DNA from: a virus | Direction: 5' to 3' (one strand) | Length of the DNA stretch: 64,000 bases | IMG/VR virus record: IMGVR_UViG_3300050343_000150 | Span: 27,748 to 91,747 of that record | In this document: one piece after another, positions 1-64,000 of the stretch | How positions within the stretch are numbered: position 1 is the first letter of the stretch | Layout: every line of letters begins with the position of its first letter | Position numbers and translations under genes: made by a program | The notes under the pieces: model-generated | Seen by the model: only the letters and a program-made list of their open reading frames with translations | What the model was told of the DNA's origin: nothing | Database searches by the model: none

Positions 1-3000
1 AGAGACTCTTCAGGAGCAGGAATTGTTGAAGAAATTACCCCAACTAATTTGTTAACTATGTTAGGTGTAGAAGCCAGTGCAGACGTAACAGACACGACGA
101 ATGTTAGGGCTGCTCTACATAATGCAAATTTAGGAACTTTTAGTCTTGGTGATACGAATGATAACATTAGTGTTGGCAATTTAACTATTGGTGGGAATCT
201 AACAATTTCAGGAAGTACAACCACAGTTAACTCAACTACTGTTAACATAGGAGATAGTATAATTACTCTTAACTCAGATGAAACTGGGACTCCTTCAGAA
301 GATGCTGGTATAGAAATAGAGAGAGGAAATCAAACTAACAAGACGTTATTTTGGGATGAGAGTGCTAGTAGATGGACAGTTGGGAATGAGACTTTTGTTG
401 CAGGAACTTTTATTGGAAATGTAACTGGCACAGTATCTTCCGCAGGTGTATTATCTACCGCTAGAAATTTTGCACTCACAGGTGATGTAACAGCATCTGC
501 TGTTTCCTTTAATGGGTCAGGTGATGTTTCACTTTCAACTTCACTTTCAGATGGTACAATTACAACTTCCAAAATAGCCAACAATGCTGTCACTGCTGCT
601 AAATTAACTGGCAATTCTGTTGTCAATGCTTCAATCGCAACTAATGCAGTTACCACTGCTAAAATAGCAGATGATGCTATTACTACGGCTAAAATAGCAG
701 ATGATGCTATTACCTCTGCCTTGATTGCTGATGATGCTATTGTGTCTGCACTAATAGCAGATGATACAATAACTAGTGCTTTAATAGCAGATGATGCTGT
801 TTTAAATTCACATTTAGCAGGAAGTATTTCTCAAAGTAAAATTACAGGATTAACTTCTGCGCTGTCGGGTAAACAATCAACCTTAGCATTTGGTAATGCT
901 TTAACTAACACTAGTGGAACTGTTAATGTTGATATCGATTCTCTAAGCATTGAGACTGGTATTGACTTGAGTAACGATTATCTGATGTATGATGATGCGA
1001 CAAATGGACTACGAAGAATTAATTTATCTACAATATTTAGTAAATTAAACGCATCCCATATACCTAATTTATCTGCTAGTAAGACAACTAGTGGTGTATT
1101 TAACATAAGTAGAATACCGGATATGTCTACTAGTAAAATAACTAGTGGAACATTTTCAACAGCAAGAATCGCAAACGATGCAGTTACTTTTGATAAAATA
1201 CAAAATATAGGAGATACTGTAATATTAGGTAGACAGACTAGTGGTTCAGGAAGTATAGAAGCGTTGAATGCTTCACAGGCTAGAGCAGTATTAGGGGTAG
1301 ATACAGCAGGAACAGATAATTCTACCAACGTTACTTTAGCAGGAACTAGAAACTATCTTACAATTAGTGGGCAAACAATTACTAGAAACGTTATAGATAT
1401 CGGGGATGATACTAATTTAGTTGCCGGTAGTCGCATTAGTTTAACCGGAGATACATTAAATGTAGATGGAGATTTGGCTAATTATGATAACAGTAACAGT
1501 GGATTCTTAACTGCCCATCCCACTATTAGTGGGGCAGCATCTTCTGTTAATAATGACGGTAGGACATATATACAAGATATTACATTAGATTCTAATGGAC
1601 ACATTACCGCAATAACATCTGCTACTGAAACAGTAACAGATACTCAATATAGTGTGGGGGATGGAGGTCTTACCGAAAATAATTTTACTGATACATTGAA
1701 AACTAAATTAGATTCAGTAGATAGTAATTCTAATTATTATACTCTACCCATTGCTACTTCTTCTGCATTGGGTGGTTTTAAGGTAGGTAGTAATTTATCA
1801 ATTAATTCTATCACCGGAGTTTTATCTGCCGATACCCAATCTGACGTTAATTTTACTTCTGCACTAAATACTAAATTATCAGGAATAGCAACTAACGCTA
1901 CTGTTGGTGCAAATTGGGCAACTAACGTTTCAAATATCTCAGTAACGAATAGCCAATTAGCAGGTAGTATAACAAATGCAAAGTTGGCTAATTCAACAAT
2001 TACACTGAATGGTAGTTCTATTGCCCTTGGTGGAACTGCTACTTTAACCACCTCAAATATAGCAGAAGATTCAAACTTATATTTTACTGATGAACGAGTA
2101 GATGATAGGGTTAATGCTTTACTAACTGAAGGAGAAGGAATCACTACTACATACAATGATGGTGGGGGAGCATTAACAATTTCAGCAGAAGACGCTACTT
2201 CTTCTAACAAGGGTATTGCTTCTTTTGCAAGTGCTGACTTTGATGTTAGTAGTGGAGCAGTTACCGTAAAATCAGGAGGAATAAGTAATACTCAACTTGC
2301 TGGCTCTATCGCTAATAGTAAGTTATTAGATATTGCCCAAAGTAAAGTAACTGGATTAACTTCTACATTAAATACTAAAGTAGAAACTCTTAGTGATTTG
2401 AGTATAACTGCTTCTGCCGCAGAGATAAATATACTAGATGGAGTAACGGGAGTATCTGCAACCGAAATAGGACACCTCGGTGGTGTTACTTCTGCAATTC
2501 AAACACAACTAAATGCAAAACAGGCTAGTGGTAATTATTTAACTACATCAGCATCACTAACTTCTTTAGCAGATGTTAATGAATTTGACCATGATTTTAG
2601 TAGTATAAGTGCTAACCATGATTCAGTACCATCAACTAAAGCCGTCAAAACATATGTTGATTTGATATCATTTGATGCAAATGATACACAATATGCTTTC
2701 TCTGTTGAAGACACCGCCGATGTAGGTACTAAGAAATTAAAACTGACAGGAACAGATGGCTCATTTACTTCGGTAAATTTTGAGGGGTCAGGAGCAATAT
2801 CTGTCACAAGAATCAATGAAAGATTATTAATTACATCTAACCAACAAGCAGTTAATGCTGCAAATTTTGCAAATAATACATTAACCTTGACGAAAACTGA
2901 TGGAAGTACATTGACTACCACAATTAATACTACGTCAACTGCTTCTGAAGTACGTGCATTAGTAGAGTCAGCATTAGATTCAAATGTATTTACTGATGCA

Positions 3001-5250
3001 GACCATACTAAATTAAATGGTATTTCTACTAGTGCAAATAACTATTCAATTTCATCAGATTTACTAGACGAAGATAATATGGTTTCTAATTCAGCAACTA
3101 AAGTTGCTAGTCAACAGTCAATAAAGGCTTATGTTGATACAGAAGTGGCGGGGGTCATTGCTTCTGCTCCTGCGGCATTAGACACACTTAATGAGTTAGC
3201 AGCCGCCTTAGGAGATGATGCTAATTATGCTACAACAACTTCAACTGCATTAGGTAACAGATTACGAGTTGATGTTAACAGTCAAGGACTTAATGCTACA
3301 CAACAAGCAAATGCTATAACAAATTTAGGCATTACACCTAGTTTAGCAGAAATAAATATTCTCGATGGAGGATTGTCTGCAAGTGATATACCAAATTTAG
3401 CCGCATCTAAAGTTACAAGTGGTACGTTTGCAACAGTAAGGATACCGTCACTTTCTGCTTCAAAGATTACTAGTGGTACGTTTGCAACTGCGAGAATTGC
3501 AGATGATGCGATTACAGTTGATAAGATAAATGGTCTTACCGATTTAGGTAGTGGGACAGTTATTAGTTCATCAGAACGGACTAAACTATCCGGAATTGAA
3601 ACGTCAGCAGATGTAACGGATGCAACTAATGTTGCGGCGGCAGGGGCTGTAATGGATGGAGACTTTAGTAGTAATGGATTCATGAAAAGAACAGGCGCAG
3701 GAAGTTACACTGTTGACACTAATACATATCTAACTGCTCATCCTAATATTTCAGCCGCTAGTAGTAGTAACAATTCAGGAAGAACATACATTCAAGATAT
3801 AACATTAGATTCTAACGGTCATGTAACAGGCATTGCAACTGCAACAGAAACAGTAACTAACAGTGATACTCAGTTAACCCAAGAACAAGTAGAAGACTAT
3901 GTGAATGGATTGATTGTTGCAGGTACAAATGTAACTAAAACATATGACGATGTAGCAGGGACTTTAACCATTGCTTCCACTGGAAAAACACAAGAAGAAA
4001 TTGAAGATATTGTATCAAGTTTAGTTGTTGCAGGAAGTAATATCACAAAAACATATGATGACTCAGCAGGAACTTTAACTATTTCCTCGACAGATACTAA
4101 TACTCAATTAACTCTTTTAGATGAAGATAATATGGCTACTAATAGTGCCACAGCAGCAGCATCACAACAATCTATCAAAGCCTACGTAGACACTGAAGTA
4201 GCAAGTTTAGTAGATTCTGCTCCGGCTACCTTGAATACATTAAACGAATTAGCAGCCTCTATTGGTGATGACGCTAACTTTTCTACTACAATTACAACTG
4301 CGTTGGGTAATAGAGTTAGAACAGATACTGCTAGTCAAGGGTTAAACTCCACTCAAAAATCAAATGCTAGAACTAATATTGGTGTTGATGTTGCCGGGAC
4401 AGATAACTCTACCAATGTAACTTTGGCTTCTGTTAGTAATAATTATTTAAGTATTTCAGGACAGGCTATTACTGCTGGAACTATACCTTTGACTCTAGGA
4501 GGTACAGGAGCAACATCTGCTTCTGCTGCTAGAAGTAATTTAGGGTTGGGGACAGCAGCAGTCTTAGCAGGTAATGGTGCAATCGCTAATGGTAATGCAG
4601 GTTTAGTTACAGGAGATGTGGTTTTTGATTATATAACATCACAAGGGTTTGGTTCGGGTAACGGAGACATTACTAGTGTAGTAGCAGGAACTGGACTTAG
4701 TGGAGGTGCAACAAGTGGAGATGCAACACTAAATGTAGATGCTGCTCAAACACAAATAACTAGTGTTGGTACTCTAAGTAATTTAACAGTTTCAGGAGAT
4801 GTTACTGTTGATAGTACGACGTTTAAGATAGATACTACAAACAACCGTGTCGGTATCGGAACATCAAGTCCCGGCTACAAATTACAAGTAGAAGGTTCAT
4901 TTGCTGCGCAAACTAAGTCTTTCGTTATCCCACATCCTACACAAGAAGGAAAGACATTACAACATGGTTCTCTTGAAGGGCCGGAACATGGGGTATATCA
5001 TAGAGGTAGAATAACTGGTAGTGATAACATGGGAGTGTCAATAGAACTCCCTGAGTATTGGGAAGAATTAGTTGATGAAGAAACAATTACAGTACAATTA
5101 ACTGCAAATGGTGAGTTTCAAATGTTATATGTAGAAAAGATAGAAGACAACCGCGTGTTCGTAGGCAATGCAGCAGACGAGGGCGTTGACTGTTTTTACA
5201 TAATACATGGTGAAAGAAAGGACGTTGGAAAGATGGAGGTTGAATACTAA
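1..5250 (+). CDS. Large modular tail fibre/adhesin protein 1 (5'-truncated by window edge)
   Basis: Frame is open from base 1 (RDSSGAGIVEE...). Thr/Ser/Ala/Gly-rich, with (I/V)TxAKIADDA repeats, 'LDTLNELAAALGDD' fibre knobs, and C-terminal TKSFVIPHP...LEGPEHGVYHRG...LPEYW domain typical of marine virus fibres. Confidence 0.8.
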   Translation, partial: RDSSGAGIVEEITPTNLLTMLGVEASADVTDTTNVRAALHNANLGTFSLGDTNDNISVGNLTIGGNLTISGSTTTVNSTTVNIGDSIITLNSDETGTPSEDAGIEIERGNQTNKTLFWDESASRWTVGNETFVAGTFIGNVTGTVSSAGVLSTARNFALTGDVTASAVSFNGSGDVSLSTSLSDGTITTSKIANNAVTAAKLTGNSVVNASIATNAVTTAKIADDAITTAKIADDAITSALIADDAIVSALIADDTITSALIADDAVLNSHLAGSISQSKITGLTSALSGKQSTLAFGNALTNTSGTVNVDIDSLSIETGIDLSNDYLMYDDATNGLRRINLSTIFSKLNASHIPNLSASKTTSGVFNISRIPDMSTSKITSGTFSTARIANDAVTFDKIQNIGDTVILGRQTSGSGSIEALNASQARAVLGVDTAGTDNSTNVTLAGTRNYLTISGQTITRNVIDIGDDTNLVAGSRISLTGDTLNVDGDLANYDNSNSGFLTAHPTISGAASSVNNDGRTYIQDITLDSNGHITAITSATETVTDTQYSVGDGGLTENNFTDTLKTKLDSVDSNSNYYTLPIATSSALGGFKVGSNLSINSITGVLSADTQSDVNFTSALNTKLSGIATNATVGANWATNVSNISVTNSQLAGSITNAKLANSTITLNGSSIALGGTATLTTSNIAEDSNLYFTDERVDDRVNALLTEGEGITTTYNDGGGALTISAEDATSSNKGIASFASADFDVSSGAVTVKSGGISNTQLAGSIANSKLLDIAQSKVTGLTSTLNTKVETLSDLSITASAAEINILDGVTGVSATEIGHLGGVTSAIQTQLNAKQASGNYLTTSASLTSLADVNEFDHDFSSISANHDSVPSTKAVKTYVDLISFDANDTQYAFSVEDTADVGTKKLKLTGTDGSFTSVNFEGSGAISVTRINERLLITSNQQAVNAANFANNTLTLTKTDGSTLTTTINTTSTASEVRALVESALDSNVFTDADHTKLNGISTSANNYSISSDLLDEDNMVSNSATKVASQQSIKAYVDTEVAGVIASAPAALDTLNELAAALGDDANYATTTSTALGNRLRVDVNSQGLNATQQANAITNLGITPSLAEINILDGGLSASDIPNLAASKVTSGTFATVRIPSLSASKITSGTFATARIADDAITVDKINGLTDLGSGTVISSSERTKLSGIETSADVTDATNVAAAGAVMDGDFSSNGFMKRTGAGSYTVDTNTYLTAHPNISAASSSNNSGRTYIQDITLDSNGHVTGIATATETVTNSDTQLTQEQVEDYVNGLIVAGTNVTKTYDDVAGTLTIASTGKTQEEIEDIVSSLVVAGSNITKTYDDSAGTLTISSTDTNTQLTLLDEDNMATNSATAAASQQSIKAYVDTEVASLVDSAPATLNTLNELAASIGDDANFSTTITTALGNRVRTDTASQGLNSTQKSNARTNIGVDVAGTDNSTNVTLASVSNNYLSISGQAITAGTIPLTLGGTGATSASAARSNLGLGTAAVLAGNGAIANGNAGLVTGDVVFDYITSQGFGSGNGDITSVVAGTGLSGGATSGDATLNVDAAQTQITSVGTLSNLTVSGDVTVDSTTFKIDTTNNRVGIGTSSPGYKLQVEGSFAAQTKSFVIPHPTQEGKTLQHGSLEGPEHGVYHRGRITGSDNMGVSIELPEYWEELVDEETITVQLTANGEFQMLYVEKIEDNRVFVGNAADEGVDCFYIIHGERKDVGKMEVEY

Positions 5251-8200
5251 TGGCTGATTCAGATAAAGATATTGTAATTACACCAAATACAGGGAACACC
5301 ACAAAACCAAAAATAGAATTTACTGGTGCAGATAATTCGGTTAAATATCTACAAGTTAACGATGATGGTAGTCTAACATTCAATGATACGATAACCGCAA
5401 CATCCGGTTCAGTTGCAAATGGGAATCAAAATTTAGTTACTGGAACTGCGGTGTTTGGTTATATTTCTGCGCGAAATTTTATATCAAACAATTCTAATAT
5501 AACAGTTGGTAATAATATAGGATTAGCAGGAGCATCAGGTAATAGTTTACGAATTACAACTGCACAAGCGGCCTCTAATGGTGCGATTTTATCATTCGTT
5601 GGAAGTGATAATAACAGTATAAGTAATCTGACAATACCATCGGGTGATGGAACAATATCAACTTCTGACACTCAACTTACCACTGAAGAAGTTCAAGATA
5701 TAGTTGCCGCTATGATAGTCGGCGGTACTAATATTTCCGCAGCATATAATGATTCAGGTGGACTTTTAACTCTTGCAGTAAATGGACATAGAACAGTTAC
5801 AGCAGGTGGTAACACATTAGGTGCAACAGAAACACTTGCCCTAACTGCTGGCTCTAATGTTACGATTAGTGAAAGTGGAGGAGCAGTTACTATTGCTTCA
5901 ACAGATACTAATACTGACACAAATACACAGAATGTTTTCACATCCTCATTTGTTGATTCATCTAATGATACTATACTCAGGTTAACTAAAAGTGGTGCAT
6001 CAAGTGGTACTCAGGACATTAAGTTTGTAGCAGGTTCTAATGTAACATTAACACCTAGTGGAACAAATTTAACTATTGCTTCTACTGATACTAATACACA
6101 ATTATCATTACTTGACGAAGATAACTTTGCATCAAACAGCGCAACTGCTGCTGCTAGTCAACAGTCAATTAAATCATATGTAGATACTTCAGTTTCTAAT
6201 TTGGTGGCATCTGCACCTTCTGCATTAGATACTTTAAATGAACTTGCAGCAGCCTTAGGAGACGACGCGAGTTTTTCCACAACAACTGCTACTTCTCTAG
6301 GTAATAGACTTAGAATAGATGTAAGTAATCAAGGATTAAATTCTACACAACAGAGTAATGCTTTAACTAATTTAGGAATTACAGCAACATTAGCAGAAAT
6401 AAACATATTAGATGACGGACTTGCAACAGGAGATATACCTGCATTAGCCACTTCTAAAATCACATCGGGAACATTTGCTGATGCTAGAATAGCACAATCG
6501 AATGTTACTCAACATCAATCGGCTTTATCTATAACTGAATCACAAATTAGTGATTTACAATTTAAATTATTACCTGAAGTTCTATTTAACGATACTAATT
6601 TTGGGTTCAGTTTACTAATACAAACAGGTACTACTAACGCTGCCCCAACAACAGGTACGCTAGATAATGCAACTTTCAATATAGGATTAGGAAGTAATGT
6701 ATTTTCTTCATTAACATCAGGAACAAGAAATGTTGCTGTTGGACATGAAGCGGGGAGAAATTTAACAACTTCTGCTAGAAATACATTACTTGGTGCAGAA
6801 GCAGGACATGATATTACTACTGGTGGTAACAATGTTGCAATAGGAGATTTAGCCGGAGATAAAATTACTACTGGAAGCCAAAATACGTTGATTGGTGCAG
6901 AAAGTGGAGGAAATATTACTACTACATCATACAGTATAGGTTTAGGTAATAAAGCATTACTAGGTTCAACTGGAACAGCAAATATAGGAATAGGTTATCA
7001 GAGCCTTAACCATACTTCTCATTCAGGTTCATACAATGTAGCAATAGGACATCAAGCCGCACATAATGCTACGGGGGCAAATGGTAACAACATCGGTATT
7101 GGTAAATCATCATTGTATAATGTTACAGGAGGTTATAATTATGCAATAGGTGACGAAAGCGGTCAAGGTATAACTTCAGGTAGTAGTAATATTGCAATAG
7201 GAAGTAAATCTTTAGGAGGCTCAGGTACAGTTGTTACAAATGCACATAATATCGCCATAGGTAATAATGCTCTAAAAACTGGAGGTACACTTTCCGGTGG
7301 GTTGAATACTGCATTTGGATATGCTACTGGAAGTTCCTTAACAACAGGTCAAGGAAATTTATTATTAGGATTTACAGCAGGGAACAATATTACTACTGGT
7401 AGTGAAAATATAGTAATCGGTGCAGCAGATGTACCTTCTGCTACTGGTAATCATCAATTGTCAATATCTGATAATGGTAATGGGTCAGTAGTATGGATTA
7501 CAGGTGATTCTTCGGGACACGTTTCTTTAGGAAACTATGAATTTAACGCTGACCAAACAGTAGGTTCAGGTCAAGACAATTACGTTTTAAGGTACGACCA
7601 CTCAACCGGACAAATCGGTTTGGAAGCAGCAGGTGCAGGTGGAGAAAACAATCAAAATGCTTTCAGTAATGTAGCAGTAAGTGGACAAACAACTGTCGCA
7701 GCAGATTCAGCAACTGATACTCTTACTCTAGCCGCAGGTGCTAATGTTACATTAACAACTAATGCATCTAATGATACAGTAACTATCGCAGCAACTGATA
7801 CTAACACCAATACTCAACTTTCAACAGAACAAGTACAAGATATTGTAGGTGGTATGCTTGTTGGAACAGAAACAAGAATTGGTGTAAGTTATGATGATAC
7901 TAACGGTAGAATTAACTTTGTTGTAGATGATATGACAACAGATACTAATACATTTAGAACAGTAACTGCTGGAGGCAATACACTTGGTTCAAGTGAAACT
8001 CTTGCATTTACAGCAGGAAGTAATGTAACAATAACTGAATCCGGTGGTTCAGTAACAATAGCCTCAACAGATACCAACACTAACACTACTTACTCAGCAG
8101 GTAGTGGTATTGCTCTAAGTGGAACTACATTTAGTGTTGCAGGAGGAACTGGTTTATCCCAAACTTCTAGTGGGTTGGCATTATCACACTTAGGTATAGA

Positions 8201-11200
8201 AAGTCTTTCTGACCCTAATGCTGATAGGATTCTAATTTGGGATGATTCAGCAGGGGCTATTGCATTTGCTACACCAAACAGTAACATTTCAATTGATGGT
8301 ACAAATATTAACACTACTAACACACAACTTTCTACTGAGCAGGTGCAGGATATAGTAGGTGCAATGTTAGTAGGTACTGAAACTAGAATTGGTGTAACCT
8401 ATGATGATACAAACGGCAGGATTAATTTCGTAGTAGATGACATGACGGCAAACACCCAATTGACGTTGCTTGACCAAGACAATATGAGTTCGAACAGTGC
8501 TACCGCCGCAGCAAGTCAACAATCTATTAAGGCATATGTTGATGCAGAGATAGCAGGACTTGTTGATTCGTCTCCTAGTGCATTAAATACCCTAAACGAA
8601 TTAGCGGCGGCTCTTGGAGATGATGCTTCATTTTCAACTACTACGGCTACTTCTTTAGGAAATAGATTGAGAGTAGATGTAAATAACCAAGGTTTAAACT
8701 CAACTCAACAAGGAAATGCACTAACAAATCTAGGAATAACTGCCTCACTTGCTGAGATTAATATTCTAGATGGTGGATTAGCAGCATCTAACATTACTGA
8801 AATATCTAATTTGACAGCAGCAGAAGGAGAGCAATTAGAAAATATTGGTAGCACAACAATCTCCGCAACACAATGGGGTTATCTCGGTGGTTTAACTGCG
8901 GCAAAAGTAATAGATTGGTCGGTATCACAAACATTTGATGATATTCATCCAAATAATCAACACTCAGCAGGTACTAACCTCACATTAAGCGGTACTACTC
9001 TTAATGTTGATGATGCTTTCTTAGTCAATAATGCTAACGATACTACAACGGGTACTATTACTGCGGCTGGTTTTACAACAGCAGGGATAGTTGATGGTGT
9101 TAATTTCAAAATAAATGGCGGTCAAGGTTCTGACGGTCAAGTTCTAACTTCAACTGGTTCAGGAGTTGCTTGGGAAGATGCCGCAAGTGGTGGTGATTCA
9201 AATGCAGGTGGTGTTAATGGTTCAGCAGGTGCGCCTACATTTTCATTTGCTTCTGATACTAATACAGGAATGTATAGATTAACAGGTGATACTTTAGCAT
9301 TCTCAGTTGGTGGTTCTAATGCTATGTATATGCAACCATCTAAGGTTGAAGCGAATAAAAGATTTGAAATTATTGCAGGTTCTAATTCTGCTCCGGGTTT
9401 GTCATTAGCAGGTGATGATAATACAGGAATATACCGATATGCAGAAAATCAAATAGGATTCACAACAGACGGAACGGCTCAACTATTGATTAAAGATGGT
9501 GCAATAGAACCTGTTACTGATAATGATATAGATTTAGGAACATCCTCTCTAAAGTTCAAAAACTCATACTTTGGGTTAGTAGATGCTGAAAACTTCAAAG
9601 TAAATGGAGGGCAAGGTAATGACGGCCAAATCCTAACTTCAACAGGTAGTGGTGTTGCATGGGAAAATGCCGCAGTTGGTGGTATAGCAAGTTTAGCCGC
9701 AGATGACACGCCACAGTTAGGTGGAGATTTAGATGTTAATGGAAATAGTATTGTTTCAACTTCAAACACTGCAATAAATATTACACCAAATGGAACAGGA
9801 GATATACAACTTAATGCTGATACTATTAGAGTAGGAGATTCTAATGCAGATGTTACAATTGCACCTAATATTAGCAGTACAACTGCTAAACTTCAATTTC
9901 AATCAGATGGAGATACATTACTTAGAACAGCAAGTGGTACAGGAAATATGTATCTTAATGCTAATTCATTAATGTCAATGCAAGCAACAACTTTTAGATT
10001 TGGTACTAGCGGGGGTAATCCAACATTAACTACATTAGGAACAAGTGATTTAACTCTTAATACAAATAGCGGAACAAACTCCGGTTCTATTGTAATTGCA
10101 GATGGTGCTAATAGTGATATTAGTATTACGCCAAATGGAACAGGTCAAGTAAACTTAGGTAACTTTCAATTTGATGTAGACCAAACAGTAGGTTCAGGCC
10201 AAGATAATTATGTATTAACTTACGACCATGCTAATACACAAATTAGTTTAGAAGCAGCAGGTGGTGGTGGTGCTTCTGATATTGGCGCACTAGATGATGT
10301 ATTGATGGATGCTACTAATTTCACTAATTCACTTTTAATTCAAACCAACAGCGATACATCCGCACCTACAACGGGTACACTAAGTAGTGCTAATGAAAAT
10401 ATAGGAATAGGTAGAGATGTATTCAAGGTCTTAACAAGTGGTTCACAAAACGTATCAATGGGGAGTTACACATTAGATGCAGTTACAACAGGTAGTAACA
10501 ATACCATCATCGGTCATAATGCGGGAACTAGAATTGAAGATGACTCAGAAAATACATACATCGGTCAGGGTGCAGGTGCTAATTCAATAGGCAGTTTCAA
10601 CGTAGCATTAGGTTCAAGTACGATGACAGGTAGCAGTTCAACACTTCATACTGGTAGTCATAACGTAGCACTAGGTCGTGGCGCGATGACTAAAGTTCAA
10701 GGAGATGCGGCAGGTAACGTAGCTGTATAACACAACAACAGGTGGTTACAACATTGGTATAGGTCAAAATGCTTTAGAAAGAAATACTACTGAAGGTAAT
10801 CAGATTGCCATTGGTTCATCCGCTATGGGTGGTGCATATAATCAAGCGGCGACAGGTGCATACAATCTTGCTATTGGGAATCAAGCCTTGAGATATGGCG
10901 CACAGGACAATGGAAACTTTAACATTGGAATAGGCTATAAAGCACTTTATGGCTCTAATGGTAATAGTAGTGCTGCTAATTATAATATAGCAATCGGTTA
11001 TGAAGCGTTAGAGGCAAATACAACCGGAGATAGTAACGTAGCAGTAGGAACACAAGCGTTAGAAGCAAACACAACAGGTACAAGAAATCTCGCAATAGGT
11101 TATCGTGCCTTAGATGCCGCAGATACAGAAAACGATAACATAGCAATAGGTTATGATGCTTTAGGTGGTTCAGTAGCAGGTGCAGAATACACAGTAGCAA

Positions 11201-13271
11201 TTGGGAATTACACGCTTGATGCTTTAACATCGGGAGATAACAACACAGCAGTAGGTTATAATTCTGCAACAGCATTAATCGAAGGAAATCATAACACGGC
11301 AATAGGTTCTTACTCTTACTTTAGAGCAACAGATGGAACATATAATTGTGTTATAGGACAAAACTCAGGTGGAGGTTTAAGGTCGGGTAGTTATAACATA
11401 GTAACAGGCTTTAATACAATGGTCAAATAAATAATGACGGAGACTACAACGTAGCAATAGGCACACACTCTATGAATGCCGCAACAGGTAATGACGTTAA
11501 TTATAACACAGCAATAGGCACAAGTTCATTACAAAGTATTACATCAGGCGCGAAGAACATAGCATTAGGACAAACTGCCGGAAATAATATCACTAGCGGA
11601 GATTTTAACGTAGTAATTGGTGCGGCTGATGTAGCAAGTGCAACAGGTGATAGTCAGTTATCAATAAGTTCTGGTGATGGTGGTGTTACTTGGATAACAG
11701 GTGCTTCAACAGGTGCAGTAGATATTCCCGGTTCTTTAACAGTAGCGGGTTCAGCAGTTGGTGGTGCTTCTGACCTCAATGGTTTAACGGATGTAATTAG
11801 TAATATTACTAACTTTACAGACAGTATGCTAATTTCTACTGATAATGCTGCACCTCCACATGGCACACTAAGTAGTGCCAATGACAATTTAGGGATAGGT
11901 AAAGATGCACTTAGAACATTAACAAGCGGTACAAAAAACGTAGTTATTGGTAACTATGCTGGAGATGCTTTGACAACTAGTAGGGAAGTTGTGTTGATTG
12001 GATATAATGCAGGTTCGTCAATAACAGGAAGTAAACACGATTCAGTAGTAATTGGTTCTAATGCGCTGTGTGAAGCAGCAGACCCAAGTAACACAGTAGC
12101 AATAGGACAAAGTGCAGGTCAATATGCTGAGGGCATTCAAAATGTAATGGTTGGAGTAAGTGCAGGTAAATACTGGCAAAATACCGGCCTTAATTCTCAA
12201 AAGAATGTATTTATTGGTAGTAGTGCTGGAAATAGAGGAACAGTTAATGGTGAACAAACATGGGTTACTGTTGTTGGCGCAGATGCCGGTAGTAGAACAG
12301 CGATAGGGTCTTTTTCAACAATTATAGGTGGTGGTTCAGGGCTATGGTCTCCCGGACAAAGTAATACATTTCTTGGTCAGTATGCAGGTCAAGGAAATGC
12401 TAACGTAACTACATCCTCTAACAATAATATAGCAATTGGTAAACAGGCCTTGTATGGTCATCAAATGACATCTTCAGGTAATAACGTAGCAATTGGGCCT
12501 TCAACGTTGTATAATACTACAACAGGTTCTTTGAATATTGCTCTTGGTAATAGTGCCTTAAATGATGTAACATCAGGCGGCAACAACATAGGTATAGGAT
12601 TCGGTGCGGGGGATTTAATAACAACTGCTGATAAAAACATTACAATTGGTTATGATGCTGGAAATAATATTACAACAGGTTCTAACAACGTAGTTATTGG
12701 TGGTGCTGATGCGCCTTCTGCAACAGGTAATGACCAATTAGTTATCGCATCCGGTGATGGTTCACCTACATGGTTAACAGGTAATTCGTCAGGAGTTGTT
12801 GACTTTCCCAATGGAACAACAGGTACAGGTTCTTTCTACATTACAGCAGAAGAAAGTAATTGGCAATTAAATGTAGGTGAGTCAAATGGTTTCCATTGGT
12901 CTTTTGGTAACGGTGCTGATATAGGAGATGCACCTTCTAGTAACGCAAAGAACGAAGGTATTGCACTACCTGTTGATTGTACACTAAAGTTCTTACATTT
13001 AAACTGTGCAAATGACGGTAATGAAACCGCAGGTAACAGTGCAACTGTTCAGATATACAAAGCAACTTCGGCCACTGCTACTCAATCGGCAGTTGCTAAT
13101 ACTGGAATAACTGCTACTGTTGCGACAAATGGACACGGTGTATCTGCTACTGGTGATTATGACGTTGATTTTAACAAGGGAGACATTATTCTTTTCCGTT
13201 CAACTACGGCTAATCAGTCAGGTATATATGTCGGAAGAGGAACAATATCAGCATATTTCGTAGAGAGGTGA
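5250..13271 (+). CDS. Giant tail fibre/adhesin protein 2 with YadA-like (NxAIG) beta-roll repeat blocks; split into ORFs 5250-10730, 10825-11430 and 11472-13271 by probable sequencing frameshifts
   Basis: The same NxAIGxxAL repeat register continues across both breaks (e.g. TATAACACAACAACAGGT = YNTTTG right at 10725). Shares knob modules with fibre 1. Confidence 0.75.
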
Positions 13272-13275
13272 TTAG

Positions 13276-13536
13276 ATGGTGGAAGAAACAGACATGGATT
13301 TAATGTGGGCAAAAATGAGAAGAGTGAGAAATGCACTGCTGTTGCAGTCGGATAAATATGTATTGCCTGATTTATGGGAAGGATATACAGTTGCACAAAG
13401 AGGTGAAGTTAGAAGATATAGAATGGAACTTCGAGATTGGCCTGAAAATATTGATACTCCATTTAGTCTAGGAACTAAACTACCTGCTAAGCCTTCTTTT
13501 GTAAAAGATGTAGGAACGTACAACCTTAGAAGATAA
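13276..13536 (+). CDS. Tail fibre assembly chaperone
   Basis: R-x-x-RNxLLxxSD...YRxxLRDxP signature, directly after fibre gene. Confidence 0.8.
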   Translation: MVEETDMDLMWAKMRRVRNALLLQSDKYVLPDLWEGYTVAQRGEVRRYRMELRDWPENIDTPFSLGTKLPAKPSFVKDVGTYNLRR

Positions 13537-13539
13537 AAG

Positions 13540-13685
13540 ATGTAAATAACTTTGACAACAGATTTTGAAAACTTTCTAAAATTTTCAAAAAAAAGGGCGC
13601 GAGTCAGATGATGACTTGAACAAACCATTTTAATATTCCAATTGATATTAATACCAATCCGAATCCTAAAATTAATTTATCGAAA
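13540..13685. terminator. Convergence region with oligo-T/A tracts; putative archaeal-type terminators
   Basis: Non-coding gap between convergent + and - gene blocks; A8 tract near 13587-13594 reads as T8 on - strand. Confidence 0.35.
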
Positions 13686-13823
13686 TCATCCATCTGACCA
13701 CAACGCTTTACATTCTCTACATTGCCAAATGTATAGGGTTTCTTTTGACCCTACTACTTTACCTTTAATTCGTCTAGGGATAGTTTCCCTAGAACAAAAG
13801 GAACAGGTTTTATGGAGAGCCAC
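13686..13823 (-). CDS. Small zinc-ribbon protein (45 aa)
   Basis: Hand-translated from GTG: MALHKTCSFC...WQCRECKALWSDG; two CxxC pairs. Confidence 0.6.
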   Translation of the reverse strand: MALHKTCSFCSRETIPRRIKGKVVGSKETLYIWQCRECKALWSDG

Positions 13824-13968
13824 TGCGACCACGTTCTTCGTCAATTAACGTATCCATGTACTCTTCAATAGTGCGTTCGGAATATTTTGAATTCCCGAAT
13901 GCAGCAAAGAATAACAAGGATATGATTATGACGAATACAATCCAACCTACTATTTCCCAAGTTGACAT
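13810..13968 (-). CDS. Small membrane protein (52 aa)
   Basis: Hand-translated MSTWEIVGWIVFVIIISLLFFAAFG...; one hydrophobic helix; overlaps neighbours. Confidence 0.6.
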   Translation of the reverse strand: MSTWEIVGWIVFVIIISLLFFAAFGNSKYSERTIEEYMDTLIDEERGRSGSP

Positions 13969-14561
13969 TACCAAATCACCTCCAATTCTTTCATTTCTTC
14001 TTTTTCAATGGAGAAACCTTTCACCATTTTATTTTCTTTTCCATGTACCCACAAATCATAAACTAATTCGCAGTCTTTTAAACAATAATCTGCTACTTCA
14101 GTAAATTTCCCTGCTTTCCAAACTAACGGTGCATCTGCACTATCCATTAATTTTTCTGCACCTAGTGTATGATGTACTAAATTAGAAAGACTATATCTTT
14201 CACCGTGTTGTTTGTTTAGAATTCTACTGGTATCAATATACGCTTTGTCATCTAAATATTCTTTAATACAATAAATATCCATTGCATTTTTTAGTACCGC
14301 TAAATCAAAGGCAACAATATTGTGTCCCAATAATATACCATCATTTTGCCTGTGGTCATCTAAATCAAATTTTAACTGTGATAGTGGTTTAACAGACACA
14401 TTTGATTTCCTAATAGATTTAATAGGTTCATCAATGTAAACTGTCCCTTGATTACCGTCCCATGTACATACAGTAGAAACTTGAAACATATGGGTATTTC
14501 CCCATCCACCAATCTCATGTGAATAGTTCTTGGTTTCAATATCTAATGCTAAAACATTCAT
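13968..14561 (-). CDS. DEDD/RNase H-like 3'-5' exonuclease
   Basis: LDIET (ExoI), GHNIVAFD (ExoII), YCLKD (ExoIII); likely start MNVLALDIE. Confidence 0.85.
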   Translation of the reverse strand: MNVLALDIETKNYSHEIGGWGNTHMFQVSTVCTWDGNQGTVYIDEPIKSIRKSNVSVKPLSQLKFDLDDHRQNDGILLGHNIVAFDLAVLKNAMDIYCIKEYLDDKAYIDTSRILNKQHGERYSLSNLVHHTLGAEKLMDSADAPLVWKAGKFTEVADYCLKDCELVYDLWVHGKENKMVKGFSIEKEEMKELEVIW

Positions 14562-14812
14562 TCTTCGCCACTGTCCCCTGCTGTCCAAAGATTTGCTAAC
14601 TTTTTAGCCTGTGCTTCGGCAGGATTAGGTGCTAAGAAAATATTAGGTTTAACCATCCATGCAACTAAGTGTTCACCCCCACCAACAGTTATCATAGTTG
14701 ACAAATACCAACCATCTTTCCCATATGTATTAAGGGATTCATTTATTATTTTCGGGCCATCGCTAACGTTAAACACCAAAAACTGATGCTCATATGTATC
14801 TTTTTTACTCAT
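14558..14812 (-). CDS. Small hypothetical protein (DUF4177-like)
   Basis: YEH...LNTYGKDGWYL pattern. Confidence 0.5.
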   Translation of the reverse strand: MSKKDTYEHQFLVFNVSDGPKIINESLNTYGKDGWYLSTMITVGGGEHLVAWMVKPNIFLAPNPAEAQAKKLANLWTAGDSGEE

Positions 14813-16298
14813 TTTTCTTTTCCTCCTTTACTTTCAAATATGTTCTTACTCCTATTTTTTTGTCCTCAAACATATGTGAAATTTCTTTGTACCATCTATA
14901 AATTGTAGATTGTCCCTTTTTAGTATCCTCTCTGACCATCTCCATTAACAGATTCTTGTTTACCCATCCTTCATCATCTCTTTTCTTTAACTTTTCGTAG
15001 GCTCTATAAAATGCTGCTTTATTAACTCGGTCGTGTAAAGCGTGGGTTTTAACCTTTAACGCTACGTCAAGCCACGACACCAGCGATTTATAGCATTGTC
15101 GAATGAGAGAAGATGCTTGTCGGACGTGTCTAGCAGTAACTATGTACCTTTTTGATTTGTCTTTTATGTTGGGTGCTTCTGCAATACAGCATAATATAGA
15201 GAACCTTACCATTGTCTGATTCATCCTAGTAATGAAGTTTCCAGCAATCTCAAAAACTTCAGGTCTACTATCAGAAATATAGTTTCTCATTTTATATGAT
15301 TCATTTTTTAGTGCATCATTATATCCTTTACCGAATTGAATTGTTGTTAAAGGGTCTTCACCATTTTCCTTGAACCTTTGATATAAATTATCATAAATTA
15401 TAACAAAATTTTCAGCGAATCTTTTTATTGGTGCTTCATTAGATTTGATAAATCCTACTTCATCTAATATTTGGTCACGTAGTTCATCTTGTACTTCTTG
15501 TGGGATTTCTTTAACAAACATAGTAGAACGTTGAGTTACACCCTTTTCTGCTACAACATTAGTTAATGTTTTAGGAATATAAGATGTAGCGTAAACACTG
15601 CGTTTACAGTCACATACAATTATATTACCATCCTTAAGTTTCTTTTTAATTAAGTATCCTTCTCCCCATAGAGTGTTCATTAGTTTATTCAAATACATAA
15701 CAACATTTTCCTTGTGTTGCGATTGTTTGAATACTCCTGAATATTCAAATTCATCATACGCAATCAAACCTTCACCTTGGAAACCACCGTTTATCTGAAC
15801 ATATTCTTCTTCGTATGTTATGTTACCATCATCATCTTCATGAGGAACTCTTTCTTTAGCAATTGAACCAATTAGAGCCGCATCAGTAGTATCGTCAACT
15901 CCGAACACATCGAAATCAGTACCATATTTACTATTAATTATCTTAAAGGTTTCATTTGTTACTGGCCCAAAGAAATTGTACATTTCCGATTTACCAGTAC
16001 CCGATGTCTGCAACCAAATGAAATGTATCCTAGTGTCATCCCTTCTTCTACCACTTGGGATTGCAACCATATCTTTACACAGTTGTCCTAATAATACATA
16101 GAAACCAATTGTTGCAGGTATTTCATTATATTTAGAAACCTCAACTGCACTTTTAACATATTCTTCTACGATTTTAGGTAGAGAGTTATCTGTTTTTCTA
16201 TCACGTGGAATTATCGGAACGGCATCATTTGTTAGTCCTTCGTAGTATAATCTATCTTCATCATCACTTGTATATATATCATCATATTCATTATTCAT
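14805..16298 (-). CDS. AAA+ ATPase, MCM-like replicative helicase candidate
   Basis: Walker A SGTGKS, 'AALIGS' like MCM h2i region, Walker B IAYDEFE, 'ARHVRQA' lid, C-terminal winged-helix-like segment. Confidence 0.65.
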   Translation of the reverse strand: MNNEYDDIYTSDDEDRLYYEGLTNDAVPIIPRDRKTDNSLPKIVEEYVKSAVEVSKYNEIPATIGFYVLLGQLCKDMVAIPSGRRRDDTRIHFIWLQTSGTGKSEMYNFFGPVTNETFKIINSKYGTDFDVFGVDDTTDAALIGSIAKERVPHEDDDGNITYEEEYVQINGGFQGEGLIAYDEFEYSGVFKQSQHKENVVMYLNKLMNTLWGEGYLIKKKLKDGNIIVCDCKRSVYATSYIPKTLTNVVAEKGVTQRSTMFVKEIPQEVQDELRDQILDEVGFIKSNEAPIKRFAENFVIIYDNLYQRFKENGEDPLTTIQFGKGYNDALKNESYKMRNYISDSRPEVFEIAGNFITRMNQTMVRFSILCCIAEAPNIKDKSKRYIVTARHVRQASSLIRQCYKSLVSWLDVALKVKTHALHDRVNKAAFYRAYEKLKKRDDEGWVNKNLLMEMVREDTKKGQSTIYRWYKEISHMFEDKKIGVRTYLKVKEEKKNE

Positions 16299-17000
16299 TT
16301 ATATCACCATTTTATCTTCGGAGTTTAATACTCCTAGTATTCTTTTTGCTAGGACATTACCAAGTCCCTCTATCTCACTTATTTCTTCTATCGAAGCCTC
16401 GCCTACTTCCATTATAGAACCAAACTTCTTAATTAACAACTTTGCCTTCTTTGGACTTATACCCTTGATAGTACAAAGTACATCTATACGTAAATCAGTA
16501 GTAGAAATTTTCTTTCTAACTAGACTTGGCGTATGAATTTCTCTATCTATTGGTTGCATTTTAGATACAACCGATATGAGCCGACCTGCCTCCTTAGCAC
16601 TGTTAACCCATATAACACTACAATCAGTGTCTAATATTATTTTACCAAATGCCCCATCAAACTTATTTCTAAGTAAACGTGCTTGGTTTCCTCTATTTTT
16701 TGTTACCTTAACAAAGGTAAGATAATTTTCTATTGCTTCGGAAAAAGTACCATATACTATTACTACATTGTTCAAGAATGTAGCATCCATGTTATCTATC
16801 TGATTCCATAACCGTTTGTTTATTACTGATTGTAGAAAGTCAAAAGACGACTTGGCTTCAAAACATACATTTGCAAAAACATAATCACCTACATCTAACC
16901 ACATCTTTTCATATGGTATGTTTAACATTTCACAGTTTCTTATTACATGTTCTGTTAGTTCTGAATTTTCCCTACTATCAATTTTAAGTACTTCCATCAT
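16299..17000 (-). CDS. ERCC4/XPF (Hef-like) structure-specific nuclease with HhH
   Basis: IDSRE, GDYV, EAKS..DF..S...RL.NQ, and two HhH motifs (IKGIS, IEGLG). Confidence 0.85.
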   Translation of the reverse strand: MMEVLKIDSRENSELTEHVIRNCEMLNIPYEKMWLDVGDYVFANVCFEAKSSFDFLQSVINKRLWNQIDNMDATFLNNVVIVYGTFSEAIENYLTFVKVTKNRGNQARLLRNKFDGAFGKIILDTDCSVIWVNSAKEAGRLISVVSKMQPIDREIHTPSLVRKKISTTDLRIDVLCTIKGISPKKAKLLIKKFGSIMEVGEASIEEISEIEGLGNVLAKRILGVLNSEDKMVI

Positions 17001-18000
17001 AATACCTCCAACATTTCCCTACACAATATCCTTGTGGGATAAGAACGTTAGTACAACTAGGTGCATTGTATCCTTTTTCAACTATACCCCTAACATATTT
17101 TCTACTTGTCCTAACATCCCAATCCAACCACACATCTTCTTGATTAGACAGTATTTCCAACTCAGACATTATAGTGTTAGTTATTTCTTCATTCTGCTCG
17201 GAGGATACGTTTCTGTTACCTAAACTTAGTAAGTCTCTGAACCACTGAACTAAGTATACTCTAGCATAATGACTAGGGTTCTCTACCATGACAGCATTAT
17301 GTAAGCAGGGTAACATAGGTAATCTACCTACTGGTTTTGGTATTTCTATGTCTATGTCATCCATAGATATAGGTTTCATTTCAGGAAAGACTACTAATTT
17401 TGTACCATGAGAACTTTGTATTCTTCTAGGTTTCTTAGCCATTGTTAATATTTCGGATAGGTCTTTTCTTAGGTCATCAACTAACAAAGGAATACAGAAA
17501 TATGGATTACCATTTTCATCTGAACTACTAAGATTCATCGAATTAGGAAGCCTACGTAGTCTATTAGTTTGAATACCTGTCCTATCCAATGTAGGAATAT
17601 CTTCACTGATTGAGGAATAATACTGTTGAATGCCCCGGATATCATTTACTTGTTCACCAAAGACAAAGACATGGAATCCTTTACCACTAAAATACATTTT
17701 GAATATGATATCTCCTTCTATTAATTTCGATACTACCTTCTTTACGTCTCGATATGCATTATCTAATGGTTCATCATGTGCATCAAAATCTAAGAAAGCC
17801 CTGTCTAATATGACAGAATATTCTAATTTTATCCCATTACTAAAATCACTAAAATCATAAACAGTTGTGTAACAATTCATCTTTCCATTGAACAGATTAA
17901 ACCATTCAATAAATTCATTTTTTGTCTGTACTATCTTTCTTTTCATCTGTGGTGCGTTTCTTAGATGGCTTCCTGCCCACACTTCTCTTGGTATCTTCAT
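16984..18000 (-). CDS. Archaeo-eukaryotic primase, catalytic domain fused to PriL-type Fe-S C-terminal domain
   Basis: FLDFD, SGKGFH, RLRRLPNS; C-terminal LPC...H.AR...Y..PSC...GYCVGKC. Confidence 0.85.
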   Translation of the reverse strand: MKIPREVWAGSHLRNAPQMKRKIVQTKNEFIEWFNLFNGKMNCYTTVYDFSDFSNGIKLEYSVILDRAFLDFDAHDEPLDNAYRDVKKVVSKLIEGDIIFKMYFSGKGFHVFVFGEQVNDIRGIQQYYSSISEDIPTLDRTGIQTNRLRRLPNSMNLSSSDENGNPYFCIPLLVDDLRKDLSEILTMAKKPRRIQSSHGTKLVVFPEMKPISMDDIDIEIPKPVGRLPMLPCLHNAVMVENPSHYARVYLVQWFRDLLSLGNRNVSSEQNEEITNTIMSELEILSNQEDVWLDWDVRTSRKYVRGIVEKGYNAPSCTNVLIPQGYCVGKCWRYYDGST

Positions 18001-18289
18001 TTTTATTTTCCTCCTTAAATGAGACTTTTGCTTTGAGCAATTCTGCTCTAACAATCTCTGCTATTTTTATTCTTAATTCTGCCATAATAGTATCCATATA
18101 CAAATGGCCGAAGGGCGTTCTTTCTTCTGCGAAAACTTCTGTGTCCCATACTAATTTTATTTTTTCAGTTGTTGGCATTTTGTCATAAACAGTTTGTGCT
18201 AAATTCTCTACTGTTTCTGACACGTTTGCAATCTCCGAAAAAGACCACACCTTTTGATTCAATTCTTGTTTAACTAATTCTTCTATCAT
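17915..18289 (-). CDS. Hypothetical protein
   Basis: ORF with upstream GAGG, in operon-like run. Confidence 0.55.
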   Translation of the reverse strand: MIEELVKQELNQKVWSFSEIANVSETVENLAQTVYDKMPTTEKIKLVWDTEVFAEERTPFGHLYMDTIMAELRIKIAEIVRAELLKAKVSFKEENKNEDTKRSVGRKPSKKRTTDEKKDSTDKK

Positions 18290-18418
18290 TTTTTATTCCT
18301 CTCTCTATATTCTTTCTTTCTTCTAAAATATTCTTTCCACTTCATTTTCTCCACCTCTTAATTGTAGTAGATACTTTTCCTATGAAATATATTATTCGCA
18401 CTGTCCATGTACCTTTCA

Positions 18419-19318
18419 TTAAAACCAACTCTCCATATTAGCCGCATCACATATCCCAAAGAAACTACAATTAGCACATGTTTTAGCAAAATACTTTGCT
18501 GAAAATATACCCGTCTCATATGAATGTAAAAGTTGCGCTATGTTCTTTTTTAGGGAAGACATACTACTCTTTTTTACCTTCTCAATATGTATGTAGTTAG
18601 CAGCCGGATAATACCAGCCCCAATGTGATATTGGTATTTCGGGGTCTAATCCCATTGCTATCAATTTATCCTCAGGTGTATTTTCAAATAACAATTGGTA
18701 GAATGCCATTTCTTTCCTCATCATGGTAGTTTTCCAATCTTTCCACCCACCTGTTTTCAACTCCATTGGTATGTACATGTTACCCTCTTGAAACATTCTA
18801 TCAATAATACCTTGCAAATGTACTACGTAGTCTTGCTTCAATTCAAACTTAGGGTGTGTATTTTTATCTATCACAACCTTCGCATCTAACATTATTTCAT
18901 TAATTACTGGTAGAAACTTATCGGTTGTTCCTTCTGTAACAGATTCCATAAACCTATTCGCCTCGAAAATTGACATGGCTTCATACATTTCTGTGTTATC
19001 GTCAATTGGATGCAAACTCATACAATAGTTGATTAACTCATTATGTGATAGAGATTCTGCTTTTTTAACATCAAAGGTATTAAAGAAATCTTCTCTAGCA
19101 TTATGCACTAAAGTACCTATCAACATAACTGGCGTTGAATCTATTGGTAGTCCTTCTTTATATTGAAACTCATATCTTTTAGGACACCAATTATATGAAC
19201 CCATAGAAGATTTAGATATCTTCAGAATAGGTTCTGTTCGTTTAGCATCATCACTTGTGTAAGTTTCAGGATTCCACTGATATGTATATTCATTTGTGTT
19301 ACTACTTCTTCTACTCAT
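18419..19318 (-). CDS. Cas4/RecB-like PD-(D/E)XK exonuclease
   Basis: CPKRY...GIIDR...ELKTG...CANC...C four-Cys staple; standalone, no CRISPR array seen. Confidence 0.85.
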   Translation of the reverse strand: MSRRSSNTNEYTYQWNPETYTSDDAKRTEPILKISKSSMGSYNWCPKRYEFQYKEGLPIDSTPVMLIGTLVHNAREDFFNTFDVKKAESLSHNELINYCMSLHPIDDNTEMYEAMSIFEANRFMESVTEGTTDKFLPVINEIMLDAKVVIDKNTHPKFELKQDYVVHLQGIIDRMFQEGNMYIPMELKTGGWKDWKTTMMRKEMAFYQLLFENTPEDKLIAMGLDPEIPISHWGWYYPAANYIHIEKVKKSSMSSLKKNIAQLLHSYETGIFSAKYFAKTCANCSFFGICDAANMESWF

Positions 19319-19745
19319 TTTTATTCCTCTGTGTCATTACTTTTGTTAAATCTTGCATAAAGATATTCATGCAATCAACACATGTACAATCTTTACTATG
19401 TTGTTTAATTTCAACAACGGTAGTATTCATTTTTTTCGCTTCTTCGATTAGATTTGAAGGAGGTTTTGATATAAGTGTAATTACACCTTTATCATAAGTC
19501 AATCCAATATATTCTCTTGAATCAAAGAATATATTTTGTTTCTTATCACGATTAACTATTACTGTTTTATTTTTTCTAGATGATAGTTTTGTTTTAACCT
19601 TACCAATATCAGACTTAATTTCTTTTTTATAGAAAGAAAACCAGTCTTTAATCCATGTTGAAAAAGAAGATGTGCGTTTTTTTATATTATCCACTCTTCT
19701 CTTATTAGTCCATGATAGACTACTGTATAAATTATCTAAAACCAT
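19311..19745 (-). CDS. Hypothetical protein
   Basis: ORF overlapping neighbours; H..DCTCVDC motif. Confidence 0.5.
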   Translation of the reverse strand: MVLDNLYSSLSWTNKRRVDNIKKRTSSFSTWIKDWFSFYKKEIKSDIGKVKTKLSSRKNKTVIVNRDKKQNIFFDSREYIGLTYDKGVITLISKPPSNLIEEAKKMNTTVVEIKQHSKDCTCVDCMNIFMQDLTKVMTQRNKNE

Positions 19746-20617
19746 TCTTCCAAACTCCTTTGATTAACGTCTCGCATAATTTGTAGTGTGTTCCATCCCA
19801 TTGCATTGAATACTGGTTCAGCCTTTTTAACGACTGATTCAGCATAATGTCTCCAATCAGGAGTAAACTGATTGAATTTATCTGCCGTTAATAGTGAAAT
19901 ATAGTTAGGAACAACTGTTTTACCAGTTATTGGATTATAGTAATTATTGTTACAATCCTTGATTCTAATATAAAGATAAGAATCTTCTATTGGTTCATAT
20001 CCTAATTTATGGTTGAATAGTACACCTTCAATACCCGAACCAATTGTGGGTCTTTTTCCACCAATAGTTTGGAAGGACTTGGGTGCAGCACAACATTCTT
20101 CTTCCATTAATTCAAAAATTGTACTTGTCTTTCTACAATTTTGACAGACAACCTTAAATCTTTCTTCGCGATATCTACTTCGCTTGATAATATCTGATAA
20201 TGGTATCTGTCCATGCATAACAGAATTATATTTCTCATTTAAGTAAGAAACTATTTCTTGTTCAGGTATATTGTTAACCCATTTTTTGAGAAGACTGATT
20301 TGCGTTTCCTTGGCTAATTTAGTTGAAGAAACTCTTTTAGCAGTGAAACCTGTCATAACAAATTCCTCTTCTTCTAAGAAGTCCCCATCTTTCCAAGTAA
20401 TTAACCCTGCATTTCTATTTTTAGTAGCCCCTACACCTAATGATTTGAAGTATTTTTCAAATTCTAAGGTTACAGGATGTTCTTTCAGACCCATAACATT
20501 GGGAAATAGTTCTCTAACATGTTCATTTAACACTACTAGTGCTTTTTCGGCAGTTTCAATGTTATTATCTTCTATTTTTACATAAATAGAATCAGTATGT
20601 CCATACACTACCTTCAT
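19736..20617 (-). CDS. polB: Family B DNA polymerase, C-terminal subunit (motif C, thumb)
   Basis: YGHTDS motif C variant, LEFEK, KNRNAG, Zn-finger insertion CQNC...CC. Confidence 0.85.
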   Translation of the reverse strand: MKVVYGHTDSIYVKIEDNNIETAEKALVVLNEHVRELFPNVMGLKEHPVTLEFEKYFKSLGVGATKNRNAGLITWKDGDFLEEEEFVMTGFTAKRVSSTKLAKETQISLLKKWVNNIPEQEIVSYLNEKYNSVMHGQIPLSDIIKRSRYREERFKVVCQNCRKTSTIFELMEEECCAAPKSFQTIGGKRPTIGSGIEGVLFNHKLGYEPIEDSYLYIRIKDCNNNYYNPITGKTVVPNYISLLTADKFNQFTPDWRHYAESVVKKAEPVFNAMGWNTLQIMRDVNQRSLEEWF

Positions 20618-20820
20618 ATTAAGTTCACATCCTGTAATAGTGATATCGCACCATATAAAAAGATAAAAACGATAGAAATCTTTGTAAATATTCTAAATAC
20701 AGTATTAATATCTTTAAAAATCTGAATTGCTATCTGTTTTCTTAGTTCAAAAGGAGATAATTCTTCTTTTTCTTCTAAAAGAGACTCAGATAATTTTATT
20801 TCTGCGGTTTCAATAGGCAT
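20614..20820 (-). CDS. Small membrane protein between the two PolB halves
   Basis: Clean 68-aa ORF with C-terminal hydrophobic helix; abuts both polB parts. Confidence 0.65.
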   Translation of the reverse strand: MPIETAEIKLSESLLEEKEELSPFELRKQIAIQIFKDINTVFRIFTKISIVFIFLYGAISLLQDVNLI

Positions 20821-22553
20821 TTATATCCCTCACTTTGAAAGCGGCGGCTCTGATTGCTTCTCTAGCACTAGCAGTAATACTAGCGGCTAAATCAACATTG
20901 GCCCAACCAAATCCCTGATACGCAATAATACCGTAGAAAGATGCAGATCAAGCCGTTTTACTGCTAACTGATTATTATTCCATTTAATGTATTCATCTTT
21001 AGTTGTTGCTTCTTTCATCTTTTTCTTATACTCGTTTCTTAAATCTTTAAGTTCAAGAACGGCTTTAGGTAGTACAGACCTAATTTGTCTGTTTTGTAAT
21101 ATCATCATCTCTTCTCTAGTAACTTCACTAGAAATCTTTAGGTATTTTTATATTAACACCAAACTCTGTTACTACGTCTGGATTTAGTCTCCCATGAAAT
21201 ATTTCGTGCTATCATCATAGAGGATATAGTCCAGCAAAGTCAAATGCGGCTACACCCTGATGGAGTCCATTAGTACCCTCACTCAATGGGTCATATACCA
21301 TTGCCCCATCATAGTTTATTCTGTCACCTTTCCTCCCCCGTAGGTGCTTTCCAAGTAGCATTACGCATGAAATATATTCCTCCCATGTTGCTTGCATAGA
21401 AACATGCATCAAATGGTGCTTTCAATAATCGTTGTAATGAGAGAACAGCGTCAACACAATGATTCTATTCATCAATTCTTTTGATTAACTCAACATCCTT
21501 GAAAGCATATTCTAGATAGGTATCTGAATCTTCTAACCATGCCCTTCTAAAGAACTCATTCTTATCAGGAAACTTCTCACTTACTAACTTAACATCACCA
21601 AGTACACTTTCTGAAACATAGTCCAAAGAAAGTGAAGGTAAAGTTCCACGTTGAGCATCATTCCATTGTCGCTCGAACACTAAATCAAGTGCTACTGTAA
21701 TCATACCTTTAATTGGTTGAGATACAGGAGAGTAACCTTCTACTCTTGACTTCCATATAGTTGGCTTGTTCTTCTTCCAACCAATACCAGTTATCTCATC
21801 AAATGGAGATAGTAGTCTTGGGTCTATTCCATGATGTACCATTCTAGTCAATAGTACAGGTATGTCGAACTTCCATCCAAACCATGAGATAAGCATATCA
21901 GGTTCTTTGTCCATAGCAAATGCTAGAAATCCTGTAAGCATATTATGCTCTCCTGTATATCTATGAAGAATGAAGTTATCATTATCTTTCAATACTACAT
22001 GTTTCCTAGCCTCTGAAAGATCAGGATACCAAGCAAATACATGATACTCATCATCATAGTTATCGTATATTACAATACAAGTAATTGCTTCATCATACTT
22101 ACCACCTTGTTGCCATTCCATATCCCAATACCATCTACGTAAGTTTTGTTCAGGTATTTCTTTTACTTCATCGACTGCATATCTATAATGATGTTGAACA
22201 TCACCCTCATATGTTTTCATACCTCTAGCCTCTAGAACTATTCTTACATCTTTAGCATATTTAGGATGTTTGGGTTGCCAAGTTACTTTGACTAGTTCTT
22301 CATTATCTAAGTTAACCCAATCACCATTCGTATAACTTACAACTAACTTGTAGTGTGAGTTTGCTCCACCCCACTTTTCCTTGAGATATATATCTTCATT
22401 TAACTTATTATCTTGGTCAGGACTAAATACGTCAACTGCTCTAACAAAGAAATACGGAGAGAAGTCGTCATGAGAAATTGTATTCTCACAACGTACTCCT
22501 TCTACGTCTCTCCATCTAAGATGGATGCCTTGTTCTGTATCTGTAATTATCAT
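20821..22553 (-). CDS. polB: Family B DNA polymerase, N-terminal subunit (exonuclease, motifs A and B); internal frameshifts
   Basis: WDME, FGWKFD, YAFKD exonuclease motifs; FDFAGLYP motif A; QLAVKRL.ASFYG motif B; ends ...AREAIRAAAFKVRDI* at 20821. Confidence 0.85.
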
Positions 22554-22557
22554 TTTA

Positions 22558-23322
22558 TCATCCTGTAATATACGGTGCTTTAATTAAGATTTTATTCTCT
22601 GCTGTCCAAATAACAGGAGACTCATCTTTTAGATAAATTGTGACTGGTACAATACCACGAAAGAATTTGTGGAACTGTCCTGTTACCTCAACCGTAGATG
22701 GGTCGCCTTCTATGTTTAGATGATTTAATTCTGTTACAATTTTATCAACAGATGATGCACCTTTTTGACTACCTAGAGTTAATGTATTACCATTGTAATC
22801 AAATAGATATCTAGCATTGTTAATAGTGTCACATCTTTTTACTGCATCTGTAAGGAAGGAAGAAGATGTATTGATTATTGTTTCAAAGGTTACATTACTA
22901 AACACGGGACTTTCCTGTGTAATATTATATCCTTGAATCCTAGCAATCATTGCAGAATTAGGATGATGTAATACTATCGGAAGTGTTGCTGTACTAACAC
23001 CATCCGACAGTACAATATAATCATCAATATCTAATAGAGTGGTTTCGTTATATGTTTTAAGATATGTTAACATCTTATCAATTTCAACCACAGTCATAGA
23101 CTGTTCTGCTCCACCTAACCATTCATCTACATTTATGATAACTCTACATAACGTAGTCATGTCAGCGTTGTATAATGCTAGTTGTGTTTCACCAACCATT
23201 TCTAACATTGCATAATTTGAAAGTTCACTGTTTTTAGCAGACTCCCCATTATGATACTTGCCTTTCATTTGTACATCTTGTAGTGCTTCACTCAATACTT
23301 TTGTCATTATTCTCATTTTCAT
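22558..23322 (-). CDS. pcn: PCNA-like sliding clamp
   Basis: 254 aa, two-domain clamp-like pattern, C-terminal 'ILIKAP', adjacent to polB. Confidence 0.65.
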   Translation of the reverse strand: MKMRIMTKVLSEALQDVQMKGKYHNGESAKNSELSNYAMLEMVGETQLALYNADMTTLCRVIINVDEWLGGAEQSMTVVEIDKMLTYLKTYNETTLLDIDDYIVLSDGVSTATLPIVLHHPNSAMIARIQGYNITQESPVFSNVTFETIINTSSSFLTDAVKRCDTINNARYLFDYNGNTLTLGSQKGASSVDKIVTELNHLNIEGDPSTVEVTGQFHKFFRGIVPVTIYLKDESPVIWTAENKILIKAPYITG

Positions 23323-23334
23323 ATTTATTCCTCA

Positions 23335-24207
23335 TTATATTTCACCCGCCTTAATTTCGGGGAAACCAATCCATTCAACCGTACCATCGTTTATTGACAA
23401 TACTTTTCTTCTTTTACCAATCAACTGTGGCATTTTAGCACTAGCCTCAACTGTTGCAGTATATTCTGCTCCGTTTTTACGTAAGTCCCTTTTCATTCTA
23501 ATTGTAGCAGTAAAGATATCTTCAGTCGTAGAATGCCAATTTGCTTCTACTCCAATAGGATTTGGTGTGCCACCATATTTATCTTTAGAATGTGCTATTA
23601 CTATTCTATGACACGGCATTTCTAATATTTGCTTGTGTAAGAAGTTCTTGTAGGGAGTATTTCTATCTCCCCAAACATACGGAGGTTGCTTAATTACTGT
23701 GTCAGCATCCATCTTGTGTTTATTTCGCATATATGTTTCACATACATCAGTTAGAAGTTTATCTGCTCCGTCAACTATTACTGCTTTTAACTTATCATCG
23801 GCAAGATATTCTTTTGCTAATGCATAAAAAGCCCTAGCGTTATCCATAGTTTCATCGAAGTCTACTAAACTCTCATCTTTCCTAACAATAGGATTGTACA
23901 CAATAATATTTTCTATATTATTATAGTGGTTTCTTTTGACATCGATTGCTCTATTATCAAAATCAAATATTAATACATGCATTCCGTTTTTGATATCTTC
24001 TTCTGTTAAGATATCCATAGCCGTTGCTGACTTTGCAGATTTAGGTTCACCCCAAATACCTAAGCACAGGTACGATTTATTATTCTCCTGTACTTCCTTT
24101 ATCCTAGCCAACATTGCTTTCTTTCGAAGAGCATAGTTTCCTTCTGCGTTCTGTTGTGTGTTTACTGCTGTTTTACCTTGTGTTTCCCAACTCATATTTA
24201 TCACCAT
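23335..24207 (-). CDS. RecA-fold ATPase (Sak4/RadA-like recombination protein)
   Basis: Walker A GEPKSAKS, FDFD, Walker B VIVDG, VIAH. Confidence 0.7.
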   Translation of the reverse strand: MVINMSWETQGKTAVNTQQNAEGNYALRKKAMLARIKEVQENNKSYLCLGIWGEPKSAKSATAMDILTEEDIKNGMHVLIFDFDNRAIDVKRNHYNNIENIIVYNPIVRKDESLVDFDETMDNARAFYALAKEYLADDKLKAVIVDGADKLLTDVCETYMRNKHKMDADTVIKQPPYVWGDRNTPYKNFLHKQILEMPCHRIVIAHSKDKYGGTPNPIGVEANWHSTTEDIFTATIRMKRDLRKNGAEYTATVEASAKMPQLIGKRRKVLSINDGTVEWIGFPEIKAGEI

Positions 24208-24445
24208 ATTTATTCATATTAAATTGAATCCCTCTCCATACCCCCAATATATGGTTGAGTTCATCGATAGTTACTTTTAACCGGACATCCTTCTGACTGA
24301 AATGTAATTTACACCAGTACTCAGAAGTTTCTCCATTGAATTTCCATGTGATGAAATCCACGTTCTCCATAGGGATAGCATAACTAACCCCATGAAGAGT
24401 CATGGATTCACCATCAGGACTCATTGATATTGTATATTCAGACAT
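24173..24445 (-). CDS. Small hypothetical protein (paralog family with 33833 and 40780)
   Basis: IPMENVDFITWK...YWCKLHF pattern. Confidence 0.55.
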   Translation of the reverse strand: MSEYTISMSPDGESMTLHGVSYAIPMENVDFITWKFNGETSEYWCKLHFSQKDVRLKVTIDELNHILGVWRGIQFNMNKYGDKYELGNTR

Positions 24446-24454
24446 TATAATCCC

Positions 24455-25679
24455 TCAATCAAAGAACCAACTGTCTTCATCTTCTTCTACGAAATCAATC
24501 TGTTCAGGACTTCCGCCTCTGTTTGTTACAACATATATTCCATTTACATTAATAGTAGTAGGATTTGGCGCACCTGTTTCATCTCTAGATTGAGATGTTC
24601 TACCTACAACGATAACATTAGAACCGATTCCAAAGTCAATATTTACATTAGAAGGAATCCAACATGTAGTTCCACTCCAACCTTCATTATCGAAATCGAA
24701 GTCAGTGTTTAAATCATCTAGATTGATAATACGATTACCATTGCTTGTTGGTGTCATGTTGATACTAGTTACACTTCCGTCAGTGAAAACGAATCTATCA
24801 GCATATGCCTTTGACATAACTTGACTATGATATCTATCTAAGTCTACTAATGGACTGTAATTACCTTCACAGTATTGCATAATAGAATCTTGTAGTGATA
24901 TTGAATCTACATTTCTTTTCATTTCTGAACCATCAGGTAAATCTATATTGTATACTAGTGATTCTAGTGTCTGTGTAGTTCCACCACTAATTGCTTCTTT
25001 GTTAAAGGAATTAGGTATACATGTAAAGTGTACAAATTCGAAGGTTTTAGGTTGGAAAGTCTTCGAAGAATCTCCCTTGTATGAGAAAAACCATTTCCCC
25101 ATTACACCATCAACTTCTCCCAAAAATACTCCACTTCTTCTATATTCTACCTTAGGTAGAGGTTTACCATAGTTTTTATTCCAATCACCTTGTCTAGTAT
25201 CTAATGGTACTATAAACTGTTGAGTATCTACTTCAACATGATTAGCAGGTAAATTATCCATTACTCGAATTACCTCTTCATTGTCTTTCATCATTCTTCC
25301 TTCGTATCCTTCGTCAAGTTGCGTGAAAATAGCAATCTTACCTAGGTCATATGTTGTAGCACTATCACGCATGTATTCATTTGTGATTCTCTCACGGTTC
25401 ATCTTAGCCATATCTCTAGCATCATCTAGAGCAATAAAGAAGCCAAATGCTGGCTTGAACAAACTGTTACTTGATTGTTGTTGTGTGTTCTGTCTTTTCA
25501 TTGCGTTTCTAGAATTGCTGAAGAATTGTCTCCAAAGTCCCCTTGCTAGAAGGGGTTCTTGTGACGCATCTACTGAGTTCTTAGAGCATATCTCCTCGAA
25601 CTTACTCAGTTGCATCTGACTCGGACATACCGAGCAGTTCTGCTGCTTTCCTTATTTCATTCATTATTTCATCATTCAT
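24455..25679 (-). CDS. Putative OB-fold ssDNA-binding protein (RPA/SSB-like); frameshift near 25615
   Basis: OB-like C-terminal segment (GSVTSI...DFGIGSNVIVVGRT), acidic-aromatic tail EEDEDSWFFD; likely start MNDEIMNEIRK at 25679. Confidence 0.55.
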
Positions 25680-25998
25680 ATTTATTTCTCCTTGTTTTTC
25701 ATTTGTTTTATTTCTACCAATCCTTCTGTTAGCATGACTAAGCCACACAATATCCAAAAGAAATTGGAATCTACGCTAATATAATTTAACGTGTTTAATA
25801 CTGGTAGTACTATTAGCAACGCACCACCTAACACTATAATCTCATATCTCAAGTAAAAGATGTTACATCATCTTGGTCTACGACTCCATCTTTATTAATA
25901 TCTAATTTACTCATTTTTTACCATCTGTTTCTAGGACCATTATCTAACATTTTAATTAATAATTCTCAATCCAATACAACCCTAAAATAACTCTATCA

Positions 25999-26917
25999 TT
26001 AAATCATCTGTCCTATCATCCAAGATGCCAAGCACTTTTGGAGTCATATTATTACTCCTCCATTCAGCCTCCCCGATAACGAAGCAATTTGAACTTCTTG
26101 GCGGATTGCATGTCTGTTTTTATAACAACATCATGTAAATTAATACATATAGTCTTCATATCAACGGAATCGTAAATCAATTTATGCACCTTCTCTAAAG
26201 CATTTTCATAGTTATTTTCATTTATCATTTTAATATTTCAGAGTATACGGTTCTAAATTTTTGTCTATTTGACTATTGAGAGAGCTTCTTACTGTTGGAT
26301 GCAGCCTGTAATTCAGTCAGCCCTCGTCTCATGTCACCCATGCAAATCTATAATAAACCTTTCTAAATCATCTTCGGGAATATGTGCATTTATTTCTTCT
26401 TTTCCAAAATTTCGTTAGAAATATCTAATGCATAGTTCTTTTATTCAATCTTTAAAATTATAGTTAGCACATCTTGATTGTAAAGGGTGTAATAATTTTA
26501 TGTCTATCATTACAGGTAATGATGAACCTACAATTATCTGCATACCTTTCCATAATTCTCTTCAATGCATTTTGTGCATCTTTAGTCATACCATCCATCT
26601 CATCTAATAAGAATAATCTTAAATGGAACATCACCTATCTTTTAGTAGAAGCTATTTCTTTGATTTGGTTTCTTACTGTTTCTAACCTTCCTATCATCAG
26701 AAGCATTAATCTCAAAGAAGTTATTTTCTTTGTGTTCCTTTAATAAGTCATTTGCTAGTGCTATACCTGCCGCAGTTTTACCTACTCCGGCTATACCGAA
26801 TAACAATACATTGGGCATGTTATTATTCTCTACCCAACTTTCAGCGTCAATTGTGAAAGCATATTGTCCTACTACATCTGCTAACTTAGTTGGCCTGTAT
26901 TTCTCTGTCCATAACAT
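25999..26917 (-). CDS. rfcS: Replication factor C small subunit (clamp loader); frameshifted
   Basis: WTEKYRP, GIAGVGKT, EINASDDR; LDEMD and 'SRC' motifs in shifted frames. Confidence 0.85.
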
Positions 26918-27396
26918 TATACCACTACCCTGAACCATGTTGGGGTTTCTGTTTTCCAAGTTGCAATGTGAGATTTTTCTATCATGTAGTAGTCTCGATA
27001 TGCCTTAACAGCAGTAGTATCTCTACAATAATCGGGCATTGCTTGCGCGAATGGTGTTAGTCCTATGTCCGGTAGTACGGAAAGAAGACTATCCCAAACT
27101 GGATTGTATTCTTTAATTACCAGTTCACACTTGTGTATCTTATTATATCTCTTGGTGTACTCATGACACAATGCAATTGCATGTGTTTTAAGCCATTCAA
27201 AATTCTGCTTGGATTCTCTAGCCCAAATAGTACAGGGATGATTTAACATTACAGGTTTGTAAGGACTATCAAATCCTAAGTGGTCTGCAATAGTTGACAT
27301 CATCTGTAAACTTTCTGTGGGCATTTTGACTGCGTGTTTATCTAACACATACGTTGCTGCTATTTTCGGGTTTTCATCTAATACAAATATATTCAT
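26917..27396 (-). CDS. Pyrimidine-dimer DNA glycosylase (T4 endonuclease V-like family)
   Basis: MNIFVLD..P...DKHAVKM..ESLQM, NHPCTIW, AQAMPD...AYRDYY. Confidence 0.8.
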   Translation of the reverse strand: MNIFVLDENPKIAATYVLDKHAVKMPTESLQMMSTIADHLGFDSPYKPVMLNHPCTIWARESKQNFEWLKTHAIALCHEYTKRYNKIHKCELVIKEYNPVWDSLLSVLPDIGLTPFAQAMPDYCRDTTAVKAYRDYYMIEKSHIATWKTETPTWFRVVV

Positions 27397-27412
27397 TTTT
27401 ATTCCTCATTTA

Positions 27413-28264
27413 TTATAACCATCTCATTAAAGAAGTGGAAGGTGTTACTGGTGTTTTTGTTTTACTGGTTCTATTTTTACGTAGTTTAAGTACTCTCAGT
27501 TCAGTGACTGAAAGTGTGTTTTTACAGTAGTCCTGAAAATCAGGGCTTTTTAGTAAGTCTTTGAAAAGATATACTTGAGAAGGCCGCATTTTAAGCCTCC
27601 GCAAAATTCTCGGTAATCTAGAATACTCTTTTCTTTGTGGTGGTGTCATCTTTCTGTACATTCTACCATCGTGGGCATATGCTAACATCTCGTAGAAGTA
27701 TGTTTTATTCCATTTTCTTTTTACTTTAGCATCAATAAACATTAATTTGTTAGGGTGAATATTGGGTGCTAGCCAAGAGATAAATTGTATATCAGCAGGT
27801 TCTGAAATTTTCAACATGTCTGCAATAACATCTCTATTTGAATTACGAAGGTAGTCGCCTACCATGGTGAAAATATCTACTTCATAATTTTGAGGTTCAA
27901 CTGAACGTGGTGCGATTTCATTTATTTCGTCTCGTAATGATTTCTTGGTTGCTCTTTTTAGTTTACATAAATTGTATAACTTCTTAGGTACATCTTTTTG
28001 ATTCATAGAACACAAAACTGTTTGTCCTCTATATTGTAAGATGGTTTTTCTAATTAAGTCAATATTAGGTTTGTAATTACACTCTCTGATAATTATTCCA
28101 ACATCAGCAGGAATACTTAGGTTGTCTTCGATATCATATTCATTAGCATACACGATGATAGGAGTATCTGATGTGTATTCTTTTGCTTTAGTTATTTTAT
28201 CTGTGCCTTCTTTTCCTACTATTATTATTGCTCTATTTTTATTGTTCATTGTCAATAGACTCAT
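27413..28264 (-). CDS. Degenerate AAA+ protein, possible clamp-loader large subunit
   Basis: IIIVGKEGTDK degenerate Walker A; near rfcS; C-terminal 'SLMRWL' PIP-like end. Confidence 0.45.
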   Translation of the reverse strand: MSLLTMNNKNRAIIIVGKEGTDKITKAKEYTSDTPIIVYANEYDIEDNLSIPADVGIIIRECNYKPNIDLIRKTILQYRGQTVLCSMNQKDVPKKLYNLCKLKRATKKSLRDEINEIAPRSVEPQNYEVDIFTMVGDYLRNSNRDVIADMLKISEPADIQFISWLAPNIHPNKLMFIDAKVKRKWNKTYFYEMLAYAHDGRMYRKMTPPQRKEYSRLPRILRRLKMRPSQVYLFKDLLKSPDFQDYCKNTLSVTELRVLKLRKNRTSKTKTPVTPSTSLMRWL

Positions 28265-28556
28265 TTACAGCCCTCACTTCCATTATTTCTTCGTAAGTAG
28301 TTTTACATTGGTTACAATTTACTACTATTATGAACCAACGTAAGTCATTTTCATACTTTACTCCTGCTTCATATGAGAATGTTTTACTGCCACATTCTCT
28401 ACATCCATCTGAAACCCGTCTCAAAACATGGTGTTCAATGATGTCTTCGTCTGAAATCTTGTCTCCTGCACCTTTGACATATGATACTGTCAATTGACAA
28501 GGGACACAGTAATCAGAAACTGTTTCTCTTAAATTACATCTAGGACACAATTTCAT
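28239..28556 (-). CDS. Zinc-binding protein
   Basis: Four CxxC pairs. Confidence 0.6.
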   Translation of the reverse strand: MKLCPRCNLRETVSDYCVPCQLTVSYVKGAGDKISDEDIIEHHVLRRVSDGCRECGSKTFSYEAGVKYENDLRWFIIVVNCNQCKTTYEEIMEVRAVNESIDNEQ

Positions 28557-28948
28557 AATAACCCCTTCATAGTTAAAATTTCATCTAATCCACTTGCGGA
28601 TAAGTGTTGTTTAGATTTTACCATGAATAATGTTTTAGTGAACGTTGTCCATTCTCCATTAGTCGGTGTATCCAAAGTTAACAAATTTAGAACTCTTGTT
28701 AAATTATCTAATCCACTAATTATTAATATTGGTCTTGGTCTACCTTTGTGTTCCGATTCTTTGTAGTTAGATGTTATCTCATATTGTAATAGAGAACGTT
28801 GAATCCCTAATAGAAAATCAGAATTACCCCTAATACATATTCTCAATCTAACTCTATAACCTAAATTAGATTTGGGACTACGCACAATATTTACCTCCGC
28901 ACTAGCAAGAGAAATGAATATTCCATTCAATGTATCGCTGTTGTACAT
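28553..28948 (-). CDS. Single-domain LAGLIDADG-like protein, degenerate
   Basis: LNGIFISLAS helix, GYRVRLRI, KQHLSASGLDEI tail typical of LAGLIDADG proteins; no acidic catalytic residue in the motif. Confidence 0.6.
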   Translation of the reverse strand: MYNSDTLNGIFISLASAEVNIVRSPKSNLGYRVRLRICIRGNSDFLLGIQRSLLQYEITSNYKESEHKGRPRPILIISGLDNLTRVLNLLTLDTPTNGEWTTFTKTLFMVKSKQHLSASGLDEILTMKGLL

Positions 28949-28970
28949 AGTACTACGATACAGTTGTAGT

Positions 28971-28983
28971 CAATATATGTTGC
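28971..28983 (-). promoter_or_regulatory. Putative minus-strand promoter (AACATATAT motif)
   Basis: About 26-33 nt upstream of ATG 28948; similar motif at 31625-31634 and 41761-41769. Confidence 0.45.
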
Positions 28984-30515
28984 TACAAATTATCGCTTAC
29001 AGTGATAATTGTGTCACATTCTGACGGATACTTATCATCTCTAATTCTTAGAATTCTAGGAAACCTCATACCATAAGAACCGTCTTGATTTTTTGTTATT
29101 GCATCACAACTAACTTCTACTACAATTCTAGGTAAGAAATAGAAAGTGTCTGCTTTATATGAATCAACAATCTTCTTTAGTCGAACTGTTAAAGAATCTA
29201 ACTCTTTCTCGGAAACTCCACTACCAACCTGTCCTATTTCAGTAAACCCTGTTATTGAATTATCATCCCTTACAGAAACACCGAAACTAGATATTACAGT
29301 AGTTCTTCTACCAGTTCCATAGTTGCCGGATGTAATTACTAAATCCAACTCAACCCTAGGAGGTTTATGTTTTAATAAACTACTACTTCTCTTAGATTCG
29401 TATGGGGAATCTAAGTTTTTTATCATAATACCTTCGAACCCGTCGTTAATTGCTGTGTAATATGCGGCTTCGATATTGTTATGGGAATACAATTTAGTTT
29501 GATATTCTGTTGGTACTAACTTCTTTAACACATCTAATCTAGATTCGTAAGTATTATCTATTAATACATTTGACTCACTTAACAGAATATCGAATATTAC
29601 TAGTTTAACAGGACACTTAAGAATGGCTTCTGCTTTATCCTTAGAATGTACTCTTGTTGCTAATGATTGATGTGCTGTCGGTTGACCTATATTGTCTACT
29701 GGATAAATCTCACAGTCAAATATTGCACTCTGTGTACTGAACATCAAAACTATTTCAACTATATCTGAATATTGTTCAGTTACTATTTTTCCCTTTCGGT
29801 TAAAGATGATTACACTATCTCCATGTCTATGTATCTGATATCGGTTTCCATCATACTTAGTATCAATTATATAATTGGTTGGTAAATTTTTACCATTGTA
29901 CTTTTTAGCCAACATAGGTTTAACATATGCCCCGTGTACTAAGTTAGGCGGCGTTATATCATTCTCAAGATAGTGTACTATCATCGATAACGAATTAGTT
30001 TTCGCATACACATCGACTTCTGAAGTGTAGTATTTAGATAATGTTTTAGTTACTATACTACAATCAACGCCATTTCTAGGTGTCCTCAACCAATATCTAA
30101 CAAACCATTTTAATTCCAAAGCAGACATACTTCTTATTGCATCTCTTATGGTGTAGAAACTATTAGAATTCATAGAAGAACAATCTAGTTCTAACAATCT
30201 ATGAAATTGCTCAGTAGATATTTGTGAATCAGAAGGACTTAAAGAAAACCCTTCTTGAATAAGGCCTTCACCTAAATCTAACCACTTGTGAGTAGCGTCT
30301 TCTATTTCCCATTCAAACACACCAAATATATCTGCTAACCATTTGACTGCTTTTTTCTCTGCTATATTGTTCATCTCATATTCACGTGATAAAATTCTGA
30401 TAACTCTTGGTTTATCAGTAAAGTGAGATAGACTGGAATTAAGTATCTCTATTTTTCTTGTTGGTGTTACGGATTCTAGTGCTTCACACATCCTGCTCAT
30501 TTTTATTAAACTCAT
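28983..30515 (-). CDS. lig: ATP-dependent DNA ligase
   Basis: KYDGNR, FDCE, FDIL, EGIMIK, VGSG, RFPRILRIRDDK. Confidence 0.95.
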   Translation of the reverse strand: MSLIKMSRMCEALESVTPTRKIEILNSSLSHFTDKPRVIRILSREYEMNNIAEKKAVKWLADIFGVFEWEIEDATHKWLDLGEGLIQEGFSLSPSDSQISTEQFHRLLELDCSSMNSNSFYTIRDAIRSMSALELKWFVRYWLRTPRNGVDCSIVTKTLSKYYTSEVDVYAKTNSLSMIVHYLENDITPPNLVHGAYVKPMLAKKYNGKNLPTNYIIDTKYDGNRYQIHRHGDSVIIFNRKGKIVTEQYSDIVEIVLMFSTQSAIFDCEIYPVDNIGQPTAHQSLATRVHSKDKAEAILKCPVKLVIFDILLSESNVLIDNTYESRLDVLKKLVPTEYQTKLYSHNNIEAAYYTAINDGFEGIMIKNLDSPYESKRSSSLLKHKPPRVELDLVITSGNYGTGRRTTVISSFGVSVRDDNSITGFTEIGQVGSGVSEKELDSLTVRLKKIVDSYKADTFYFLPRIVVEVSCDAITKNQDGSYGMRFPRILRIRDDKYPSECDTIITVSDNL

Positions 30516-30732
30516 TATTATTCCTCATTTTAATTACTTTTTCGAGAGCCTTGTGAACATCTTTCATCTCGTCCATGTTCATTCTAATACCTTTTTTGGT
30601 AGGATTACCATTTATATGCCAACGCACATCTACTACATGTAATTTCCAATATTCGCCAGTTCTGATGATTAACTCATTACTAGCGTCTCTTGGTATTCTC
30701 GCAATTATTTTTTCATCCTTCAAGCCAACCAC
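30484..30732 (-). CDS. PC4/YdbC-like ssDNA-binding protein
   Basis: VDVRWH...PTKKGI signature. Confidence 0.8.
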   Translation of the reverse strand: MVGLKDEKIIARIPRDASNELIIRTGEYWKLHVVDVRWHINGNPTKKGIRMNMDEMKDVHKALEKVIKMRNNNEFNKNEQDV

Positions 30733-31126
30733 TCCTAAATTGTTGTAGGGTTTTCCACGACTTAAAATATCGTGGTGATTCTTGTTTATCTATTCTGTGT
30801 GCAACCCAAACAACACCACCGAGACTACTTATCTTAACCAATTCATACGTTTTACCTTCAACATCGAACATATCTTCTGTTTGCACATCAGGTACTAAAC
30901 CAAACTTCTGTGATAACTCATTAGCCACCTCATCCATATGTTCAGCGACATACTGAACAATCAAATGTCTTTGTATTGGTACTTTAGCATCAACTGTTAC
31001 CTTAATCTTACCCTGCATTTCACATACCTTACATTTATTACCTTCACAAATAGGACAAGGGATTTCCGCAGGTAGCGGAGCAGGAAAGCGAATTGTTACA
31101 GCCTTCTTCATATTCTGCCATCCCAA
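30713..31126 (-). CDS. Zn-finger protein (DnaJ-type CxxCxG repeats)
   Basis: CPICEGNKCKVCEMQG. Confidence 0.55.
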   Translation of the reverse strand: MGWQNMKKAVTIRFPAPLPAEIPCPICEGNKCKVCEMQGKIKVTVDAKVPIQRHLIVQYVAEHMDEVANELSQKFGLVPDVQTEDMFDVEGKTYELVKISSLGGVVWVAHRIDKQESPRYFKSWKTLQQFRSGWLEG

Positions 31127-31596
31127 ATTCTGTATGTTACTTCGTAGGTAACAGTTACATCAAAAGGAAATGCTGCGAAATGTAAAGTGGCATTGCCAAA
31201 TTCAGGAGCGAGTCCTTCTTGCCAATATACCTTCCCATTAACAGTATCCTGTACAATATATCCTCTCATATCAAAAGAATAATTGTTAAAGATAACTGTA
31301 TTGTTAGTCACAGTGAAACTTAGGTGGGTAGCGGTATAATTTAGACCACCTATCTCTAACGCTCCATATGATGTATTAACATCTAACCATATAGTAGGAG
31401 CATAGATTAACGTTTGATTAGTGTTGTTGCTCATTTCTAATGTAAACTCTCCTGTTTCTGTTACCCATTCGTTTGTTGGTTCATCATCACTAAAAATTTC
31501 ACTTGGTGATGGTATGCTCTCTGTACATCCTGCTAGCATTATACACACTAGAAGTAATGATATTATTTGTTGTTTCATAGTCGTCATAGTATTCAA
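31108..31596 (-). CDS. Predicted lipoprotein
   Basis: Hydrophobic signal ending in lipobox LAGC; several NxT/S sequons. Confidence 0.7.
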   Translation of the reverse strand: MNTMTTMKQQIISLLLVCIMLAGCTESIPSPSEIFSDDEPTNEWVTETGEFTLEMSNNTNQTLIYAPTIWLDVNTSYGALEIGGLNYTATHLSFTVTNNTVIFNNYSFDMRGYIVQDTVNGKVYWQEGLAPEFGNATLHFAAFPFDVTVTYEVTYRIWDGRI

Positions 31597-31699
31597 CCTA
31601 TTACTTCGGAGATAGTGGAAGGCTATATATGTTACACCATTCAGTTAAAGATTAAACCGAATTCAACTAATGTTGTTTGTCTACTGTTTTCTATATTCA

Positions 31700-32245
31700 T
31701 TATTCTTCCTCCAATGCTTTTTCTGCTGCTTCAACCCATGCCGGTTTCTTAGAACCTTCTTTTTGATAAATAGCATAGTTTACTTTCTTTGCAATTTCTG
31801 TTGCTGTATCATATGCAATATATTGGTTATCACCTAATACAGTTGCACTTAACATTACAGATTTCCATGTATGTATAGTGTTCCAATCTGTTCCGCTAAA
31901 GAATGCTTGACCAAAAGGGTGTGTGTGTATCCAACATTTGATTGGTAATTTCATACCACCTAGTTGTTCTTCTTGGTCCTTGAAACTAACGAAACCAAAC
32001 GTCCCTACACTAATGTATAAATCATCTTTGCTATCTACAATAACTTGTACTTCTCTAGGAGAATCAAATGCATTCAATGACATGTCCCAAATAACAGAAT
32101 AAAATGCTTCTGTTGCTGCATTAGGATATGGATAACTAAACTGTATTTGTTGAAATACTTGTCTAATATTATCCTGCCATTTCTCATCCTTAATTTCAAT
32201 TTTATTTTCTATCCAATCACTATCTTCTGTTTTTATTTCATTCAT
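31700..32245 (-). CDS. JAB/JAMM (MPN+) metallo-isopeptidase
   Basis: REVQ Glu, WIHTHP, FSGTD = E...HxHx7Sx2D. Confidence 0.85.
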   Translation of the reverse strand: MNEIKTEDSDWIENKIEIKDEKWQDNIRQVFQQIQFSYPYPNAATEAFYSVIWDMSLNAFDSPREVQVIVDSKDDLYISVGTFGFVSFKDQEEQLGGMKLPIKCWIHTHPFGQAFFSGTDWNTIHTWKSVMLSATVLGDNQYIAYDTATEIAKKVNYAIYQKEGSKKPAWVEAAEKALEEE

Positions 32246-32507
32246 TTTCCAACACTTCCTTTGCTTTAAGCAATGCTCCCACTAAATTATTAATGTCTCT
32301 AGCGTGTAGAGGTTCATTACTATTCATAAAAGCCATTTTTAATCTGACTGCCATAACCACTGTATCATTACAGTTACTACAACACCTACCATTATTTATT
32401 GGTTCTGCGTTATGTCCTTCTGTCCAATAAGGCACACCTTCTTCTGTATATTTAATATCTATTACATCTTCACATATACTACATTGTTTCATTTCTATTT
32501 TATTCAT
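32238..32507 (-). CDS. Small Zn-finger protein
   Basis: CSIC...GHNAEP..GRCCSNCN. Confidence 0.6.
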   Translation of the reverse strand: MNKIEMKQCSICEDVIDIKYTEEGVPYWTEGHNAEPINNGRCCSNCNDTVVMAVRLKMAFMNSNEPLHARDINNLVGALLKAKEVLENE

Positions 32508-32750
32508 TTATATTCCTCCCATTTGTTTTACTATTGTATCCTGAGCATTTTCAAATTCATGATATGCTCTATGACCTGCAATGAATCCACCTGCATGTCT
32601 TTTAGTTCCTAAGAACTCTTCACCACAAGCAGGGCAAGATACTTGCACAATCTCTGCTTGTTTGTAATATCCGTCGGTAGATATCACATCCATTATTTCA
32701 CCGACATCTTCTTCTGATATATCATCTATGTTTGCGTCTTCTTTACTCAT
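32508..32750 (-). CDS. Small C2H2-like Zn protein
   Basis: CPAC...H...H. Confidence 0.55.
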   Translation of the reverse strand: MSKEDANIDDISEEDVGEIMDVISTDGYYKQAEIVQVSCPACGEEFLGTKRHAGGFIAGHRAYHEFENAQDTIVKQMGGI

Positions 32751-33016
32751 ATTTTCACCTTCAAATAATACCTCAATGTTTTAGTTGGTTTGGGTATGTG
32801 TTCCAACGGAGATTCTACTTTCCTCTTGATAGTTTTCTTTACATCGACTTTCGATACTTCTTGTCGTACAAGTATATCTCTTCTATATTGTTCCCTCCAC
32901 ATAACTTGAATACAGTCATTACATAACCTTCTACTATTTGCCAAGTGTTCAGGAACAGGCTCATCCTCTTTACCACAAAGAGTCTTACCTAATATTGAGA
33001 AGCAGATGTACTTCAT
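32747..33016 (-). CDS. Small Zn-binding protein
   Basis: C...TLCG...CNDC. Confidence 0.5.
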   Translation of the reverse strand: MKYICFSILGKTLCGKEDEPVPEHLANSRRLCNDCIQVMWREQYRRDILVRQEVSKVDVKKTIKRKVESPLEHIPKPTKTLRYYLKVKI

Positions 33017-33243
33017 TCTCCCTTCTCCTTGTAGGCAGGATGTGTCTTCGGCAACCTGTGCAGTCTTCTCACAATCATATTGTTTACTAAAGCAGCAGCA
33101 GATTCTGCACCGTCATTAAATCTCTTTAACGCGACTGCATCTCCGGTCGGACACATCTCTTGTTCCAGTAAAGTTAGGTCTATCTCATTCATGATAAATT
33201 TCAATACTTCATACTCGACATGAATTTTAGATGCTGCTCTCAT
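33013..33243 (-). CDS. Hypothetical protein
   Basis: ATGA overlaps on both sides. Confidence 0.55.
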   Translation of the reverse strand: MRAASKIHVEYEVLKFIMNEIDLTLLEQEMCPTGDAVALKRFNDGAESAAALVNNMIVRRLHRLPKTHPAYKEKGE

Positions 33244-33836
33244 AGGTTCACCATCTTCATATCTATAACATCATCATTATCATTAAACCAACGTTGAATC
33301 CACTGAACACCCATACCTGCTATTACCATATTCATACAGTTAATATCTTCCGCACTACCATCCCATGATTGTGCTTGACATGAAAAAGAACCTTCTTCTC
33401 CTGCTAAAAGAGTATTCATTAAGTCCGGATTTATTTTGTATGATACTAATGCAGCGTTCCTTCCAGTGGAACGTAGGTCTAACCACTTTAATTTTGTATC
33501 ATTCCCAAAACCCTGTTTGTATAATAAACGTCTTACTGCTAGGTTATCTGCACAACAGATAACTAAATCATATCCTTTAAGTTGTTTTTCTACAAGTACA
33601 TTAAATGGTTGTGCGTTAATACCTTGGATACATTCTACTTTCTTTTCACCTATATCTAATTCATCAAATGCTTGATAACCAAGATTCTTTCTATCCACAA
33701 CATCATCGTCAAATACAGTAATGTCATACAGATGAGTATTTGGAGTGTTATTCCTGTGTGCTTGATTCATTCTCTTGAGAAACTGTACTAGATAACTACC
33801 AATTCCTCCTGCTCCTACAATCATAACTCTTCTCAT
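33240..33836 (-). CDS. ThiF/MoeB/E1-like adenylyltransferase (Ubl-activating enzyme)
   Basis: VGAGGIGS, FDDDVVDRKNL, K, CCADNLAVR, WLD, and FSCQ Cys at the crossover-loop position. Confidence 0.9.
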   Translation of the reverse strand: MRRVMIVGAGGIGSYLVQFLKRMNQAHRNNTPNTHLYDITVFDDDVVDRKNLGYQAFDELDIGEKKVECIQGINAQPFNVLVEKQLKGYDLVICCADNLAVRRLLYKQGFGNDTKLKWLDLRSTGRNAALVSYKINPDLMNTLLAGEEGSFSCQAQSWDGSAEDINCMNMVIAGMGVQWIQRWFNDNDDVIDMKMVNL

Positions 33837-34105
33837 TTCAAATCACCTTCCCAAATACCACTGAAAAGTATTAGGGTTTGTTCATCTATTTCCGATGTAA
33901 ATATTGTACCGCTTCTCATATGTATATCAATTACATACATTGCCTTCTTCAACATTGAAGTTGGGGTTTTAGCCACGGTAAAGGCAACACATTCGGATAC
34001 ATCTATTGTTGTCATTCCACTTTTAGTTTCTATCTTTATTTTCTTTCTGTTCATTTTCATTATCTCCATAATATATTTTTTGTTGTTGTTGGTGTCTCCA
34101 TGCAT
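33833..34105 (-). CDS. Small hypothetical protein (paralog family)
   Basis: IDVSECVAFT...YVIDIHMRSG. Confidence 0.5.
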   Translation of the reverse strand: MHGDTNNNKKYIMEIMKMNRKKIKIETKSGMTTIDVSECVAFTVAKTPTSMLKKAMYVIDIHMRSGTIFTSEIDEQTLILFSGIWEGDLK

Positions 34106-34280
34106 CGATTATTTCATGCGTGATTCCATCCATTGTTGCGCCTACGACACTTAGTGCATCTTCTAACACAGTTCTTCGCACTACATTCCTCAACTGTGGT
34201 AGTTTTTCGTATTCTTCTATTACCATACTAAAATGGTATTGCATTTTCTTTAGTGTTTGTATTATATTATCTTCCATCAA
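34023..34280 (-). CDS. Hypothetical protein
   Basis: ORF overlapping the tfb stop. Confidence 0.45.
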   Translation of the reverse strand: MMEDNIIQTLKKMQYHFSMVIEEYEKLPQLRNVVRRTVLEDALSVVGATMDGITHEIIDAWRHQQQQKIYYGDNENEQKENKDRN

Positions 34281-35146
34281 TATGCCCCGCTTAAAAATTG
34301 GTCTACATCCATTTCCATTAGTTCTTTTTTAGTAAGACCTAATGAATTAGACAAGTCCTTGGTTGCCATACGCAATCCGATTGTAGAAGCATTTCCTGAC
34401 TTATCTACTAACTCTGTTTGTGTATGGATTTCATCTTCCATCTGTCCTACTAACCAAAGAGTAGCACAGATTAAATTGGTAGTATATCTTTTACCAACCT
34501 CATTGAAAAACACTTCAATGTGTTCAACAACTCGTATTGATTTACTTCTATAATTAGAAGATACATTATCTAATTTGTCAAGAATACCTATTGTTATTAG
34601 AACAGGGTTATGTGATGACAGTATGTGTGATTTTCTAAAGAATCTTGCAATACGTTTTGCGTATTTAGATATCTTACTTTTACTCACTTTACTATATCCA
34701 CTGTGTTGTTTCAAAACAACTGGGACACCTGCCTCCTTTAACATAAAATATGTTAATGCTGCTGCTCTATCTTCTATTGGTATACCTCGTAAAACATGTT
34801 CATTTTTTAATGAGATAAAATATCCTTTGACACTATTCCTAATGTCTGAGGAAACATTGTAATAAGACAATATCATATTACACAATCTAAACATTCTCTT
34901 ATCTGCTTCAGTATAGGGATTGCTCCAAATATTTTGTGTTTTAAGTCTATAACTCATCTTAGTAGGAGTTTCAATAATATGAGAACCTAAATCTCTTGTT
35001 ACTTCGTAAGAAGAATCTTCTTTCCACTTAACCGTCTCTTCAAAGGGTCGTATCATTTGAATCAACCCACAACTTGAACACACTTTTTCACCCAATACTT
35101 CGTCGAAGTAGTATGTATTGTGATTACACTCAACGCAAGCCATCAT
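34277..35146 (-). CDS. tfb: Transcription initiation factor B (TFB/TFIIB) homolog
   Basis: N-terminal Zn ribbon CVEC...GEKVCSSCG; cyclin-fold repeats with RG.PIE..AAA..Y. Confidence 0.8.
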   Translation of the reverse strand: MMACVECNHNTYYFDEVLGEKVCSSCGLIQMIRPFEETVKWKEDSSYEVTRDLGSHIIETPTKMSYRLKTQNIWSNPYTEADKRMFRLCNMILSYYNVSSDIRNSVKGYFISLKNEHVLRGIPIEDRAAALTYFMLKEAGVPVVLKQHSGYSKVSKSKISKYAKRIARFFRKSHILSSHNPVLITIGILDKLDNVSSNYRSKSIRVVEHIEVFFNEVGKRYTTNLICATLWLVGQMEDEIHTQTELVDKSGNASTIGLRMATKDLSNSLGLTKKELMEMDVDQFLSGAY

Positions 35147-36489
35147 TTATACAACGCTCCCGGATATTTATCTTCGACCCATTTCTTGACAGGCATAGAT
35201 TCTTCAGTATGTGTTAAATTAAATACATCACTATCACTTAGTCGATAAGTTGTAGAGTCAACACGTGCTAGAGTATGAATCATTGATTTAGCCACTACAT
35301 CATTCTTCAATATCATTGCCCTTGCTGCTATTTGGTCGCCAATACTAGAATTACCATGTAAATTATCTATACAGAAAGGCCCAAGATATTCGAACCCTCC
35401 ACCATATGCATTACCTTCCTTACCTATCACGAATACAACTTTAACACTTTGATGTCTAGAATCAGGAGAAGAAGGATAAACAATCCAGTCTCCTAACTTC
35501 CCTCTTACTAACATTGAGAAATCATAGGTTTTAGATATTGTAAGTTTACTAAAGTACTTAGAAAGCCACTTTTTATTACGTATTAAAAATAACTCTTTAT
35601 GAGAATCATCTAATTCTACCAATAGTTCTTTGGCTCTAGTTTCCACCATCTTAGATGTTCTATTTTGTTTCAACCATGCTGTCATTAATGTAAGTTCGGA
35701 ATCACTAGGTTCTGATTTCATTATGTTAGTCCACAATTTTTTAGGAGAAATATTAGCCCACTTAGTAGACCTTGATTTATTATATCGGTAACTATCAATC
35801 AAGGTGTTGACATCTTTAATGTTTATACTTCCCCAAATACCATCACATAATTCTAGGGCGACTTCTTTTTTACTGATAGCAGTTAAATTAATCCTAACAG
35901 ATATCTTCTGCCCCATTTCATAAAAATGATATGGCATTCTGTTCTCTAATGCATACATTACATTTTCAGGATAATTTATACATCGGTCTATGTAATTATT
36001 CATAGCAACAGCACTTCTGTTATTTGCACCAAACATAATTATCTTTGATAGTGCAGAAACAATATCCTTCATGTTCTTATGCACCCCATTCATATGATAT
36101 CTAGACGAATCTTTTCTTAATAGAATAGAACTATCACCATCATTGTACCTAAAGGTAACATATGTAATAAATTCATCATTATCGCTAGTCCACATAGTTG
36201 TAAAAAATGTTTTTTTAACAACATTAGAGAACTCTACTAATAGTGGGTCATCGCTAACATGTCTACTACTTGCAATAGATGGCATTGGTATTTTAATTTC
36301 ATATTCACCGAATTTATTCAATCTATGTTTGCGAATAGAACCAACCACTCGACTCTTTGCATCAGATTTAACTAAGAAAGAACTGCTTCGCATATTACTA
36401 TTATCACTTATAGAAGGTATCAAGAATTTTATTTTCATATATATCACCGTATTCATCTTTATTGTCTGTATAGTATTTTTTAACACCAT
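35143..36489 (-). CDS. Hypothetical protein with C-terminal E2/UBC-like Cys motif (candidate Ubl-conjugating enzyme)
   Basis: GPFCIDNLHGNSS (35344-35382) resembles the E2 active-site pattern GxICLDILxxxWS; HPN motif absent. Confidence 0.4.
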   Translation of the reverse strand: MVLKNTIQTIKMNTVIYMKIKFLIPSISDNSNMRSSSFLVKSDAKSRVVGSIRKHRLNKFGEYEIKIPMPSIASSRHVSDDPLLVEFSNVVKKTFFTTMWTSDNDEFITYVTFRYNDGDSSILLRKDSSRYHMNGVHKNMKDIVSALSKIIMFGANNRSAVAMNNYIDRCINYPENVMYALENRMPYHFYEMGQKISVRINLTAISKKEVALELCDGIWGSINIKDVNTLIDSYRYNKSRSTKWANISPKKLWTNIMKSEPSDSELTLMTAWLKQNRTSKMVETRAKELLVELDDSHKELFLIRNKKWLSKYFSKLTISKTYDFSMLVRGKLGDWIVYPSSPDSRHQSVKVVFVIGKEGNAYGGGFEYLGPFCIDNLHGNSSIGDQIAARAMILKNDVVAKSMIHTLARVDSTTYRLSDSDVFNLTHTEESMPVKKWVEDKYPGALYK

Positions 36490-36697
36490 ACAATTCCTTA
36501 ACTTTATCCCAACTTTTTATTTTAGAATAGCCCATTCTAATATAGTAAACTATTCTTCTTTCAGCATACTTCGCAGTCACTGAACCATCTTCGAGGTGTC
36601 GGAAAACTACCTCGGTAGATTTTTTTGCTCCATTATTTGTCATGGAAGATATTATTTCTGATTTAAGAAATATTAACTTATTTCTATCCATTTTCAT
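36404..36697 (-). CDS. Hypothetical protein
   Basis: ATGA overlap with the nrdJ stop. Confidence 0.5.
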   Translation of the reverse strand: MKMDRNKLIFLKSEIISSMTNNGAKKSTEVVFRHLEDGSVTAKYAERRIVYYIRMGYSKIKSWDKVKELYGVKKYYTDNKDEYGDIYENKILDTFYK

Positions 36698-38586
36698 ATT
36701 TCACAAACTCCACCTGCACAGGCTAACTCCCCTTGCAAGTTTGTGTTGTCCATTGATTCATAAACTTCAGATAAATCAATGCTCTGAAGTAACATAAACA
36801 TTTTTTGATATGTCTCTTTATCAATTGCTTCGAAAGGTGCTTGTTTATACAACCCACCATCATATGGTAAAACAGAAAGACCATTGTAATAGTCTCTATT
36901 TTTCCACATCCAATTCTTAACATCATCCCATTCGTCTTCACGAATATTAACTGTGGCAGATACATTGTGAGTATTGACACCTCTATTGTGTCCACTCATT
37001 ACCCACCTGACAGAGAATTCTTTGACTCGTTCTAACATCTCTAATGCAGATTCTTCTCTAGTAATCACATTACCATCAGGAGTTTTCTGAGGTATAGATA
37101 TGATTGCCTGATTAGGATTGAAGTAATCGTCTTCTACTAATTCAGGTAATTTGTTTAGCAGGTATGTGTAAATTGCTTCTGTTTTTAGAACTCTAAGTCT
37201 CCTAATATAATATTCAGAAAACCATCCATGGATTCCTGAAGAAGAACCTAATACTAGACTAGTAGTTCCCGCAGGTTTTACACAAGTTATTCTTGCAGCA
37301 GTTCTGATACCCAAAAGAGTTGCAAATTTTTCGTTTTCTTTCCTAGCAACATCTGCCGCCTTCTCTAAATCTAAACTAGAAACTTTATTGCTAGCAATAC
37401 CTGTCATAGACACTCCTAGTAATGCATCCTTCTCAGAAGTTCTTTTCCAAACTTCTCTCAAATAGTGAAAATCTGTATAAGATGCTTGTAGTGTTCCCAA
37501 GAAAGCAGCAATAGCAACTCTCATGTTTAAATCAGATTGGTCTGTAACAGTAGAAGCATTAACTTCTGTTAGGTTACAGAACTGATATGGTCTTAGTGCT
37601 ATTTCACAACACGGATTAGTTCCCCAGTCCTTATCATTAGTTAGATAAAATCCCGGTTCTCCAGTTCCGGACTCTTGAACTCTAGTCCATAAATTATTAA
37701 AGAAATCTCTTTTTATTCTATGTCTTAATAGAACAACAGAATTATTCGCTCTTGCTCTCTGAGGATTAGTGTCCCAAAATTGTCCTGATTTACAAGTCAA
37801 CATTTCATCATCGTCTGCACTAAACAAACTAATTAGTGCTGCACGTCTAATACCTCCTGCTAATACTGCATCAGCAATATAACAAACAATATCGTGTGCT
37901 TCTAATGAAGATAGTTTGTCCCCATTAGTCTTACTAGAAAGAATACCTTCAACTTTAACTAGACATTCTTTTAGTGGTTGTGGACCGGGTGCTTTTCCAC
38001 CACTAGTTTTCAATGGTGAACCCTTAGGTCTAATATCAGAATAGTCGAAGCGAACTGTTGTTGCTCTTTTACCGATATAAGATTCGAATAGTACTTTTAC
38101 TGCATCAGCCCAACCCTCAATAGAATCACTAACTAAGTGTCTATATGTTCTACTAGGATTAGGTAATATAATTTCGGGTAATTTATCTACGTGGTGTCTT
38201 TGTACTGAGAAGCCCACGCCTGTTCCTCCCAAAAGTAAGAACATTGCTTCTGCAAATGATACATAGGAATCAATTGGCATATAAGCACAATTGTATACTC
38301 TATTAGGAGATAACTCAATCGGTTTACCTGCAAATTGCATTGACCTCATTGAAGGTAATACTTTCTTAGGTATAACAAAATTTTCATATGCATTGTGTAT
38401 TGCAGCAATTAATTCTGTTTCTGATTCTTTAGTAATCCCATCTCTAGTGCTTACTGATTTGATATGCATATCCATATTGCGCTTACATATTTCTTCCCAT
38501 GTTTCTCTACGCATTTTCATTTCATTATATTTACCGTATTTCATATGTACTGTTATATCTGATAATATCTCTTGTTGTAATTCCAT
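36694..38586 (-). CDS. nrdJ: Class II (adenosylcobalamin) ribonucleotide reductase
   Basis: NCAY, GGIRRAA, TNPCCEI, CNLTE, KPAGTTS, YKQAPFE, C-terminal CAGGVC. Confidence 0.95.
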   Translation of the reverse strand: MELQQEILSDITVHMKYGKYNEMKMRRETWEEICKRNMDMHIKSVSTRDGITKESETELIAAIHNAYENFVIPKKVLPSMRSMQFAGKPIELSPNRVYNCAYMPIDSYVSFAEAMFLLLGGTGVGFSVQRHHVDKLPEIILPNPSRTYRHLVSDSIEGWADAVKVLFESYIGKRATTVRFDYSDIRPKGSPLKTSGGKAPGPQPLKECLVKVEGILSSKTNGDKLSSLEAHDIVCYIADAVLAGGIRRAALISLFSADDDEMLTCKSGQFWDTNPQRARANNSVVLLRHRIKRDFFNNLWTRVQESGTGEPGFYLTNDKDWGTNPCCEIALRPYQFCNLTEVNASTVTDQSDLNMRVAIAAFLGTLQASYTDFHYLREVWKRTSEKDALLGVSMTGIASNKVSSLDLEKAADVARKENEKFATLLGIRTAARITCVKPAGTTSLVLGSSSGIHGWFSEYYIRRLRVLKTEAIYTYLLNKLPELVEDDYFNPNQAIISIPQKTPDGNVITREESALEMLERVKEFSVRWVMSGHNRGVNTHNVSATVNIREDEWDDVKNWMWKNRDYYNGLSVLPYDGGLYKQAPFEAIDKETYQKMFMLLQSIDLSEVYESMDNTNLQGELACAGGVCEI

Positions 38587-38672
38587 TTAATTTCATCTCC
38601 TTTAGATTGTTGATATGGGCTTTGCACCCACTCGGTAGTCGTATCGTCTAAACTACTAAGACAGTTTACGGT

Positions 38673-38876
38673 CTAACATCCACCGACGACGGCAGGTATT
38701 AGGTTTACTTCAGTTACCGAATCCCAACTAACTGTTGAAATGTTTTCACGTGTAACTAAGTCTCCATCAACGAAAACCCAATGTGTTGGGTGGTCATTGA
38801 TTTGTTCTATCGCTTGCTCAGAAGTTAATTCCGGCAAGGTTGTGTGTCCTGTTTCATTCATTATTATCATTTTCAT
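38673..38876 (-). CDS. Ubiquitin-like (ThiS/MoaD/SAMP beta-grasp) protein ending ...PAVVGG-C
   Basis: 67 aa; VFVDG, EVNLIPAVVGG as in ThiS/MoaD C-termini; one extra Cys before TAG. Confidence 0.8.
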   Translation of the reverse strand: MKMIIMNETGHTTLPELTSEQAIEQINDHPTHWVFVDGDLVTRENISTVSWDSVTEVNLIPAVVGGC

Positions 38877-38898
38877 ATTTTTTTTCTCCTTTGTTTCT

Positions 38899-39126
38899 TT
38901 ACTTTTGTTGTGCTTGAGTAAGTGCTTGTTGTAGTTCTTGGACTCTACCCGTTAAGATATTTATTGTCATCTCGTAGTGATTACACAAGGCAGCATACTC
39001 ATTTGCCTTGTTAACTACGATTTGCAAATTACTTTGGAGTTGAGCCATCACAGCCTCCGTTTCATTCACAACATCTACTTCCTTCACTGGTTCTGCTTCT
39101 TTTTTACTTTCTTTCTTTTTTGTCAT
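38899..39126 (-). CDS. Small coiled-coil protein
   Basis: Heptad-like Gln/Leu pattern. Confidence 0.55.
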   Translation of the reverse strand: MTKKKESKKEAEPVKEVDVVNETEAVMAQLQSNLQIVVNKANEYAALCNHYEMTINILTGRVQELQQALTQAQQK

Positions 39127-40245
39127 TTATTTTTCCTCCTTAAGTTCATCGATTAATTTCGATACTTCTCCTTTAGATAGTGAATCTATATCTCCTTCGT
39201 ACCCCAATGCTCTTAGGTACTTTATCTGAGGTATGGTAGGGTTATCATTATACCGATTAATTATCTTCATTAATGTGCTAATTTGCTTGGGTGAGATATC
39301 CTTTCGTTCAGATACTCTATTTACCATATCAGTTAGGAATTTAGTTTCCCAATCATTAGATGCTAGTTTAGTAGTGAAGTGTGGAATACCGAAATATTCG
39401 CAACTCTCACGGAAATCTCTTTCGGTTTTCTCAGTCCAAACTTTATTCCTCAACTCTAACTGTTGTTCATATTTCATCTTCCTTTGCTGTGCGGCTTCAA
39501 TTGCATCATCTTCTTCTTTGACTTCTTGACGATGTTGAGCAATGAGAGCGTGGAATATAGATAAGTCTTGCATTAATCTATCGTTAGGATAACCACGACC
39601 ATTCTGTTGATTTCTAGTGTTGTCAGGATGATTCCATCTCCACACAATAGAAGCCATTTCATAATCGGGAGTATATACTTCACCACGACTAACCTTTCTA
39701 ATTTTAGTTTGTTCAGTACGAATACCTAACTTATTATCCCACATATATCTACCAGTTCTTCTGACATTAATACGTAAATCCAATTCTTTAATTTCATTAA
39801 ATGTTGCAATGAAATCTTCTCCATTTGCATTCCACCATGCATCTTTCTTTAACGCACTAACTCTAACATCAATCCATTCTTGAATCATACTTTCTGTAAT
39901 AGCATCTGAATCAATACCAGTCTCTTCTGAAATTGCTCTAAGAATCATGTAAGAATTAATGTGGTCTGAACCAACACATTCTCTAACACCAGTTTCTGTG
40001 TTTTCTATTTCGAAATGATACACAATTCTATGTCCACATAAACATGTTCTAGGATGTTTGGCTGCCCAATTCGGTCTTGGAGTTCCAATACCTTGCCACC
40101 ATACTTCACCAGTTGCACGCCATTCATGTTTAGCATCATCGTAGTTATCTGAAAGAGATAATTCTGTCATATTCCTTTTCAGGAGTTTATCCCATCTACC
40201 ATTACCAAGTTCTCTTTTACCTAGTTTGTAGTCTTCTATCTCCAT
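39127..40245 (-). CDS. Hypothetical protein with CxCGH...VGSDH metal site
   Basis: 372-aa ORF; C-terminal PTxxQxxYL...SKGEVSKLIDEL helical motif. Confidence 0.65.
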   Translation of the reverse strand: MEIEDYKLGKRELGNGRWDKLLKRNMTELSLSDNYDDAKHEWRATGEVWWQGIGTPRPNWAAKHPRTCLCGHRIVYHFEIENTETGVRECVGSDHINSYMILRAISEETGIDSDAITESMIQEWIDVRVSALKKDAWWNANGEDFIATFNEIKELDLRINVRRTGRYMWDNKLGIRTEQTKIRKVSRGEVYTPDYEMASIVWRWNHPDNTRNQQNGRGYPNDRLMQDLSIFHALIAQHRQEVKEEDDAIEAAQQRKMKYEQQLELRNKVWTEKTERDFRESCEYFGIPHFTTKLASNDWETKFLTDMVNRVSERKDISPKQISTLMKIINRYNDNPTIPQIKYLRALGYEGDIDSLSKGEVSKLIDELKEEK

Positions 40246-40503
40246 TCACTCATCACCAATTCTCTCACACGCTCTCTGTTCTTTTAGATGACCAGTTAGT
40301 AACTCGTCTATCTTACCAAACAATGCTTCAGCACATCCACCAATTGTTTTTCTATGTAATGCAAGCCAAATTTTGTGCTGTGCATTTAACACAACTTTCG
40401 GCCTATCATCATCATTCATTGTTATCATAATAGGTGGTAGTTCTATATCGTCTACCAACCTAAATTCTATATTTATTTCTTCTATCATTTTACATTCCAC
40501 CAT
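40246..40503 (-). CDS. Hypothetical protein
   Basis: ORF in operon-like run. Confidence 0.5.
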   Translation of the reverse strand: MVECKMIEEINIEFRLVDDIELPPIMITMNDDDRPKVVLNAQHKIWLALHRKTIGGCAEALFGKIDELLTGHLKEQRACERIGDE

Positions 40504-40823
40504 TCATTTTCATTTTCATTTTTATATGCTCCTTCGAATTCATCTTTGGGAGTTATTAATTTCACTACTGATTTTATACTGGTAGTGACAGTACTTAAAC
40601 AACGTAAAATTAATTTTTTAACTCTATCAATTCTTTCACGCTTTCTAATTTCTAACCACAATTCTTCTTGCTCTCTAATAGCAGAAGTATTGATTGTACA
40701 CAAGTCTTCTAACATTTCGTCGTAGTCATTACTTAACATTGATATATCTAAATAATAATCATTTCTTAAGAAACTTAAGTCATTGTAGTTCATCTTCATC
40801 TTCTTGATATTCATATTGTTCAC
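40485..40823 (-). CDS. Hypothetical protein
   Basis: ORF in operon-like run; start uncertain. Confidence 0.5.
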   Translation of the reverse strand: MNNMNIKKMKMNYNDLSFLRNDYYLDISMLSNDYDEMLEDLCTINTSAIREQEELWLEIRKRERIDRVKKLILRCLSTVTTSIKSVVKLITPKDEFEGAYKNENENEWWNVK

Positions 40824-41064
40824 CTTTATTTTTATGTTTAAATCTTCTAATCATGTCATTCAGATTATTCTTAGTTGTTGCAGTCATAAACTTTTGACCA
40901 CCCCTCAAAAATATAAGAATACTAAAAAACTTCTCAATATGAGCATGTTCTTTATTTCTGAATTTTCTCATTAATGGGTCATCCTCATCTAACGGTCGCC
41001 AAGTAAAGGCTTGCATTTCTTCAATCGAAACGATGCCGTTAGTGAATCTGATATACCCTTTCAT
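40780..41064 (-). CDS. Small hypothetical protein (paralog family)
   Basis: VSIEEMQAFTWR...FSILIFLRGG. Confidence 0.55.
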   Translation of the reverse strand: MKGYIRFTNGIVSIEEMQAFTWRPLDEDDPLMRKFRNKEHAHIEKFFSILIFLRGGQKFMTATTKNNLNDMIRRFKHKNKGEQYEYQEDEDELQ

Positions 41065-41207
41065 TCTTCTTCAATCCCATGTAGTTCTAGCCACTCTGAA
41101 TATGTCGGTTCGCACCTACACAAACATGGGACTGGTTCTGCCTCACCGAGTAAGGTTATTGAAACTGCTGTTCCAGTGTCGCTACATGTTTTACATTTTA
41201 TTGTCAT
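41061..41207 (-). CDS. Small Zn-finger protein (48 aa)
   Basis: Hand-translated MTIKCKTC...PCLCRC...; AGGTGA ribosome-binding site; ATGA overlap. Confidence 0.6.
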   Translation of the reverse strand: MTIKCKTCSDTGTAVSITLLGEAEPVPCLCRCEPTYSEWLELHGIEEE

Positions 41208-41224
41208 TTTAATTCACCTATTGT

Positions 41225-41740
41225 TATTTAATCGCAGAGAAAGGTAGAGCCACCACAACTCTTGTTCTAGAAATGGAACTTCAAAATAAATGCTACCTTT
41301 TTTAATCGAACAAAAACTCTGCTCGTTGTCCGTAGTGTGAATACGGATTTGAGTATAATATATCGGGAAAACACTAGGGGGAGACGAAGCCCACTTATGC
41401 TAATGATTATGTGTTTTATTACCGCATTAAAACCGATTTGATTTGTGTGTTTGGGAAAGGAAAGGTACTATGCCCATCTCTCGGAGTAGGGGATTGTATG
41501 TCGGGAAGACACACACGATGTTTCTTACAACCCATGTTATCCTGCTCTATTTTTTATATCGAAAAGCCACCCATACATCCCGTGCATGAGTGAACATGTT
41601 TCCAACCTAACAGTTGCTCCTTAAAAGGTACAACAGGTTTGCCTTCAGTCTGCTCCTATATCTTATTTCCTTATTATTGGTAAACCCAAAATTCCAACTA
41701 CTTTATCACCCCTAAATTCAAGGCCGCTAAACCCCTCTTC
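41225..41740. ncRNA. Candidate structured non-coding RNA or long leader
   Basis: About 500 nt without a credible ORF; nested stems GCAGAG/CTCTGC, AAAGGTAG/CTACCTTT, TCCGTA/TACGGA. Confidence 0.4.
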
Positions 41741-41778
41741 TATTTGTGATATCCCTAAGTAATATGTTGAATGTGAAC

Positions 41779-42105
41779 TCATCTTCTTGAGACGAGTAGT
41801 AAAGTCAGATAACCTATCAAATCCATTATGATATCGTCATCTGATTCTAGTGAGTCATTACCTTGAACAAGTCTACTTAACTTGTCATCGATTCTGACTT
41901 TGATTTGTTCTTCTTTGTCTGCATGAGAAAAGAACCTACTAGGATTCAACACTGAATCCCCATACTGGTTATTCTTCTGAAGAAGCATCTTCTTCATCTC
42001 ATCACAGACATCGGCTATTGCCTTCTGTGAATCTGATAGTTTGGTTTTCTTATCTTTGTTAGGCTCATATTTTTCTCTACTGTTAATCCATTTTTCTTCT
42101 GTCAT
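41779..42105 (-). CDS. Nucleotide-modification-associated domain 1 (DUF1599-like, MazG-related)
   Basis: KNNQYGDS...RIDDKLSRL...D.IMDLIGY. Confidence 0.75.
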   Translation of the reverse strand: MTEEKWINSREKYEPNKDKKTKLSDSQKAIADVCDEMKKMLLQKNNQYGDSVLNPSRFFSHADKEEQIKVRIDDKLSRLVQGNDSLESDDDIIMDLIGYLTLLLVSRR

Positions 42106-42500
42106 GTTCTCACATCCTTTGGAGGTTTTCTCATTTAATTAATGTTTTCTCACTCAATGGGAAAATTGAACCTTTTCGCAGTAAAGCGTTTTTGTTCGGG
42201 TTTTCTCATTTTCTCATTTTCTCACACCATTCTAGGCAAGAGAGAGAGAGAGAGTATGTAATACATAATAATTTTATTATGTTATGATAATATTGATAAA
42301 ATGATAATATTAATTAAAAACTTTAATTCTAGTCAATTTAGGCATATTTTAATTTTCCCACTAATGGGAATATTGAGAAAATACCCAATTGACTCGAATA
42401 AGTTAGAAATGTCTTATGAAATGGTATAAGAAATACTACATCTCATATACATATTTACATATCATATATACATATCATATAGGGAGGGGTTTTGACACCC
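42106..42500. repeat. AT-rich divergence region with TTTTCTCA iteron-like repeats and (AG)7 tract; candidate replication origin
   Basis: TTTTCTCA at 42126, 42146, 42201, 42209, 42217; inverted TGAGAAAA at 42374; AATGGGAA(A/T) twice; AT-rich spacer about 42255-42330. Confidence 0.55.
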
Positions 42501-42717
42501 TTGAAAAGTGATGTTAATTTAGGTAAAAAGATATTGGGACAAATATACGAATATCTTTATGTGATATTATGGAATCTATCGCGTAAATGGATAAGTTGTG
42601 ATGAACTTTTGGTATAGATTCTAGGTAACAATAAACTGGCTGAGTGCTATATATAGGCTCTGACCACACCTACATGAGCAACTTTCCATACTGTCAAAGT
42701 TAATCTTCATTTTTACT

Positions 42718-42754
42718 ACCATATGGTAGGCCACTTTTGTAAGACTACCTTATA
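42718..42754 (+). promoter_or_regulatory. Repeat element copy 1 (ACCATATGGT + hairpin + TATA-like)
   Basis: ATG at 42778, 60 nt after repeat start. Confidence 0.75.
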
Positions 42755-42777
42755 CCGGACTATACCTAGATAATAAT

Positions 42778-43158
42778 ATGCCACTAATAGTAGGAATAGA
42801 GAATGGAATAGAGAGAGGATTTACTGAAAGAGAACTATCGTTGACCAACGGGTTTGGTTTCGGTATGTTAGCAACGAATGCAGGAGTAGGATTCAGTGTT
42901 TGGGAGAAAATCACGGTTGAGGAGTTCAGACGCAGGATGCTACTATGTAACTTTGCGAACAGCATATACAACATGGAGGACTTCTACGAGATAATGACAA
43001 TCGAGTTCTGTCAGAGATTGAAGGATGCTGATTGGTATTGTAATACTAGCACATACGACAAGCGAAAGTTTAACAGTGAATATAAGAACTGGTTAGTCAG
43101 ACTGAACGAGATGAACTTCCGTGATTTTGAGAGAAAGATGCAACAGGAGGAAGAGTGA
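42778..43158 (+). CDS. Hypothetical early protein
   Basis: Probably leaderless ORF at fixed distance from repeat 1. Confidence 0.7.
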   Translation: MPLIVGIENGIERGFTERELSLTNGFGFGMLATNAGVGFSVWEKITVEEFRRRMLLCNFANSIYNMEDFYEIMTIEFCQRLKDADWYCNTSTYDKRKFNSEYKNWLVRLNEMNFRDFERKMQQEEE

Positions 43159-43314
43159 ATGGGAGATTATGGAATATTTTGTGAATGTTGTAACGTATAT
43201 TATGAGTTCGAGGTTGAAGGATACCTAGGAAATATCTCAGATTATTATTGTGAATCATGTGGATATGATATGGAGAATTGTGAAGGAGGTTGCGAACGTG
43301 TTCCTTCGGTTTAG
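43159..43314 (+). CDS. Small acidic Zn-finger protein (51 aa)
   Basis: Hand-translated MGDYGIFCECC...YCESCG...; GGAGG upstream. Confidence 0.55.
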   Translation: MGDYGIFCECCNVYYEFEVEGYLGNISDYYCESCGYDMENCEGGCERVPSV

Positions 43315-43352
43315 AGTTGAGACTAATGAATACACATGGGAGTTGTGGGATT

Positions 43353-43475
43353 ATGTTTATTGATATAATTAGATGTAATGGCTGTGGTAGAAATACTATC
43401 AGACCTGAAGATGAAGAATATTTCTCAGAATGGGATGATTGCCTGTGCTATTTGGAAATGGAGGAATTAAGATGA
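43353..43475 (+). CDS. Small Cys-rich protein
   Basis: MFIDIIRCNGCG...DCLC; ATGA overlap with next gene. Confidence 0.45.
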   Translation: MFIDIIRCNGCGRNTIRPEDEEYFSEWDDCLCYLEMEELR

Positions 43476-43738
43476 GTAATTACCCCGACGGAATGACTGC
43501 TGATGACCATGCTTACCTAGATGGGTATAGTGGTTGTTTACATGAAGATGTTCATGTTGAGGATGCAAGAGTTCGTATTCGTGTTCCCAAGAATATGAAA
43601 GAAGGTGACTGGATAGAGGAACATAGTTTCGAAGTAGAAGGATTATTTGTGTGTTCAGCCTGTGGCGAATCAAAATGGGTCTCCATAGATATAGATACAT
43701 ATATTTTGGAACTTGATGACAATACTGTTTTCGATTAA
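43472..43738 (+). CDS. Acidic Zn-ribbon protein
   Basis: MSNYPDG...CLH...CSACG; GGAGG upstream. Confidence 0.6.
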   Translation: MSNYPDGMTADDHAYLDGYSGCLHEDVHVEDARVRIRVPKNMKEGDWIEEHSFEVEGLFVCSACGESKWVSIDIDTYILELDDNTVFD

Positions 43739-43742
43739 TGTG

Positions 43743-43759
43743 CCACCCTTCGGGGTGCG
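43743..43759 (+). terminator. cUUCGg tetraloop hairpin after gene end
   Basis: CACCC-TTCG-GGGTG; similar CCC-TTCG-GGG at 46711-46720. Confidence 0.5.
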
Positions 43760-43781
43760 CCGTTACACTACAAAGTCTCCC

Positions 43782-43820
43782 ACCATATGGTAAGTAACTT
43801 TGTCAACTTACCTTATATAG
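43782..43820 (+). promoter_or_regulatory. Repeat element copy 2
   Basis: ACCATATGGTAAGTAACTTTGTCAACTTACCTTATATAG. Confidence 0.8.
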
Positions 43821-43879
43821 CAGGTGGCTAGACTAATTATGTTGCTTGGAGGCGACAAAATCAATAAGGAGACGATAAG

Positions 43880-44341
43880 ATGGCAGTAGAAAATTGGAAT
43901 ACAGAAATAGAAGCCCCGACAGTAAAATACCTAGAACAAGGAACTCTAAATGAGTTTGCTCAAGACTTGATTCGTGGATGGTTAGATGAAGGAAGAACAA
44001 CCCCTCGCTCTCAGAGAAGAGTTACAGGATTCATTAAAGAGATTATCAATAAGAATGATGATTCACCTTTCAAGGCAACACGAACAGGCTCAAGAACATA
44101 CACTCTACCACAAGAACAGCAGGAAGCAATGAATGCAGTTTGTAGTATGGTAGACGGTCAACTTGTTCTATCAGAAGATGCTCACACATACTTCCGTACA
44201 TACTACGGAAGGACTAACTCTGATGGCACTAAAAAGACATCATGGGAAAACAACGAAGAATTAATTAATACTTTAGTTCTTAGCAAAATGCAGGAATCTT
44301 TCATAAGTGATTATAAGAAATCACTAAAGGAGGATAACTGA
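43880..44341 (+). CDS. Hypothetical early protein flanked by complementary UTR arms
   Basis: 153-aa ORF with AAGGAG ribosome-binding site. Confidence 0.7.
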   Translation: MAVENWNTEIEAPTVKYLEQGTLNEFAQDLIRGWLDEGRTTPRSQRRVTGFIKEIINKNDDSPFKATRTGSRTYTLPQEQQEAMNAVCSMVDGQLVLSEDAHTYFRTYYGRTNSDGTKKTSWENNEELINTLVLSKMQESFISDYKKSLKEDN

Positions 44342-44420
44342 TTTCATTTGCCTCCAAGCACCACCTTAAACGATAAATAACTAATTTTGTTGTTTTTGGA
44401 GGTCCTTGGACAAAGTTAGA

Positions 44421-44459
44421 ACCATATGGTAGTAACTTTTGTCAACTACCTTAATATAG
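44421..44459 (+). promoter_or_regulatory. Repeat element copy 3
   Basis: ACCATATGGTAGTAACTTTTGTCAACTACCTTAATATAG. Confidence 0.8.
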
Positions 44460-44477
44460 GAATTGGCTAGGGTATTT

Positions 44478-44870
44478 ATGTTGGTTGACGTGACCAACAC
44501 GCTATGACTGAATAATGCCGTTGTATAGGCATAAGGTAATACTAGTTTGTTCTGTGGTGGAACAGCGAGCCGGTGTGGTAAAGCATTGGCAGTACAATGA
44601 GAGTAACTCCTCACTAGTATGTATAGTCGGGTTAAATGCTCTAAGCAAAATATACACCCTATGATTATTGGAAGACGCTGGAAACAGTGATGAAACCTAG
44701 CATCCAACTCTTAGTAGAAGAGCAACAGAAAACAATTGAAGAACTAAACACTATAATTAGTAAGGACACAGTGTATTCTACGTGAATACGGACTAGATAC
44801 GAAACTTCTCGAACTATCTAGTGGCCGAGAGAGTTCTTATTGTTAGTTTGCTCTTCTACATCTGAGGTAT
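44478..44870 (+). ncRNA. Candidate ~390-nt highly structured ncRNA
   Basis: Occupies a whole repeat unit with no + strand ORF; many nested stems including a perfect 12-bp 44714-44725/44848-44859 helix. Confidence 0.65.
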
Positions 44871-44886
44871 GTTATACAAAGTTACA

Positions 44887-44926
44887 ACCATATGGTATTC
44901 AACTTTCGTAAGGATACCTCATATAG
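44887..44926 (+). promoter_or_regulatory. Repeat element copy 4
   Basis: ACCATATGGTATTCAACTTTCGTAAGGATACCTCATATAG; ATG at +60. Confidence 0.8.
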
Positions 44927-44946
44927 GACTAAGGTAGGTAAATAAT

Positions 44947-45132
44947 ATGGAAGCAGAAACCAAAATAGAAGCAATGCCAGCATATACGATTGAAGTAGGA
45001 CATATGAAGTCCGGTTCTGATATCGTTCTGATATTAAAAAGTCTGAAAGTGAATAAAGATTCACTTCCGGAAGCAATAGCAGAAATTAAAGCCGCACTAG
45101 AAGTGTTCAATGATATGGGGTTGGGACAATGA
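44947..45132 (+). CDS. Hypothetical early protein
   Basis: ORF at fixed distance from repeat 4. Confidence 0.65.
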   Translation: MEAETKIEAMPAYTIEVGHMKSGSDIVLILKSLKVNKDSLPEAIAEIKAALEVFNDMGLGQ

Positions 45133-45869
45133 GTGTAGCATATATTAGAACTTATGAGTTAGAATATGATGTAGTGCCATCTGACCAACAATTGAAAGCA
45201 ATTAACACTCTTTTAATGCAAGAAAATCTTCCTGCTATTGATAGATGGGACACTGAAGTATTAGAAGATAAATATGGTTTAGTAGATAAAGTAACTAAGA
45301 CTGAAACTTATGCTGTTGGTTGGGAAATTGATGGGGAACAAGTCGATAAAGTATTATTCTTTGAATATCAATCTAGAGCAGACTCAGTAGTAGAAGATTT
45401 ATCAGCAGTAGGAATAGATGCGACAATTACACACAGTAAATCAGAAGAAAGTAAAACTGTTGAACAGACACTGAGAGGAGAAAAGTTGATTTTACTTAGA
45501 AAGTTAGGAAACTACCGATTAAATGGCTATGGTGATAAACCATTAGTATATGATAATGAAGTTGAACTATCAGCGTCATTAATTACATCATATAGAAATA
45601 CTAAATTGAGATTTACTTCTCAATGGATGACTGACAAGGTTGCACGCAAGACACAAATAGAATCTATGGTAGTTGATACACCATTGAATGATATGGCTGA
45701 AATACAACATATAGTTGAAACTATATTACATACTGTTACAGAATATGATGTTTCAGAAGCAGAAATAAACTGTCATTTCGATGCTAAAACAGAGAGTCGT
45801 TCTGAATGTACTCCTGATATCATCAACAGAGTTAAAGAAGCAAAGAAATTGTTAGAGGTGGAACAATGA
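45129..45869 (+). CDS. Hypothetical acidic protein
   Basis: 246-aa ORF with ATGA overlaps. Confidence 0.7.
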   Translation: MSVAYIRTYELEYDVVPSDQQLKAINTLLMQENLPAIDRWDTEVLEDKYGLVDKVTKTETYAVGWEIDGEQVDKVLFFEYQSRADSVVEDLSAVGIDATITHSKSEESKTVEQTLRGEKLILLRKLGNYRLNGYGDKPLVYDNEVELSASLITSYRNTKLRFTSQWMTDKVARKTQIESMVVDTPLNDMAEIQHIVETILHTVTEYDVSEAEINCHFDAKTESRSECTPDIINRVKEAKKLLEVEQ

Positions 45870-46048
45870 AAACACCTTATACTATCACAAAAGAGTTGTG
45901 GGATGATTATTATACAATGCAGCAGAGTGGTCAAATGAATATGTTTGGCTACCCTACTGTTGTGTATTTTATATCGCATAACGCCTACCCTAAAGCCCTC
46001 AAACATTTTAATGAAGAAGGTAATACTTCTGATTTAGTGATTGAGTGA
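45866..46048 (+). CDS. Small hypothetical protein (DUF5049-like 'QQSGxxNMF')
   Basis: MQQSGQMNMFG motif; GAGGTG upstream. Confidence 0.6.
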   Translation: MKTPYTITKELWDDYYTMQQSGQMNMFGYPTVVYFISHNAYPKALKHFNEEGNTSDLVIE

Positions 46049-46350
46049 TGTTGGGCAACAAACAAAAAACGAGGAGCGACTACAATAGTGGTGTAGTCCT
46101 AAACCTGTAACCAAACGAGTTGAAATAAACTCAGAAAGATAGGCAATCCTCATTACATTCCTTACTAATTAGTAAATACAGGAAACGATTGACAAGTAAT
46201 CCCTAGTGAGCAATACTATGTACAGCGCAATAATTCTTTAGAGCATTCTAGACAATCCTAAAGTTATTAGTCGGATATGAATCATTTTACGCGAACAACT
46301 ATTACCTCTGTCATGACTTTCCTGAGGAATGAGGTATTATCATACAACGT
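46048..46350 (+). ncRNA. Candidate ~300-nt structured ncRNA or 3' element
   Basis: No ORF; stems GACTACA/TGTAGTC, GAGGA/TCCTC, GAGTT/AACTC, TTCCT/AGGAA, TACCTC/GAGGTA; ends pair ATGTTG/CAACGT. Confidence 0.5.
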
Positions 46351-46357
46351 CGATACT

Positions 46358-46394
46358 ACCATATGGTAGTAACTTTTGTCAACTACCTTTATAT
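46358..46394 (+). promoter_or_regulatory. Repeat element copy 5
   Basis: First 32 nt identical to copy 3; ATG at +59 (46417). Confidence 0.8.
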
Positions 46395-46416
46395 CTCACA
46401 TAGTCAGCATTATAAT

Positions 46417-46710
46417 ATGAAAGAAACAGTAACAAGACATCGATTTATTGACTTATTTATGAAAATTAGACCCGACAACTTCAGCAGACCCGGCTTACAT
46501 GCATTATTTGATTATCTCGAAGAACTTGAAGAAGACATAGGCGAGGAAATTGAATTTGATGTAATCGCCTTATGTTGTGATTTTAGCGAGTATAAAGATA
46601 TTAATGAAATCAGCGAGGCATATGGCAAAGATTTTTCAGACTCTGAAGACCTCGGAGACTATACGCAAATTATCGATTTTGAAGGGGGTATAATAATTCA
46701 AGATTGGTAG
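46417..46710 (+). CDS. Very acidic small protein (possible DNA mimic)
   Basis: MKETVT...NFSRPGLHALFDYLEELEEDIGEEIEFDVIALCCDFSEY; start reassigned using repeat spacing. Confidence 0.7.
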   Translation: MKETVTRHRFIDLFMKIRPDNFSRPGLHALFDYLEELEEDIGEEIEFDVIALCCDFSEYKDINEISEAYGKDFSDSEDLGDYTQIIDFEGGIIIQDW

Positions 46711-46739
46711 CCCTTCGGGGAACTAAATACAAAGTCAGT

Positions 46740-46778
46740 ACCATATGGTAATAACTTTTGTCTATTACCTTTAGATAG
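46740..46778 (+). promoter_or_regulatory. Repeat element copy 6
   Basis: ACCATATGGTAATAACTTTTGTCTATTACCTTTAGATAG; ATG at +59. Confidence 0.8.
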
Positions 46779-46798
46779 GAGTTAGTTTGTACATTAAT

Positions 46799-47059
46799 AT
46801 GAACAGATACATCAAAAACCTACCAAAAGCAAACTTGAAGCAATTACATGACATATTAGTTAATTATAATTCATATGCTGACCATCCGGATGATGAAGGG
46901 ACTCTAACTATTGGACAAATCTTCTTTATTCAGGATTTAATGAAACAAAAGAAAAAACAAGGTCAGAAGTTATATTGTATTGACCCACAATGTTCATTCT
47001 GTACTAATGGAGAGAATCATCGGCAATTTCATCAAGATGATGCAGCAGCATCTAGTTGA
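46799..47059 (+). CDS. Hypothetical protein with C-terminal Cys/His cluster
   Basis: MNRYIK...CIDPQCSFC...H. Confidence 0.6.
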   Translation: MNRYIKNLPKANLKQLHDILVNYNSYADHPDDEGTLTIGQIFFIQDLMKQKKKQGQKLYCIDPQCSFCTNGENHRQFHQDDAAASS

Positions 47060-47093
47060 GGTTGCTGTCTCTTCACTAGCACTGCGTTCCGCA

Positions 47094-47134
47094 ACCATAT
47101 GGTGGTAACTTTTGTTAACTACCTTAATATATAG
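47094..47134 (+). promoter_or_regulatory. Repeat element copy 7
   Basis: ACCATATGGTGGTAACTTTTGTTAACTACCTTAATATATAG; ATG at +59. Confidence 0.8.
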
Positions 47135-47152
47135 AATAAATAACTTAATTAT

Positions 47153-47323
47153 ATGGACTTTGAAGAAATGTTTGATAAAATGCAAGTAACACAGGTAGTA
47201 TGGGATTTTCCAAGAATATGGGTGAAACTCACAGTAGTAGATGATGGTAGTGCCATTTGTTTAAAGTGTGCTATCGAACAAATAGGGTTCACGGAGACTT
47301 CTCGCTTACTTATGATGTATTGA
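47153..47323 (+). CDS. Small hypothetical protein (56 aa), absent from ORF track
   Basis: Hand-translated MDFEEMFDKMQ...ICLKC...LMMY*. Confidence 0.55.
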   Translation: MDFEEMFDKMQVTQVVWDFPRIWVKLTVVDDGSAICLKCAIEQIGFTETSRLLMMY

Positions 47324-47354
47324 GTAGGTGAGGTGTCCCGCCTACGTCTTTAAC

Positions 47355-47392
47355 ACCATATGCTAGTAGCAAATTTTATCCAACCATATGGC
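47355..47392 (+). repeat. Two degenerate palindrome-only copies closing the array
   Basis: ACCATATGCT (47355) and ACCATATGGC (47383), followed by a T-tract. Confidence 0.6.
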
Positions 47393-47507
47393 AAAATTTT
47401 TTTGATTTTATCTGTTGTCGAAGTTAAATGTTTTTTGTCAATTTTATATCTACATCTAGTTTATTTACGACACTTATATTTACTTGATGTAATTAGGACC
47501 TCACGCT

Positions 47508-47717
47508 ATGTCAGAAGAAGATGCGAGAAAAGAGATTGTGTCTCAATCAAAAAAGATACAATCTGTTATCACTACGGAATTGGATAACATCAAAAATTCG
47601 GGTACATTACCAAGAGAAGTTATAATTAACTTAAACAAGATACAAATGGGTGTAAATGAATTAGTACGTGCTATTAATGATAAGTTATATCATCAAACAA
47701 CTCTAGATGACTTCTAA
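47508..47717 (+). CDS. Hypothetical protein with C-terminal PIP-box-like motif
   Basis: Ends QTTLDDF (QxxLxxF). Confidence 0.6.
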   Translation: MSEEDARKEIVSQSKKIQSVITTELDNIKNSGTLPREVIINLNKIQMGVNELVRAINDKLYHQTTLDDF

Positions 47718-47819
47718 GTTAATTTTTATTATGGGAATGCACAGAAAGCAAGGAAAAAAAATTCGCTAGTAGCGAAAAAATTCCAGCCCATTTTTCTGAT
47801 TTGGTGTTGAAGTGATATA

Positions 47820-48293
47820 TTGCTACCTGAAATAAGTAACGAAAATGGGGAATGGTTTTCCGGTTTTGTTAGGGAAGATGAAATTGCGGATAGTTGGGGT
47901 AGTAGTTTCCGCACAGCATTAGAGAAAGGCTATCCTGAGCATGTTTGTGAGAACTTATTTGTGATAGGCAAATTCATTGATGATGAAGTAATAGCCCACA
48001 CATCCTTTGCTGATATGGGAAGTTGGTATTTCATTGGTAATAACTATGTGAAACCAGCCCACCGTAAGAATGGTATCTTAAGGCAAATGGTAGAGAGGCG
48101 AAATCTTAGGTTAGGTAATTTTCCCAAGATTGCTATACTACGTCCAATTGAGGAAACTGATTTAGGTACGTTAATTGATTTTCTTAAGACGCTCAATTAT
48201 ACTGAGGTTGAAACTTATGATGATGTGTCTGATGTTATGTCTTTTATTGAGTATGATTTGATAGAACAAGAAGAACTGTGGAGGTGTGATTGA
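47820..48293 (+). CDS. GNAT-family acetyltransferase
   Basis: YVKPAHRKNG acetyl-CoA-binding motif A. Confidence 0.65.
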   Translation: MLPEISNENGEWFSGFVREDEIADSWGSSFRTALEKGYPEHVCENLFVIGKFIDDEVIAHTSFADMGSWYFIGNNYVKPAHRKNGILRQMVERRNLRLGNFPKIAILRPIEETDLGTLIDFLKTLNYTEVETYDDVSDVMSFIEYDLIEQEELWRCD

Positions 48294-48539
48294 TGGTTGA
48301 AATCAATCAAGCAGTTATTGATAGTTTAGTTATGTTAGATTTAGAATTGTCAATGCATTATGTTAATGTTTTTTTTGTAATTGTGTCTTTACAGGCATCT
48401 CATCTATTCTATGAATTAAGGAGGGAAAGAAATGAAAGACAGAGAACATCACAATGGTAAATGTAAATGGATGAAAGATTTTATGGAATCATTAGTATTT
48501 GAGTAATGATAATATGATTAACTATTGTGGGGGTAGCGT

Positions 48540-48821
48540 ATGAGTTGGGAAGACACCATTCGAAAGAAAGGCAGTCGTTCCGTTTCAAGTACTGCAATTG
48601 AGTATGTTGATTTTGTTATGTCAGATAATAAAACAAGAACAGTAAGAGAAGTTATAGAAGACTTATTCGAGATGAAAAAGGATAAAACGCATACTAATTT
48701 TAAGAATAAGATTCCAACTACAAGAGAATTAGAATATTATTTTCAAAATGATGCTAAATATGAACGAGTTGGACGAAATAAGTTCACGAATCAAATACAA
48801 TATCAAAAGGTGAATCAATGA
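48540..48821 (+). CDS. Hypothetical protein with SW tag (winged-helix-like)
   Basis: MSWEDTIRK. Confidence 0.65.
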   Translation: MSWEDTIRKKGSRSVSSTAIEYVDFVMSDNKTRTVREVIEDLFEMKKDKTHTNFKNKIPTTRELEYYFQNDAKYERVGRNKFTNQIQYQKVNQ

Positions 48822-48918
48822 AACCTTTTCATGGGGTTTGTGTTACTTGTGAATGGTTTAGACTAATTGAATATTCAAGTCAGGGTTGTTTCTGTTCTTA
48901 TTGTGGAGCGTATGTAGA

Positions 48919-49206
48919 ATGAAACAGTGGCTAATTAGAAAGTTGATTGCTTTCATGGGACAGTTTTATGTTTGGTTAGATAGGAAACTAGAACATCCAA
49001 AGGGAAAAATTCTAGAATTGGAGATAGATGAAGACCTTGATAATATGTCTAGGTATGATTTGTGTTGTCATATTGAAGAAATGTTTGGCTTAAACAGGGA
49101 TAGTTTTTGGAGATTAGAATCTACTCAAAAAATTAGGTATTGCGCACAGACTGCTAGGAATCTAAGAGCGAACCAAAAGAAAAGTCGAAAAAAGAAATCT
49201 TCATAG
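48919..49206 (+). CDS. Hypothetical protein
   Basis: MKQWLIRKL... start with GGAG upstream. Confidence 0.55.
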   Translation: MKQWLIRKLIAFMGQFYVWLDRKLEHPKGKILELEIDEDLDNMSRYDLCCHIEEMFGLNRDSFWRLESTQKIRYCAQTARNLRANQKKSRKKKSS

Positions 49207-49229
49207 AACTATACTCTCTCCGAAGTATC

Positions 49230-49556
49230 ATGTCGTGGTTCGATGTTGTTAAACGTGGTGGCGATTATGATTCATATATTATTGATTTAGCAATGGATAT
49301 AAATGAAGAATTAGGGCAACACATTGACACTTCTGAAGTAAGAGATAATGTAGAAGACGCTAGAATTTCGAGAGGATTAAGAACTATGTCTCCTGATGAA
49401 GTATTTGAAAAGTATCCTAAATTGAAAGCAGCATTGTTGGAAGCAATTAGAGATGAAATATCTAATGTAAGTATGTATGTACAAGACAGAAGGGAACAAA
49501 GGATGAATACTTCTTCTGAATATGATTCAAAGTTTGATAATAGGGACGAATATTAA
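49230..49556 (+). CDS. Hypothetical protein with SW tag
   Basis: MSWFDVVKR. Confidence 0.65.
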   Translation: MSWFDVVKRGGDYDSYIIDLAMDINEELGQHIDTSEVRDNVEDARISRGLRTMSPDEVFEKYPKLKAALLEAIRDEISNVSMYVQDRREQRMNTSSEYDSKFDNRDEY

Positions 49557-49557
49557 T

Positions 49558-49791
49558 ATGTGGAGAAAGACATTGAAATCAGTTGGTCAGTCTGATGCTG
49601 ATAAAATGAAAGATTTGTTTTCTGACATTACTGATGATTTAATATTAGTTAGAAGGGCTGTTATTGCAGGGAATAAAGATTTAGCAGCAGAGCAGTTAGG
49701 AACACTAATCAATTTTATGAAATCACAAGATATTGCTATTGATAGAATGATGGAATCTGCTTGGCAGCGTAGTCTGCGAGGCGAGACATAA
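49558..49791 (+). CDS. Hypothetical protein with tag variant
   Basis: MWRKTLKS; also ends SAWQRSLR. Confidence 0.55.
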   Translation: MWRKTLKSVGQSDADKMKDLFSDITDDLILVRRAVIAGNKDLAAEQLGTLINFMKSQDIAIDRMMESAWQRSLRGET

Positions 49792-49940
49792 TGTCGTTCA
49801 AATCTGTATTAGAAAGTTCAGCAGTTTCACATAGTGGAATTTGTAATGAGTGTGGTGTGTTTGTTAGAGAAGGACAGAAATGTAATAGTGTTCGGCTAAC
49901 AGAAAAAATCTTCTCTTGTCCTATGAATGGGGCAAGTTAA
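49791..49940 (+). CDS. Small Cys protein
   Basis: Hand-translated MSFKSVLE...CNECG...C...CP. Confidence 0.45.
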   Translation: MSFKSVLESSAVSHSGICNECGVFVREGQKCNSVRLTEKIFSCPMNGAS

Positions 49941-49983
49941 GAACAATGTTTATTGTGTCCAGTATATTGAGCGAGGTCAGGTT

Positions 49984-50154
49984 GTGTCATCAGAATCGAA
50001 ATCCGAATGGTTTAATTTACTGCGAATGGCTGGCGCAGTTACTACAACTTCCAGTCCCGCAATGTTCAATGTAAGTTATGGGAGGAAGAAAAAAGATGGC
50101 AAAAAAACCCGTAAAAAAAGGAATGACCGCCGTAAGATTATCCGGCAATACTAA
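49984..50154 (+). CDS. Small basic protein with tag variant
   Basis: GTG start; SEWFNLLR...AGAVTTT; Arg/Lys-rich tail. Confidence 0.5.
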   Translation: MSSESKSEWFNLLRMAGAVTTTSSPAMFNVSYGRKKKDGKKTRKKRNDRRKIIRQY

Positions 50155-51163
50155 GGCTATTGCTGATGGAGAAATTCCGGATTTTAAAACTGCGTTCAAG
50201 GAGTGGAAAACTAAGGCCAGCACTTACTCACTTAGTATGGGTAAGGGTGATATTACTATCTTACAGTTTATTGAGAATATGGGTAGGGTTGGCAGACATG
50301 CTCCGGAAAAAGATGGAGAACTTAGAGGAGCGCGTGCGCCTCCGCAGAAATTTATACAATTAGCCGAAGAGGTTAGTAAAGAAAAAGCCCTAACTGGTAG
50401 TCAGTTAGCAAAAATAAAACAACTACAAGCATATTTAACTGCAAATAAAAGTGATACTTCTAAAAATAATCCTGCTAATATTAAATTTAATGGTATTGCT
50501 GGATTTAGTTCTAAGGGTAAAATTACAAAAAAGCCAATGTACGGAGATTATCGTACAAAGCAATATGTTAGATATCGTAAGAAATTTAAAAACCAAACAG
50601 TCGAACCGGCAAAAGAACATTGGTATAACGAAAAACCCGGAACTGCACGTCCTCCTGTTTGGCAAGCACTGTTTGGTGAAGAAATTGAAGATTTTAAGTC
50701 TCCTAGTTTGTTGAAAATATCAACTGATTTGTTTAAGGCATTAGAAGGGCTAGATTTTGAGATAGACCCCAATGAACCGTATCGATTAACAGCATCAAAA
50801 GCACAAGGGACTGCTGAATTTTTGTATACTAATATTTCTGCTGTTAGGCAATTATTTGAAAAATTAGCAAAAGACCCGGCATTTTCTACCAATAAAGGAT
50901 TTAGGCAAGAAAAAGCACAGAATTTAATTAATGGTAAAAATACTGGTAAACCATTTCCGTTCATTATAAGTCCAGCAGAGTCTAAGGCATTTTTATCTGA
51001 AATTGGTGAAAAGGATAGCGCAATAGAATTAGATAAAATATATTTACATATTCCAAAAAGGCAATGTGGCTACTTAGCAGCAAAGGCTGGATATAAAGTT
51101 CCAGTACAAGAAACTCCCAAAATTGAAAAATCATGGAAAAAAATATTGGAGGTAGTAAGATGA
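50078..51163 (+). CDS. Basic hypothetical protein with C-terminal tag-like motif
   Basis: 361 aa; ends IEKSWKKILEVVR. Confidence 0.7.
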   Translation: MGGRKKMAKKPVKKGMTAVRLSGNTKAIADGEIPDFKTAFKEWKTKASTYSLSMGKGDITILQFIENMGRVGRHAPEKDGELRGARAPPQKFIQLAEEVSKEKALTGSQLAKIKQLQAYLTANKSDTSKNNPANIKFNGIAGFSSKGKITKKPMYGDYRTKQYVRYRKKFKNQTVEPAKEHWYNEKPGTARPPVWQALFGEEIEDFKSPSLLKISTDLFKALEGLDFEIDPNEPYRLTASKAQGTAEFLYTNISAVRQLFEKLAKDPAFSTNKGFRQEKAQNLINGKNTGKPFPFIISPAESKAFLSEIGEKDSAIELDKIYLHIPKRQCGYLAAKAGYKVPVQETPKIEKSWKKILEVVR

Positions 51164-51606
51164 ATTGGAAAAATAATTTAAGGAAGTCTGAGTTGAGAAA
51201 AATGGAATATAGTGTCAATTGGACAGGTATCAAGGTAGATTATTTAGACATAAAAAATAAACCTAAGGACTTGATAAATATGGAGGCTAACTTTGATACA
51301 GTAGAAGCAACAGCAGAAAAAGCAATCGTCAACGGAGAGTTTTCAGCCGACATTAGACGTAATGGAATTAAGGACATAGGTAGTTATGCTACTGATATTT
51401 CTCTACGAATAACCTTTGAAGATACTGAAACTGATTTATATGAGGAAATTGATATTGAAATTGACTCTGATATTACAGATGAAAATATAGAAGGTAGAGT
51501 CCAAATTAATCCTGCATATATTGAAGTCGAAATAGATATGAAGGGGCAAAAAGACCCCTCACAATTTAAAAAGACCGCTAGAATATGGTGGCAAGGAACT
51601 TATTAG
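51160..51606 (+). CDS. Acidic hypothetical protein with tag variant
   Basis: MNWKNNLRK; GGAGGT upstream. Confidence 0.65.
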   Translation: MNWKNNLRKSELRKMEYSVNWTGIKVDYLDIKNKPKDLINMEANFDTVEATAEKAIVNGEFSADIRRNGIKDIGSYATDISLRITFEDTETDLYEEIDIEIDSDITDENIEGRVQINPAYIEVEIDMKGQKDPSQFKKTARIWWQGTY

Positions 51607-51703
51607 GAAGTGAAAAAAATGAAATGTTGTAGAGGAATGAATAGTATAATAGATGAAGATAATTGGTCACAGACCATGTGTTGTTATTGTGGAGAGTATT
51701 AAG

Positions 51704-51952
51704 ATGAGTTGGGAAAAAATATTAAAATCGCAAATTGGAGATGGTGGTTTCATGTTTCATGTGACTGCTAAAGTTTTGACAGAAGATGAAGACGGAGAAG
51801 AAGTTGCTATGGACGAAAGAGAACTTCATACACTTGCTGAAAGTGTTTTACAGCAACTGCTCCGAGAAAGATTTTCTTCGGAGTTTGATAAAGATGATGG
51901 TACTACCTTTGAAGTAGATTGTGAAATAATCAGTGTAAGTGAAAACAGGTGA
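51704..51952 (+). CDS. Acidic hypothetical protein with SW tag
   Basis: MSWEKILKS. Confidence 0.65.
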   Translation: MSWEKILKSQIGDGGFMFHVTAKVLTEDEDGEEVAMDERELHTLAESVLQQLLRERFSSEFDKDDGTTFEVDCEIISVSENR

Positions 51953-52686
51953 GTGAGATGAGTTGGAAAAGCATTCTGAAAAAGGAAGTAGACACAAGCA
52001 CCTTTACTCGTTATGTAACTGAGGATAACTATACTCTAAACGATAAATTTGGAGATGCGGTTCGGGAAAAAATAAACGATGCATCTCTCTTGGAGATGAT
52101 GAACGAGAGTAATTTATTGCATAGCAGTATGCTTAAGATTACTAGAGATAATTTTAACGAAATATTTGACATACGACCTTATCTCAAAGACCTTTACAAT
52201 AAATTAAGCCGAGAGTTTACGAAAGAAGAAATAGCAGAAACAATGGAAGTTTCATTTTCTTTCTTAGACGAGTCTCCAAGTAACTCTATTGATAAAACGG
52301 AAGAAATAGACGAATACATAGTTAATTTTATGCATGAAAAAGCCAACCCGTTTGTGCGTAAAGCACTTCAACCTCGAACAAGAGGTATGATTTTCTCAGG
52401 CCCGTTACCTAAAGATGTTAAGAGCAAGGAAGAAGCAATTGAGAAATTGAATGATTATGCAGCAGAACTAGATGTAGGATATTATCCGAAATTAAATCAG
52501 GATGCCACTCTTGAACAATTCAAGAAATCACTAGGAGAAATGGAAGCATCCATAGAAGGTGAGGCTAGTGGTTTCCGTGGGTATTTCGATAATGGTGTTG
52601 TGTGGTATCACATATTGAGAGAGATTGAGGGCTTTAGAACCCTAGATAAACTATGGAGACCCAAAACATATAGATTCATTAACTAA
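51949..52686 (+). CDS. Hypothetical protein with SW tag
   Basis: MSWKSILKK at 51958. Confidence 0.65.
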   Translation: MSEMSWKSILKKEVDTSTFTRYVTEDNYTLNDKFGDAVREKINDASLLEMMNESNLLHSSMLKITRDNFNEIFDIRPYLKDLYNKLSREFTKEEIAETMEVSFSFLDESPSNSIDKTEEIDEYIVNFMHEKANPFVRKALQPRTRGMIFSGPLPKDVKSKEEAIEKLNDYAAELDVGYYPKLNQDATLEQFKKSLGEMEASIEGEASGFRGYFDNGVVWYHILREIEGFRTLDKLWRPKTYRFIN

Positions 52687-52862
52687 GTTAGCAAAGGAAG
52701 TCCGTGAGAGTTTGAGATATTGATGGAGTTCAAAGGTAAGTTAGTTCACAAGAGACAAGACACAATTATTGTTCATCAGATGCAAGTCATCAAGGAAGTG
52801 TTAGCACAAAATCACCCTGAAGTTTGGTTAGATGTTAGAAAACAAATGGAGAGTAAGTTACA

Positions 52863-54390
52863 ATGAGTTGGTATTCAAATTGATATAATGCTAAAAGCAA
52901 TCCAAGCCGCTAGAACTAAAGATATCACTAGAGAAAAAAGTCAAAGAATTGGAGATGCTAAGGCATCAATATCGAGAAATACTGAAGAATGGGAAAGTAG
53001 TCTCAAAACCTTAGGAGTAAAACTTGAAGATGTTATTGCGAGATTATCTAAAGTAGTCGCTACTAGAAATACACAAGAACGGCCCGCTTCTATAAAAAAT
53101 TGGAAAAAATTAGTTACTGATAAGAAATGGGAAGAATTACTTCAAATTCTATCAGATGAAAAAGTAAGAAGTAGATTTAGACAATTATTACGTCAGTCAA
53201 ATAATTCAGAAAGTAGTAATGCTCTATTCACTTCTGAAGATGAAAACGCTAAAAAAATAATTTCATTGCTATATCCTACAAAGGAAGCATTTCCATCAAT
53301 GGAACTTACTACCACAATAAGTAATGACAACGCAATAGAATATGTTCAATTCGTATTGAATAAAGTAAATGTTAATCATCGTATACCTTTCATTAGTATG
53401 AAGCAAGGAGATAATCAATCTATGCGTACTCTATTTATGGCAAAACCAAAGTTGAAGGGGCTGCAATATATATTAGAAAATGATGCCATAGATACTAGTA
53501 AATTATCTAAACCTATGCTCAGACAATCAGTAGGTAAACTTGGTCTAATAAATGATTTAATAAATGACTCTCAATCTGTTAAATCTTTAGACAACATACA
53601 AGCAGAATGGAAAAATTTCAAAGACTTCGTAAAGGAAATTAAAACTGAGGAAAGCGATAAAACTAGTAAGAAAGTTTTACCGTTAGTAAAAAGAAAACTT
53701 TTCTTTGGGGCTATTGATAAAAATTTACTTGCTAAAAATGAGTTGTTAATGTATTTTAAGGGAGAAGGAATTTCCGAACCGGACTATGATGAACTGATAG
53801 AACTGATGGAAGATGAAGCATGGGCAGATATAGATGACCTACTAAATTTAGGAGATTTAGATACCGATGAAGTAGAGGCCAAATTTACACAGGCAGTACA
53901 GGGAGCAATACGTAATATGGTTTTGACCCCGGATAAATATAGAATACCTAGAAGTGATGATGCTAAATCCCTTGAGTTTATTTTCGAGAACGAAATGGAA
54001 GATATTATGGATAGTTTAACTGAAGAATCATTAGATGAGTCTTCTTTTACTACATCTCAACAAACAACATTTAACGATGGTGTAGCAATAAGAAATGATA
54101 CTTCAGGATTTCCGGAAGTAGTTAGAGTGTTAGAGATTCTAGGAGAATTATTTTCTGCCGGAGAAGATACTATTTCTACCTTTGATTACATAGAAGGAGA
54201 AATAACCCGTGAAAAGTTTATGGCACAAGTCCAAAAAGAATTTTCAGAAATTAAAAAAGACTTCTTAGCCAATGTTAAAGAAAATATGAAAGTTGTAATG
54301 AGCCAAGGTAAAAGAATTAACAAGGCTAATATTAAGAAAGAAAATGAACCATACATCTTTATTTATAAAATGTTTAATTTAGGAGGTTAA
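52863..54390 (+). CDS. Large helical hypothetical protein (possible internal virion protein); probable frameshift in first 25 nt
   Basis: ATGAGTTGG at 52863 is out of frame with the 500-aa ORF from 52888. Confidence 0.65.
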
Positions 54391-54394
54391 TATT

Positions 54395-56899
54395 ATGAGT
54401 GAACGATTTGATAAGTTTATGTTCGAAGGTATGCGAGGGCTAAAATCTGACTTAGAGGCAGAAGGAGTGAAAGAAATTAGTGCTGAAGCAAGAAAAATAA
54501 AAAATGGATTTGCAGATAATTCATTATTCGATTTTCTTTCTGTAAATGATATTTCTGATAAAGTAGTAAATGCTAAAGACGAGGCTAATGATTCTACATT
54601 ATTACTACGCAGTCCTGAAGGAAAAGTTACATTACAAAATTATGCTATGGCTTTAGGGGGAGCAAGAGCGCAAGAAAAGTTCAGAAACAAATTAATTGCA
54701 AGATATAGAAATTTCAAAAATCTATCTAGTATGCAGCAAATAGGTATGTTGAATTATGTATACCGAGAAACTAAAACATCTGAAATGGGTTCTAGAGAAG
54801 AAGGTAAACTTTCAGACGCTAACGTATTAGATGAAGAATTACTAGCAGCACTTTCTAAATTTAAATATACTAAAAATAATCTATCAGTTGGTGGAGAGGC
54901 AATAAGTAAACCAATTAAAAATTTCTCTAAGGAAATTATGTTTGATGGTTCGAAGATGCCTCGCAATGAAAAAGAAGATATGTATAGTCTTTTATTAGGT
55001 CAACCATTTGAAATTAAATCTAAACTCAAGCCTTTTATTGACAGGTTAAAAAACGAATTAGGTGATTTGAGTGAACAGCCTATTTCGGTAGAAAAAATAA
55101 GTGCTGGTTCTCTTTTAGGTAAATATGATTTAAAATTACTAAAACGTAGAGAAGCAATATACGATTATTGGGAAGAAATAGGAACAACAAAATGGGCAGA
55201 ATTTAGAAAAACTCATGTTGAATTTGTTGCGGCTATGAAGAAATTAATAAGTGGTAGTAAAAATAATGATTTCATTAGAGAAGTACAATCTCTTATTGAT
55301 ATAGAAGTAGATACTCTACAATATGTAATGCAGTATGAAGCAAAGAATTTACCGGCTGATAGTCCATTAGTTAACAGTGTTAAGTTGTTTGAATTATTTG
55401 TAGAAGAAAATAAAGATAATGAAAATTTAATTTATCAAGAAGGAGGATATAGAACCTCAAACGAAAAGGGTGGAGGCCAAGTAGGTGAACTTGACTATGA
55501 TTCTGTTGAAGATGGGGATATTGAAGAAAAACTTTCTAGTATATTAGAAGACTTAGATGAAGGTCTAGAAAATGCAGCAGACCCTCTTTTACATTATGCT
55601 TACGAATTGGGAGCAGTAGGACTTAAGGGTAAACCTGTTTTACTTTCTGAGATTAAAAAAATTAAACTTATGTTGAGAAATACTCTAGTCGTGATAGATG
55701 CTGAAGGATTAGAAGATACACTAAATGAGTTATTAGATAATATAGAAAACATGGCTATTGATAGTTCTAGGAAAACATTTTACTTACCATATCAAAAAGA
55801 ATTATATGGAGAAATTCCTTATGGGCCAATGAATGACTCTAGTAATTTATTCAACGCTTCTAATGTAGAACAAACTAAAAAATATCTAAGATTACTTTCT
55901 GAGTTTATTGATGTAGGTAATGACTTTGACCGTGGGGCAACAGGAGGAAGCAGCAACAAATACAAGTTCCCTGCTAGAGAAGGTGGACGTGGCGGTTCAC
56001 GAATGAAAGATTTTTCAGAGTTAAAGATGGAAGAGAAGTTTACTAAGTATTTATCTGCTGTTATGGAATATTTTGTTATTCCTGCTAGAAGTAGATTTAG
56101 ACCTTTGAAATCTTCATTGCCACACATAGTGCCACGTGATATCAATATTCTAGGTAAAGAAACACCTGCTAGTCAAAATGCTTTTATTCATTTGTTGCGC
56201 ATGGAATTTTCTACGGATGAAGGTATTATACTAAATAAAACTCAACTTACTCAAATTAATAGATTACTTGATACTCTGACTAGACCAGCAGTATCGAATA
56301 GATTAAGAGAATTTATTGGTGAAGTCCGTTCCTTTGCAATTATGATTAGTAATGTATATGACAACACAGTTACCAATGAAGTCAATATGGAAATGGGGGC
56401 TTTCTTACATGATGTATTAGAGAAGAATGGTATTGCTCCGCAAAAATTTGGTATCGGTAATGAAAAGATGACAAATGAATGGAATGCTGAGTATGAAGAA
56501 AATAAATCTAGAGTATTACCCTTCGAAGGTATATATGACCATATTAGATACAGGGAGTCTTCGTATCGTGCAGCAAATTTAGCAACCGAAATTAAAACAT
56601 TGATTCGTTTAGAAAGTAAATTGGACATAACTAAATCTCAAGAAGAATCTATAATATTACAAGCACATGATGAGATTCGTAAAATGTTAGGTAAACCAGT
56701 ATATTATGGGTTAGGAAAAGTAGATAGTTACGATAATGTTTCTGACACTTTGAACTTAATGAAGAGTATGTTTTCTGTGGATTTAACTGCTATGGAGTTA
56801 GAAAATATTGTAAATGATTTTGACTCTATGCAAAATCTTAGTACTAAACATGGTGTTTCAAAAGAAGGAATTTATTTCTTAAAGGCTAATTTTAGGTGA
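54395..56899 (+). CDS. Large hypothetical protein (834 aa), possible internal virion protein
   Basis: Long ORF with GGAGG upstream, in head module. Confidence 0.75.
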   Translation: MSERFDKFMFEGMRGLKSDLEAEGVKEISAEARKIKNGFADNSLFDFLSVNDISDKVVNAKDEANDSTLLLRSPEGKVTLQNYAMALGGARAQEKFRNKLIARYRNFKNLSSMQQIGMLNYVYRETKTSEMGSREEGKLSDANVLDEELLAALSKFKYTKNNLSVGGEAISKPIKNFSKEIMFDGSKMPRNEKEDMYSLLLGQPFEIKSKLKPFIDRLKNELGDLSEQPISVEKISAGSLLGKYDLKLLKRREAIYDYWEEIGTTKWAEFRKTHVEFVAAMKKLISGSKNNDFIREVQSLIDIEVDTLQYVMQYEAKNLPADSPLVNSVKLFELFVEENKDNENLIYQEGGYRTSNEKGGGQVGELDYDSVEDGDIEEKLSSILEDLDEGLENAADPLLHYAYELGAVGLKGKPVLLSEIKKIKLMLRNTLVVIDAEGLEDTLNELLDNIENMAIDSSRKTFYLPYQKELYGEIPYGPMNDSSNLFNASNVEQTKKYLRLLSEFIDVGNDFDRGATGGSSNKYKFPAREGGRGGSRMKDFSELKMEEKFTKYLSAVMEYFVIPARSRFRPLKSSLPHIVPRDINILGKETPASQNAFIHLLRMEFSTDEGIILNKTQLTQINRLLDTLTRPAVSNRLREFIGEVRSFAIMISNVYDNTVTNEVNMEMGAFLHDVLEKNGIAPQKFGIGNEKMTNEWNAEYEENKSRVLPFEGIYDHIRYRESSYRAANLATEIKTLIRLESKLDITKSQEESIILQAHDEIRKMLGKPVYYGLGKVDSYDNVSDTLNLMKSMFSVDLTAMELENIVNDFDSMQNLSTKHGVSKEGIYFLKANFR

Positions 56900-57420
56900 T
56901 ATATATGGTTGAAGTTCCCGATAAAATATACTCTGAGAAAGAGATGTTAAATTTATGGAATTCAAATAATCCCGATGACCAAAAATTACCTAGAAAACAA
57001 AGACCAACCTTAAAAACTACATTAACTACTACTAACCCTGAATATTTTATTGCTCTGTCAAAAAACAAACCTGTTGGTTATGCAGGTTTTGAGGACAATG
57101 GTTCTTTTTACGCTACTGCCGGAATTTATACCACTCCAAAAGAAAGAGGTAGTGGAGTTTCGTATTTGTTAAATCAAAGAAGATTAAGAATATTAAGACA
57201 GAAGCCATCGATTGCTTCTGTTAATATTAGTACATTTTCAAAAAATAAATGGATTAAACATTGGGAAGACCAAGGGTGGAAATTTAATTTAGAAGATGTA
57301 GAAGTACCTAGTGAGATTCCTATGGGTGTGTATCAAAAAGAAATCAAAGCCTACGGTAGGCAAAATGTAGGAGTATTAGATAATAGACTTGCTAAGTGGC
57401 AACAACAATTGAGGAGATAA
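56896..57420 (+). CDS. GNAT-family acetyltransferase
   Basis: VGYAG...GIYTTPKERGSG motif A; ends KWQQQLRR. Confidence 0.65.
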   Translation: MIYMVEVPDKIYSEKEMLNLWNSNNPDDQKLPRKQRPTLKTTLTTTNPEYFIALSKNKPVGYAGFEDNGSFYATAGIYTTPKERGSGVSYLLNQRRLRILRQKPSIASVNISTFSKNKWIKHWEDQGWKFNLEDVEVPSEIPMGVYQKEIKAYGRQNVGVLDNRLAKWQQQLRR

Positions 57421-57421
57421 A

Positions 57422-58862
57422 TTGGAAATAGATAATCTAGATTTTGTTTCACAAATGGATATGGAATTATCTAAAACTTCTTTTCCATATTTTTTTAAAA
57501 ATGTTCTTAGGTATGATGTACCCGAATATATGCAAGAATGGTTAGAATCAATGGAAACTACTGATAGAACAGTTATTATTTGTAGTCGTGACCACGGTAA
57601 ATCTGTCTTTATGCATAGTTGGGTAGTATGGAATCTTAATATTTCAAGAACCACCATTTCAAATGTTATACATTTCTTCTAACCAAAAGCAGACTTTAGT
57701 TCACATGAGAGAAATTGATAGATATTTTAATCATCCAGCACTTAAACAGTTCAAACCTAGTAGGGGTTGGGCTATTGGTAACATTCAATTAACAAATGGT
57801 AACGCAATTTTAGAACGTTCTGTTGGTTCTCAGATTAGAGGACTTCACCCTCAAGAGATTATTATTGACGACCCTTTGAAAGAGTTTAGTCTAGCAGGTA
57901 TTCAGAAGAGTTACTGATTGGTTCTTTGGAGATATGATACCAACACTTCATCACACTTCTAAGTTGAGAATGATTGGTACACCGTTTACCTATACTGATA
58001 TATTTTGCACAATTAGAAGAAAATGAGTGCATATACTGTTAAAAAATATCCTTGTCTTAATGCAATGAATGAACCACTTTGGCCTGAACGTTGGGACTTA
58101 TGATGCACTTATGCAAAGAAAGGCTGAAATAGGTTCTCTTAAGTTTACAAGAGAATATCTTTGTGTTCCTATCTCTACTGGAACTGCATTATTTAATCCT
58201 GAGTTTATTGCTGAAATGTAAAAATAAAGACTATGTTTTGAAATTAGGACATAGAAAGGATAAGGGATACAAATATTATGTTGGAGTTGACCCTGCTATC
58301 TCAACTGATGGAGACTACAATGTAATTACTGTTTTAGAAGTGATGATGAGAAAAAACAAAACTATTGTTCATGTTGATAGAGCTAAAAATGTTGAGTTTA
58401 GAGAAAATATTGATAAGATTAGTTTGATAGGTAAAATATTTGAGCCTGAAGAAATACTATACGAAACTAATACTTTCGCTAAAGCATTCACTCAAGAACT
58501 AAGGAATATTTCAGATTTGAACGTTAGAGATTTTAATACTACTAGAAAAAGAAACAGGAAATAATTCTTGAATTTACAAATGAATATAGAAAATGGAAAA
58601 ATAACTTTCCCATATGGTGATAATCTAGTAGAAATTAACCAATACGCTTTAATTGAAGAATTGTCAATGTTTTCTATTACTCATATTCAGGAAATTTGAA
58701 GGTGTAGGCGCACACGATGACTTAGTAATGAGTTTAGCATTGGCCAACGCTTGCGCTACAAAAACACAAGATGTGTTCATGTTATTAGATGATATGGGAA
58801 TTTTGATAAGTCCTAAGCCTACGAATAGGTCTTTAGGCGGTATGCTGGGGCTGAACTTCTAG
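57422..58862 (+). CDS. terL: Terminase large subunit (multiple frameshifts)
   Basis: SRDHGKS Walker A, IRG, IIIDD Walker B, IGTP, VGVDPA nuclease motif, HDDLVMS. Confidence 0.9.
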
Positions 58863-58869
58863 GGTATAT

Positions 58870-60228
58870 GCGTGGCGTGAAAAGGGTGACAAATTAAGAG
58901 ATGCTTGCAGACCTTGAACCAAGACGGAAGAACATCTGAAGAAAGAAAAAAGTATCACTGAAGATATGAAAAGAGTTGGTTATCCAACCTATTTCAGACC
59001 ATACAATTAGAAAAAAGATTCGCAGAAGATTTTAGGTTAACACTTTCAGATGCTAAGAAAACTAAAATATGAACTTAAAAAATATGAGATAGAAGGTAAA
59101 GATATACCTAAGATATTAAAGAACTAAAAAAGTTTAGAAGAACTCTGAAAGGAGAAGAAAAAATTAGCAGATTACAAAATCGATTGATAATTTAATCAAA
59201 GCATATTCAACTCATTTAGATACTAGTATGGATTCTATTTATTGGTTAAGAAATATAAACCTGTTCTAAAAGATATGACTTGCACTGAAGATAACCTAAT
59301 TAAATTATCATATGTTAATGATGAAGTTACTAGAAGAGAAATTGTGATACTTTGTAAATATTGGGAAGCGAGATAGAGAAGGATGGTATGCCATTCAACT
59401 CAGAGTATTCAAAATTAACTAAAACAGATGACAATTCTAAAGAGAGTTCAAGAGAATAGTTAAAGAAACATATGAAAACTTAACTCAAAAGAATTATCAA
59501 ACACCACATAACAAGTTAGTTAGTGAAGAGTCAGGGAATATCTGCTAGACAAATACACGAAAGATTACCTAAGATAACTATTCAAGAAAACAACTCCTAG
59601 TATAATTTCTAAAATGGCTAAACAAAGTAACATTACTAATGTTGAAGGTTCTTTCTATAAGTTCAGTGATGAAATTAAAAAAGGATATTTATGCTTATAC
59701 TGCGGCTTTCATAGATTCTGATGGATACATTACTATGGATAAAAATATAATCCTAGAGTTGGTTTAGTTGCAACGGGTGACAGAGGAAAGCATTCATGAT
59801 AGAAATGCATAAATCTCTAGGATGTGGGAGACTACATTTAGACCAAAAATCTCCACAAGACACTAAACCAATGTCAATAGATTAAACTTTTATTCTAGAA
59901 ATGATGTTGGAGAATATTAACAAATGCTTACCACATTTTAGAATGAAAGGGAAAAATGCAGAAATATTGTTAGAGTTACTTAAGAATGAAAAAATCATAA
60001 AAAAGCAAATTGGTACAAGGCACGTAAGGAAAACTGAACTTTAAATTAATGAAATATGAAAATCATAAAGACCATAAGAACTATGATTTCGCAAAGTATG
60101 AGATTGACATAGATAGTGTTGTAAAATATTATGATAATGATAAAAATTCTACTATGGATAAATTAGAAGAAGTTTTGAAGGATAACGAAGTGGTCGATGT
60201 TATCCACAAGATGGAGGAGGAAGAGTAG
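58870..60228 (+). CDS. LAGLIDADG-domain protein between terminase and portal (heavily frameshifted; limits approximate)
   Basis: YAYTAAFIDSDGYI at 59690-59731, PRVGLVATG, preceded by HTH-like 'ISARQIHERL'. Confidence 0.6.
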
Positions 60229-60229
60229 T

Positions 60230-61888
60230 ATGGTAGAAAAGAAGCCAACGTTGTTTCAGAGATTAACTCGAAGAACGACCCCTAAGCCCCAAGACAGAAA
60301 CATTTACAATCCGGGTATTCAAGAAAAAGCCCCGTCAAATATTATAACTGCTCCAATAATATATCACGTTACTTACCAATCTGTAATTGTACGTACTTGT
60401 ATTACTCAATTGAAAAATGAAATATTTAGGCGTGGGTATACATGGGAAGAAAAGTTTGTAGTCAAGTGTACAGATTGTGGAAGAGAACACAAAACTCCTA
60501 CTACTGCCTGTATTGATTGTGGTAGTACTAACTTAGTCAAGCCTAATCGTGACCAATTAAAATACATACATAAATTATTAGATGGTTATGTAAACAAAGG
60601 TGAACAATTATTTATTGATGTGCTAAAAGAGTTAGAAGATGACTTGAATATAATGGACGATGCATACTTATGATTATGGTTAAGGAATACTTTGTTGATG
60701 GATAATGGAGACATACGAATGCATCGTATTAAGGAAGTATATCAGAGGCGACCCTGTTTCTATGCATATTTATGCTGATGAAAATAGGAGAAAGAGGACA
60801 TCAAGGATTTACATGTTTGAATCATAGAGATTTTATTAGTACAGAAATTTCTGATACTTGTGGCATGTGTGGTTCTGAACTTATATCCTGTACATTATGT
60901 AAATAGAGTAAATGGAGACTGAACAGTATTTCTTAGATGGAGAAGTATTACATTTCAGTAAATATTCACCTTCTAGATTATATGGACAATCCCCAATTAT
61001 GACAATGTGGAATCAGATTACTACATTGCTAATTGCTATGGAAAATTATGTTAATTCTTCCTACACTAAGGCAAGAATGCCAAGAGGATTATTGGCAGTA
61101 CAAACAAGAAATATGGAATCTATGAAATCTTTTTGGAGAGGCGTCAAAGAAAAGATGGAGCAAGACCCACACTTTATTCCTGTTATGGGAATAGAAGGTG
61201 AAGGCGGTAAAGGAGGAGTTGAGTGGATTAAGTTCATGGATAGCCTAAAAGAAATGGACTATATTTCTGTTAAAGATGATTTAAGAGATAGGATTTCTGG
61301 ATTTCTATGGAGTTAGTAAAGTTTTCATGGCTGACAGTTCTGCTAGTGGTGGATTAAATAACGAAGGTATGCAAATACTTGTTACTAATAGAGCAGTAGA
61401 AATGGCGCAAACTATTTGGAATAATTATGTGTTTCCATTTATGACTAAGGAATTTGGGATTACAGATTGGGAGTTAAAGTTGCCTCCTTCAGAAGAAGAA
61501 GATGAAATTGCAGTTCTTCGTAAAAGAGAGATAGAAGTTAATATTGCAGCAGTCAATTAAAAATTTAGGATTTGAAGTAAATATGGATGACGAAGGTAGA
61601 TTTTCATATACTAAACCTGAGCCAAAAATGGAAGGTGGTGAAGGTGGTGCAAGCCAAGGTGGAGATAAAGTAGAACTTGACCCTTATGCTGGAACAGATA
61701 TAGATGCAAGTCAAATGGGACAAATGCAAGAACAGATGATGATGGGTGGTAGTAAACCACAAGAAAATCCACCTGCAACTAGAAACAAACCATCAATGTC
61801 TACTGGACCTGATAAGAGATTTACTGGATTACCAGCAGATGCTGGAAATCAAAATGTTGACAAGCGTACTGAAAGGAGAGTAGGTTAA
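60230..61888 (+). CDS. Portal protein (frameshifted) with Zn-ribbon insertions
   Basis: EVLHF.KYSPS..YGQSPI and P.GLL portal motifs; CTDC...CIDCG insert; follows terL. Confidence 0.8.
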
Positions 61889-62088
61889 TGAGTTGGTTTG
61901 ACGTTATTAAGAGAAAGAAATCAACAGTTAACCAAGCGGGTAATTATACTAAGCCCGGTATGAGAAAGAGGATATTCCAACGAATAAAAGCAGGAAGCAA
62001 AGGCGGTAGAAAAGGTCAATGGTCTGCAAGAAAAGCACAGTTACTTGCTGCAAGATACAAGAAAGCAGGTGGTGGGTATCGTGATTAA
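61888..62088 (+). CDS. Basic protein (DUF5872-like, N-half) with SW tag
   Basis: MSWFDVIKR...YTKP..R.RI...IKAGSKGG..GQWSARKAQLLA..YK.AGGGY. Confidence 0.7.
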   Translation: MSWFDVIKRKKSTVNQAGNYTKPGMRKRIFQRIKAGSKGGRKGQWSARKAQLLAARYKKAGGGYRD

Positions 62089-62344
62089 TTGGTTTGACTT
62101 GATTAAAAAGAAAAATTTACAACCCTCACAACAGTCTATGGTAGAATGGAAAGATGAAGATTGGGTAGATATGGGAGGAAAAGGAAAGAAAGGAAGATAT
62201 GCTCCTAGAGCAGTTGCTGAGTCATTAACTCCCAAACAAAGAGCCGCAGAGAACAGAAAGAAAAGAGCAGGTAGAAAGAAAGGCAAGCAACATGTTCCTA
62301 GAACAAAAGCAGGAAAAAAAGTCTACCAAAGAATAGAGGGCTGA
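62081..62344 (+). CDS. Basic protein (DUF5872-like, C-half) with tag
   Basis: GTG start MINWFDLIKK...Q.S..EW..EDW...RY.P.....LTP.Q..A.NRKKR.G..KGKQ.V. Confidence 0.65.
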   Translation: MINWFDLIKKKNLQPSQQSMVEWKDEDWVDMGGKGKKGRYAPRAVAESLTPKQRAAENRKKRAGRKKGKQHVPRTKAGKKVYQRIEG

Positions 62345-62350
62345 AAGATT

Positions 62351-62605
62351 ATGAGTTGGGAAGAAGTTTTGAAAAAGAAAAAACCTAACAAGGGTAAAAG
62401 ATTTGTCTCTCCAAAAGGAACTTCTTATGGTCAGGCTGGTAAAGCGAAAGATGGCGGAGATAGAATTAGACCCGGTACAAGTAAAGGTGATGCTTATTGT
62501 GCAAGGTCAAATAAGATAAAAGGGGATTGGAGAAAAGACCCTGATAGTCCTAATAATCTAAGTCGTAGAAAATGGAAATGTCACGGGAATAAGTCTAGCA
62601 AATAG
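62351..62605 (+). CDS. Basic protein (YCARS...WKC family) with SW tag
   Basis: MSWEEVLKK...AYCARS...SRRKWKC. Confidence 0.7.
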   Translation: MSWEEVLKKKKPNKGKRFVSPKGTSYGQAGKAKDGGDRIRPGTSKGDAYCARSNKIKGDWRKDPDSPNNLSRRKWKCHGNKSSK

Positions 62606-62678
62606 ATAAAATTGTGGAAAGGCTCATCAACTACATTATATGTCGAAGTAATTGTTAAACAGTAGGGGGGGAGACAAT

Positions 62679-62840
62679 ATGAGTTGGAAAAAACTACTAA
62701 AAAACCGTGATGATTGTTTGTGTTGGAGAACAAAGTCAGAAAGAGAAATGATGATGGATGACGATGGTAATTGTAAGCATTGCGGTAGAAAAATACCGGG
62801 AATGGAAAAAGCAATCGAATGGGGGTACAGGGGTAAATAA
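62679..62840 (+). CDS. Small Zn-binding protein with SW tag
   Basis: MSWKKLLKN..CLC...CKHCG. Confidence 0.55.
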   Translation: MSWKKLLKNRDDCLCWRTKSEREMMMDDDGNCKHCGRKIPGMEKAIEWGYRGK

Positions 62841-62841
62841 T

Positions 62842-63066
62842 ATGAGTGAAAAAAGTGTAAGAGAATTAGAAAGACAACTAGCAGATGCAAGAGCAGAACA
62901 ATATGCTCATTATAGTAGAAAGGAAACAAAATCAAGAGATTATTCTGTTGGGGGAGTAGACCCACAAACTACTGTGGAGAAAAAAATACCTAAGGCTTCT
63001 GAAATACCGGATGCAATCTTGTTACCTAAAGCAAGAAAAAATAGAAAAGAAAATATTCCATTTTAG
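62842..63066 (+). CDS. Hypothetical protein
   Basis: MSEKSVRELERQL... Confidence 0.6.
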   Translation: MSEKSVRELERQLADARAEQYAHYSRKETKSRDYSVGGVDPQTTVEKKIPKASEIPDAILLPKARKNRKENIPF

Positions 63067-63936
63067 GTGAGTTACATGGACGATTCTTTTTTTGAGATTT
63101 TAAAAAAAAAGAAAAAGGAATCTACGATTAGTAGTGTAGCCGATACATTATTTGGTGGTAAAAAACCTAGTGCTGCTATGATGGAAGCAACCCACGGAAT
63201 TAAAATTGAAGATACAAAAACTAGCACTAAAAATGTAGAAAAGGAGTTAGAAGAATTATTAGAAATTTTTTCTAAGACCAAAGACATTAATGATAATAGT
63301 GTTAGAGAAAAATTGGTGTTAACTCAAGACTTAATATTCAAGCCTAAGAACGTAGTAAATCGTATTCTTGCGGGTTTAGAAAATATAAATAGAATGCCCT
63401 CCGCATTCAAGTTAATTTTCTATGAACAAAACCGTGATGGAAGTGCTAGTGAAACATTTAGGAGATACAACAATTTAGACAGTGATGATATCTTTAGAGA
63501 ATTATTAGATACATTACCAAATACCAGTAGAACTCGTAGTACACTATCTGAATTAAAATACCGCAGAGCAGTTTCTGCTTTCAAAAATTCCTTAAATGCG
63601 GTAGGTAAAGTTACATTGAGAGGTTCTAGACTGTCTGACTTAGAAAAATTTAGTCAATTAACGCTTAGTCTTTCAGATTGGATGGAAGTTGAAGACGAAG
63701 AAGAATTAGAAAATATCGGAGATATCTACGAAACTCTAGGAGATGATGCATTCGAAAGAGATAGTGTAGGGCAATTATCAGAAGCATTAGATATGGTTGA
63801 AAATATGTGGAAAAATGCAACTCCTGAAATAAGGGTAAAATTTAGAAAAATGTTAACTAATGCAGACATAATTAATCATGGTTTCCCTGTACAAAATGGG
63901 AAAAGAAGAAAAATTAATTTAACAGAAGAGATTTAG
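63067..63936 (+). CDS. Hypothetical protein with tag variant
   Basis: MDDSFFEILKK. Confidence 0.65.
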   Translation: MSYMDDSFFEILKKKKKESTISSVADTLFGGKKPSAAMMEATHGIKIEDTKTSTKNVEKELEELLEIFSKTKDINDNSVREKLVLTQDLIFKPKNVVNRILAGLENINRMPSAFKLIFYEQNRDGSASETFRRYNNLDSDDIFRELLDTLPNTSRTRSTLSELKYRRAVSAFKNSLNAVGKVTLRGSRLSDLEKFSQLTLSLSDWMEVEDEEELENIGDIYETLGDDAFERDSVGQLSEALDMVENMWKNATPEIRVKFRKMLTNADIINHGFPVQNGKRRKINLTEEI

Positions 63937-63962
63937 ACTAGGTAGTAGTGGGAGATAGTAGT

Positions 63963-64000
63963 ATGGCGTGGCAGGAAATATTGAAAGCGTCAAATTTTCT
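63963..64000 (+). CDS. Start of another tagged protein (runs off window)
   Basis: MAWQEILKASNF; GGAG upstream. Confidence 0.5.
   Translation, partial: MAWQEILKASNF

Follow-up and report, generated by a model that had tools for sequence, protein, structure and literature searches.

Ubiquitin-like conjugation in prokaryotes is treated as host anti-phage defence in the literature examined, with Bil, Bub, and CBASS Cap2/Cap3 as the examples (PMC10557695; PMC11601596). The bacterial Type I and II BilABCD systems consist of four parts, a ubiquitin-like protein (Ubl) whose C-terminal Gly is exposed by a JAB-family protease, an E1 with an inactive and an active adenylation domain and an inserted catalytic Cys domain, a Cys-bearing E2-like carrier, and the JAB itself (PMC10557695). 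Otherwise, such tagging is studied as archaeal SAMPylation, in which a beta-grasp di-Gly modifier, the MoeB/ThiF-like E1 UbaA and the JAMM protease HvJAMM1 take part (PMC4443979; PMC2948915). The archaeal SAMP system is described as working without an E2. Small beta-grasp carriers ending in GG and single-domain adenylating E1 enzymes are also found in the sulfur-carrier systems ThiS/ThiF, MoaD/MoeB and QbsE/QbsC/QbsD. In the Qbs and CysO/Mec+ systems a JAMM enzyme acts on the C-terminus of the carrier. A further ThiF-type protein belongs to the PRTRC (ParB-related, ThiF-related cassette) of plasmids and ICEs (NCBIfam TIGR03734-03742).

A comparable gene set was analyzed in a window of 64,000 nucleotides (IMG/VR record IMGVR_UViG_3300050343_000150, positions 27,748 to 91,747), which comes from a magrovirus-type tailed archaeal virus of the ocean. 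The 91.7-kb genome encodes a portal, a prohead protease, a tail tube, a split PolB and a TFIIB-like protein, so the genes belong to a virus and not to a bacterial defence island with an anti-phage role as in Bil. The original prediction of a Ubl, an E1, a JAB protease and a candidate E2 on one strand was confirmed as an observation, since all four ORFs are present at the stated coordinates on the minus strand. They are dispersed among the genes of the replication and early gene block. Among 81 related viral loci, down to 47% E1 identity, Ubl, p448, E1 and JAB keep their order in every locus that reaches the expected positions, and the catalytic residues are conserved.

The Ubl gene (38673-38876) encodes 67 amino acids ending in PAVVGG-C. 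The Pfam model ThiS (PF02597) was reached only with E 0.094 and 13.7 bits against a gathering score of 22.5, and the family profile gave no hit among the PDB sequences. However, the AlphaFold2 model (pLDDT 90.4) shows a beta-grasp with bbabb(a)b topology, and its structural neighbours are almost all ubiquitin, Ubl, MoaD and ThiS proteins. The top 50 Foldseek hits are ubiquitin or MoaD at a probability of 0.9-0.98, and the top rows of the VIA-wide structural comparison are Fubi, the Ddi1 UBL, MoaD, the parkin Ubl, a chain of a bacterial E1-E2-Ubl complex (8tyz_B), ThiS, CysO, SAMP1, and TtuB at Z 4-5.1. In about 60 relatives the GG is invariant and is followed by 0-3 variable residues, the mark of a ubiquitin-like precursor, while four relatives end exactly at GG. 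As the residue after GG is variable, the terminal Cys has no special meaning.

The E1 gene (33240-33836) encodes a ThiF-type enzyme of only 198 amino acids (Pfam ThiF, E 4.7e-15, above the gathering score). Its profile hits UBA5, Cap2, MoeB, MccB, and Uba1 in the PDB, but over the N-terminal half only (residues 1-99), and there is no room for a second domain. The enzyme therefore lacks the inactive adenylation domain and the inserted Cys domain of the Bil E1 and carries a loop cysteine in an S-C-Q motif instead. This cysteine, C153, which the original prediction gave as part of an FSC motif, is at least 97% conserved. The enzyme belongs to a broad "mini-E1" family with 585 cluster representatives at E<=1e-10, and most of the 150 listed representatives are 190-205 amino acids long. 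Conserved family-wide are GxGGxGS, D43, D45, K66, D97, R102, R122, and the S-C-Q motif, whose cysteine is near-invariant. It is not a UbaA equivalog (NF047750, 28.6 bits against a cut-off of 450) and is much shorter than UbaA. The best NCBIfam match is PRTRC_ThiF (E 6e-16), but the 58.5 bits are below the cut-off of 144.75 and cover only the N-terminal 125 residues. No PRTRC model was hit by JAB, Ubl, p448, the 80-residue protein o80 described below or five other neighbouring proteins.

The JAB gene (31700-32245) encodes a JAMM/MPN+ metalloprotease of 181 amino acids with the full E..HxHx7Sx2D motif. Pfam Prok-JAB was reached only with E 0.003, below the cut-off, but a profile of 13 relatives hits AMSH-LP, AMSH and an Rpn11-like protein in the PDB at E 1.5e-4 to 1e-3. 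The residues E65, H107, H109, S117, and D120 are at least 97% conserved in 74 sequences.

The fourth gene (35143-36489), p448, encodes a protein of 448 amino acids as annotated, although the alignment with relatives suggests that translation probably starts at Met18, at about position 36438. No hit was found in Pfam, NCBIfam, PADLOC, PHROGs or PDB sequences, and no sequence method links the protein to any E2, including BilB and CEHH. The AlphaFold2 model has a low confidence (pLDDT 63.8 overall and below 50 around Cys373) and shows a helix, a four-strand meander, a loop carrying Cys373 and further helices. About two thirds of the 50 VIA-wide rows are UBC, UEV or RWD folds over residues 277-420, but only at Z 3.1-4.8, and Foldseek gave weak Rad50/SMC rows instead. 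C373, D375, G384, D385, Q386, and R390 are at least 97% conserved in 69 sequences. The C-terminal domain (residues ~277-420) is regarded as a candidate E2-like carrier.

Homologous genes were also found outside the magroviruses. On many non-magrovirus viral contigs, uncultured bacteriophages encoding a sigma-70 factor and PolA, they form a contiguous operon of a ~700-amino-acid protein, a Ubl ending in LVGG, a JAMM protease and a mini-E1, an order close to the Bil order Ubl-E2-DUB-E1. The Ubl (hhalign 98.6%, E 1.1e-15 over 73 columns) and the mini-E1 (HMM E 1e-31 to 1e-33) are homologous to those of the magrovirus. For the JAMM protease, the active-site motif is present in both, but hhalign gave only 49% and E 1.7e-4 over 27 columns. 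A version without JAMM, consisting of the ~700-amino-acid protein, a mini-E1 and a GG-ended protein, occurs on Methanoperedens, Methanosarcinales, and Aenigmatarchaeota MAG contigs. The C-terminus of p448 matches that of the ~700-amino-acid proteins of the phage and archaeal cassettes (hhalign 95.5%, E 1.5e-8), in a domain with the motif C-I-x-D ... G-x-D ... R ... L-x-N-D ... I-x-T-L/I. This link rests on a 43-column profile match, and as p448 itself is not detected by the full-length HMM of the ~700-amino-acid family, only the C-terminal domain is shown to be shared. The candidate carriers range from 430 to 870 amino acids. Of 24 distinct phage Ubl sequences, 14 end exactly at GG, yet a JAMM gene is present in the locus. 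In one phage locus (L119) the Ubl domain ends in EGG and is fused to about 160 further residues.

Based on this, the gene set is more likely than not a virus-borne Ubl activation and conjugation system, and viruses of both domains would then tag proteins themselves. In this model, the Ubl is made with a short variable tail, which the JAMM protease would remove to expose Gly-Gly. The mini-E1, presumably a homodimer like MoeB or ThiF, would adenylate the terminal Gly and probably take the Ubl onto C153. The Ubl would then pass to Cys373 of p448, whose remainder would select targets, and end up on lysines of viral or host proteins. The JAMM enzyme probably also removes conjugates, as most phage relatives keep it although their Ubl already ends in GG. 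The identities and folds (for p448 at low model confidence only), the conserved residues and the gene linkage across distant viruses come from the analysis itself, whereas cleavage, activation, transfer and conjugation, as well as any target, are inferred. The interpretation given in the original prediction is thus partly supported. The identities of Ubl, E1, and JAB hold, the candidate E2 gains real but not decisive support from a UBC-like fold in a low-confidence model, an invariant Cys in the right loop and homology to the constant partner protein of the Ubl/JAB/mini-E1 operons in phages, and the absence of sulfur-relay partners, which had been claimed for the window, holds for the whole genome at Pfam E<=1e-3. 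In contrast, the idea that the virus steers the host proteasome remains conjecture and is made less likely by the occurrence of related genes as an operon in bacteriophages that encode a sigma-70 factor.

A sulfur-carrier role is less likely but not excluded. Here, the trimmed and adenylated Ubl would be converted to a thiocarboxylate and donate sulfur to a nucleic-acid or metabolite thiolation, carried out by p448, the ~700-amino-acid protein or a host enzyme such as an NcsA/TtuA-type tRNA thiolase. The only Pfam hint of the Ubl is ThiS, the Ubl resembles MoaD, ThiS, CysO, and TtuB as much as ubiquitin, the E1 is a single MoeB/ThiF-like domain, and conserved cysteines on E1 and on the partner would fit persulfide or acyl-disulfide chemistry. 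As the Qbs and CysO/Mec+ systems have the same design, a JAMM enzyme plus a C-terminally extended Ubl does not by itself separate conjugation from sulfur transfer, and a dual role as in the SAMP system is possible. However, the E1 has no rhodanese domain, and no rhodanese, desulfurase, MoaE, ThiG or PP-loop enzyme appeared among the 25 families inspected, of 27 matched, when 117 predicted proteins of the genome were scanned with Pfam at E<=1e-3, leaving out three proteins of more than 1000 amino acids; a host could still supply such partners. Furthermore, the Cys domain of the partner is modelled as UBC-like and not as a known sulfurtransferase, and the fused Ubl precursor of L119 and a second GG-ended non-Ubl protein fit processing and conjugation better.

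It is also unlikely, though possible, that E1, Ubl, and JAB act alone in an E2-independent tagging of the SAMP type, with p448 and the ~700-amino-acid proteins being the main target, a scaffold or an unrelated replication-module protein that merely travels with the cassette. The missing sequence evidence for an E2 fits this view, and so does the gene arrangement in the magrovirus, where p448 is separated from E1 by the TFIIB-like gene and from Ubl by the ribonucleotide reductase gene. On the other hand, the partner family is adjacent to a mini-E1 and a GG-ended protein in three very different genomic backgrounds, and the only region shared across all three groups is the small C-terminal domain with the invariant Cys, modelled as UBC-like. 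The gene set differs from the SAMP system in its conserved Cys-domain partner and in the variable pro-tail of the Ubl. A chance co-occurrence of unrelated or decaying genes, suggested only by their lack of contiguity in this window, is very unlikely given the 81 loci with conserved order and catalytic residues and the contiguous related genes in other viruses.

No paper describing this system was found, and the three magrovirus papers examined do not mention these genes. In contrast to the defence systems, the machinery here belongs to the viruses themselves, an abundant group of ocean archaeal viruses and many uncultured phages, uses a minimal E1 of about 195 amino acids and has a candidate carrier matching no catalogued family. 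If the chemistry is confirmed, it would show that viruses of prokaryotes use Ubl tagging as an offensive or regulatory tool, would give a very small E1-E2 pair for mechanistic work and would add a branch to the history of ubiquitin-like systems which spans bacterial and archaeal viruses.

Finally, an additional gene, o80 (32508-32750, minus strand), which was not part of the original prediction, was identified between E1 and JAB. It encodes a zinc-ribbon-like protein of 80 amino acids, in which C39, C42, H52, H60, H64, and G78-G79 are invariant in 13 relatives. Of 46 distinct homologues, 44 end in GG plus exactly one residue (I/V/A/Q/T/L), and o80 is a candidate second substrate of E1 and JAB. 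A tentative and rather unlikely reading is that magroviruses run a two-modifier pathway, in which Ubl and the unrelated o80 would both be trimmed by the JAMM enzyme, activated by the mini-E1 and conjugated through Cys373 of p448. The latter would then represent a virus-specific E2 family shared by bacteriophages and archaeal viruses and unrelated in sequence to known E2s, and the targets would lie in the neighbouring transcription and replication machinery, next to a TFIIB-like gene here and to a sigma-70 factor and PolA in the phages. The o80 gene lies between E1 and JAB in the closer relatives, whereas in the more distant ones it is absent, relocated or without GG. No family hit was obtained for o80, and its ESM Atlas neighbours are virus-only clusters. 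RNA-library contigs from marine samples cover Ubl, o80, E1, and part of JAB, which is a weak hint only in favour of the conjugation system.

The analyzed window comprises bases 27748-91747 of a single 91,747-base contig. Its predicted proteins include portal, prohead protease and tail-tube proteins, a split family-B DNA polymerase, two ATP-dependent ligases, an ERCC4 nuclease, a B12-dependent ribonucleotide reductase and a protein with a TFIIB zinc ribbon. A split polymerase, ribonucleotide reductase, two ligases and a size near 100 kb are the features given by Philosof et al. for group B magroviruses (PMC5434244). The stretch was found in many marine viral metagenomes, covering 17 studies in all. 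Based on this gene content, a magrovirus-type virus of Marine Group II archaea can be inferred, and no magrovirus host is known to be cultured. Two contigs of this virus family (L084 and L085) are filed in bacterial MAGs (Altibacter, Maricaulis), which is probably a binning artefact rather than a sign of the host.

The original prediction had named four ORFs for a Ubl, an E1, a JAB protease and a candidate E2, and its observation held, as all of them are present on the minus strand at the positions described here. The E1 (33240-33836) matches Pfam ThiF with an E-value of 4.7e-15. Its family profile matches UBA5, CBASS Cap2, MoeB, MccB and Uba1 in the PDB, over the N-terminal half only. No NCBIfam equivalog was reached, the best being PRTRC_ThiF with 58.5 bits against a cut-off of 144.75.

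The JAB protein (31700-32245) is weak in Pfam (E 0.003), but a profile of 13 relatives hits AMSH-like and Rpn11-like JAMM proteases in the PDB (E 1.5e-4). The residues E65, H107, H109, S117 and D120 are at least 97% conserved in 74 sequences, and the spacing is the canonical HxHx7Sx2D. Next to JAB lies an 89-aa protein (32238-32507, minus strand) with the pattern C-x2-C ... H ... C-C-x2-C, a possible treble-clef zinc binder, which is present in only 4 of the first 19 related loci.

The Ubl (38673-38876) shows only a faint ThiS hint in Pfam (E 0.094), and a search of its family profile against PDB sequences gave nothing meaningful. However, its AlphaFold model is confident (pLDDT 90.4) and has a strand-strand-helix-strand-strand-(helix)-strand topology. 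The best 50 chains found with Foldseek are ubiquitin or MoaD. A Foldseek-independent structure search returned Fubi, Ddi1 and parkin Ubl domains, MoaD, a chain of a bacterial E1-E2-Ubl complex (8tyz_B), ThiS, CysO, SAMP1 and TtuB at Z 4-5.1. In about 60 relatives GG is invariant and is followed by 0-3 variable residues, with four sequences ending exactly at GG. This is the signature of a ubiquitin-like precursor, and it also shows that the terminal Cys in this window has no special meaning. The magrovirus Ubl further contains three invariant histidines (H11, H29 and H32, in G-H-T and H-P-x-H-W motifs), of which only the first is shared with the phage Ubls (G-H-D/T-E). A metal site or an E1/E2 contact is possible.

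The candidate E2, p448 (35143-36489), was not recognized by any sequence method, since searches of Pfam, NCBIfam, PADLOC, PHROGs and the PDB gave no hit. A homologue search with its C-terminal domain returned only the same unannotated viral family. Alignment with relatives suggests that the real start is Met18. The AlphaFold model is only moderate (pLDDT 63.8). In this model, residues 279-426 form a long helix, a four-strand meander, a loop carrying the invariant Cys373, and then helices, which is the order of elements in an E2 core. In a structure search of 48,161 representative chains, 19 of the 50 rows are E2 enzymes as counted by eye, and about a dozen more are UEV or RWD domains. All of these align to residues ~277-420, at Z 3.1-4.8. 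Each Z is low, but the enrichment for one superfamily is far beyond chance. Foldseek instead gave weak Rad50/SMC/RecF rows (probability 0.18 or less), which were rejected because TM is about 0.1 and no P-loop (GxxGxGKS) motif was seen in the sequence. The ESM Atlas model of p448 is poor (pLDDT 0.33) and its neighbors are meaningless. A UBC-like fold with a catalytic Cys seems likely, but is far from certain.

The strongest evidence comes from comparative genomics. An alignment-based scan found 235 IMG/VR loci with a relative of the E1. In the 81 of these loci that were compared, Ubl, p448, E1 and JAB keep their order wherever the locus reaches, down to 47% E1 identity. This is one syntenic lineage in which every neighboring gene is also conserved, so that it shows purifying selection but not specific linkage. 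Conserved across the relatives are also a 137-aa protein (30713-31126, minus strand) with a C-P-x-C-x-G-x-x-C-x-x-C motif resembling a DnaJ-type zinc finger, and an 82-aa protein (30484-30732, minus strand) with a weak hit to PC4, an ssDNA-binding coactivator (E 0.0014).

A profile search of 1.84 billion cluster representatives found 585 proteins of this mini-E1 family at E<=1e-10. Among the 150 inspected, most are 190-205 aa long and match the whole profile. They share the nucleotide-binding residues and a near-invariant S-C-Q motif, whose cysteine is C153 in the E1 of this virus. Among the distant relatives are 400-470-aa proteins with two ThiF stretches in tandem (P0137, P0167, P0175, P0178, P0199 and P0214). 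These are single-chain pseudo-dimers, reminiscent of the inactive-plus-active adenylation domain layout of larger E1s. In the GenBank phage records (INPHARED), neither a full-length mini-E1 nor a p448 homologue was found.

In non-magrovirus viral contigs, the mini-E1 is located in a contiguous operon consisting of a gene for a 630-870-aa protein, one for a 70-88-aa protein ending ...LVGG, sometimes with 1-3 extra residues, sometimes one for a 230-270-aa protein, one for a 142-170-aa JAMM protein, and the mini-E1 gene. In one of these contigs (L104) the genes downstream of the E1 encode a sigma-70 factor (E 7e-53) and a family-A DNA polymerase (E 1.5e-50), at 8146-8961 and 8952-10706 of this contig. 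The contigs were taken to be bacteriophages. In the magrovirus, a TFIIB-like gene (34277-35146, minus strand) lies between p448 and E1, so that in both cases the Ubl genes sit beside the virus's own transcription-initiation factor and its replication genes.

A different arrangement was found on five archaeal MAG contigs (Aenigmatarchaeota, Methanosarcinales, Methanoperedens). They carry a ~700-aa protein, the mini-E1 and a 79-166-aa protein ending KGG, in this order and without an adjacent JAMM gene. No significant similarity was detected between the magrovirus Ubl and these 79-166-aa GG-ended proteins. In four of the five contigs, Ku and ligase genes are next door. On the Methanosarcinales and two Methanoperedens contigs (L087:4053-5858, L088:3182-4975 and L089:4053-5858), the cassette lies directly downstream of a Ku gene, which was checked in L087 (E 4e-30), and of a ligase-like gene that was read by eye. 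In the magrovirus a ligase lies about 1.2 kb beyond the JAB gene. On one Methanoperedens contig (L088), a LAGLIDADG homing endonuclease gene (7150-7998, E 1.8e-12) is inserted between the ~700-aa partner gene and the mini-E1 gene, whereas related contigs lack it.

The phage and archaeal ~700-aa proteins form one family (HMM E 1e-42 to 1e-52). The magrovirus and phage Ubls match in hhalign with 98.6% and an E-value of 1e-15, and the magrovirus E1 matches the phage E1s with HMM E-values of 1e-31 to 1e-33. Full-length hhalign and HMM searches linking p448 to the ~700-aa proteins were weak, and only deeper C-terminal profiles gave a clear match. This match connects the p448 Cys domain to the C-terminus of the ~700-aa family (hhalign 95.5%, E 1.5e-8) over 43 columns with the pattern C-I-x-D ... 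G-x-D ... R ... L-x-N-D ... I-x-T-L/I. The sequence windows for this comparison were cut around the Cys motif, but the columns that carry the score lie beyond that anchor. Thus, p448 is a shortened member of the family that, in the contexts examined, always accompanies mini-E1 and a GG-ended protein. The only part shared by all versions is the small Cys domain. This is what one expects of a carrier, and it is independent support for the proposal of the original prediction that this protein is an E2 candidate.

The magrovirus Ubls nearly all carry a tail, and a JAMM gene is always present. In one phage contig (L119:5753-6457) a Ubl homologue whose beta-grasp domain ends ...EGG is fused to about 160 further residues, forming a natural fusion precursor that would need cleavage after GG. 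Yet 14 of 24 distinct phage Ubls end exactly at GG with a JAMM gene still present in the locus. Trimming therefore cannot be the only role inferred for the JAMM enzyme, and removal of conjugates is the obvious second one, although this is an inference.

A further protein, o80 (32508-32750), is located between E1 and JAB and had not been part of the original prediction. It consists of 80 amino acids with an invariant C-x2-C and three invariant His residues. In 44 of 46 distinct homologues it ends in GG plus exactly one variable residue, while the preceding dozen residues vary. In the more distant magrovirus loci it is absent, relocated or without GG. By analogy with CBASS, in which Cap2 conjugates a non-Ubl protein through its C-terminus (PMC10557695), o80 may be a second substrate of JAB and E1. 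This is a lead rather than a finding.

The identities of Ubl, E1 and JAB, the conserved residues and the gene linkage were established by the analysis, whereas all of the chemistry, including processing, activation and transfer of the Ubl, is inferred. A scan of 117 predicted proteins of the whole genome, without the three over 1000 aa, showed no rhodanese, desulfurase, MoaE, ThiG or PP-loop enzyme at Pfam E<=1e-3, and the E1 has no rhodanese domain. However, this does not decide between conjugation and sulfur transfer, as a host could supply the sulfur partners, and the combination of carrier, JAMM and E1 also describes the QbsCDE and CysO/Mec+ sulfur systems. Furthermore, the Ubl looks as much like MoaD or ThiS as like ubiquitin. 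What tips the balance is the conserved Cys-domain partner with its predicted UBC-like fold, the fused precursor and a second GG-ended protein. Conjugation is thus regarded as somewhat more likely than not, while a sulfur-carrier role seems unlikely and E2-independent tagging slightly less likely still. Altogether, the interpretation of the original prediction as a protein modification pathway was partly supported. Its suggestion that the virus steers the host proteasome remains a hypothesis, which is weakened by the presence of related genes in phages of bacteria.

The closest characterized systems are the bacterial BilABCD pathways (PMC10557695), which share the four roles, that of the carrier only as a candidate, and nearly the order of the phage operons. 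In contrast to these, the viral E1 lacks the defining multidomain architecture, the carrier candidate has no sequence relation to BilB or CEHH, and the genes are viral. The SAMP/UbaA, PRTRC and ThiS/MoaD systems each have a tested defining feature that the viral genes do not fulfill. Three magrovirus papers do not mention ThiF, JAB or ubiquitin, and full-text literature searches on such genes in magroviruses, other archaeal viruses, jumbo phages and phages in general found no description of this system.

Contigs from marine RNA libraries cover Ubl, o80 with its neighbors, part of E1 and the 3′ end of JAB. Two of the four runs are recorded as RNA, whereas for the other two RNA is only a guess. 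As DNA carry-over cannot be excluded, these contigs are a weak hint only, which neither proves transcription nor ranks the genes, and parts without cover have no meaning. Some of the contigs are 100% identical to the window.

Follow-up and report, generated by a model that had tools for sequence, protein, structure and literature searches.

The cassettes of integrons are promoterless, carry one attC site each and are expressed from a common Pc promoter, and the attC sites require the IntI tyrosine recombinase. The hairpins of phage N4 lie on the template strand, with the start ~11 nt away, and a single-subunit polymerase of the virus recognizes them. No published description of the signal reported here was found in the literature searched, the nearest being the PeSLs (promoter-early stem-loops) of T4-type phages (Arbiol et al. 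2010, PMC2839356) and the intergenic-repeat promoters (class I/II) of HF2, an archaeal tailed halovirus, whose repeats are thought to be bound by virus-encoded regulators (Russ, Pfeiffer and Dyall-Smith 2021, PMC8707807).

The window, i.e. the whole stretch of DNA analyzed (64,000 nucleotides, positions 27,748 to 91,747 of the IMG/VR record IMGVR_UViG_3300050343_000150), belongs to a 91.7 kb genome with a completeness of 93%. Judged by gene content, its source belongs to the magroviruses, tailed viruses that infect marine group II archaea, and resembles those of group B: among its genes are those for a TFIIB-like protein, XPF/ERCC4, a split PolB, an archaeal ATP ligase, RNR and a LAGLIDADG-like protein, and this set agrees with the group B magroviruses of PMC5434244. 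The TFIIB homologue encoded by the virus implies that the host polymerase is used.

The palindrome ACCATATGGT is found in the window in seven exact copies (at 42718, 43782, 44421, 44887, 46358, 46740 and 47094, all within 42718-47103), with no further exact copy in the whole 91.7 kb genome; at most one mismatch being allowed, the window contains 12 matches versus 2.3 ± 1.4 expected (12 reached in 0 of 100 shuffles). A preliminary description of this DNA had each of the seven copies followed by a hairpin and a TATA-like box, with an ATG at +57 to +60, which is exactly what we find: the distances from the repeat start to the ATG are, in order, 60, 58, 57, 60, 59, 59 and 59 nt, and the stems present are GGTAG/CTACC, GGTAAGT/ACTTACC, GGTAGT/ACTACC (twice), GGTATTC/GGATACC, GGTAATA/TATTACC and GGTGGT/ACTACC. 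The degenerate copies that it placed at 47355 and 47383 do have one-mismatch cores, but neither matches the hairpin model at E <= 1.

The element, here called a joint, is a mirror-symmetric hairpin-ATAT-hairpin, which the preliminary description missed: upstream of the core, on the opposite strand, most window copies have a mirror-image stem-loop that was absent from it. The invariant palindrome (A)CCATATGG(T) sits between the two stem-loops, one per strand, each with a GGT...ACC closing stem, 2-8 more freely co-varying pairs and a loop with CTTTG immediately 3' of the 5' arm. Each stem-loop is part of the cassette lying on the same side of the core, and half-joints are found at both ends of 10 arrays. 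A full cassette opens with the stem-loop and the TATA box, followed after ~28 nt by the ATG or RNA start and then by the gene(s), in many cases with a cUUCGg mRNA hairpin behind them; it closes with the mirrored stem-loop.

The array opens with joint 1, the core of which (42718-42727) lacks its outer (upstream) half. The promoter-side stem-loop (42725-42749, plus strand; GGTAG, loop with CTTTTG, CTACC; 29.3 bits) is followed by the TATA-like box TTATACCG and putative leaderless start of cassette 1 (42750-42780, plus strand; ATG at 42778), with four small ORFs ending at 43738. Another TATA box, CTATATATAG, has no joint and is followed after 27 nt by an ATG that lies 43 nt upstream of joint 1 (42647-42676 in all, plus strand); transcripts from this box would cross joint 1. 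A GC stem with a TTCG loop (43744-43757, plus strand), 3' of the final stop codon in cassette 1, is read as an mRNA 3' hairpin. Joint 2 comprises a gene-end stem-loop (43754-43784, minus strand; GGTG, loop with CTTTG, CACC) and, on the plus strand (43782-43820; 33.4 bits), the core (43782-43791), the promoter-side stem-loop (43789-43812) and the TATA box TTATATAG (43813-43820); cassette 2 has its start region ATGTTG at 43840 (plus strand) and an ORF from 43880 preceded by a GGAG leader. In joint 3 the gene-end stem-loop (44401-44423, minus strand; GGTTCT, loop with CTTTG, AGGACC; 29.1 bits) is followed by the core, stem-loop (44428-44450) and TATA box TTAATATAG (44421-44459, plus strand; 53.6 bits), and the cargo of cassette 3 is an ORF-less structured RNA (44480-44707, plus strand) that begins at the predicted transcription start and matches Rfam manA below the threshold.

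Joint 4 has a bulged gene-end stem-loop (44866-44889, minus strand; 24.5 bits) and a core, stem-loop (44894-44918, one T.G pair) and TATA box TCATATAG (44887-44949, plus strand) leading to the ATG at 44947, from which the plus-strand ORFs of cassette 4 follow (61, 246 and 60 aa). The gene-end stem-loop of joint 5 is weak (46333-46360, minus strand; 4-bp stem, degenerate box, 19.7 bits), while its core, stem-loop (46365-46387) and TATA box TTTATATC (46358-46419, plus strand; 53.6 bits) precede a 97-aa ORF with the ATG at 46417, and a CCC-TTCG-GGG hairpin (46711-46720, plus strand) lies 3' of the cassette 5 stop codon. Joint 6 consists of a gene-end stem-loop (46719-46742, minus strand; 21.4 bits) and a core, stem-loop (46747-46769) and TATA box TTTAGATAG (46740-46801, plus strand; 50.6 bits; ATG at 46799, 86 aa), and joint 7 of a core, stem-loop (47101-47123, one G.T pair) and TATA box TTAATATAT (47094-47155, plus strand; 51 bits; ATG at 47153, 56 aa). 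Two decayed cores, ACCATATGCT and ACCATATGGC (47355-47392), without a canonical promoter-side hairpin, close the array. The cargo had been described as heterogeneous, with 1-4 small ORFs or an ncRNA, and the per-unit ORF survey agrees (in order: four ORFs; one ORF with a leader; an ORF-less RNA; three ORFs and 300 nt of non-coding DNA; one ORF in each of the last three); no Pfam family was found in any cargo protein.

The covariation of the stem arms, proposed earlier, is real and far above chance in a large alignment. Elements from non-redundant relatives were aligned structure-blind, anchored on the TATA box (47 elements, then 116); in the 116 elements, stem positions 4-7 are paired in 75, 62, 50 and 43% versus 36, 28, 30 and 25% by chance (z = 9.5, 8.7, 5.4 and 4.7). 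The covariance model (240 matches) gave 96.3% paired cells versus 79.6 ± 0.9 in shuffles and 111 cells with changes on both sides versus 25.7 ± 4, and every variable pair shows all four Watson-Crick types. Covariation is present at both cassette ends (5' halves: n = 366, z = 20; 3' halves: n = 359, z = 17). The gene-end half is promoterless yet nearly equally conserved, which indicates that the hairpin module is a feature of the cassette end and not simply a part of the promoter (z 17 vs 20). The spacers on the two sides of the core show no correlation with each other (z = 0.02), which makes the joint a pair of local hairpins and not one long palindrome.

A TATA-like T/C-T-A-T/A-A box begins straight after the closing ACC of the hairpin, and the ORF ATGs cluster 26-30 nt past the ACC, with a mode of 28 (37 of 83 half-elements with an ORF; 27-29 nt in the seven window copies). 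In archaeal TBP/TFB-dependent promoters an AT-rich TATA box precedes the transcription start by about 24-30 nt. The spacing in the joints supports the reading that they carry putative archaeal TATA-type promoters, transcripts from which are predicted to be leaderless; GGAG-type (Shine-Dalgarno) leaders are found on other genes of the genome. The 7 nt upstream of the TATA box are the 3' arm of the hairpin, where only the ACC is conserved and the remainder co-varies with the 5' arm; in this predicted layout the arm occupies the exact position expected for the BRE, as had been suggested. The manA-like ncRNA model begins 2 nt after the predicted transcription start, and the first stem of the ncRNA co-varies with the copy in the relative L129. 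Among relatives, the cUUCGg hairpins at gene ends are in the mRNA sense in a ratio of 89:5.

In IMG/VR the joint pattern was located first at 66 and then at at least 119 loci, on more than 100 related viral contigs. Exact cores are confined to a single 3-6 kb cluster in five of five relatives (four complete, one 76%), with no cassette seen outside the one array in these five, and bacterial and archaeal genomes gave only 18 scattered single matches, about the chance expectation; the joint-bounded cassette array is probably a magrovirus hallmark. Cassette order and orientation vary between relatives, with the changes at joints (breakpoints of cassette moves resolved to about ±20 nt), and cassettes in both orientations are found at 55 of 120 loci. 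The 97-aa cassette follows the 246-aa cassette in the window and in L011 and precedes the 153-aa cassette in L021, L036 and L060, the position of the 86-aa cassette varies, and the ncRNA cassette occupies a different slot in L129, with homology limited by the joints. The earlier suggestion of cassette-shuffling recombination sites is borne out insofar as cargo order is not invariant among relatives, but no gene for a tyrosine recombinase (integrase), a serine recombinase (resolvase) or a Y1 HUH protein was found in the 93%-complete genome (PF00589: no match at E <= 1, with the control positive in 14 of 14 genomes).

We consider it probable that the seven repeats serve as joints in a gene-cassette array, with twin hairpins, a welded TATA promoter and shuffling at the shared palindrome. 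The TATA box joined to the promoter-side stem-loop would recruit the host archaeal transcription machinery, and the leaderless transcripts of the joint promoters would form one special expression class. The hairpins would fold in one strand, that carrying CTTTG, and a probably dimeric factor would read their sequence and structure, acting on DNA at the cassette ends and insulating or regulating the cassettes; Pfam, PHROGs and fold searches of the neighboring conserved proteins gave no hairpin-binding factor. Recombination at the shared palindrome would gain, lose, move and flip cassettes, and general recombination between repeats is more likely to underlie the moves than a dedicated recombinase. 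An ocean archaeal virus would thereby keep small accessory genes as self-contained units fenced by a palindrome and hairpins.

A possible, if tentative, alternative is that the stem-loops function as RNA: read-through transcripts would be attenuated, terminated or marked for processing, as with PeSLs, and the cassettes shielded on both sides. On the CTTTG strand G.T is more frequent than A.C (53:18, p = 0.02, 116 elements; per end, 42:11 in promoter-side halves and 27:11 in gene-end halves, the latter asymmetry not being significant taken alone), and the promoter-side bias, which is for G.U in the sense strand, is equally compatible with an RNA hairpin in read-through transcripts. The stems (5-7 bp, loops of 10-20 nt) fold with -1.4 to -3.7 kcal/mol as DNA, weakly enough that extrusion from the duplex would probably need the help of a protein or a stage in which the DNA is single-stranded, and are more stable as RNA (-5.2 to -7.9 kcal/mol). 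The geometry also suits, with one hairpin per cassette against each incoming direction, the jointless promoter at 42647 would send transcripts across joint 1, and the stem-loops of PeSLs are proven terminators (PMC2839356). Against an RNA function, a cUUCGg hairpin distinct from the joint stem-loops is already present at the 3' end of cassettes, the zero spacing between stem and TATA box suggests a link at the DNA level, and the invariant core and loop boxes across viruses with ~30% protein identity point to specific recognition and not mere stability. Moreover, archaeal termination is known to rely on oligo-T tracts and not on hairpins, whereas here the T run lies within the loop and not 3' of the stem.

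A bolder form of the cassette-array reading is that the joints are the substrate of a dedicated machine that reads single-strand-folded DNA, either for cassette mobilization (an archaeal-virus counterpart of attC recombination, with an enzyme of an unrecognized family) or for licensing the transcription of one class of genes by way of hairpins at the BRE position. We regard this as doubtful; if either were true, no earlier case would exist of a DNA signal that depends on structure and is linked to a promoter of archaeal type. Joints as sites of dedicated structure-specific recombination or transposition, where inverted hairpin ends meet at a TA/ATAT center as in attC or TA-targeting inverted-repeat elements, seem unlikely. 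The hairpin modules lie at the ends of every cassette as inverted terminal repeats, with half-joints at array ends, structure is kept but sequence is not, the joints are where cassettes have been gained or lost, moved or inverted, and the promoterless ends are conserved as expected if selection acted on the cassette as a mobile element; however, the genome has none of the three recombinase or HUH genes searched for, the five relatives have no cassette beyond the single array, and the virus's own RadA-type and nuclease set acting on 30-60 bp repeats could explain the moves.

It is quite improbable that the joint is a plain double-stranded operator of a dimeric regulator with incidental hairpin potential. 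A perfect 8-10 bp palindrome between symmetric CAAAG/CTTTG boxes, a core retained at array ends despite one missing half, and a site just 5' of the TATA box, suited to an activator or repressor, would favor it, but a duplex-reading protein leaves the compensatory changes at variable positions unexplained, the box-core distance differs by up to 7 bp, tracking stem length (CTTTG-to-core offset 5-12 nt; rho 0.43, p = 7e-8), and the promoterless gene-end halves are conserved equally or almost as well. Conserved small hairpins do precede a block of small genes, but single-stranded-DNA promoters of the phage N4 kind, used by an RNA polymerase that the virus encodes, are most improbable: this earlier analogy fails on geometry, with a canonical TATA box and ~28 nt between hairpin and start, the wobble bias favors the non-template strand, no match to a T7/N4-type polymerase (PF00940) was found in a search whose control was uninformative, and the viral TFIIB homologue implies the host polymerase.

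The joints compare with the known systems as follows. Like the N4 promoters, they have small, conserved hairpins in which certain bases of the stem and loop are fixed, ahead of a block of small, possibly early, genes; they differ in the 26-30 nt that separate the end of the hairpin from the start and include the TATA box, and in the favored strand, which is the non-template one. The attC analogy holds for an array of small, mostly single-gene cassettes of variable order, separated by imperfect palindromes of which the folded structure rather than the sequence is conserved; the joint stems do co-vary, yet the core, the closing pairs and the loop box of the joints do not vary in sequence. It does not extend to the cassettes, which are not promoterless in the magrovirus, each having its own TATA promoter and start and a hairpin module at both ends, nor to the enzyme, no IntI-type tyrosine recombinase having been found in the magrovirus genome.

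HF2 and the magrovirus are both archaeal tailed viruses in which intergenic repeats are restricted to one gene block, carry TATA promoters and are conserved through the virus genus. Sequence similarity is absent: the HF2 motifs quoted in PMC8707807 do not occur in the joints, and the array region resembles no phage or halovirus record, apart from one 78-bp chance-level DNA match in the phage collection. Palindromic cores, hairpins and covariation are not described for the HF2 repeats as a class (the words "palindrome", "hairpin" and "stem-loop" do not occur in PMC8707807, which has only a 9-bp inverted repeat in IR4.5), and the HF2 repeats, unlike the joints, are not cassette boundaries at both gene ends. 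Promoter activity was demonstrated experimentally for HF2, whereas the joint promoters are predicted from sequence.

PeSLs and joints alike are short intergenic repeats in which a stem-loop is joined to a strong host-type promoter. Both crowd into one hyperplastic region of small ORFan genes, and in both, relatives are told apart by the units that have been inserted, deleted or replaced at these repeats. The PeSL host is bacterial and the promoter a sigma-70 early one, whereas the joints have an archaeal TATA promoter with a predicted leaderless start. A PeSL has a single G/C-rich stem-loop, at a variable place in the promoter and without conserved sequence, for which a role as RNA terminator is proven; the joints have two mirror-image stem-loops that flank an invariant palindrome and have conserved closing pairs and a conserved loop box. 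The PeSL analogy raised earlier therefore stands for the repeated promoter and stem-loop module clustered in a small-gene block and for the gain, loss or replacement of cassettes at the modules, and not for the sigma-70 early promoter of T4-type phages. On these features the joints are an analogue of the PeSLs and not a member of their class.

The seven exact copies of ACCATATGGT lie where the preliminary description had placed them (42718-47103), and with one mismatch allowed the core is matched 12 times in the window, against 2.3 matches expected; the remainder of the 91.7 kb genome contains no further exact copies. The claims about the stems and the ACTTT(T/C)GT loop motif also hold, as do those about the TATA-like box and the ATG at +57 to +60. 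The degenerate copies reported at 47355 and 47383 do exist as one-mismatch cores, but neither fits the hairpin model. Each joint (a core palindrome, CCATATGG, with mirror-image stem-loops on either side) reads outward from its centre, on either strand, as AT, GGT, 2-8 variable bases, a loop with CTTTG at its start, bases complementary to the variable ones, and ACC. A covariance model built from four window copies and run on 654 kb at E <= 1 yielded 240 matches, many of which are opposite-strand pairs on one core, including joints 3, 4, 5 and 6 of the window. The outermost joints lack the outward-facing half at both ends of the array, in the window as well as in the nine relatives examined, which indicates that each hairpin is part of the cassette lying on its side of the core, and that each cassette bears an inverted pair of hairpin modules. 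A single long hairpin or cruciform spanning the whole palindrome, which ViennaRNA energy minimisation favours for joints 3 and 4, is ruled out: the left and right spacers of the same joint are uncorrelated (173 joints, z=0.02), so selection acts on two local hairpins and not on one long one.

The covariation of the hairpin arms holds in larger alignments anchored blindly with respect to structure, in which the position of the 3' arm was set solely from the TATA box and the distance to the ATG. Among 47 non-redundant elements, Watson-Crick pairs are found at position 4 in 38/47 (permutation expectation 17.7), at position 5 in 32/47 (14.7), at position 6 in 28/47 (16.5) and at position 7 in 24/46 (11.9); among 116 non-redundant elements, the frequencies are 75% at position 4 (permutation: 36%, z 9.5), 62% at position 5 (28%, z 8.7), 50% at position 6 (30%, z 5.4) and 43% at position 7 (25%, z 4.7). 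The model-fitted alignment leans towards structure, a lean of which the blind tests are free; in it, paired cells amount to 96.3% (79.6 +/- 0.9 in shuffles), both-side changes occur in 111 cells (25.7 +/- 4 in shuffles), and every variable pair shows all four Watson-Crick types. When the halves were assigned to cassette ends by coding strand (398 cassettes from 120 loci, median length 675 bp), covariation was evident at both ends (z=20 for 366 promoter-end halves and z=17 for 359 gene-end halves), and the CTTTG box was present in 97% and 92% of the halves, respectively. The distance from the core to CTTTG varies between 5 and 12 nt and tracks stem length (rho 0.43, p=7e-8), and variation of this kind would not be tolerated by a rigid duplex-binding dimer, but would be if the motif is displayed in a loop.

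On the promoter side, every half has its closing ACC directly next to a T/C-T-A-T/A-A box. Counting ORFs of 35 codons or more, 37 of the 83 ORF-bearing half-elements have their first ATG 26-30 nt past the ACC, with a sharp mode at 28. This spacing is that of a predicted archaeal TATA box to a leaderless start, in agreement with the promoter function proposed for the repeats. Unit 2 (the cassette following joint 2) keeps the conserved start region, followed by a GGAG leader, with the ORF 40 nt further on; genes elsewhere in the genome have GGAG-type leaders and no joint-type promoter. Among 379 gene ends, a GC stem with a TTCG loop was found 89 times in the mRNA sense versus 5 times in the opposite sense, with two occurrences in the window. 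Each cassette thus comprises a promoter, its cargo and a 3' hairpin, and is fenced on both sides. A strong TATA box without a joint, CTATATATAG, was found at 42647-42676 (+), 43 nt upstream of joint 1, with an ATG 27 nt on that opens a 9-codon frame only; transcripts starting from it would cross joint 1.

The main rival explanation is that the module is an RNA attenuator, which would shield each cassette from incoming transcription in a manner similar to the promoter-early stem-loops (PeSLs) of T4-type phages. The predicted stem energies are moderate for RNA (-5.2 to -7.9 kcal/mol) and weak for DNA (-1.4 to -3.7 kcal/mol), with modest single-copy z-scores. The type of mismatch bears on the strand that folds: G.T versus A.C on the CTTTG strand was counted as 53:18 in the blind set (composition predicts 61%; p=0.02), 42:11 at promoter ends, 27:11 at gene ends (a figure that is not significant alone), and 29:2 in the model-fitted, biased alignment. 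Tolerating one internal mismatch led to many G.A cells and small numbers, hence this variant of the counting was dropped and the anchored counts were relied on instead. The favoured strand is the non-template strand at promoter ends and is antisense to the cassette mRNA at gene ends, a symmetry more easily reconciled with a putative two-fold symmetric complex at the DNA level than with a hairpin formed in the mRNA of the cassette itself. We regard the attenuator as less likely than recognition of the folded modules in DNA.

Pattern scans of IMG/VR retrieved 66 loci with the core and loop motif and at least 119 loci with the symmetric pattern, and among the matches listed nearly all contigs are 25-100 kb in size. 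In five relatives searched in full (four complete, one 76%), all exact cores, 5-10 per genome, are grouped within a single stretch of 3-6 kb. Across 185,579 species genomes, the scan returned 18 scattered single matches in unrelated bacteria, approximately the number expected by chance, so the signal belongs to viruses; its origin in a host genome or host regulon is ruled out. Two complete joints, 462 bp apart (2127-2616), were found in a 14.7 kb contig (NZ_NZTP01000027.1) of a metagenome-assembled genome labelled Altibacter; this contig is probably a mis-binned magrovirus fragment. A literature search revealed no description of the joint element, and the terms promoter, palindrome and hairpin are all absent from the magrovirus papers.

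The window corresponds to positions 27748-91747 of a 91.7 kb IMG/VR virus record with an estimated completeness of 93%. It encodes tail and fibre proteins, ribonucleotide reductase, an archaeal-type ATP-dependent DNA ligase, an ERCC4/XPF nuclease with HhH motifs, a PD-(D/E)XK nuclease, ThiF- and JAB-like proteins, a family B DNA polymerase divided among several ORFs, and a 289-aa protein with a TFIIB zinc ribbon and a full-length but weak match to the TFIIB core domains. As judged from its predicted genes, the virus shares features given for the group B magroviruses of marine group II archaea, namely a LAGLIDADG-like gene, a split PolB, RNR, and an archaeal ligase within the replication block (PMC5434244). 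The polymerase pieces occupy at least four ORFs on the minus strand (19736-20617, 20887-21108, 21215-21409 and 21465-22553), i.e. more than the single split described for that group. In the GenBank phage collection, the array has no DNA relative and the 500-aa structural protein has no protein relative. Genes are oriented leftward from ~42.1 kb and rightward from 42.7 kb, with the repeat array at the start of the rightward block.

Comparison of related viral loci with the same array (numbered with the prefix L) revealed that the array constantly adjoins a conserved leftward block (TFIIB-like ... 372 aa, 85 aa, 108 aa) and that its own content is variable. The 97-aa cassette follows the 61/246-aa cassette in the window, L011 and L059, and lies between the 88-aa and 153-aa genes in L021, L036, L060, L063 and L068; the 86-aa cassette occupies three different positions. 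The 61-aa gene is joined to a 126-aa gene in L058, L122 and L133, and its homologue is inverted in L118 and L151. The ncRNA cassette, found between the 153-aa and 61-aa genes in the window and after the 246-aa cassette in L129, shows DNA similarity between these two loci from the 5' joint to the core of the 3' joint. Both cassette orientations occur within the same locus in 55 of 120 loci. Cargo order does vary among relatives, as had been suspected, with the 97-aa, 86-aa and ncRNA cassettes changing place, and cassette turnover occurs at joints. The genome (93% complete) contains no tyrosine recombinase, serine recombinase or Y1 HUH transposase.

Pfam searches assigned none of the cargo proteins to a family; most of the exchangeable cassettes are ORFans, which probably serve in host takeover or counter-defence. 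In cassette 1 (43159-43738, +), three of the four small proteins (51, 49 and 88 aa) possess paired, zinc-ribbon-like CxxC motifs; in halovirus HF2, small paired-CxxC proteins of the zinc-ribbon type were proposed as regulators of repeat promoters (PMC8707807). Unit 3 (44480-44707, +) has no ORF. It exhibits a full-length but sub-threshold match to the Rfam family manA (31.7 bits, gathering score: 55.2, E=2.8e-5), an RNA known from marine cyanobacteria and cyanophages, and the match begins 2 nt past the conserved ATG position. The copy of this RNA in L129 is 76% identical, with very conserved internal blocks, and resides in another array slot; pairing in the first stem is kept despite changes on both sides. 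An Rfam search of six close relatives gave no matches, including to the manA-like RNA. In the 300-nt non-coding tail of cassette 4, a stretch of 85 nt (46067-46151, +) is 97.6% identical to L021, with adjoining coding DNA at ~75%. ARAGORN did not identify it as a tRNA, nor were tRNA genes found in the other non-coding cargo, and it is probably a conserved structured RNA or a protein-binding site.

Among the 50-odd proteins searched against Pfam and PHROGs for a reader of the hairpins, the yield was the TFIIB homologue (34277-35146) and two weak matches below the cut-off, one to LAGLIDADG_3 (19.3 bits; 28553-28948) and one to PC4-like single-stranded DNA-binding proteins (18.3 bits; ~30550-30645 (-), a small frame flanked by the ligase gene and the following ORF). 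Further candidates are the XPF nuclease (16299-17000), the 372-aa protein, and the 61-aa and 246-aa cassette proteins (44947-45869). No relative in PDB, Pfam or Atlas was found for the 246-aa cassette protein, which is conserved in 26 loci. Of the neighbours of the array, the 372-aa protein (39127-40245, -) is the most conserved (38 loci), and a confident model was obtained for it (pLDDT 87). It has no Foldseek match at E <= 0.001 and none by profile against PDB sequences, and the best Z-scores in the VIA fold search were 3.7 (whole protein) and 3.0 (N-domain). Its C-terminus shows a weak DUF3072 signal, and a beta-beta-alpha stretch contains the invariant C68, C70, H77 and N82 and the near-invariant H95; the resulting impression of an HNH-like motif was not backed by the structure and profile searches.

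At the level of sequence, the joint combines a conserved folded module with a TATA-type promoter that is leaderless and class-specific; a second, mirrored module lies at the gene end, and an invariant palindrome links neighbouring cassettes. Core, closing pairs and loop box do not vary across viruses whose proteins are only ~30% identical, which argues for specific recognition. Some factor probably reads the folded modules and acts on DNA at cassette ends, and the palindrome probably serves as the recombination joint. In the surface ocean, magroviruses rank among the most abundant viruses, and their hosts are not culturable; to our knowledge, nothing is known about their timing of gene expression or their acquisition of accessory genes. 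As a marker, the joint is precise and simple to search for, and it identifies both one expression class and the hypervariable block of the genome. It delimits several hundred exchangeable cassettes, 398 of which were found with an unambiguous coding strand. It is also a rare case in which covariation places a folded nucleic-acid structure directly against an archaeal TATA box. We know of no use of such folded signals in archaeal transcription, thus the joint raises a specific question that could be addressed in vitro with archaeal TBP, TFB and RNA polymerase.

Of the analogies initially drawn, those to N4 hairpin promoters and integron attC sites fail on the defining features of these elements, and that to the T4-type PeSLs stands as a functional likeness but not as membership. 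The closest systems are these PeSLs (PMC2839356) and the intergenic-repeat promoters of halovirus HF2 (PMC8707807); the joint works like both, and is a member of neither.

Follow-up and report, generated by a model that had tools for sequence, protein, structure and literature searches.

A Divergent manA-Type RNA With an Exchangeable 3′ Domain in the Cassette Array of an Archaeal Virus

The Locus and Its Cassette Array

The window, i.e., the whole stretch of DNA that was analyzed, comprises 64,000 nt (positions 27,748 to 91,747 of the IMG/VR virus record IMGVR_UViG_3300050343_000150). At 42.7-47.4 kb it contains an array of cassettes with 7-8 copies of a promoter-like repeat. The unit under study (44478-44870) is located between two of these copies, with CCATATGG at 44422 and 44888, which confirms an earlier note on this DNA in which repeat copies were described on both sides of the unit. 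The following features were assigned to the locus:

42719, 43783, 44422, 44888, 46359, 46741, 47095, and 47384: candidate cassette promoter units with the palindrome AAAGTTA..ACCATATGGT..TAACTTT, a TATA-like box, and a start
44408-44477, + strand: candidate cassette promoter unit of the RNA, an imperfect palindrome and then a TATA-like box
about 44412-44439, + strand: imperfect palindrome AAAGTTA-N-ACCATATGGT-N-TAACTTT
about 44450-44460, + strand: TATA-like box CTTAATATAGG, ~27 nt upstream of the RNA start
44478-44711, + strand: predicted manA-type core RNA, based on the RF01745 match, covariation in six sequences, and its own model R1
44690-44785, + strand: small ORF of 31 codons when read from the ATG, or 32 when read from the GTG at 44687, considered not coding; it extends from the 3′ end of the core into the 5′ arm of domain 2
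44708-44868, + strand: domain 2, a predicted lineage-specific 3′ extension, based on folding energy and comparison with the relative L146
44874-44946, + strand: candidate promoter unit of the next cassette, with the palindrome at 44888, preceding a 61-aa ORF at 44947

In the cassettes the TATA-like box follows the palindrome and lies ~27 nt ahead of a leaderless ATG. When the cassettes are aligned, the distance from CCATATGG to the start is 56-59 nt, and five cassette ATGs coincide with the first base of the RNA. Since this base, the first of the 5′ hairpin, aligns with the leaderless ATGs of the other cassettes, the RNA is expected to start at ~44478. The unit is probably a cassette headed by an RNA, with a candidate promoter of the archaeal type (palindrome and TATA box). 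A T7-type promoter, recognized by a single-subunit RNA polymerase, was also considered and was dropped in favor of an archaeal TATA promoter; no RNA_pol Pfam match was found in the genome.

A scan for sigma-70 promoters and intrinsic terminators gave counts not above those of shuffled sequences and nothing inside the unit. Runs of at least five T are missing between 44478 and 46632 of the window. A degenerate promoter copy (47384) comes last, with T7 and T6 runs behind it, and the array ends similarly in the related contigs L136 and L142.

The Carrier Virus

One gene of the window bears on the type of promoter:

34277-35146, − strand: TFB/TFIIB homologue with a Zn ribbon (Pfam) and a cyclin-like core

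The core of this protein matches NCBIfam NF001658 (E 1.5e-10) and human TFIIB in the PDB (E 3.7e-4), and a Pfam search of the genome for TFIIB repeats gave no match. The Pfam Zn-ribbon family alone is unspecific, because bacterial control genomes also match it. In the relative G005, the same Zn ribbon occurs in an ORF of 314 aa beside the cassette array. The TFB homologue may guide transcription at the cassette promoters with their palindrome and TATA box.

The family-B DNA polymerase (PolB) of the virus is split, with haloarchaeal tailed viruses as the nearest matches, and an ERCC4-HhH nuclease as well as an ATP-dependent ligase are also encoded. These gene features fit the magroviruses of Marine Group II archaea as described (PMC5434244). 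Judged from its genes, the carrier is an archaeal, magrovirus-like virus; the exact magrovirus group is left unsettled, because chaperonin and MCM had no Pfam match in the genome. Structured RNAs were not mentioned in the magrovirus literature searched. A manA-type RNA in an archaeal virus, set among cassettes with a TATA box and leaderless starts, appears to be new here.

Predicted Fold of the Unit

Minimum-energy folds reproduced every stem proposed in the earlier note, position for position. Within the core, the following parts were assigned on the + strand:

44479-44485/44493-44499, + strand: P1 hairpin (TGTTGGT/ACCAACA)
44500-44504/44698-44702, + strand: closing helix
44505-44515, + strand: invariant TGACTGAATAA
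44515-44519/44528-44532, + strand: hairpin (ATGCC/GGCAT)
44532-44537, + strand: invariant TAAGGT
44539-44547/44613-44620, + strand: four-way-junction stem, with three hairpins inside
44549-44553/44559-44563, + strand: GUGGUG-loop hairpin
44565-44576/44583-44593, + strand: G-U-rich hairpin
44599-44602/44609-44612, + strand: GUAACU-loop hairpin
44623-44632/44656-44668, + strand: long hairpin with a variable tip
44676-44680/44685-44689, + strand: GAAA-capped hairpin

Domain 2 is predicted to fold into an outer CUC/GAG clamp, the perfect 12-bp helix 44714-44725/44848-44859, and a 7-bp helix AAGAACU/AGUUCUU around three hairpins; the inner stems GTATTC/GAATAC and CTAGATA/TATCTAG are also present. 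It ends U-rich after the strong helix.

The observation that G-U pairs favor the + strand was borne out as well. Nine such pairs are invariant or near-invariant in an alignment of six sequences, for which reason the RNA is placed on the + strand. Comparison with shuffled sequences, by which the proposed structure was to be checked, gave a divided picture. Domain 2 (161 nt) folds clearly better than its shuffles, with an MFE of −47.1 kcal/mol and a z of −4.17 (0 of 200 shuffles fold as well), and the whole unit does so modestly (z = −2.6 on the + and −3.7 on the − strand), but the 5′ domain alone (235 nt) is no better than its shuffles (z = −0.58). Taken by itself, folding energy argues only weakly, and the comparative evidence is decisive.

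Coding Potential

According to the earlier note the unit lacks an ORF on the + strand. This is nearly right; the + strand has ORFs of 49 and 32 codons, and the − strand has one of 108 codons. In the relatives described below, none of them keeps its length, its frame, or its sequence. All six sequences of group A retain the ATG at 44690, which opens frames of 31, 24, 24, 23, 26, and 11 codons, and the peptides have only M-[K/N/T]-P in common. An A-to-T change at 44762 turns a sense codon of the window into a stop in the relative L146. The open segments of the minus strand change frame between relatives. In L161, an open frame of 83 codons follows the core, for which no homologue was found in the relatives. 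Taken together, the unit is judged to be non-coding.

Relationship to the manA Family

In the earlier note the unit had been regarded as a novel RNA matching nothing known. The Infernal search against Rfam overturned this part of the claim, since the first 230 nt are recognized as a divergent member of the manA family (RF01745) by a full-length and reciprocal match, though below the gathering threshold. The covariance model matches 44480-44707 on the + strand over its positions 1-192 of 192 with 31.7 bits, which falls short of the 55.2 bits that Rfam sets as the gathering threshold for manA. The E-value was 2.4e-6 in a 701-nt search with all families and 7.5e-8 in a search of the 91.7-kb record with this family alone; 1.6e-6 was also obtained. 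At the gathering thresholds no Rfam match was found in the whole window, and an E-value scan of 44440-44900 returned manA only, plus one chance match to a snoRNA (E = 4.5). RNase P, SRP, intron, and all other Rfam families gave no match to the unit, and neither a tRNA nor a tmRNA was detected by ARAGORN.

No match was obtained with blastn of the unit against GenBank phages or with nhmmer against canonical manA loci. Only the covariance model detects the kinship, because the primary-sequence similarity is too low for nhmmer. Canonical cyanophage manA RNAs, which were pulled from IMG/VR by their core pattern, score 120-197 bits, and the unit with its 31.7 bits is therefore a remote variant. In the RF01745 alignment, the motifs UGACUGAAUAA, UAAGGU, and GUGGUG are found in their exact structural places, and they are invariant in six of six clade sequences. 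The same alignment recovers the 5′ hairpin, the closing helix, and the four-way junction as they had been drawn in the earlier note.

Relatives were found with a pattern requiring the GTAACTCC hairpin of the variant, and they form two groups. Group A consists of the window, L146, L136 (on the same contig as L155), L142 (whose unit is identical in sequence to that of L145), L161, and L163. Its members share the unit layout and have the promoter palindrome on both sides. Group B was found on the contigs L134, L143, L144, L147, L149, L154, L157, L158, and L160, and the group B contig G004 is a 169-kb T4-like phage (Gp23 capsid protein, E 2e-68). With RF01745, the five group A relatives and five tested group B members score 35-52 bits, all below the threshold. 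In most group B copies, another conserved hairpin domain follows, with the motifs CAUACUUG, CAGUCCCUC, and CUCUCCUCACAAUUAAA. A search of IMG/VR with two flanking proteins gave no relatives. The promoter-palindrome pattern found the partial relatives G001 and G003, which share the cassette promoters and are without a manA match.

Identity among the six cores of group A is 74-95%. RNAalifold places 62 pairs in 11 helices, with 97.8% of the pair cells paired, and 14 of these pairs show compensatory changes on both sides; in the stem of the four-way junction, six of eight pairs co-vary. In the control, 0 of 500 shuffles were as good, and partners slid by 1-3 columns left 0-1 such pairs. This covariation, together with the position in the cassette, supports the claim of a structured non-coding RNA on the + strand that heads its own promoter cassette, and the unit is regarded as a real folded non-coding RNA gene.

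The model R1, which was built from group A only, finds a single copy in the window (44477-44711). Reciprocally, it finds canonical cyanophage manA RNAs at Rfam's coordinates (loci L018, L020, L003, L005, L109, and L141; E 9e-9 to 7e-3) and also group B, and the core is therefore regarded as homologous to manA. The segment 44478-44711 very probably represents a homologous, but strongly divergent clade of this family. The RNA class is not new; the clade is a sub-threshold manA variant that carries a modular 3′ extension and occurs in an archaeal virus. In this way, a clade that was missed by the Rfam threshold now joins the manA family.

In some of the canonical cyanophage loci (L006, L017, L047, and others), a tRNA gene lies 0-50 nt past manA. 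This adjacency was dropped as too weak, as it occurs in 3 of 14 loci according to Rfam and in 6 of 100 according to ARAGORN. About a quarter of the canonical loci have a common element, GACCUAAGAUGCAAC.., just downstream of manA.

Domain 2 and Exchangeable 3′ Modules

No Rfam match was found for domain 2. Compared with L146, it is 93% identical (85% in the manA core), and the 11 differences comprise two compensatory pairs (four positions), one G-U compatible change, five unpaired positions, and one change that breaks a terminal pair. One of the compensatory pairs falls in the 12-bp helix. In the 3′ domains of L136 and L142, a long closing helix is kept with another sequence (GCAGGG or GUAGGG pairing with CCCUGC or CCCUAC), as is a conserved GAGAGUUCUUAU stretch. 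Domain 2 was compared by per-sequence folds; an alignment with MAFFT across the subclades mis-registers its 5′ arm.

L161 and L163 carry different, unrelated 3′ domains in place of domain 2. An ORF-free element of ~170 nt, termed element X, was observed at L163:1791-1960, L136:12553-12724, L142:6493-6658, and L133:5035-5131 (− strand). It is 80-87% identical between contigs and absent from the window. In L163 it is fused behind the core, and in L136, L142, and the G001/G003 relatives it forms a separate cassette. Since L161 and L163 carry other 3′ domains and element X also stands alone, the 3′ domain is best described as an exchangeable RNA module. Domain 2 is specific to the closest relatives of the virus, and those further removed carry other RNA modules in its place. 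Several exchangeable RNA modules are thus present in the cassette arrays of magrovirus-like viruses.

In the cassette array of the window, the ORF-free region 46048-46350 is 99.7% identical in L146, which is unusually strong for a non-coding gap. The ORF-poor region 41225-41770, at the head of a minus-strand block, is 68-70% identical in L142, L136, and L133 and 93% in L146.

Genomic Context of the RNA in the Relatives

The RNA cassette closes the array in L142; a degenerate palindrome and two T8 runs lie beyond it, and no ORF comes after them. The same two T8 runs follow the unit in L136, where the locus ends before a downstream ORF can be judged. No run of at least five T was found after the RNA in the window, L146, and L163; in the window, read-through or co-transcription with the next cassette, and thereby an action in cis, is therefore possible. 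The neighbors of the RNA differ between viruses. A 246-aa gene is located downstream of the RNA in the window and two cassettes upstream in L142, and its two versions are only 26% identical; the 157-aa gene that flanks the array is 75% identical between these two viruses. The core itself keeps 74-85% identity among viruses in which the 246-aa protein beside it is only 26% identical. As the RNA begins at the position of a start codon, and the L142 copy stands last in its array with T8 runs, the RNA looks free-standing. We lean toward a free-standing, trans-acting structured RNA, not a riboswitch leader.

Loop Complementarities of the Core

Canonical manA RNAs form decamers, octamers, and a 60-subunit cage built from pentamers in vitro, according to a preprint of July 2026, in which the pentamer contacts are L5-L7′ and L8-L9′ (or L3-L8′) kissing loops (bioRxiv 10.64898/2026.07.01.735769). 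One loop pair of the canonical RNAs co-varies in 97 of 100 sequences, with CUGU facing ACAG in 89 and AUGU facing ACAU in 8 of them; in group B it reads UUGU or CUUGU with ACAA or ACAAG. We infer that this co-varying pair is the L8-L9 of the preprint, by equating the motif with the interface. L7 contains ACCA in 100 of 100 canonical sequences, complementary to UGGU of the GUGGUG loop. In groups A and B, L7 reads GUAACU and ACCA is absent. In group A, L8 is variable, and the CUG/CAG complementarity is now a local hairpin, CUG-GAAA-CAG, co-varying to CUA-GAAA-UAG. The clade has lost or internalized the two traceable loop complementarities. As the canonical loop motifs are absent in group A, cage formation is not transferable to it by homology.

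Alternative Explanations

The unit could in principle encode a small protein, by the 31-codon ORF at 44690 or by the 108-codon ORF of the minus strand, with the RNA structure being incidental. The constant ATG, a single 3-nt indel between L136 and L142 that preserves the frame, and minus-strand open frames of 53-77 codons would fit this explanation. It is, however, hardly credible and already largely refuted by a peptide that varies between 11 and 31 codons with only three common residues, by the stop in L146 at a sense codon of the window, by minus-strand frames that switch among the relatives, and by helix substitutions that are compensatory. An unrelated new RNA family, which resembles manA by convergence or by chance, would account for the score under the Rfam threshold, for the differing L7 and L8/L9 features, and for the poor alignment of the 3′ half of the model with its two long insertions and low posterior probabilities. 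Such a resemblance would nevertheless have to produce identical core motifs of 11, 6, and 6 nt in the same order and structural places, the T4-like-phage group B variants are intermediate with their 35-52 bits, and R1 detects canonical members although it was built without them, so that this explanation is very improbable.

A cis-acting leader deserves more weight. manA is listed as a candidate riboswitch with a cis-regulatory role by Rfam as well as by Weinberg et al. (2010; PMC2864571); in this case, the manA domain would sense a ligand and domain 2 would be the expression platform, by which read-through into the next cassette, with its 61-aa and 246-aa genes, would be controlled. The missing T-run between the RNA and the next cassette in the window, as well as the U-rich stretch with which domain 2 ends after a strong helix, would be in line with such a function. 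On the other hand, the next cassette has a complete promoter unit of its own, the L142 cassette is the last of its array with T8 runs and no ORF, and the downstream neighbor is not conserved, the 246-aa gene even lying upstream in L142. Furthermore, the presumed expression platform is swapped for unrelated modules in L161 and L163, and neither a ligand nor an in vivo function of manA was reported in the literature searched. Hence, we consider a leader or riboswitch unlikely. An archaeal TATA-type promoter, the lack of a fixed downstream gene, and terminator-like runs in some relatives argue against a bacterial-style cis regulation, and the same points favor a role of the folded RNA itself.

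Proposed Mode of Action

The explanation that we regard as the best overall, and as likely, is a free-standing non-coding RNA gene composed of a manA-family core and domain 2. Transcription would proceed from the archaeal-type cassette promoter, with the first base at ~44478, i.e., at the position of a leaderless start codon. The segment 44478-44711 would fold into the manA-family core, which would be fused at its 3′ side to the very stable multi-branch domain 44708-44868. As the homology suggests, the RNA would act through its tertiary fold. Because loop complementarities were lost or internalized, the RNA of the clade may be monomeric or may assemble by other interfaces, and domain 2 would be an appendage at the periphery.

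A wider view would be that manA-class RNAs are trans-acting viral RNAs instead of riboswitches and are indifferent to the domain of the host. The archaeal form would then consist of a core scaffold with exchangeable 3′ modules, like domain 2 or the element X of L163, and would serve as an RNA particle or carrier of modular build, whose interfaces differ from those of the cyanophage cage. This view is doubtful. The status of manA as an orphan riboswitch candidate dates from 2010. The clade, as a natural variant with rewired co-varying loops, offers a test case for assembly features versus biological function.

Comparison With Known Systems

The unit and the canonical manA RNAs (RF01745) share the same helix order, i.e., a 5′ hairpin, a closing helix, an internal loop with UGACUGAAUAA and UAAGGU, a four-way junction, and a GUGGUG loop, and both originate from marine viruses. 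They differ in the L7 loop, which is GUAACU in the unit and contains ..ACCA.. in the canonical RNAs, and in the complementary L8/L9 loops, in whose place the unit has one variable hairpin and one local hairpin capped by GAAA. The unit also has an extra 3′ domain of 160 nt and probably forms its own cassette, whereas canonical manA is annotated as lying in the 5′ UTR of a protein gene. Its carrier is an archaeal virus, whereas the canonical carriers are T4-like cyanophages or a gamma-proteobacterium.

ROOL and GOLLD, which are also structured RNAs borne by phages and are large, form multimers of RNA alone. Like these, the unit seems to be a free-standing, highly structured viral RNA. However, it is much smaller, and no sequence or model similarity to them was found, as the Rfam scan returned manA only.

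For manA, self-assembly into closed homo-oligomers is known only by cryo-EM of canonical RNAs (bioRxiv 10.64898/2026.07.01.735769). The unit belongs very probably to the same RNA family as these cage assemblies, and the core fold is probably common to both. In contrast to the cage-forming RNAs, the unit is without the canonical co-varying loop pair and without ACCA, and its assembly is hypothetical.

Follow-up and report, generated by a model that had tools for sequence, protein, structure and literature searches.

The DNA examined here comes from a 91.7-kb magrovirus genome (IMG/VR record IMGVR_UViG_3300050343_000150), of which a 64,000-nt stretch, positions 27,748–91,747, constitutes the window analysed. 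Magroviruses infect archaea and rank with the most abundant viruses in surface seawater; most of their genes have no known function, and to our knowledge no member of their host group has been grown in culture. Between 48.5 and 64 kb of the window, 10–12 ORFs begin with an eight-residue peptide of the consensus M-S-W-x-[D/E/N]-[I/V]-[L/I/V]-K, called the tag below, and one protein has a copy at its C terminus. The features of this region, in window coordinates, are as follows.

48540–48821, + strand: N-tagged ORF, 93 aa, no homologue in 80 related loci
49230–49556, + strand: N-tagged ORF, 108 aa, acidic, orphan
49558–49791, + strand: N-tagged ORF (M-W variant), 77 aa, orphan
49984–50154, + strand: small basic ORF with a GTG start, tag at residues 8–14
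50078–51163, + strand: 361-aa protein of a conserved family, C-terminal tag at about 51131–51160
51160–51606, + strand: 148-aa ORF with a degenerate N-terminal tag
51704–51952, + strand: N-tagged ORF, 82 aa, acidic, orphan
51958–52686, + strand: N-tagged ORF, 242 aa, orphan
52863–54390, + strand: large protein, M-S-W start ended by a stop after 6 codons
54395–56899, + strand: 834-aa conserved core protein, never tagged
56896–57420, + strand: GNAT acetyltransferase with a weak, degenerate C-terminal copy
57422–58862, + strand: untagged large terminase; errors of this record introduce frameshifts that split it
58870–60228, + strand: homing-endonuclease-like gene, untagged, frameshifted here, 456 aa in a close relative
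60197–61888, + strand: portal protein, untagged, frameshifted here
61888–62088, + strand: N-tagged very basic protein, 66 aa, phrog_17747
62078–62344, + strand: N-tagged basic protein with a GTG start, phrog_14910
62351–62605, + strand: N-tagged basic protein, 84 aa
62679–62840, + strand: N-tagged small Cys-rich protein, orphan
63076–63936, + strand: 286-aa protein with an F-for-W tag variant near its start
63963–64000, + strand: start of a 108-aa all-helical core protein, truncated at the contig end

The original prediction had placed N-terminal tags at 48540, 49230, 49558, 51704, 51958, 61888, 62351, 62679 and 63963, and these are present as described. Its remaining assignments stand in part. 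The tag listed at 62081 is genuine, with the true start being a GTG at 62078, 12 nt after a GGTGGTGGG ribosome-binding site, and the protein reads M-I-N-W. The internal tag of the 49984 ORF is likewise genuine, and orthologues in relatives keep it ahead of the same conserved core. The copy at 51160 is degenerate, with N in place of the first hydrophobic residue; in relatives, the homologous proteins come closer to the consensus, yet deviate from it at the Lys place. The ORF listed at 63067, which has the F-for-W variant, probably starts at the ATG at 63076. An M-S-W is indeed encoded at 52863, but the reading is M-S-W-Y-S-N-stop, and a 500-aa ORF starts 25 nt on, at 52888; 10 of 15 homologues of this protein are N-tagged, and these are roughly 620 aa long. 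The two proposed C-terminal copies also differ in quality: a strict copy is present in 22 of 28 homologues of the 361-aa protein, whereas the GNAT copy has Gln in a hydrophobic place and is strict in 13 of 54 family members. The terminase and portal genes, broken in this record, are intact in relatives.

A six-frame scan with the pattern W-x-x-[ILVMT]-[ILVM]-[KR] yields 12 + strand matches in this region, the first at 48546 and the last at 63969; nine of them read M-[S/A]-W exactly at an ATG. In the rest of the genome (76 kb), the same scan gives scattered matches, most of them in short junk frames and none at starts. Our comparison set comprised 80 related head modules (roughly 1.4 Mb) with 1565 same-strand ORFs, of which 399 are tagged at the N terminus, 47 at the C terminus and two at both. 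The chance test was limited to ORFs of at least 60 aa from these loci and took the internal rate as the expectation. It gave 376 N-terminal copies versus 1.2 expected and 46 C-terminal copies versus 2.4 expected, counts that come from related genomes and are not independent events. This excess bears out the claim that an SWxx(I/L/V)(L/I/V)K-type peptide is common to unrelated head-module proteins. Furthermore, M-x-W-x-x-h-h-[K/R] occurs 464 times on the coding strand and twice on the opposite strand of the related modules (1.42 Mb).

Within the tag, W is invariant, although this is set by the search pattern itself. The Lys place is K in 347 cases and R in 18, an acidic residue is favoured at position 5, and no residue is conserved beyond position 9 in the related head modules. 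C-terminal copies are followed by just 0–5 residues after the Lys. Both CTN and TTR codons are used for Leu, both AAA and AAG for Lys, and ATH for Ile, with variable third positions; the Ser codon is mostly AGT. The tag is conserved at the protein level, as had been proposed from the varied codons. We saw no co-variation of tag variants with lineage.

Enrichment by genome module had been suggested as a test of the tag. In this genome, as in five complete relatives, the pattern keeps to the head-morphogenesis module. In the relatives, 45 of 50 matches lie within about 14 kb of the terminase gene and on its strand, and a reversed-pattern control gives none. No copy in the present genome heads a capsid-shell, neck, tail or replication gene. 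Across the 80 related modules, the terminase, portal, ligase and large core proteins, including the 834-aa protein, have no tags. The tagged genes share one operon-like block with the terminase, portal and protease genes, and in the window two GNAT genes flank the tagged block.

The proteins behind the tag are highly diverse. Tagged ORFs of the related modules fall into about 190 sequence clusters, including 117 singletons, and six window proteins have no homologue in the 80 related loci. Three window proteins have bacteriophage homologues that lack the tag: Pelagibacter phage homologues for the genes at 61888 and 62078, and a Vibrio phage homologue for the gene at 62351. Among the best 120 matches to phrog_17747, 79 carry the tag and a poly-Lys linker before the same core and 41 do not. 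Tag-like starts number two in 0.82 Mb from 80 other marine viral loci that carry a phrog_17747 gene, versus 435 in 1.39 Mb of magrovirus head modules. The untagged bacteriophage homologues of the small basic proteins indicate that the tag is an add-on, and its presence at either terminus and on about 190 unrelated families agrees with the portability that had been claimed for it. In 43 relatives, homology to the window ends right after the ATGAGTTGG of any tagged gene that follows a conserved core gene, which places cassette borders at the tag. Some bacteriophage phrog_17747 members have other amphipathic N-terminal extensions; at the one locus with such a form (L085), no neighbouring gene shares the extension, and lineage-specific tags in other viruses are not supported so far.

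A near-copy of the tag is found on two core head proteins. The S78 prohead protease (Pfam PF04586, Peptidase_S78, HK97 type; PHROG head maturation protease) and a conserved helical protein of 75–79 aa encoded just upstream of it, which we call scaffold-like, both end in M-[S/D]-W-x-[D/E]-I-[H/R]-K. The motif lies in the last 12–16 residues of all complete S78 proteases examined, including those of the distant G005 lineage and of this genome, where the tail is encoded at genome positions 3454–3501. The scaffold-like protein has the same tail here and in lineages both close and distant; among 40 sequences, M and W are invariant and I is nearly so. This protein is homologous to the protease tail (alignment score 82 versus 35 ± 5.5 for shuffled sequences; Z about 8.6 and 3.8), and the tail common to the protease and its scaffold-like paralogue is new for the magrovirus lineage. 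Tail and tag have six of eight positions in common, and an N-tag profile finds its best site in any untagged family at the tail, with 17.4 bits versus 18.1 for the 5th percentile of true tags. The Lys of the tail is often replaced by Asn, Ser or Glu. One core place also differs, being H or R in the tail and L, I or V in the tag, and tail and tag could for this reason bind different sites. The likeness could also reflect a common protease site or a partner other than the shell.

AlphaFold2 predicts the tag as a short helix of residues 3–9 and the tail as a terminal helix after a disordered linker; the scaffold-like protein is predicted to consist of a helix, a disordered linker and a helix. Beyond the tag, the tagged proteins have little in common. 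Their median pI is 6.4, they are not uniformly basic, and their pI distribution resembles that of untagged ORFs. Pfam returned nine weak single matches and no theme for 149 tagged representatives; because it recognizes almost none of the tagged proteins, an effector role for them is a guess. Pfam and PHROGs together assigned, among the tagged and core proteins of the window, only GNAT, portal, protease, ligase and three PHROGs of unknown function, and a PDB sequence search with the three small basic proteins gave no match. For the 361-aa C-tagged protein, the ESM Atlas gave a low-confidence model and no usable match. The 108-aa core protein at 63963 is tagged in almost every relative; a Foldseek search of the PDB found no match for it, and its scaffold-like look remains a guess. 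We found no mention of the tag in the magrovirus literature searched.

Since the tag copies the tail of the virus's own head protease and scaffold-like protein, it is most likely a capsid address label. Judged from these sequence comparisons, the tag probably acts as a docking peptide through which hypervariable cargo enters the procapsid, much as with the T4 capsid-targeting sequence and protease or scaffold tails. A short amphipathic helix, tied to its own protein by a flexible and mostly charged linker, would dock a large and fast-changing set of accessory proteins onto the inner side of the assembling procapsid, at the site used by the S78 protease and scaffold-like tail. The cargo would be enclosed ahead of DNA packaging and would reach the next host cell along with the genome. 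Binding of tail and tag to the capsid protein or core is inferred, as are the presence of the cargo in virions and its ejection. The original prediction of an effector tag for capsid loading is supported in its portability, its confinement to the head module and its link to the capsid through the near-copy; the payload would be candidate effectors. A load of 15–20 cargo species per genome, some of 600 aa, is heavy for a capsid that holds 92 kb of DNA, which counts against packaging.

It is rather unlikely that the tag instead docks to a common partner outside the capsid interior (such as the portal, a chaperone of the virus or host, or an assembly platform in the cytoplasm or on a membrane), with accessory proteins, protease and scaffold-like protein gathered in one place and the accessory ones left unenclosed. 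The sequence facts do reveal a common peptide and not a receptor, and an amphipathic peptide with following lysines resembles short membrane-targeting helices. However, the W (with the limit given above), the preference for K over R and the acidic position 5 point to a specific protein pocket rather than a lipid surface. The two tail-sharing proteins are, moreover, classic procapsid-interior residents, and the sharing of one operon-like block with terminase, portal and protease also argues against such a partner. We consider it improbable that the tag is above all a processing signal, at which the S78 prohead protease or a host protease would mature, activate or destroy tagged proteins on schedule, the tail of the protease and scaffold-like protein being their own self-processing site. 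The strong Lys preference would suit a cleavage site, proteins such as the two bearing the near-copy are cut during maturation in other viruses, and T4 targeting sequences end in a protease cut site (PMC7411985). Yet no residue is conserved behind the Lys, and a cleavage site alone leaves the chain-end placement and the flexible linker unexplained. Cleavage after the Lys, which had been envisaged originally, would alter almost nothing at the C-terminal copies and would leave them attached, because those tags end the chain.

The Lys preference, together with the GNAT genes flanking the tagged block, would also fit a modification site for a putative virus-encoded ubiquitin-like system (E1, JAB and Ubl) or for the head-module GNAT acetyltransferases. 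This is very improbable, as the amphipathic W-x-x-h-h pattern and the likeness to a tail that often lacks the Lys fit docking better. Finally, the shared start might be a by-product of gene entry, through recombination at a conserved start or a DNA translation signal, and have no function in the protein. The cassette borders at the tag and the prevalence of AGT for Ser are what such a process might leave, but synonymous positions vary freely, C-terminal copies occur too and are conserved within families, the motif is kept while the remaining protein diverges past recognition, and it matches the C-terminal peptide of two core proteins. This reading is already disfavoured, and we give it almost no weight.

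The preferred reading, a docking peptide for capsid cargo, has several precedents. Encapsidation tails of proteases and scaffolds include the HK97 gp4 tail, those of lambda C and Nu3, and the single capsid-binding C terminus of herpesvirus UL26 and UL26.5; in both HK97 and SPN3US, targeting of the prohead protease by a C-terminal tail was reportedly described by Duda et al. in 2013 (as cited in PMC7411985). The magrovirus protease and scaffold-like protein similarly have one C-terminal peptide behind a coiled coil and flexible linker. Unlike in those systems, the small protein is encoded by a separate paralogous gene and not by a nested reading frame, and many unrelated accessory proteins bear a copy of the tail motif that differs by one core substitution and usually sits at the N terminus. 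We know of no description of such copying for the HK97, lambda or herpesvirus systems.

The internal proteins of T4 are highly diverse and have only the capsid-targeting sequence in common, which loads them into the prohead for delivery with the DNA (PMC3012670, PMC7411985). As with T4 IPI–III and Alt, a short terminal peptide is the sole common element of diverse, polymorphic magrovirus proteins, and the candidate cargo genes are hypervariable as in T-even phages. The magrovirus peptide has another sequence, however; the protease is of the HK97-type S78 family where T4 has gp21, a cut site like the (L/I)-x-E of T4 is missing behind the tag, and C termini are tagged as well. About a quarter of head-module ORFs (some 190 families in 80 loci) have the tag, compared with a handful in T4. 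The magrovirus host is an archaeon, and packaging is a prediction there. Two sources (PMC10960027, PMC11664910) describe encapsulin cargo peptides as short, borne on a flexible linker at either terminus and able to bring unrelated cargo to the inner surface of an HK97-fold shell. Short length, a flexible linker and placement at either end of unrelated proteins are features that the magrovirus tag has in common with them. In contrast, encapsulins are cellular compartments that have no portal, terminase or genome, whereas the magrovirus has a terminase and portal, and encapsulins usually load one or a few cargo types encoded beside the shell gene. By general knowledge, the consensus peptides of encapsulin cargo are unlike the magrovirus tag. 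As a tentative and quite possibly incorrect extension, a true virus may use encapsulin-like cargo loading, in which an uncleaved copy of the protease and scaffold tail, working at either end of a protein, addresses any new gene that lands behind or before it. On this view, every virion would enter its host, one of the most abundant archaea in the ocean, with an arsenal particular to its strain, and hundreds of protein families would supply these arsenals.

The readable label puts about a quarter of head-module genes into one class, candidate virion cargo, and offers a simple rule for finding such genes in metagenomes. If its role is correctly understood, the tag would give archaeal viruses their first proposed capsid-targeting signal. 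It would also bring together three subjects usually treated apart: the tails of scaffolds and proteases, targeting sequences of the T4 type and the cargo peptides of encapsulins. A label of eight residues, usable at either protein terminus, would serve as a practical means of filling HK97-fold shells with proteins.

Some minor observations concern other data collections. One metatranscriptome library contains short contigs over parts of the window, including 62378–62580 with one mismatch, which is no proof of transcription. A terminase search of a protein collection returned, among the matches listed, only near relatives with more than 80% identity, and among host-genome contigs the terminase was found only in a MAG labelled Maricaulis, which is evidently mis-binned.

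Many unrelated head-module proteins of this magrovirus carry at one end the peptide M-S-W-x-[D/E/N]-[I/V]-[L/I/V]-K (hereafter the tag), which is portable, restricted to one genome module and attached to cargo that turns over between viruses. It also resembles M-[S/D]-W-x-[D/E]-I-[H/R]-K (hereafter the tail), the C-terminal peptide common to the S78 prohead protease and a small scaffold-like protein. Magroviruses infect marine group II archaea, and three features of the present genome agree with their published description (PMC5434244): its size, a second ATP-dependent ligase within the structural module and, between terminase and portal, a homing-endonuclease-like gene. The window is the final 64 kb of one 91,747-bp viral contig, with the following features.

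Features of the window and of the source genome
Window 14-42 kb, minus strand: archaeal-type replication module
Window 42 kb to window end, plus strand: head-morphogenesis block
Window 51160: degenerate tag copy
Window 52657-52871: 3′ remnant of a conserved 218-aa Zn-ribbon core gene, 5′ part missing
Window 63076: tag variant with F for W
Genome, first 27.7 kb, outside the window: remaining virion genes (protease, capsid protein, neck, tail)
Genome 3454-3501, outside the window: the protease/scaffold-like tail peptide

Scanning all six frames for W-x-x-[ILVMT]-[ILVM]-[KR] yields 12 plus-strand matches between 48.5 and 64 kb, nine of which read M-[S/A]-W from an ATG, and nothing comparable to this cluster in the remaining 76 kb of the genome. 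The clustering described in the original prediction is therefore borne out, and two copies that seemed to lack a start (62078 and 49984) begin with GTG behind a GGnGG ribosome-binding site. In the large gene at 52863 a stop truncates the M-S-W start, and most homologues have the tag. The IMG/VR contig L003, 95% identical, extends 1.75 kb beyond the window end and then continues into the genome start, implying a circularly permuted or nearly complete genome. These 1.75 kb (L003:9657-11407), absent between the end and start of our genome, hold two further tagged genes immediately past the contig end, together with the gene of the 76-aa scaffold-like protein and a 73-aa core gene.

At least 256 terminase relatives are present in IMG/VR, from which 80 loci of at most 21 kb each (1.42 Mb in total) were sampled. 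The pattern M-x-W-x-x-h-h-[K/R] occurs 464 times on the coding strand of these loci versus twice on the opposite strand. Among ORFs from a simple heuristic caller, 399 of 1565 on the same strand are N-tagged, 47 are C-tagged (2 of these carry both), versus 0 of 160 on the opposite strand, although related loci are not independent samples. For ORFs of at least 60 aa, N-terminal tags number 376 versus 1.2 expected from the internal motif rate, and C-terminal tags 46 versus 2.4. The latter are kept within families: 22 of 29 members of the 361-aa family, 7 of 7 in the 228-aa family and 13 of 54 GNATs. The logo reads M1, S2 (63%), W3 (required by the search pattern), [F/E/Q/K]4, [D/N/E/S]5, [I/V]6, [L/I/V]7 and K8, with 347 K versus 18 R at the last position and no conserved residue from position 9 on in the 80 loci. 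A GGnGG box lies at -12 to -8 before tagged starts. Conservation is at the protein level, as originally proposed, since tag residues are kept while synonymous codons vary freely across copies.

The tag is confined to the head-morphogenesis module. In five complete relatives (94-103 kb), 45 of 50 pattern matches are on the terminase strand and no more than about 14 kb away from the terminase, with circular wrap-around allowed for, and a reversed-pattern control gives no match. Equal frequency in non-structural genes, the distribution that would speak against a packaging tag, was thus not what we found. None of the source genome's capsid-shell, neck, tail or replication genes begins with the tag. 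It is also absent throughout from the terminase, the endonuclease-like gene, the portal, the structural ligase, the 834-900-aa protein and three small core proteins. Near the N-terminus of the head-module ligase (about 840 aa; for example L079:17409-19925, and at the genome start in this record), residues ~40-47 form a conserved tag-like W-K-x-T-V-K helix, present in many relatives and absent from the lineage of the distant genome G005, which could be an internal tag copy or chance.

Proteins bearing the tag have little else in common. With the tag masked, BLASTP clustering (E < 1e-6, alignment covering at least 60% of the longer protein) gives about 190 clusters, 117 of them singletons, in keeping with the earlier remark that the rest of each protein is unrelated. 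Pfam recognizes almost nothing in 149 tagged representatives, and six tagged window proteins have no homologue in the 80 related loci. Three tagged window proteins belong to small basic families widespread in marine bacteriophages; homologues in Pelagibacter phage HTVC103P and Vibrio phage 1.079.O show the conserved core from the start, without a tag. For the 66-aa basic protein at 61888-62088, the best 120 matches in a collection of 5.8 billion proteins comprise 79 with the tag and 41 without, and the tagged matches place a poly-Lys linker of variable length between tag and common core. Eighty other marine viral loci with this protein's gene contain 2 tag-like starts in 0.82 Mb, versus 435 in magrovirus head modules totalling 1.39 Mb. 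Because phage homologues are untagged, the clusters are so many and other loci are tag-poor, the tag is, on these sequence comparisons, an add-on gained by unrelated genes and not the remnant of one ancestral protein.

Several neighbouring observations concern the same proteins. The 410-aa protein L027:1921, the protein P0063 and cluster members with the motif at residue 104 of 350 have the tag at both ends or at a module junction, for example a small basic module, then the tag, then a phrog_17747 core. Non-magrovirus homologues of 61888-62088 (P0077, P0087, P0091 and P0104) bear different amphipathic extensions at the N-terminus, again with the poly-Lys linker behind them, a hint that other viruses may use separate address peptides; one short contig examined (L085) has no second gene with the alternative extension. 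The adjacent tagged basic genes of 61888-62344 find no support as a split DUF5872 protein, since neither matches this Pfam family at E < 0.01 and the pelagiphage genes are already separate, with one gene between them (HTVC103P gp57 and gp55). DUF5872 weakly matches another tagged magrovirus protein (L046:5578-5970).

The tagged gene following the conserved Zn-ribbon core gene differs from virus to virus among 43 relatives, and in these DNA homology to the stretch at 52657-52871 ends directly behind ATGAGTTGG of the next tagged gene. Judging from these alignments, cassette exchange seems to occur at the tag, and borders at its first codons probably explain how it spreads.

A possible source of the tag is suggested by the protease. 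In relatives, the S78 prohead protease (346-403 aa) combines its protease domain with a long coiled coil, after which come a short linker rich in Pro and, inside the last 12-16 residues, the conserved peptide M-[S/D]-W-x-[D/E]-I-H-[K/N]. A 75-79-aa core protein, encoded just upstream of the ligase, protease and capsid protein genes, repeats this layout in miniature with the same kind of ending, in which M and W never vary and I hardly does (40 sequences). Aligned with the protease encoded by its own genome, it matches the final 60 residues over its full length with a score of 82, versus 35 ± 5.5 for shuffles. The tail is retained in the distant L004/G005 lineage, where the homologue of the 834-aa protein is only 24% identical. 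Searching with an N-terminal tag profile, we found the tail to be the top site among all untagged families (17.4 bits; the 5th percentile of true tags is 18.1). Tag and tail have six of eight positions in common; at one hydrophobic position the tail has H/R where the tag has L/I/V. AlphaFold2 predicts a short helix for the tag, at low confidence, and a terminal helix behind a disordered linker for the tail. The relation between the two magrovirus proteins resembles that of lambda C/Nu3 and herpesvirus UL26/UL26.5, in which a capsid-binding C-terminus is common to protease and scaffold.

Protease and scaffold are canonical residents of the procapsid interior, and Duda et al. (2013) reportedly described a terminal peptide that holds the protease there. 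In HK97, SPN3US and herpesviruses, terminal peptides keep protease and scaffold inside the procapsid (PMC7411985), and T-even phages have diverse, polymorphic internal proteins with only a capsid-targeting sequence in common (PMC3012670). By analogy, the magrovirus pattern fits a protease/scaffold docking tail combined with T-even targeting logic, which would place the tag among terminal capsid-targeting peptides, an already known kind; the magrovirus literature searched makes no mention of such a motif. According to this model, the docking helix would have been copied onto accessory proteins, which would bind shell or core and become enclosed in the procapsid, and the enclosed cargo would be present in virions and delivered with the DNA.

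Other explanations are less probable. The tag may dock at a site other than the capsid interior, which we regard as unlikely. A pure processing signal is more doubtful still; the cleavage after Lys envisaged in the original prediction finds no support, because nothing is conserved behind the Lys and C-terminal copies would stay tagged. That the Lys is a modification site appears very improbable. A by-product of DNA-level events or gene birth would agree with cassette borders that coincide with the first codons of the tag, but synonymous codons vary, C-terminal copies exist and the tag matches the protease/scaffold-like tail, which together make this the hardest reading to credit.

The record itself contains errors. 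Relative to L003, window 57500-61560 has about 100 small indels in the terminase, endonuclease-like gene and portal, mostly single-base and outside homopolymers, with clean flanks. Because extra bases at 57502, 57635, 57905, 58002, 58028, 58213, 60036, 60667 and 60744 are absent from contigs of three independent public DNA runs, the frameshifts in these three genes are errors of the record, probably from poor polishing of genes common to many strains. Similar breaks appear in Pol B, the protease and the capsid gene. Two magrovirus contigs with this terminase (NZMJ01000101.1 and NZMJ01000061.1) sit in a MAG assigned to Maricaulis sp. and were almost certainly binned there by mistake. In the distant relative L004, an HMG-CoA-lyase/pyruvate-carboxyltransferase-like gene (L004:13489-14373) lies between the endonuclease-like gene and the portal.
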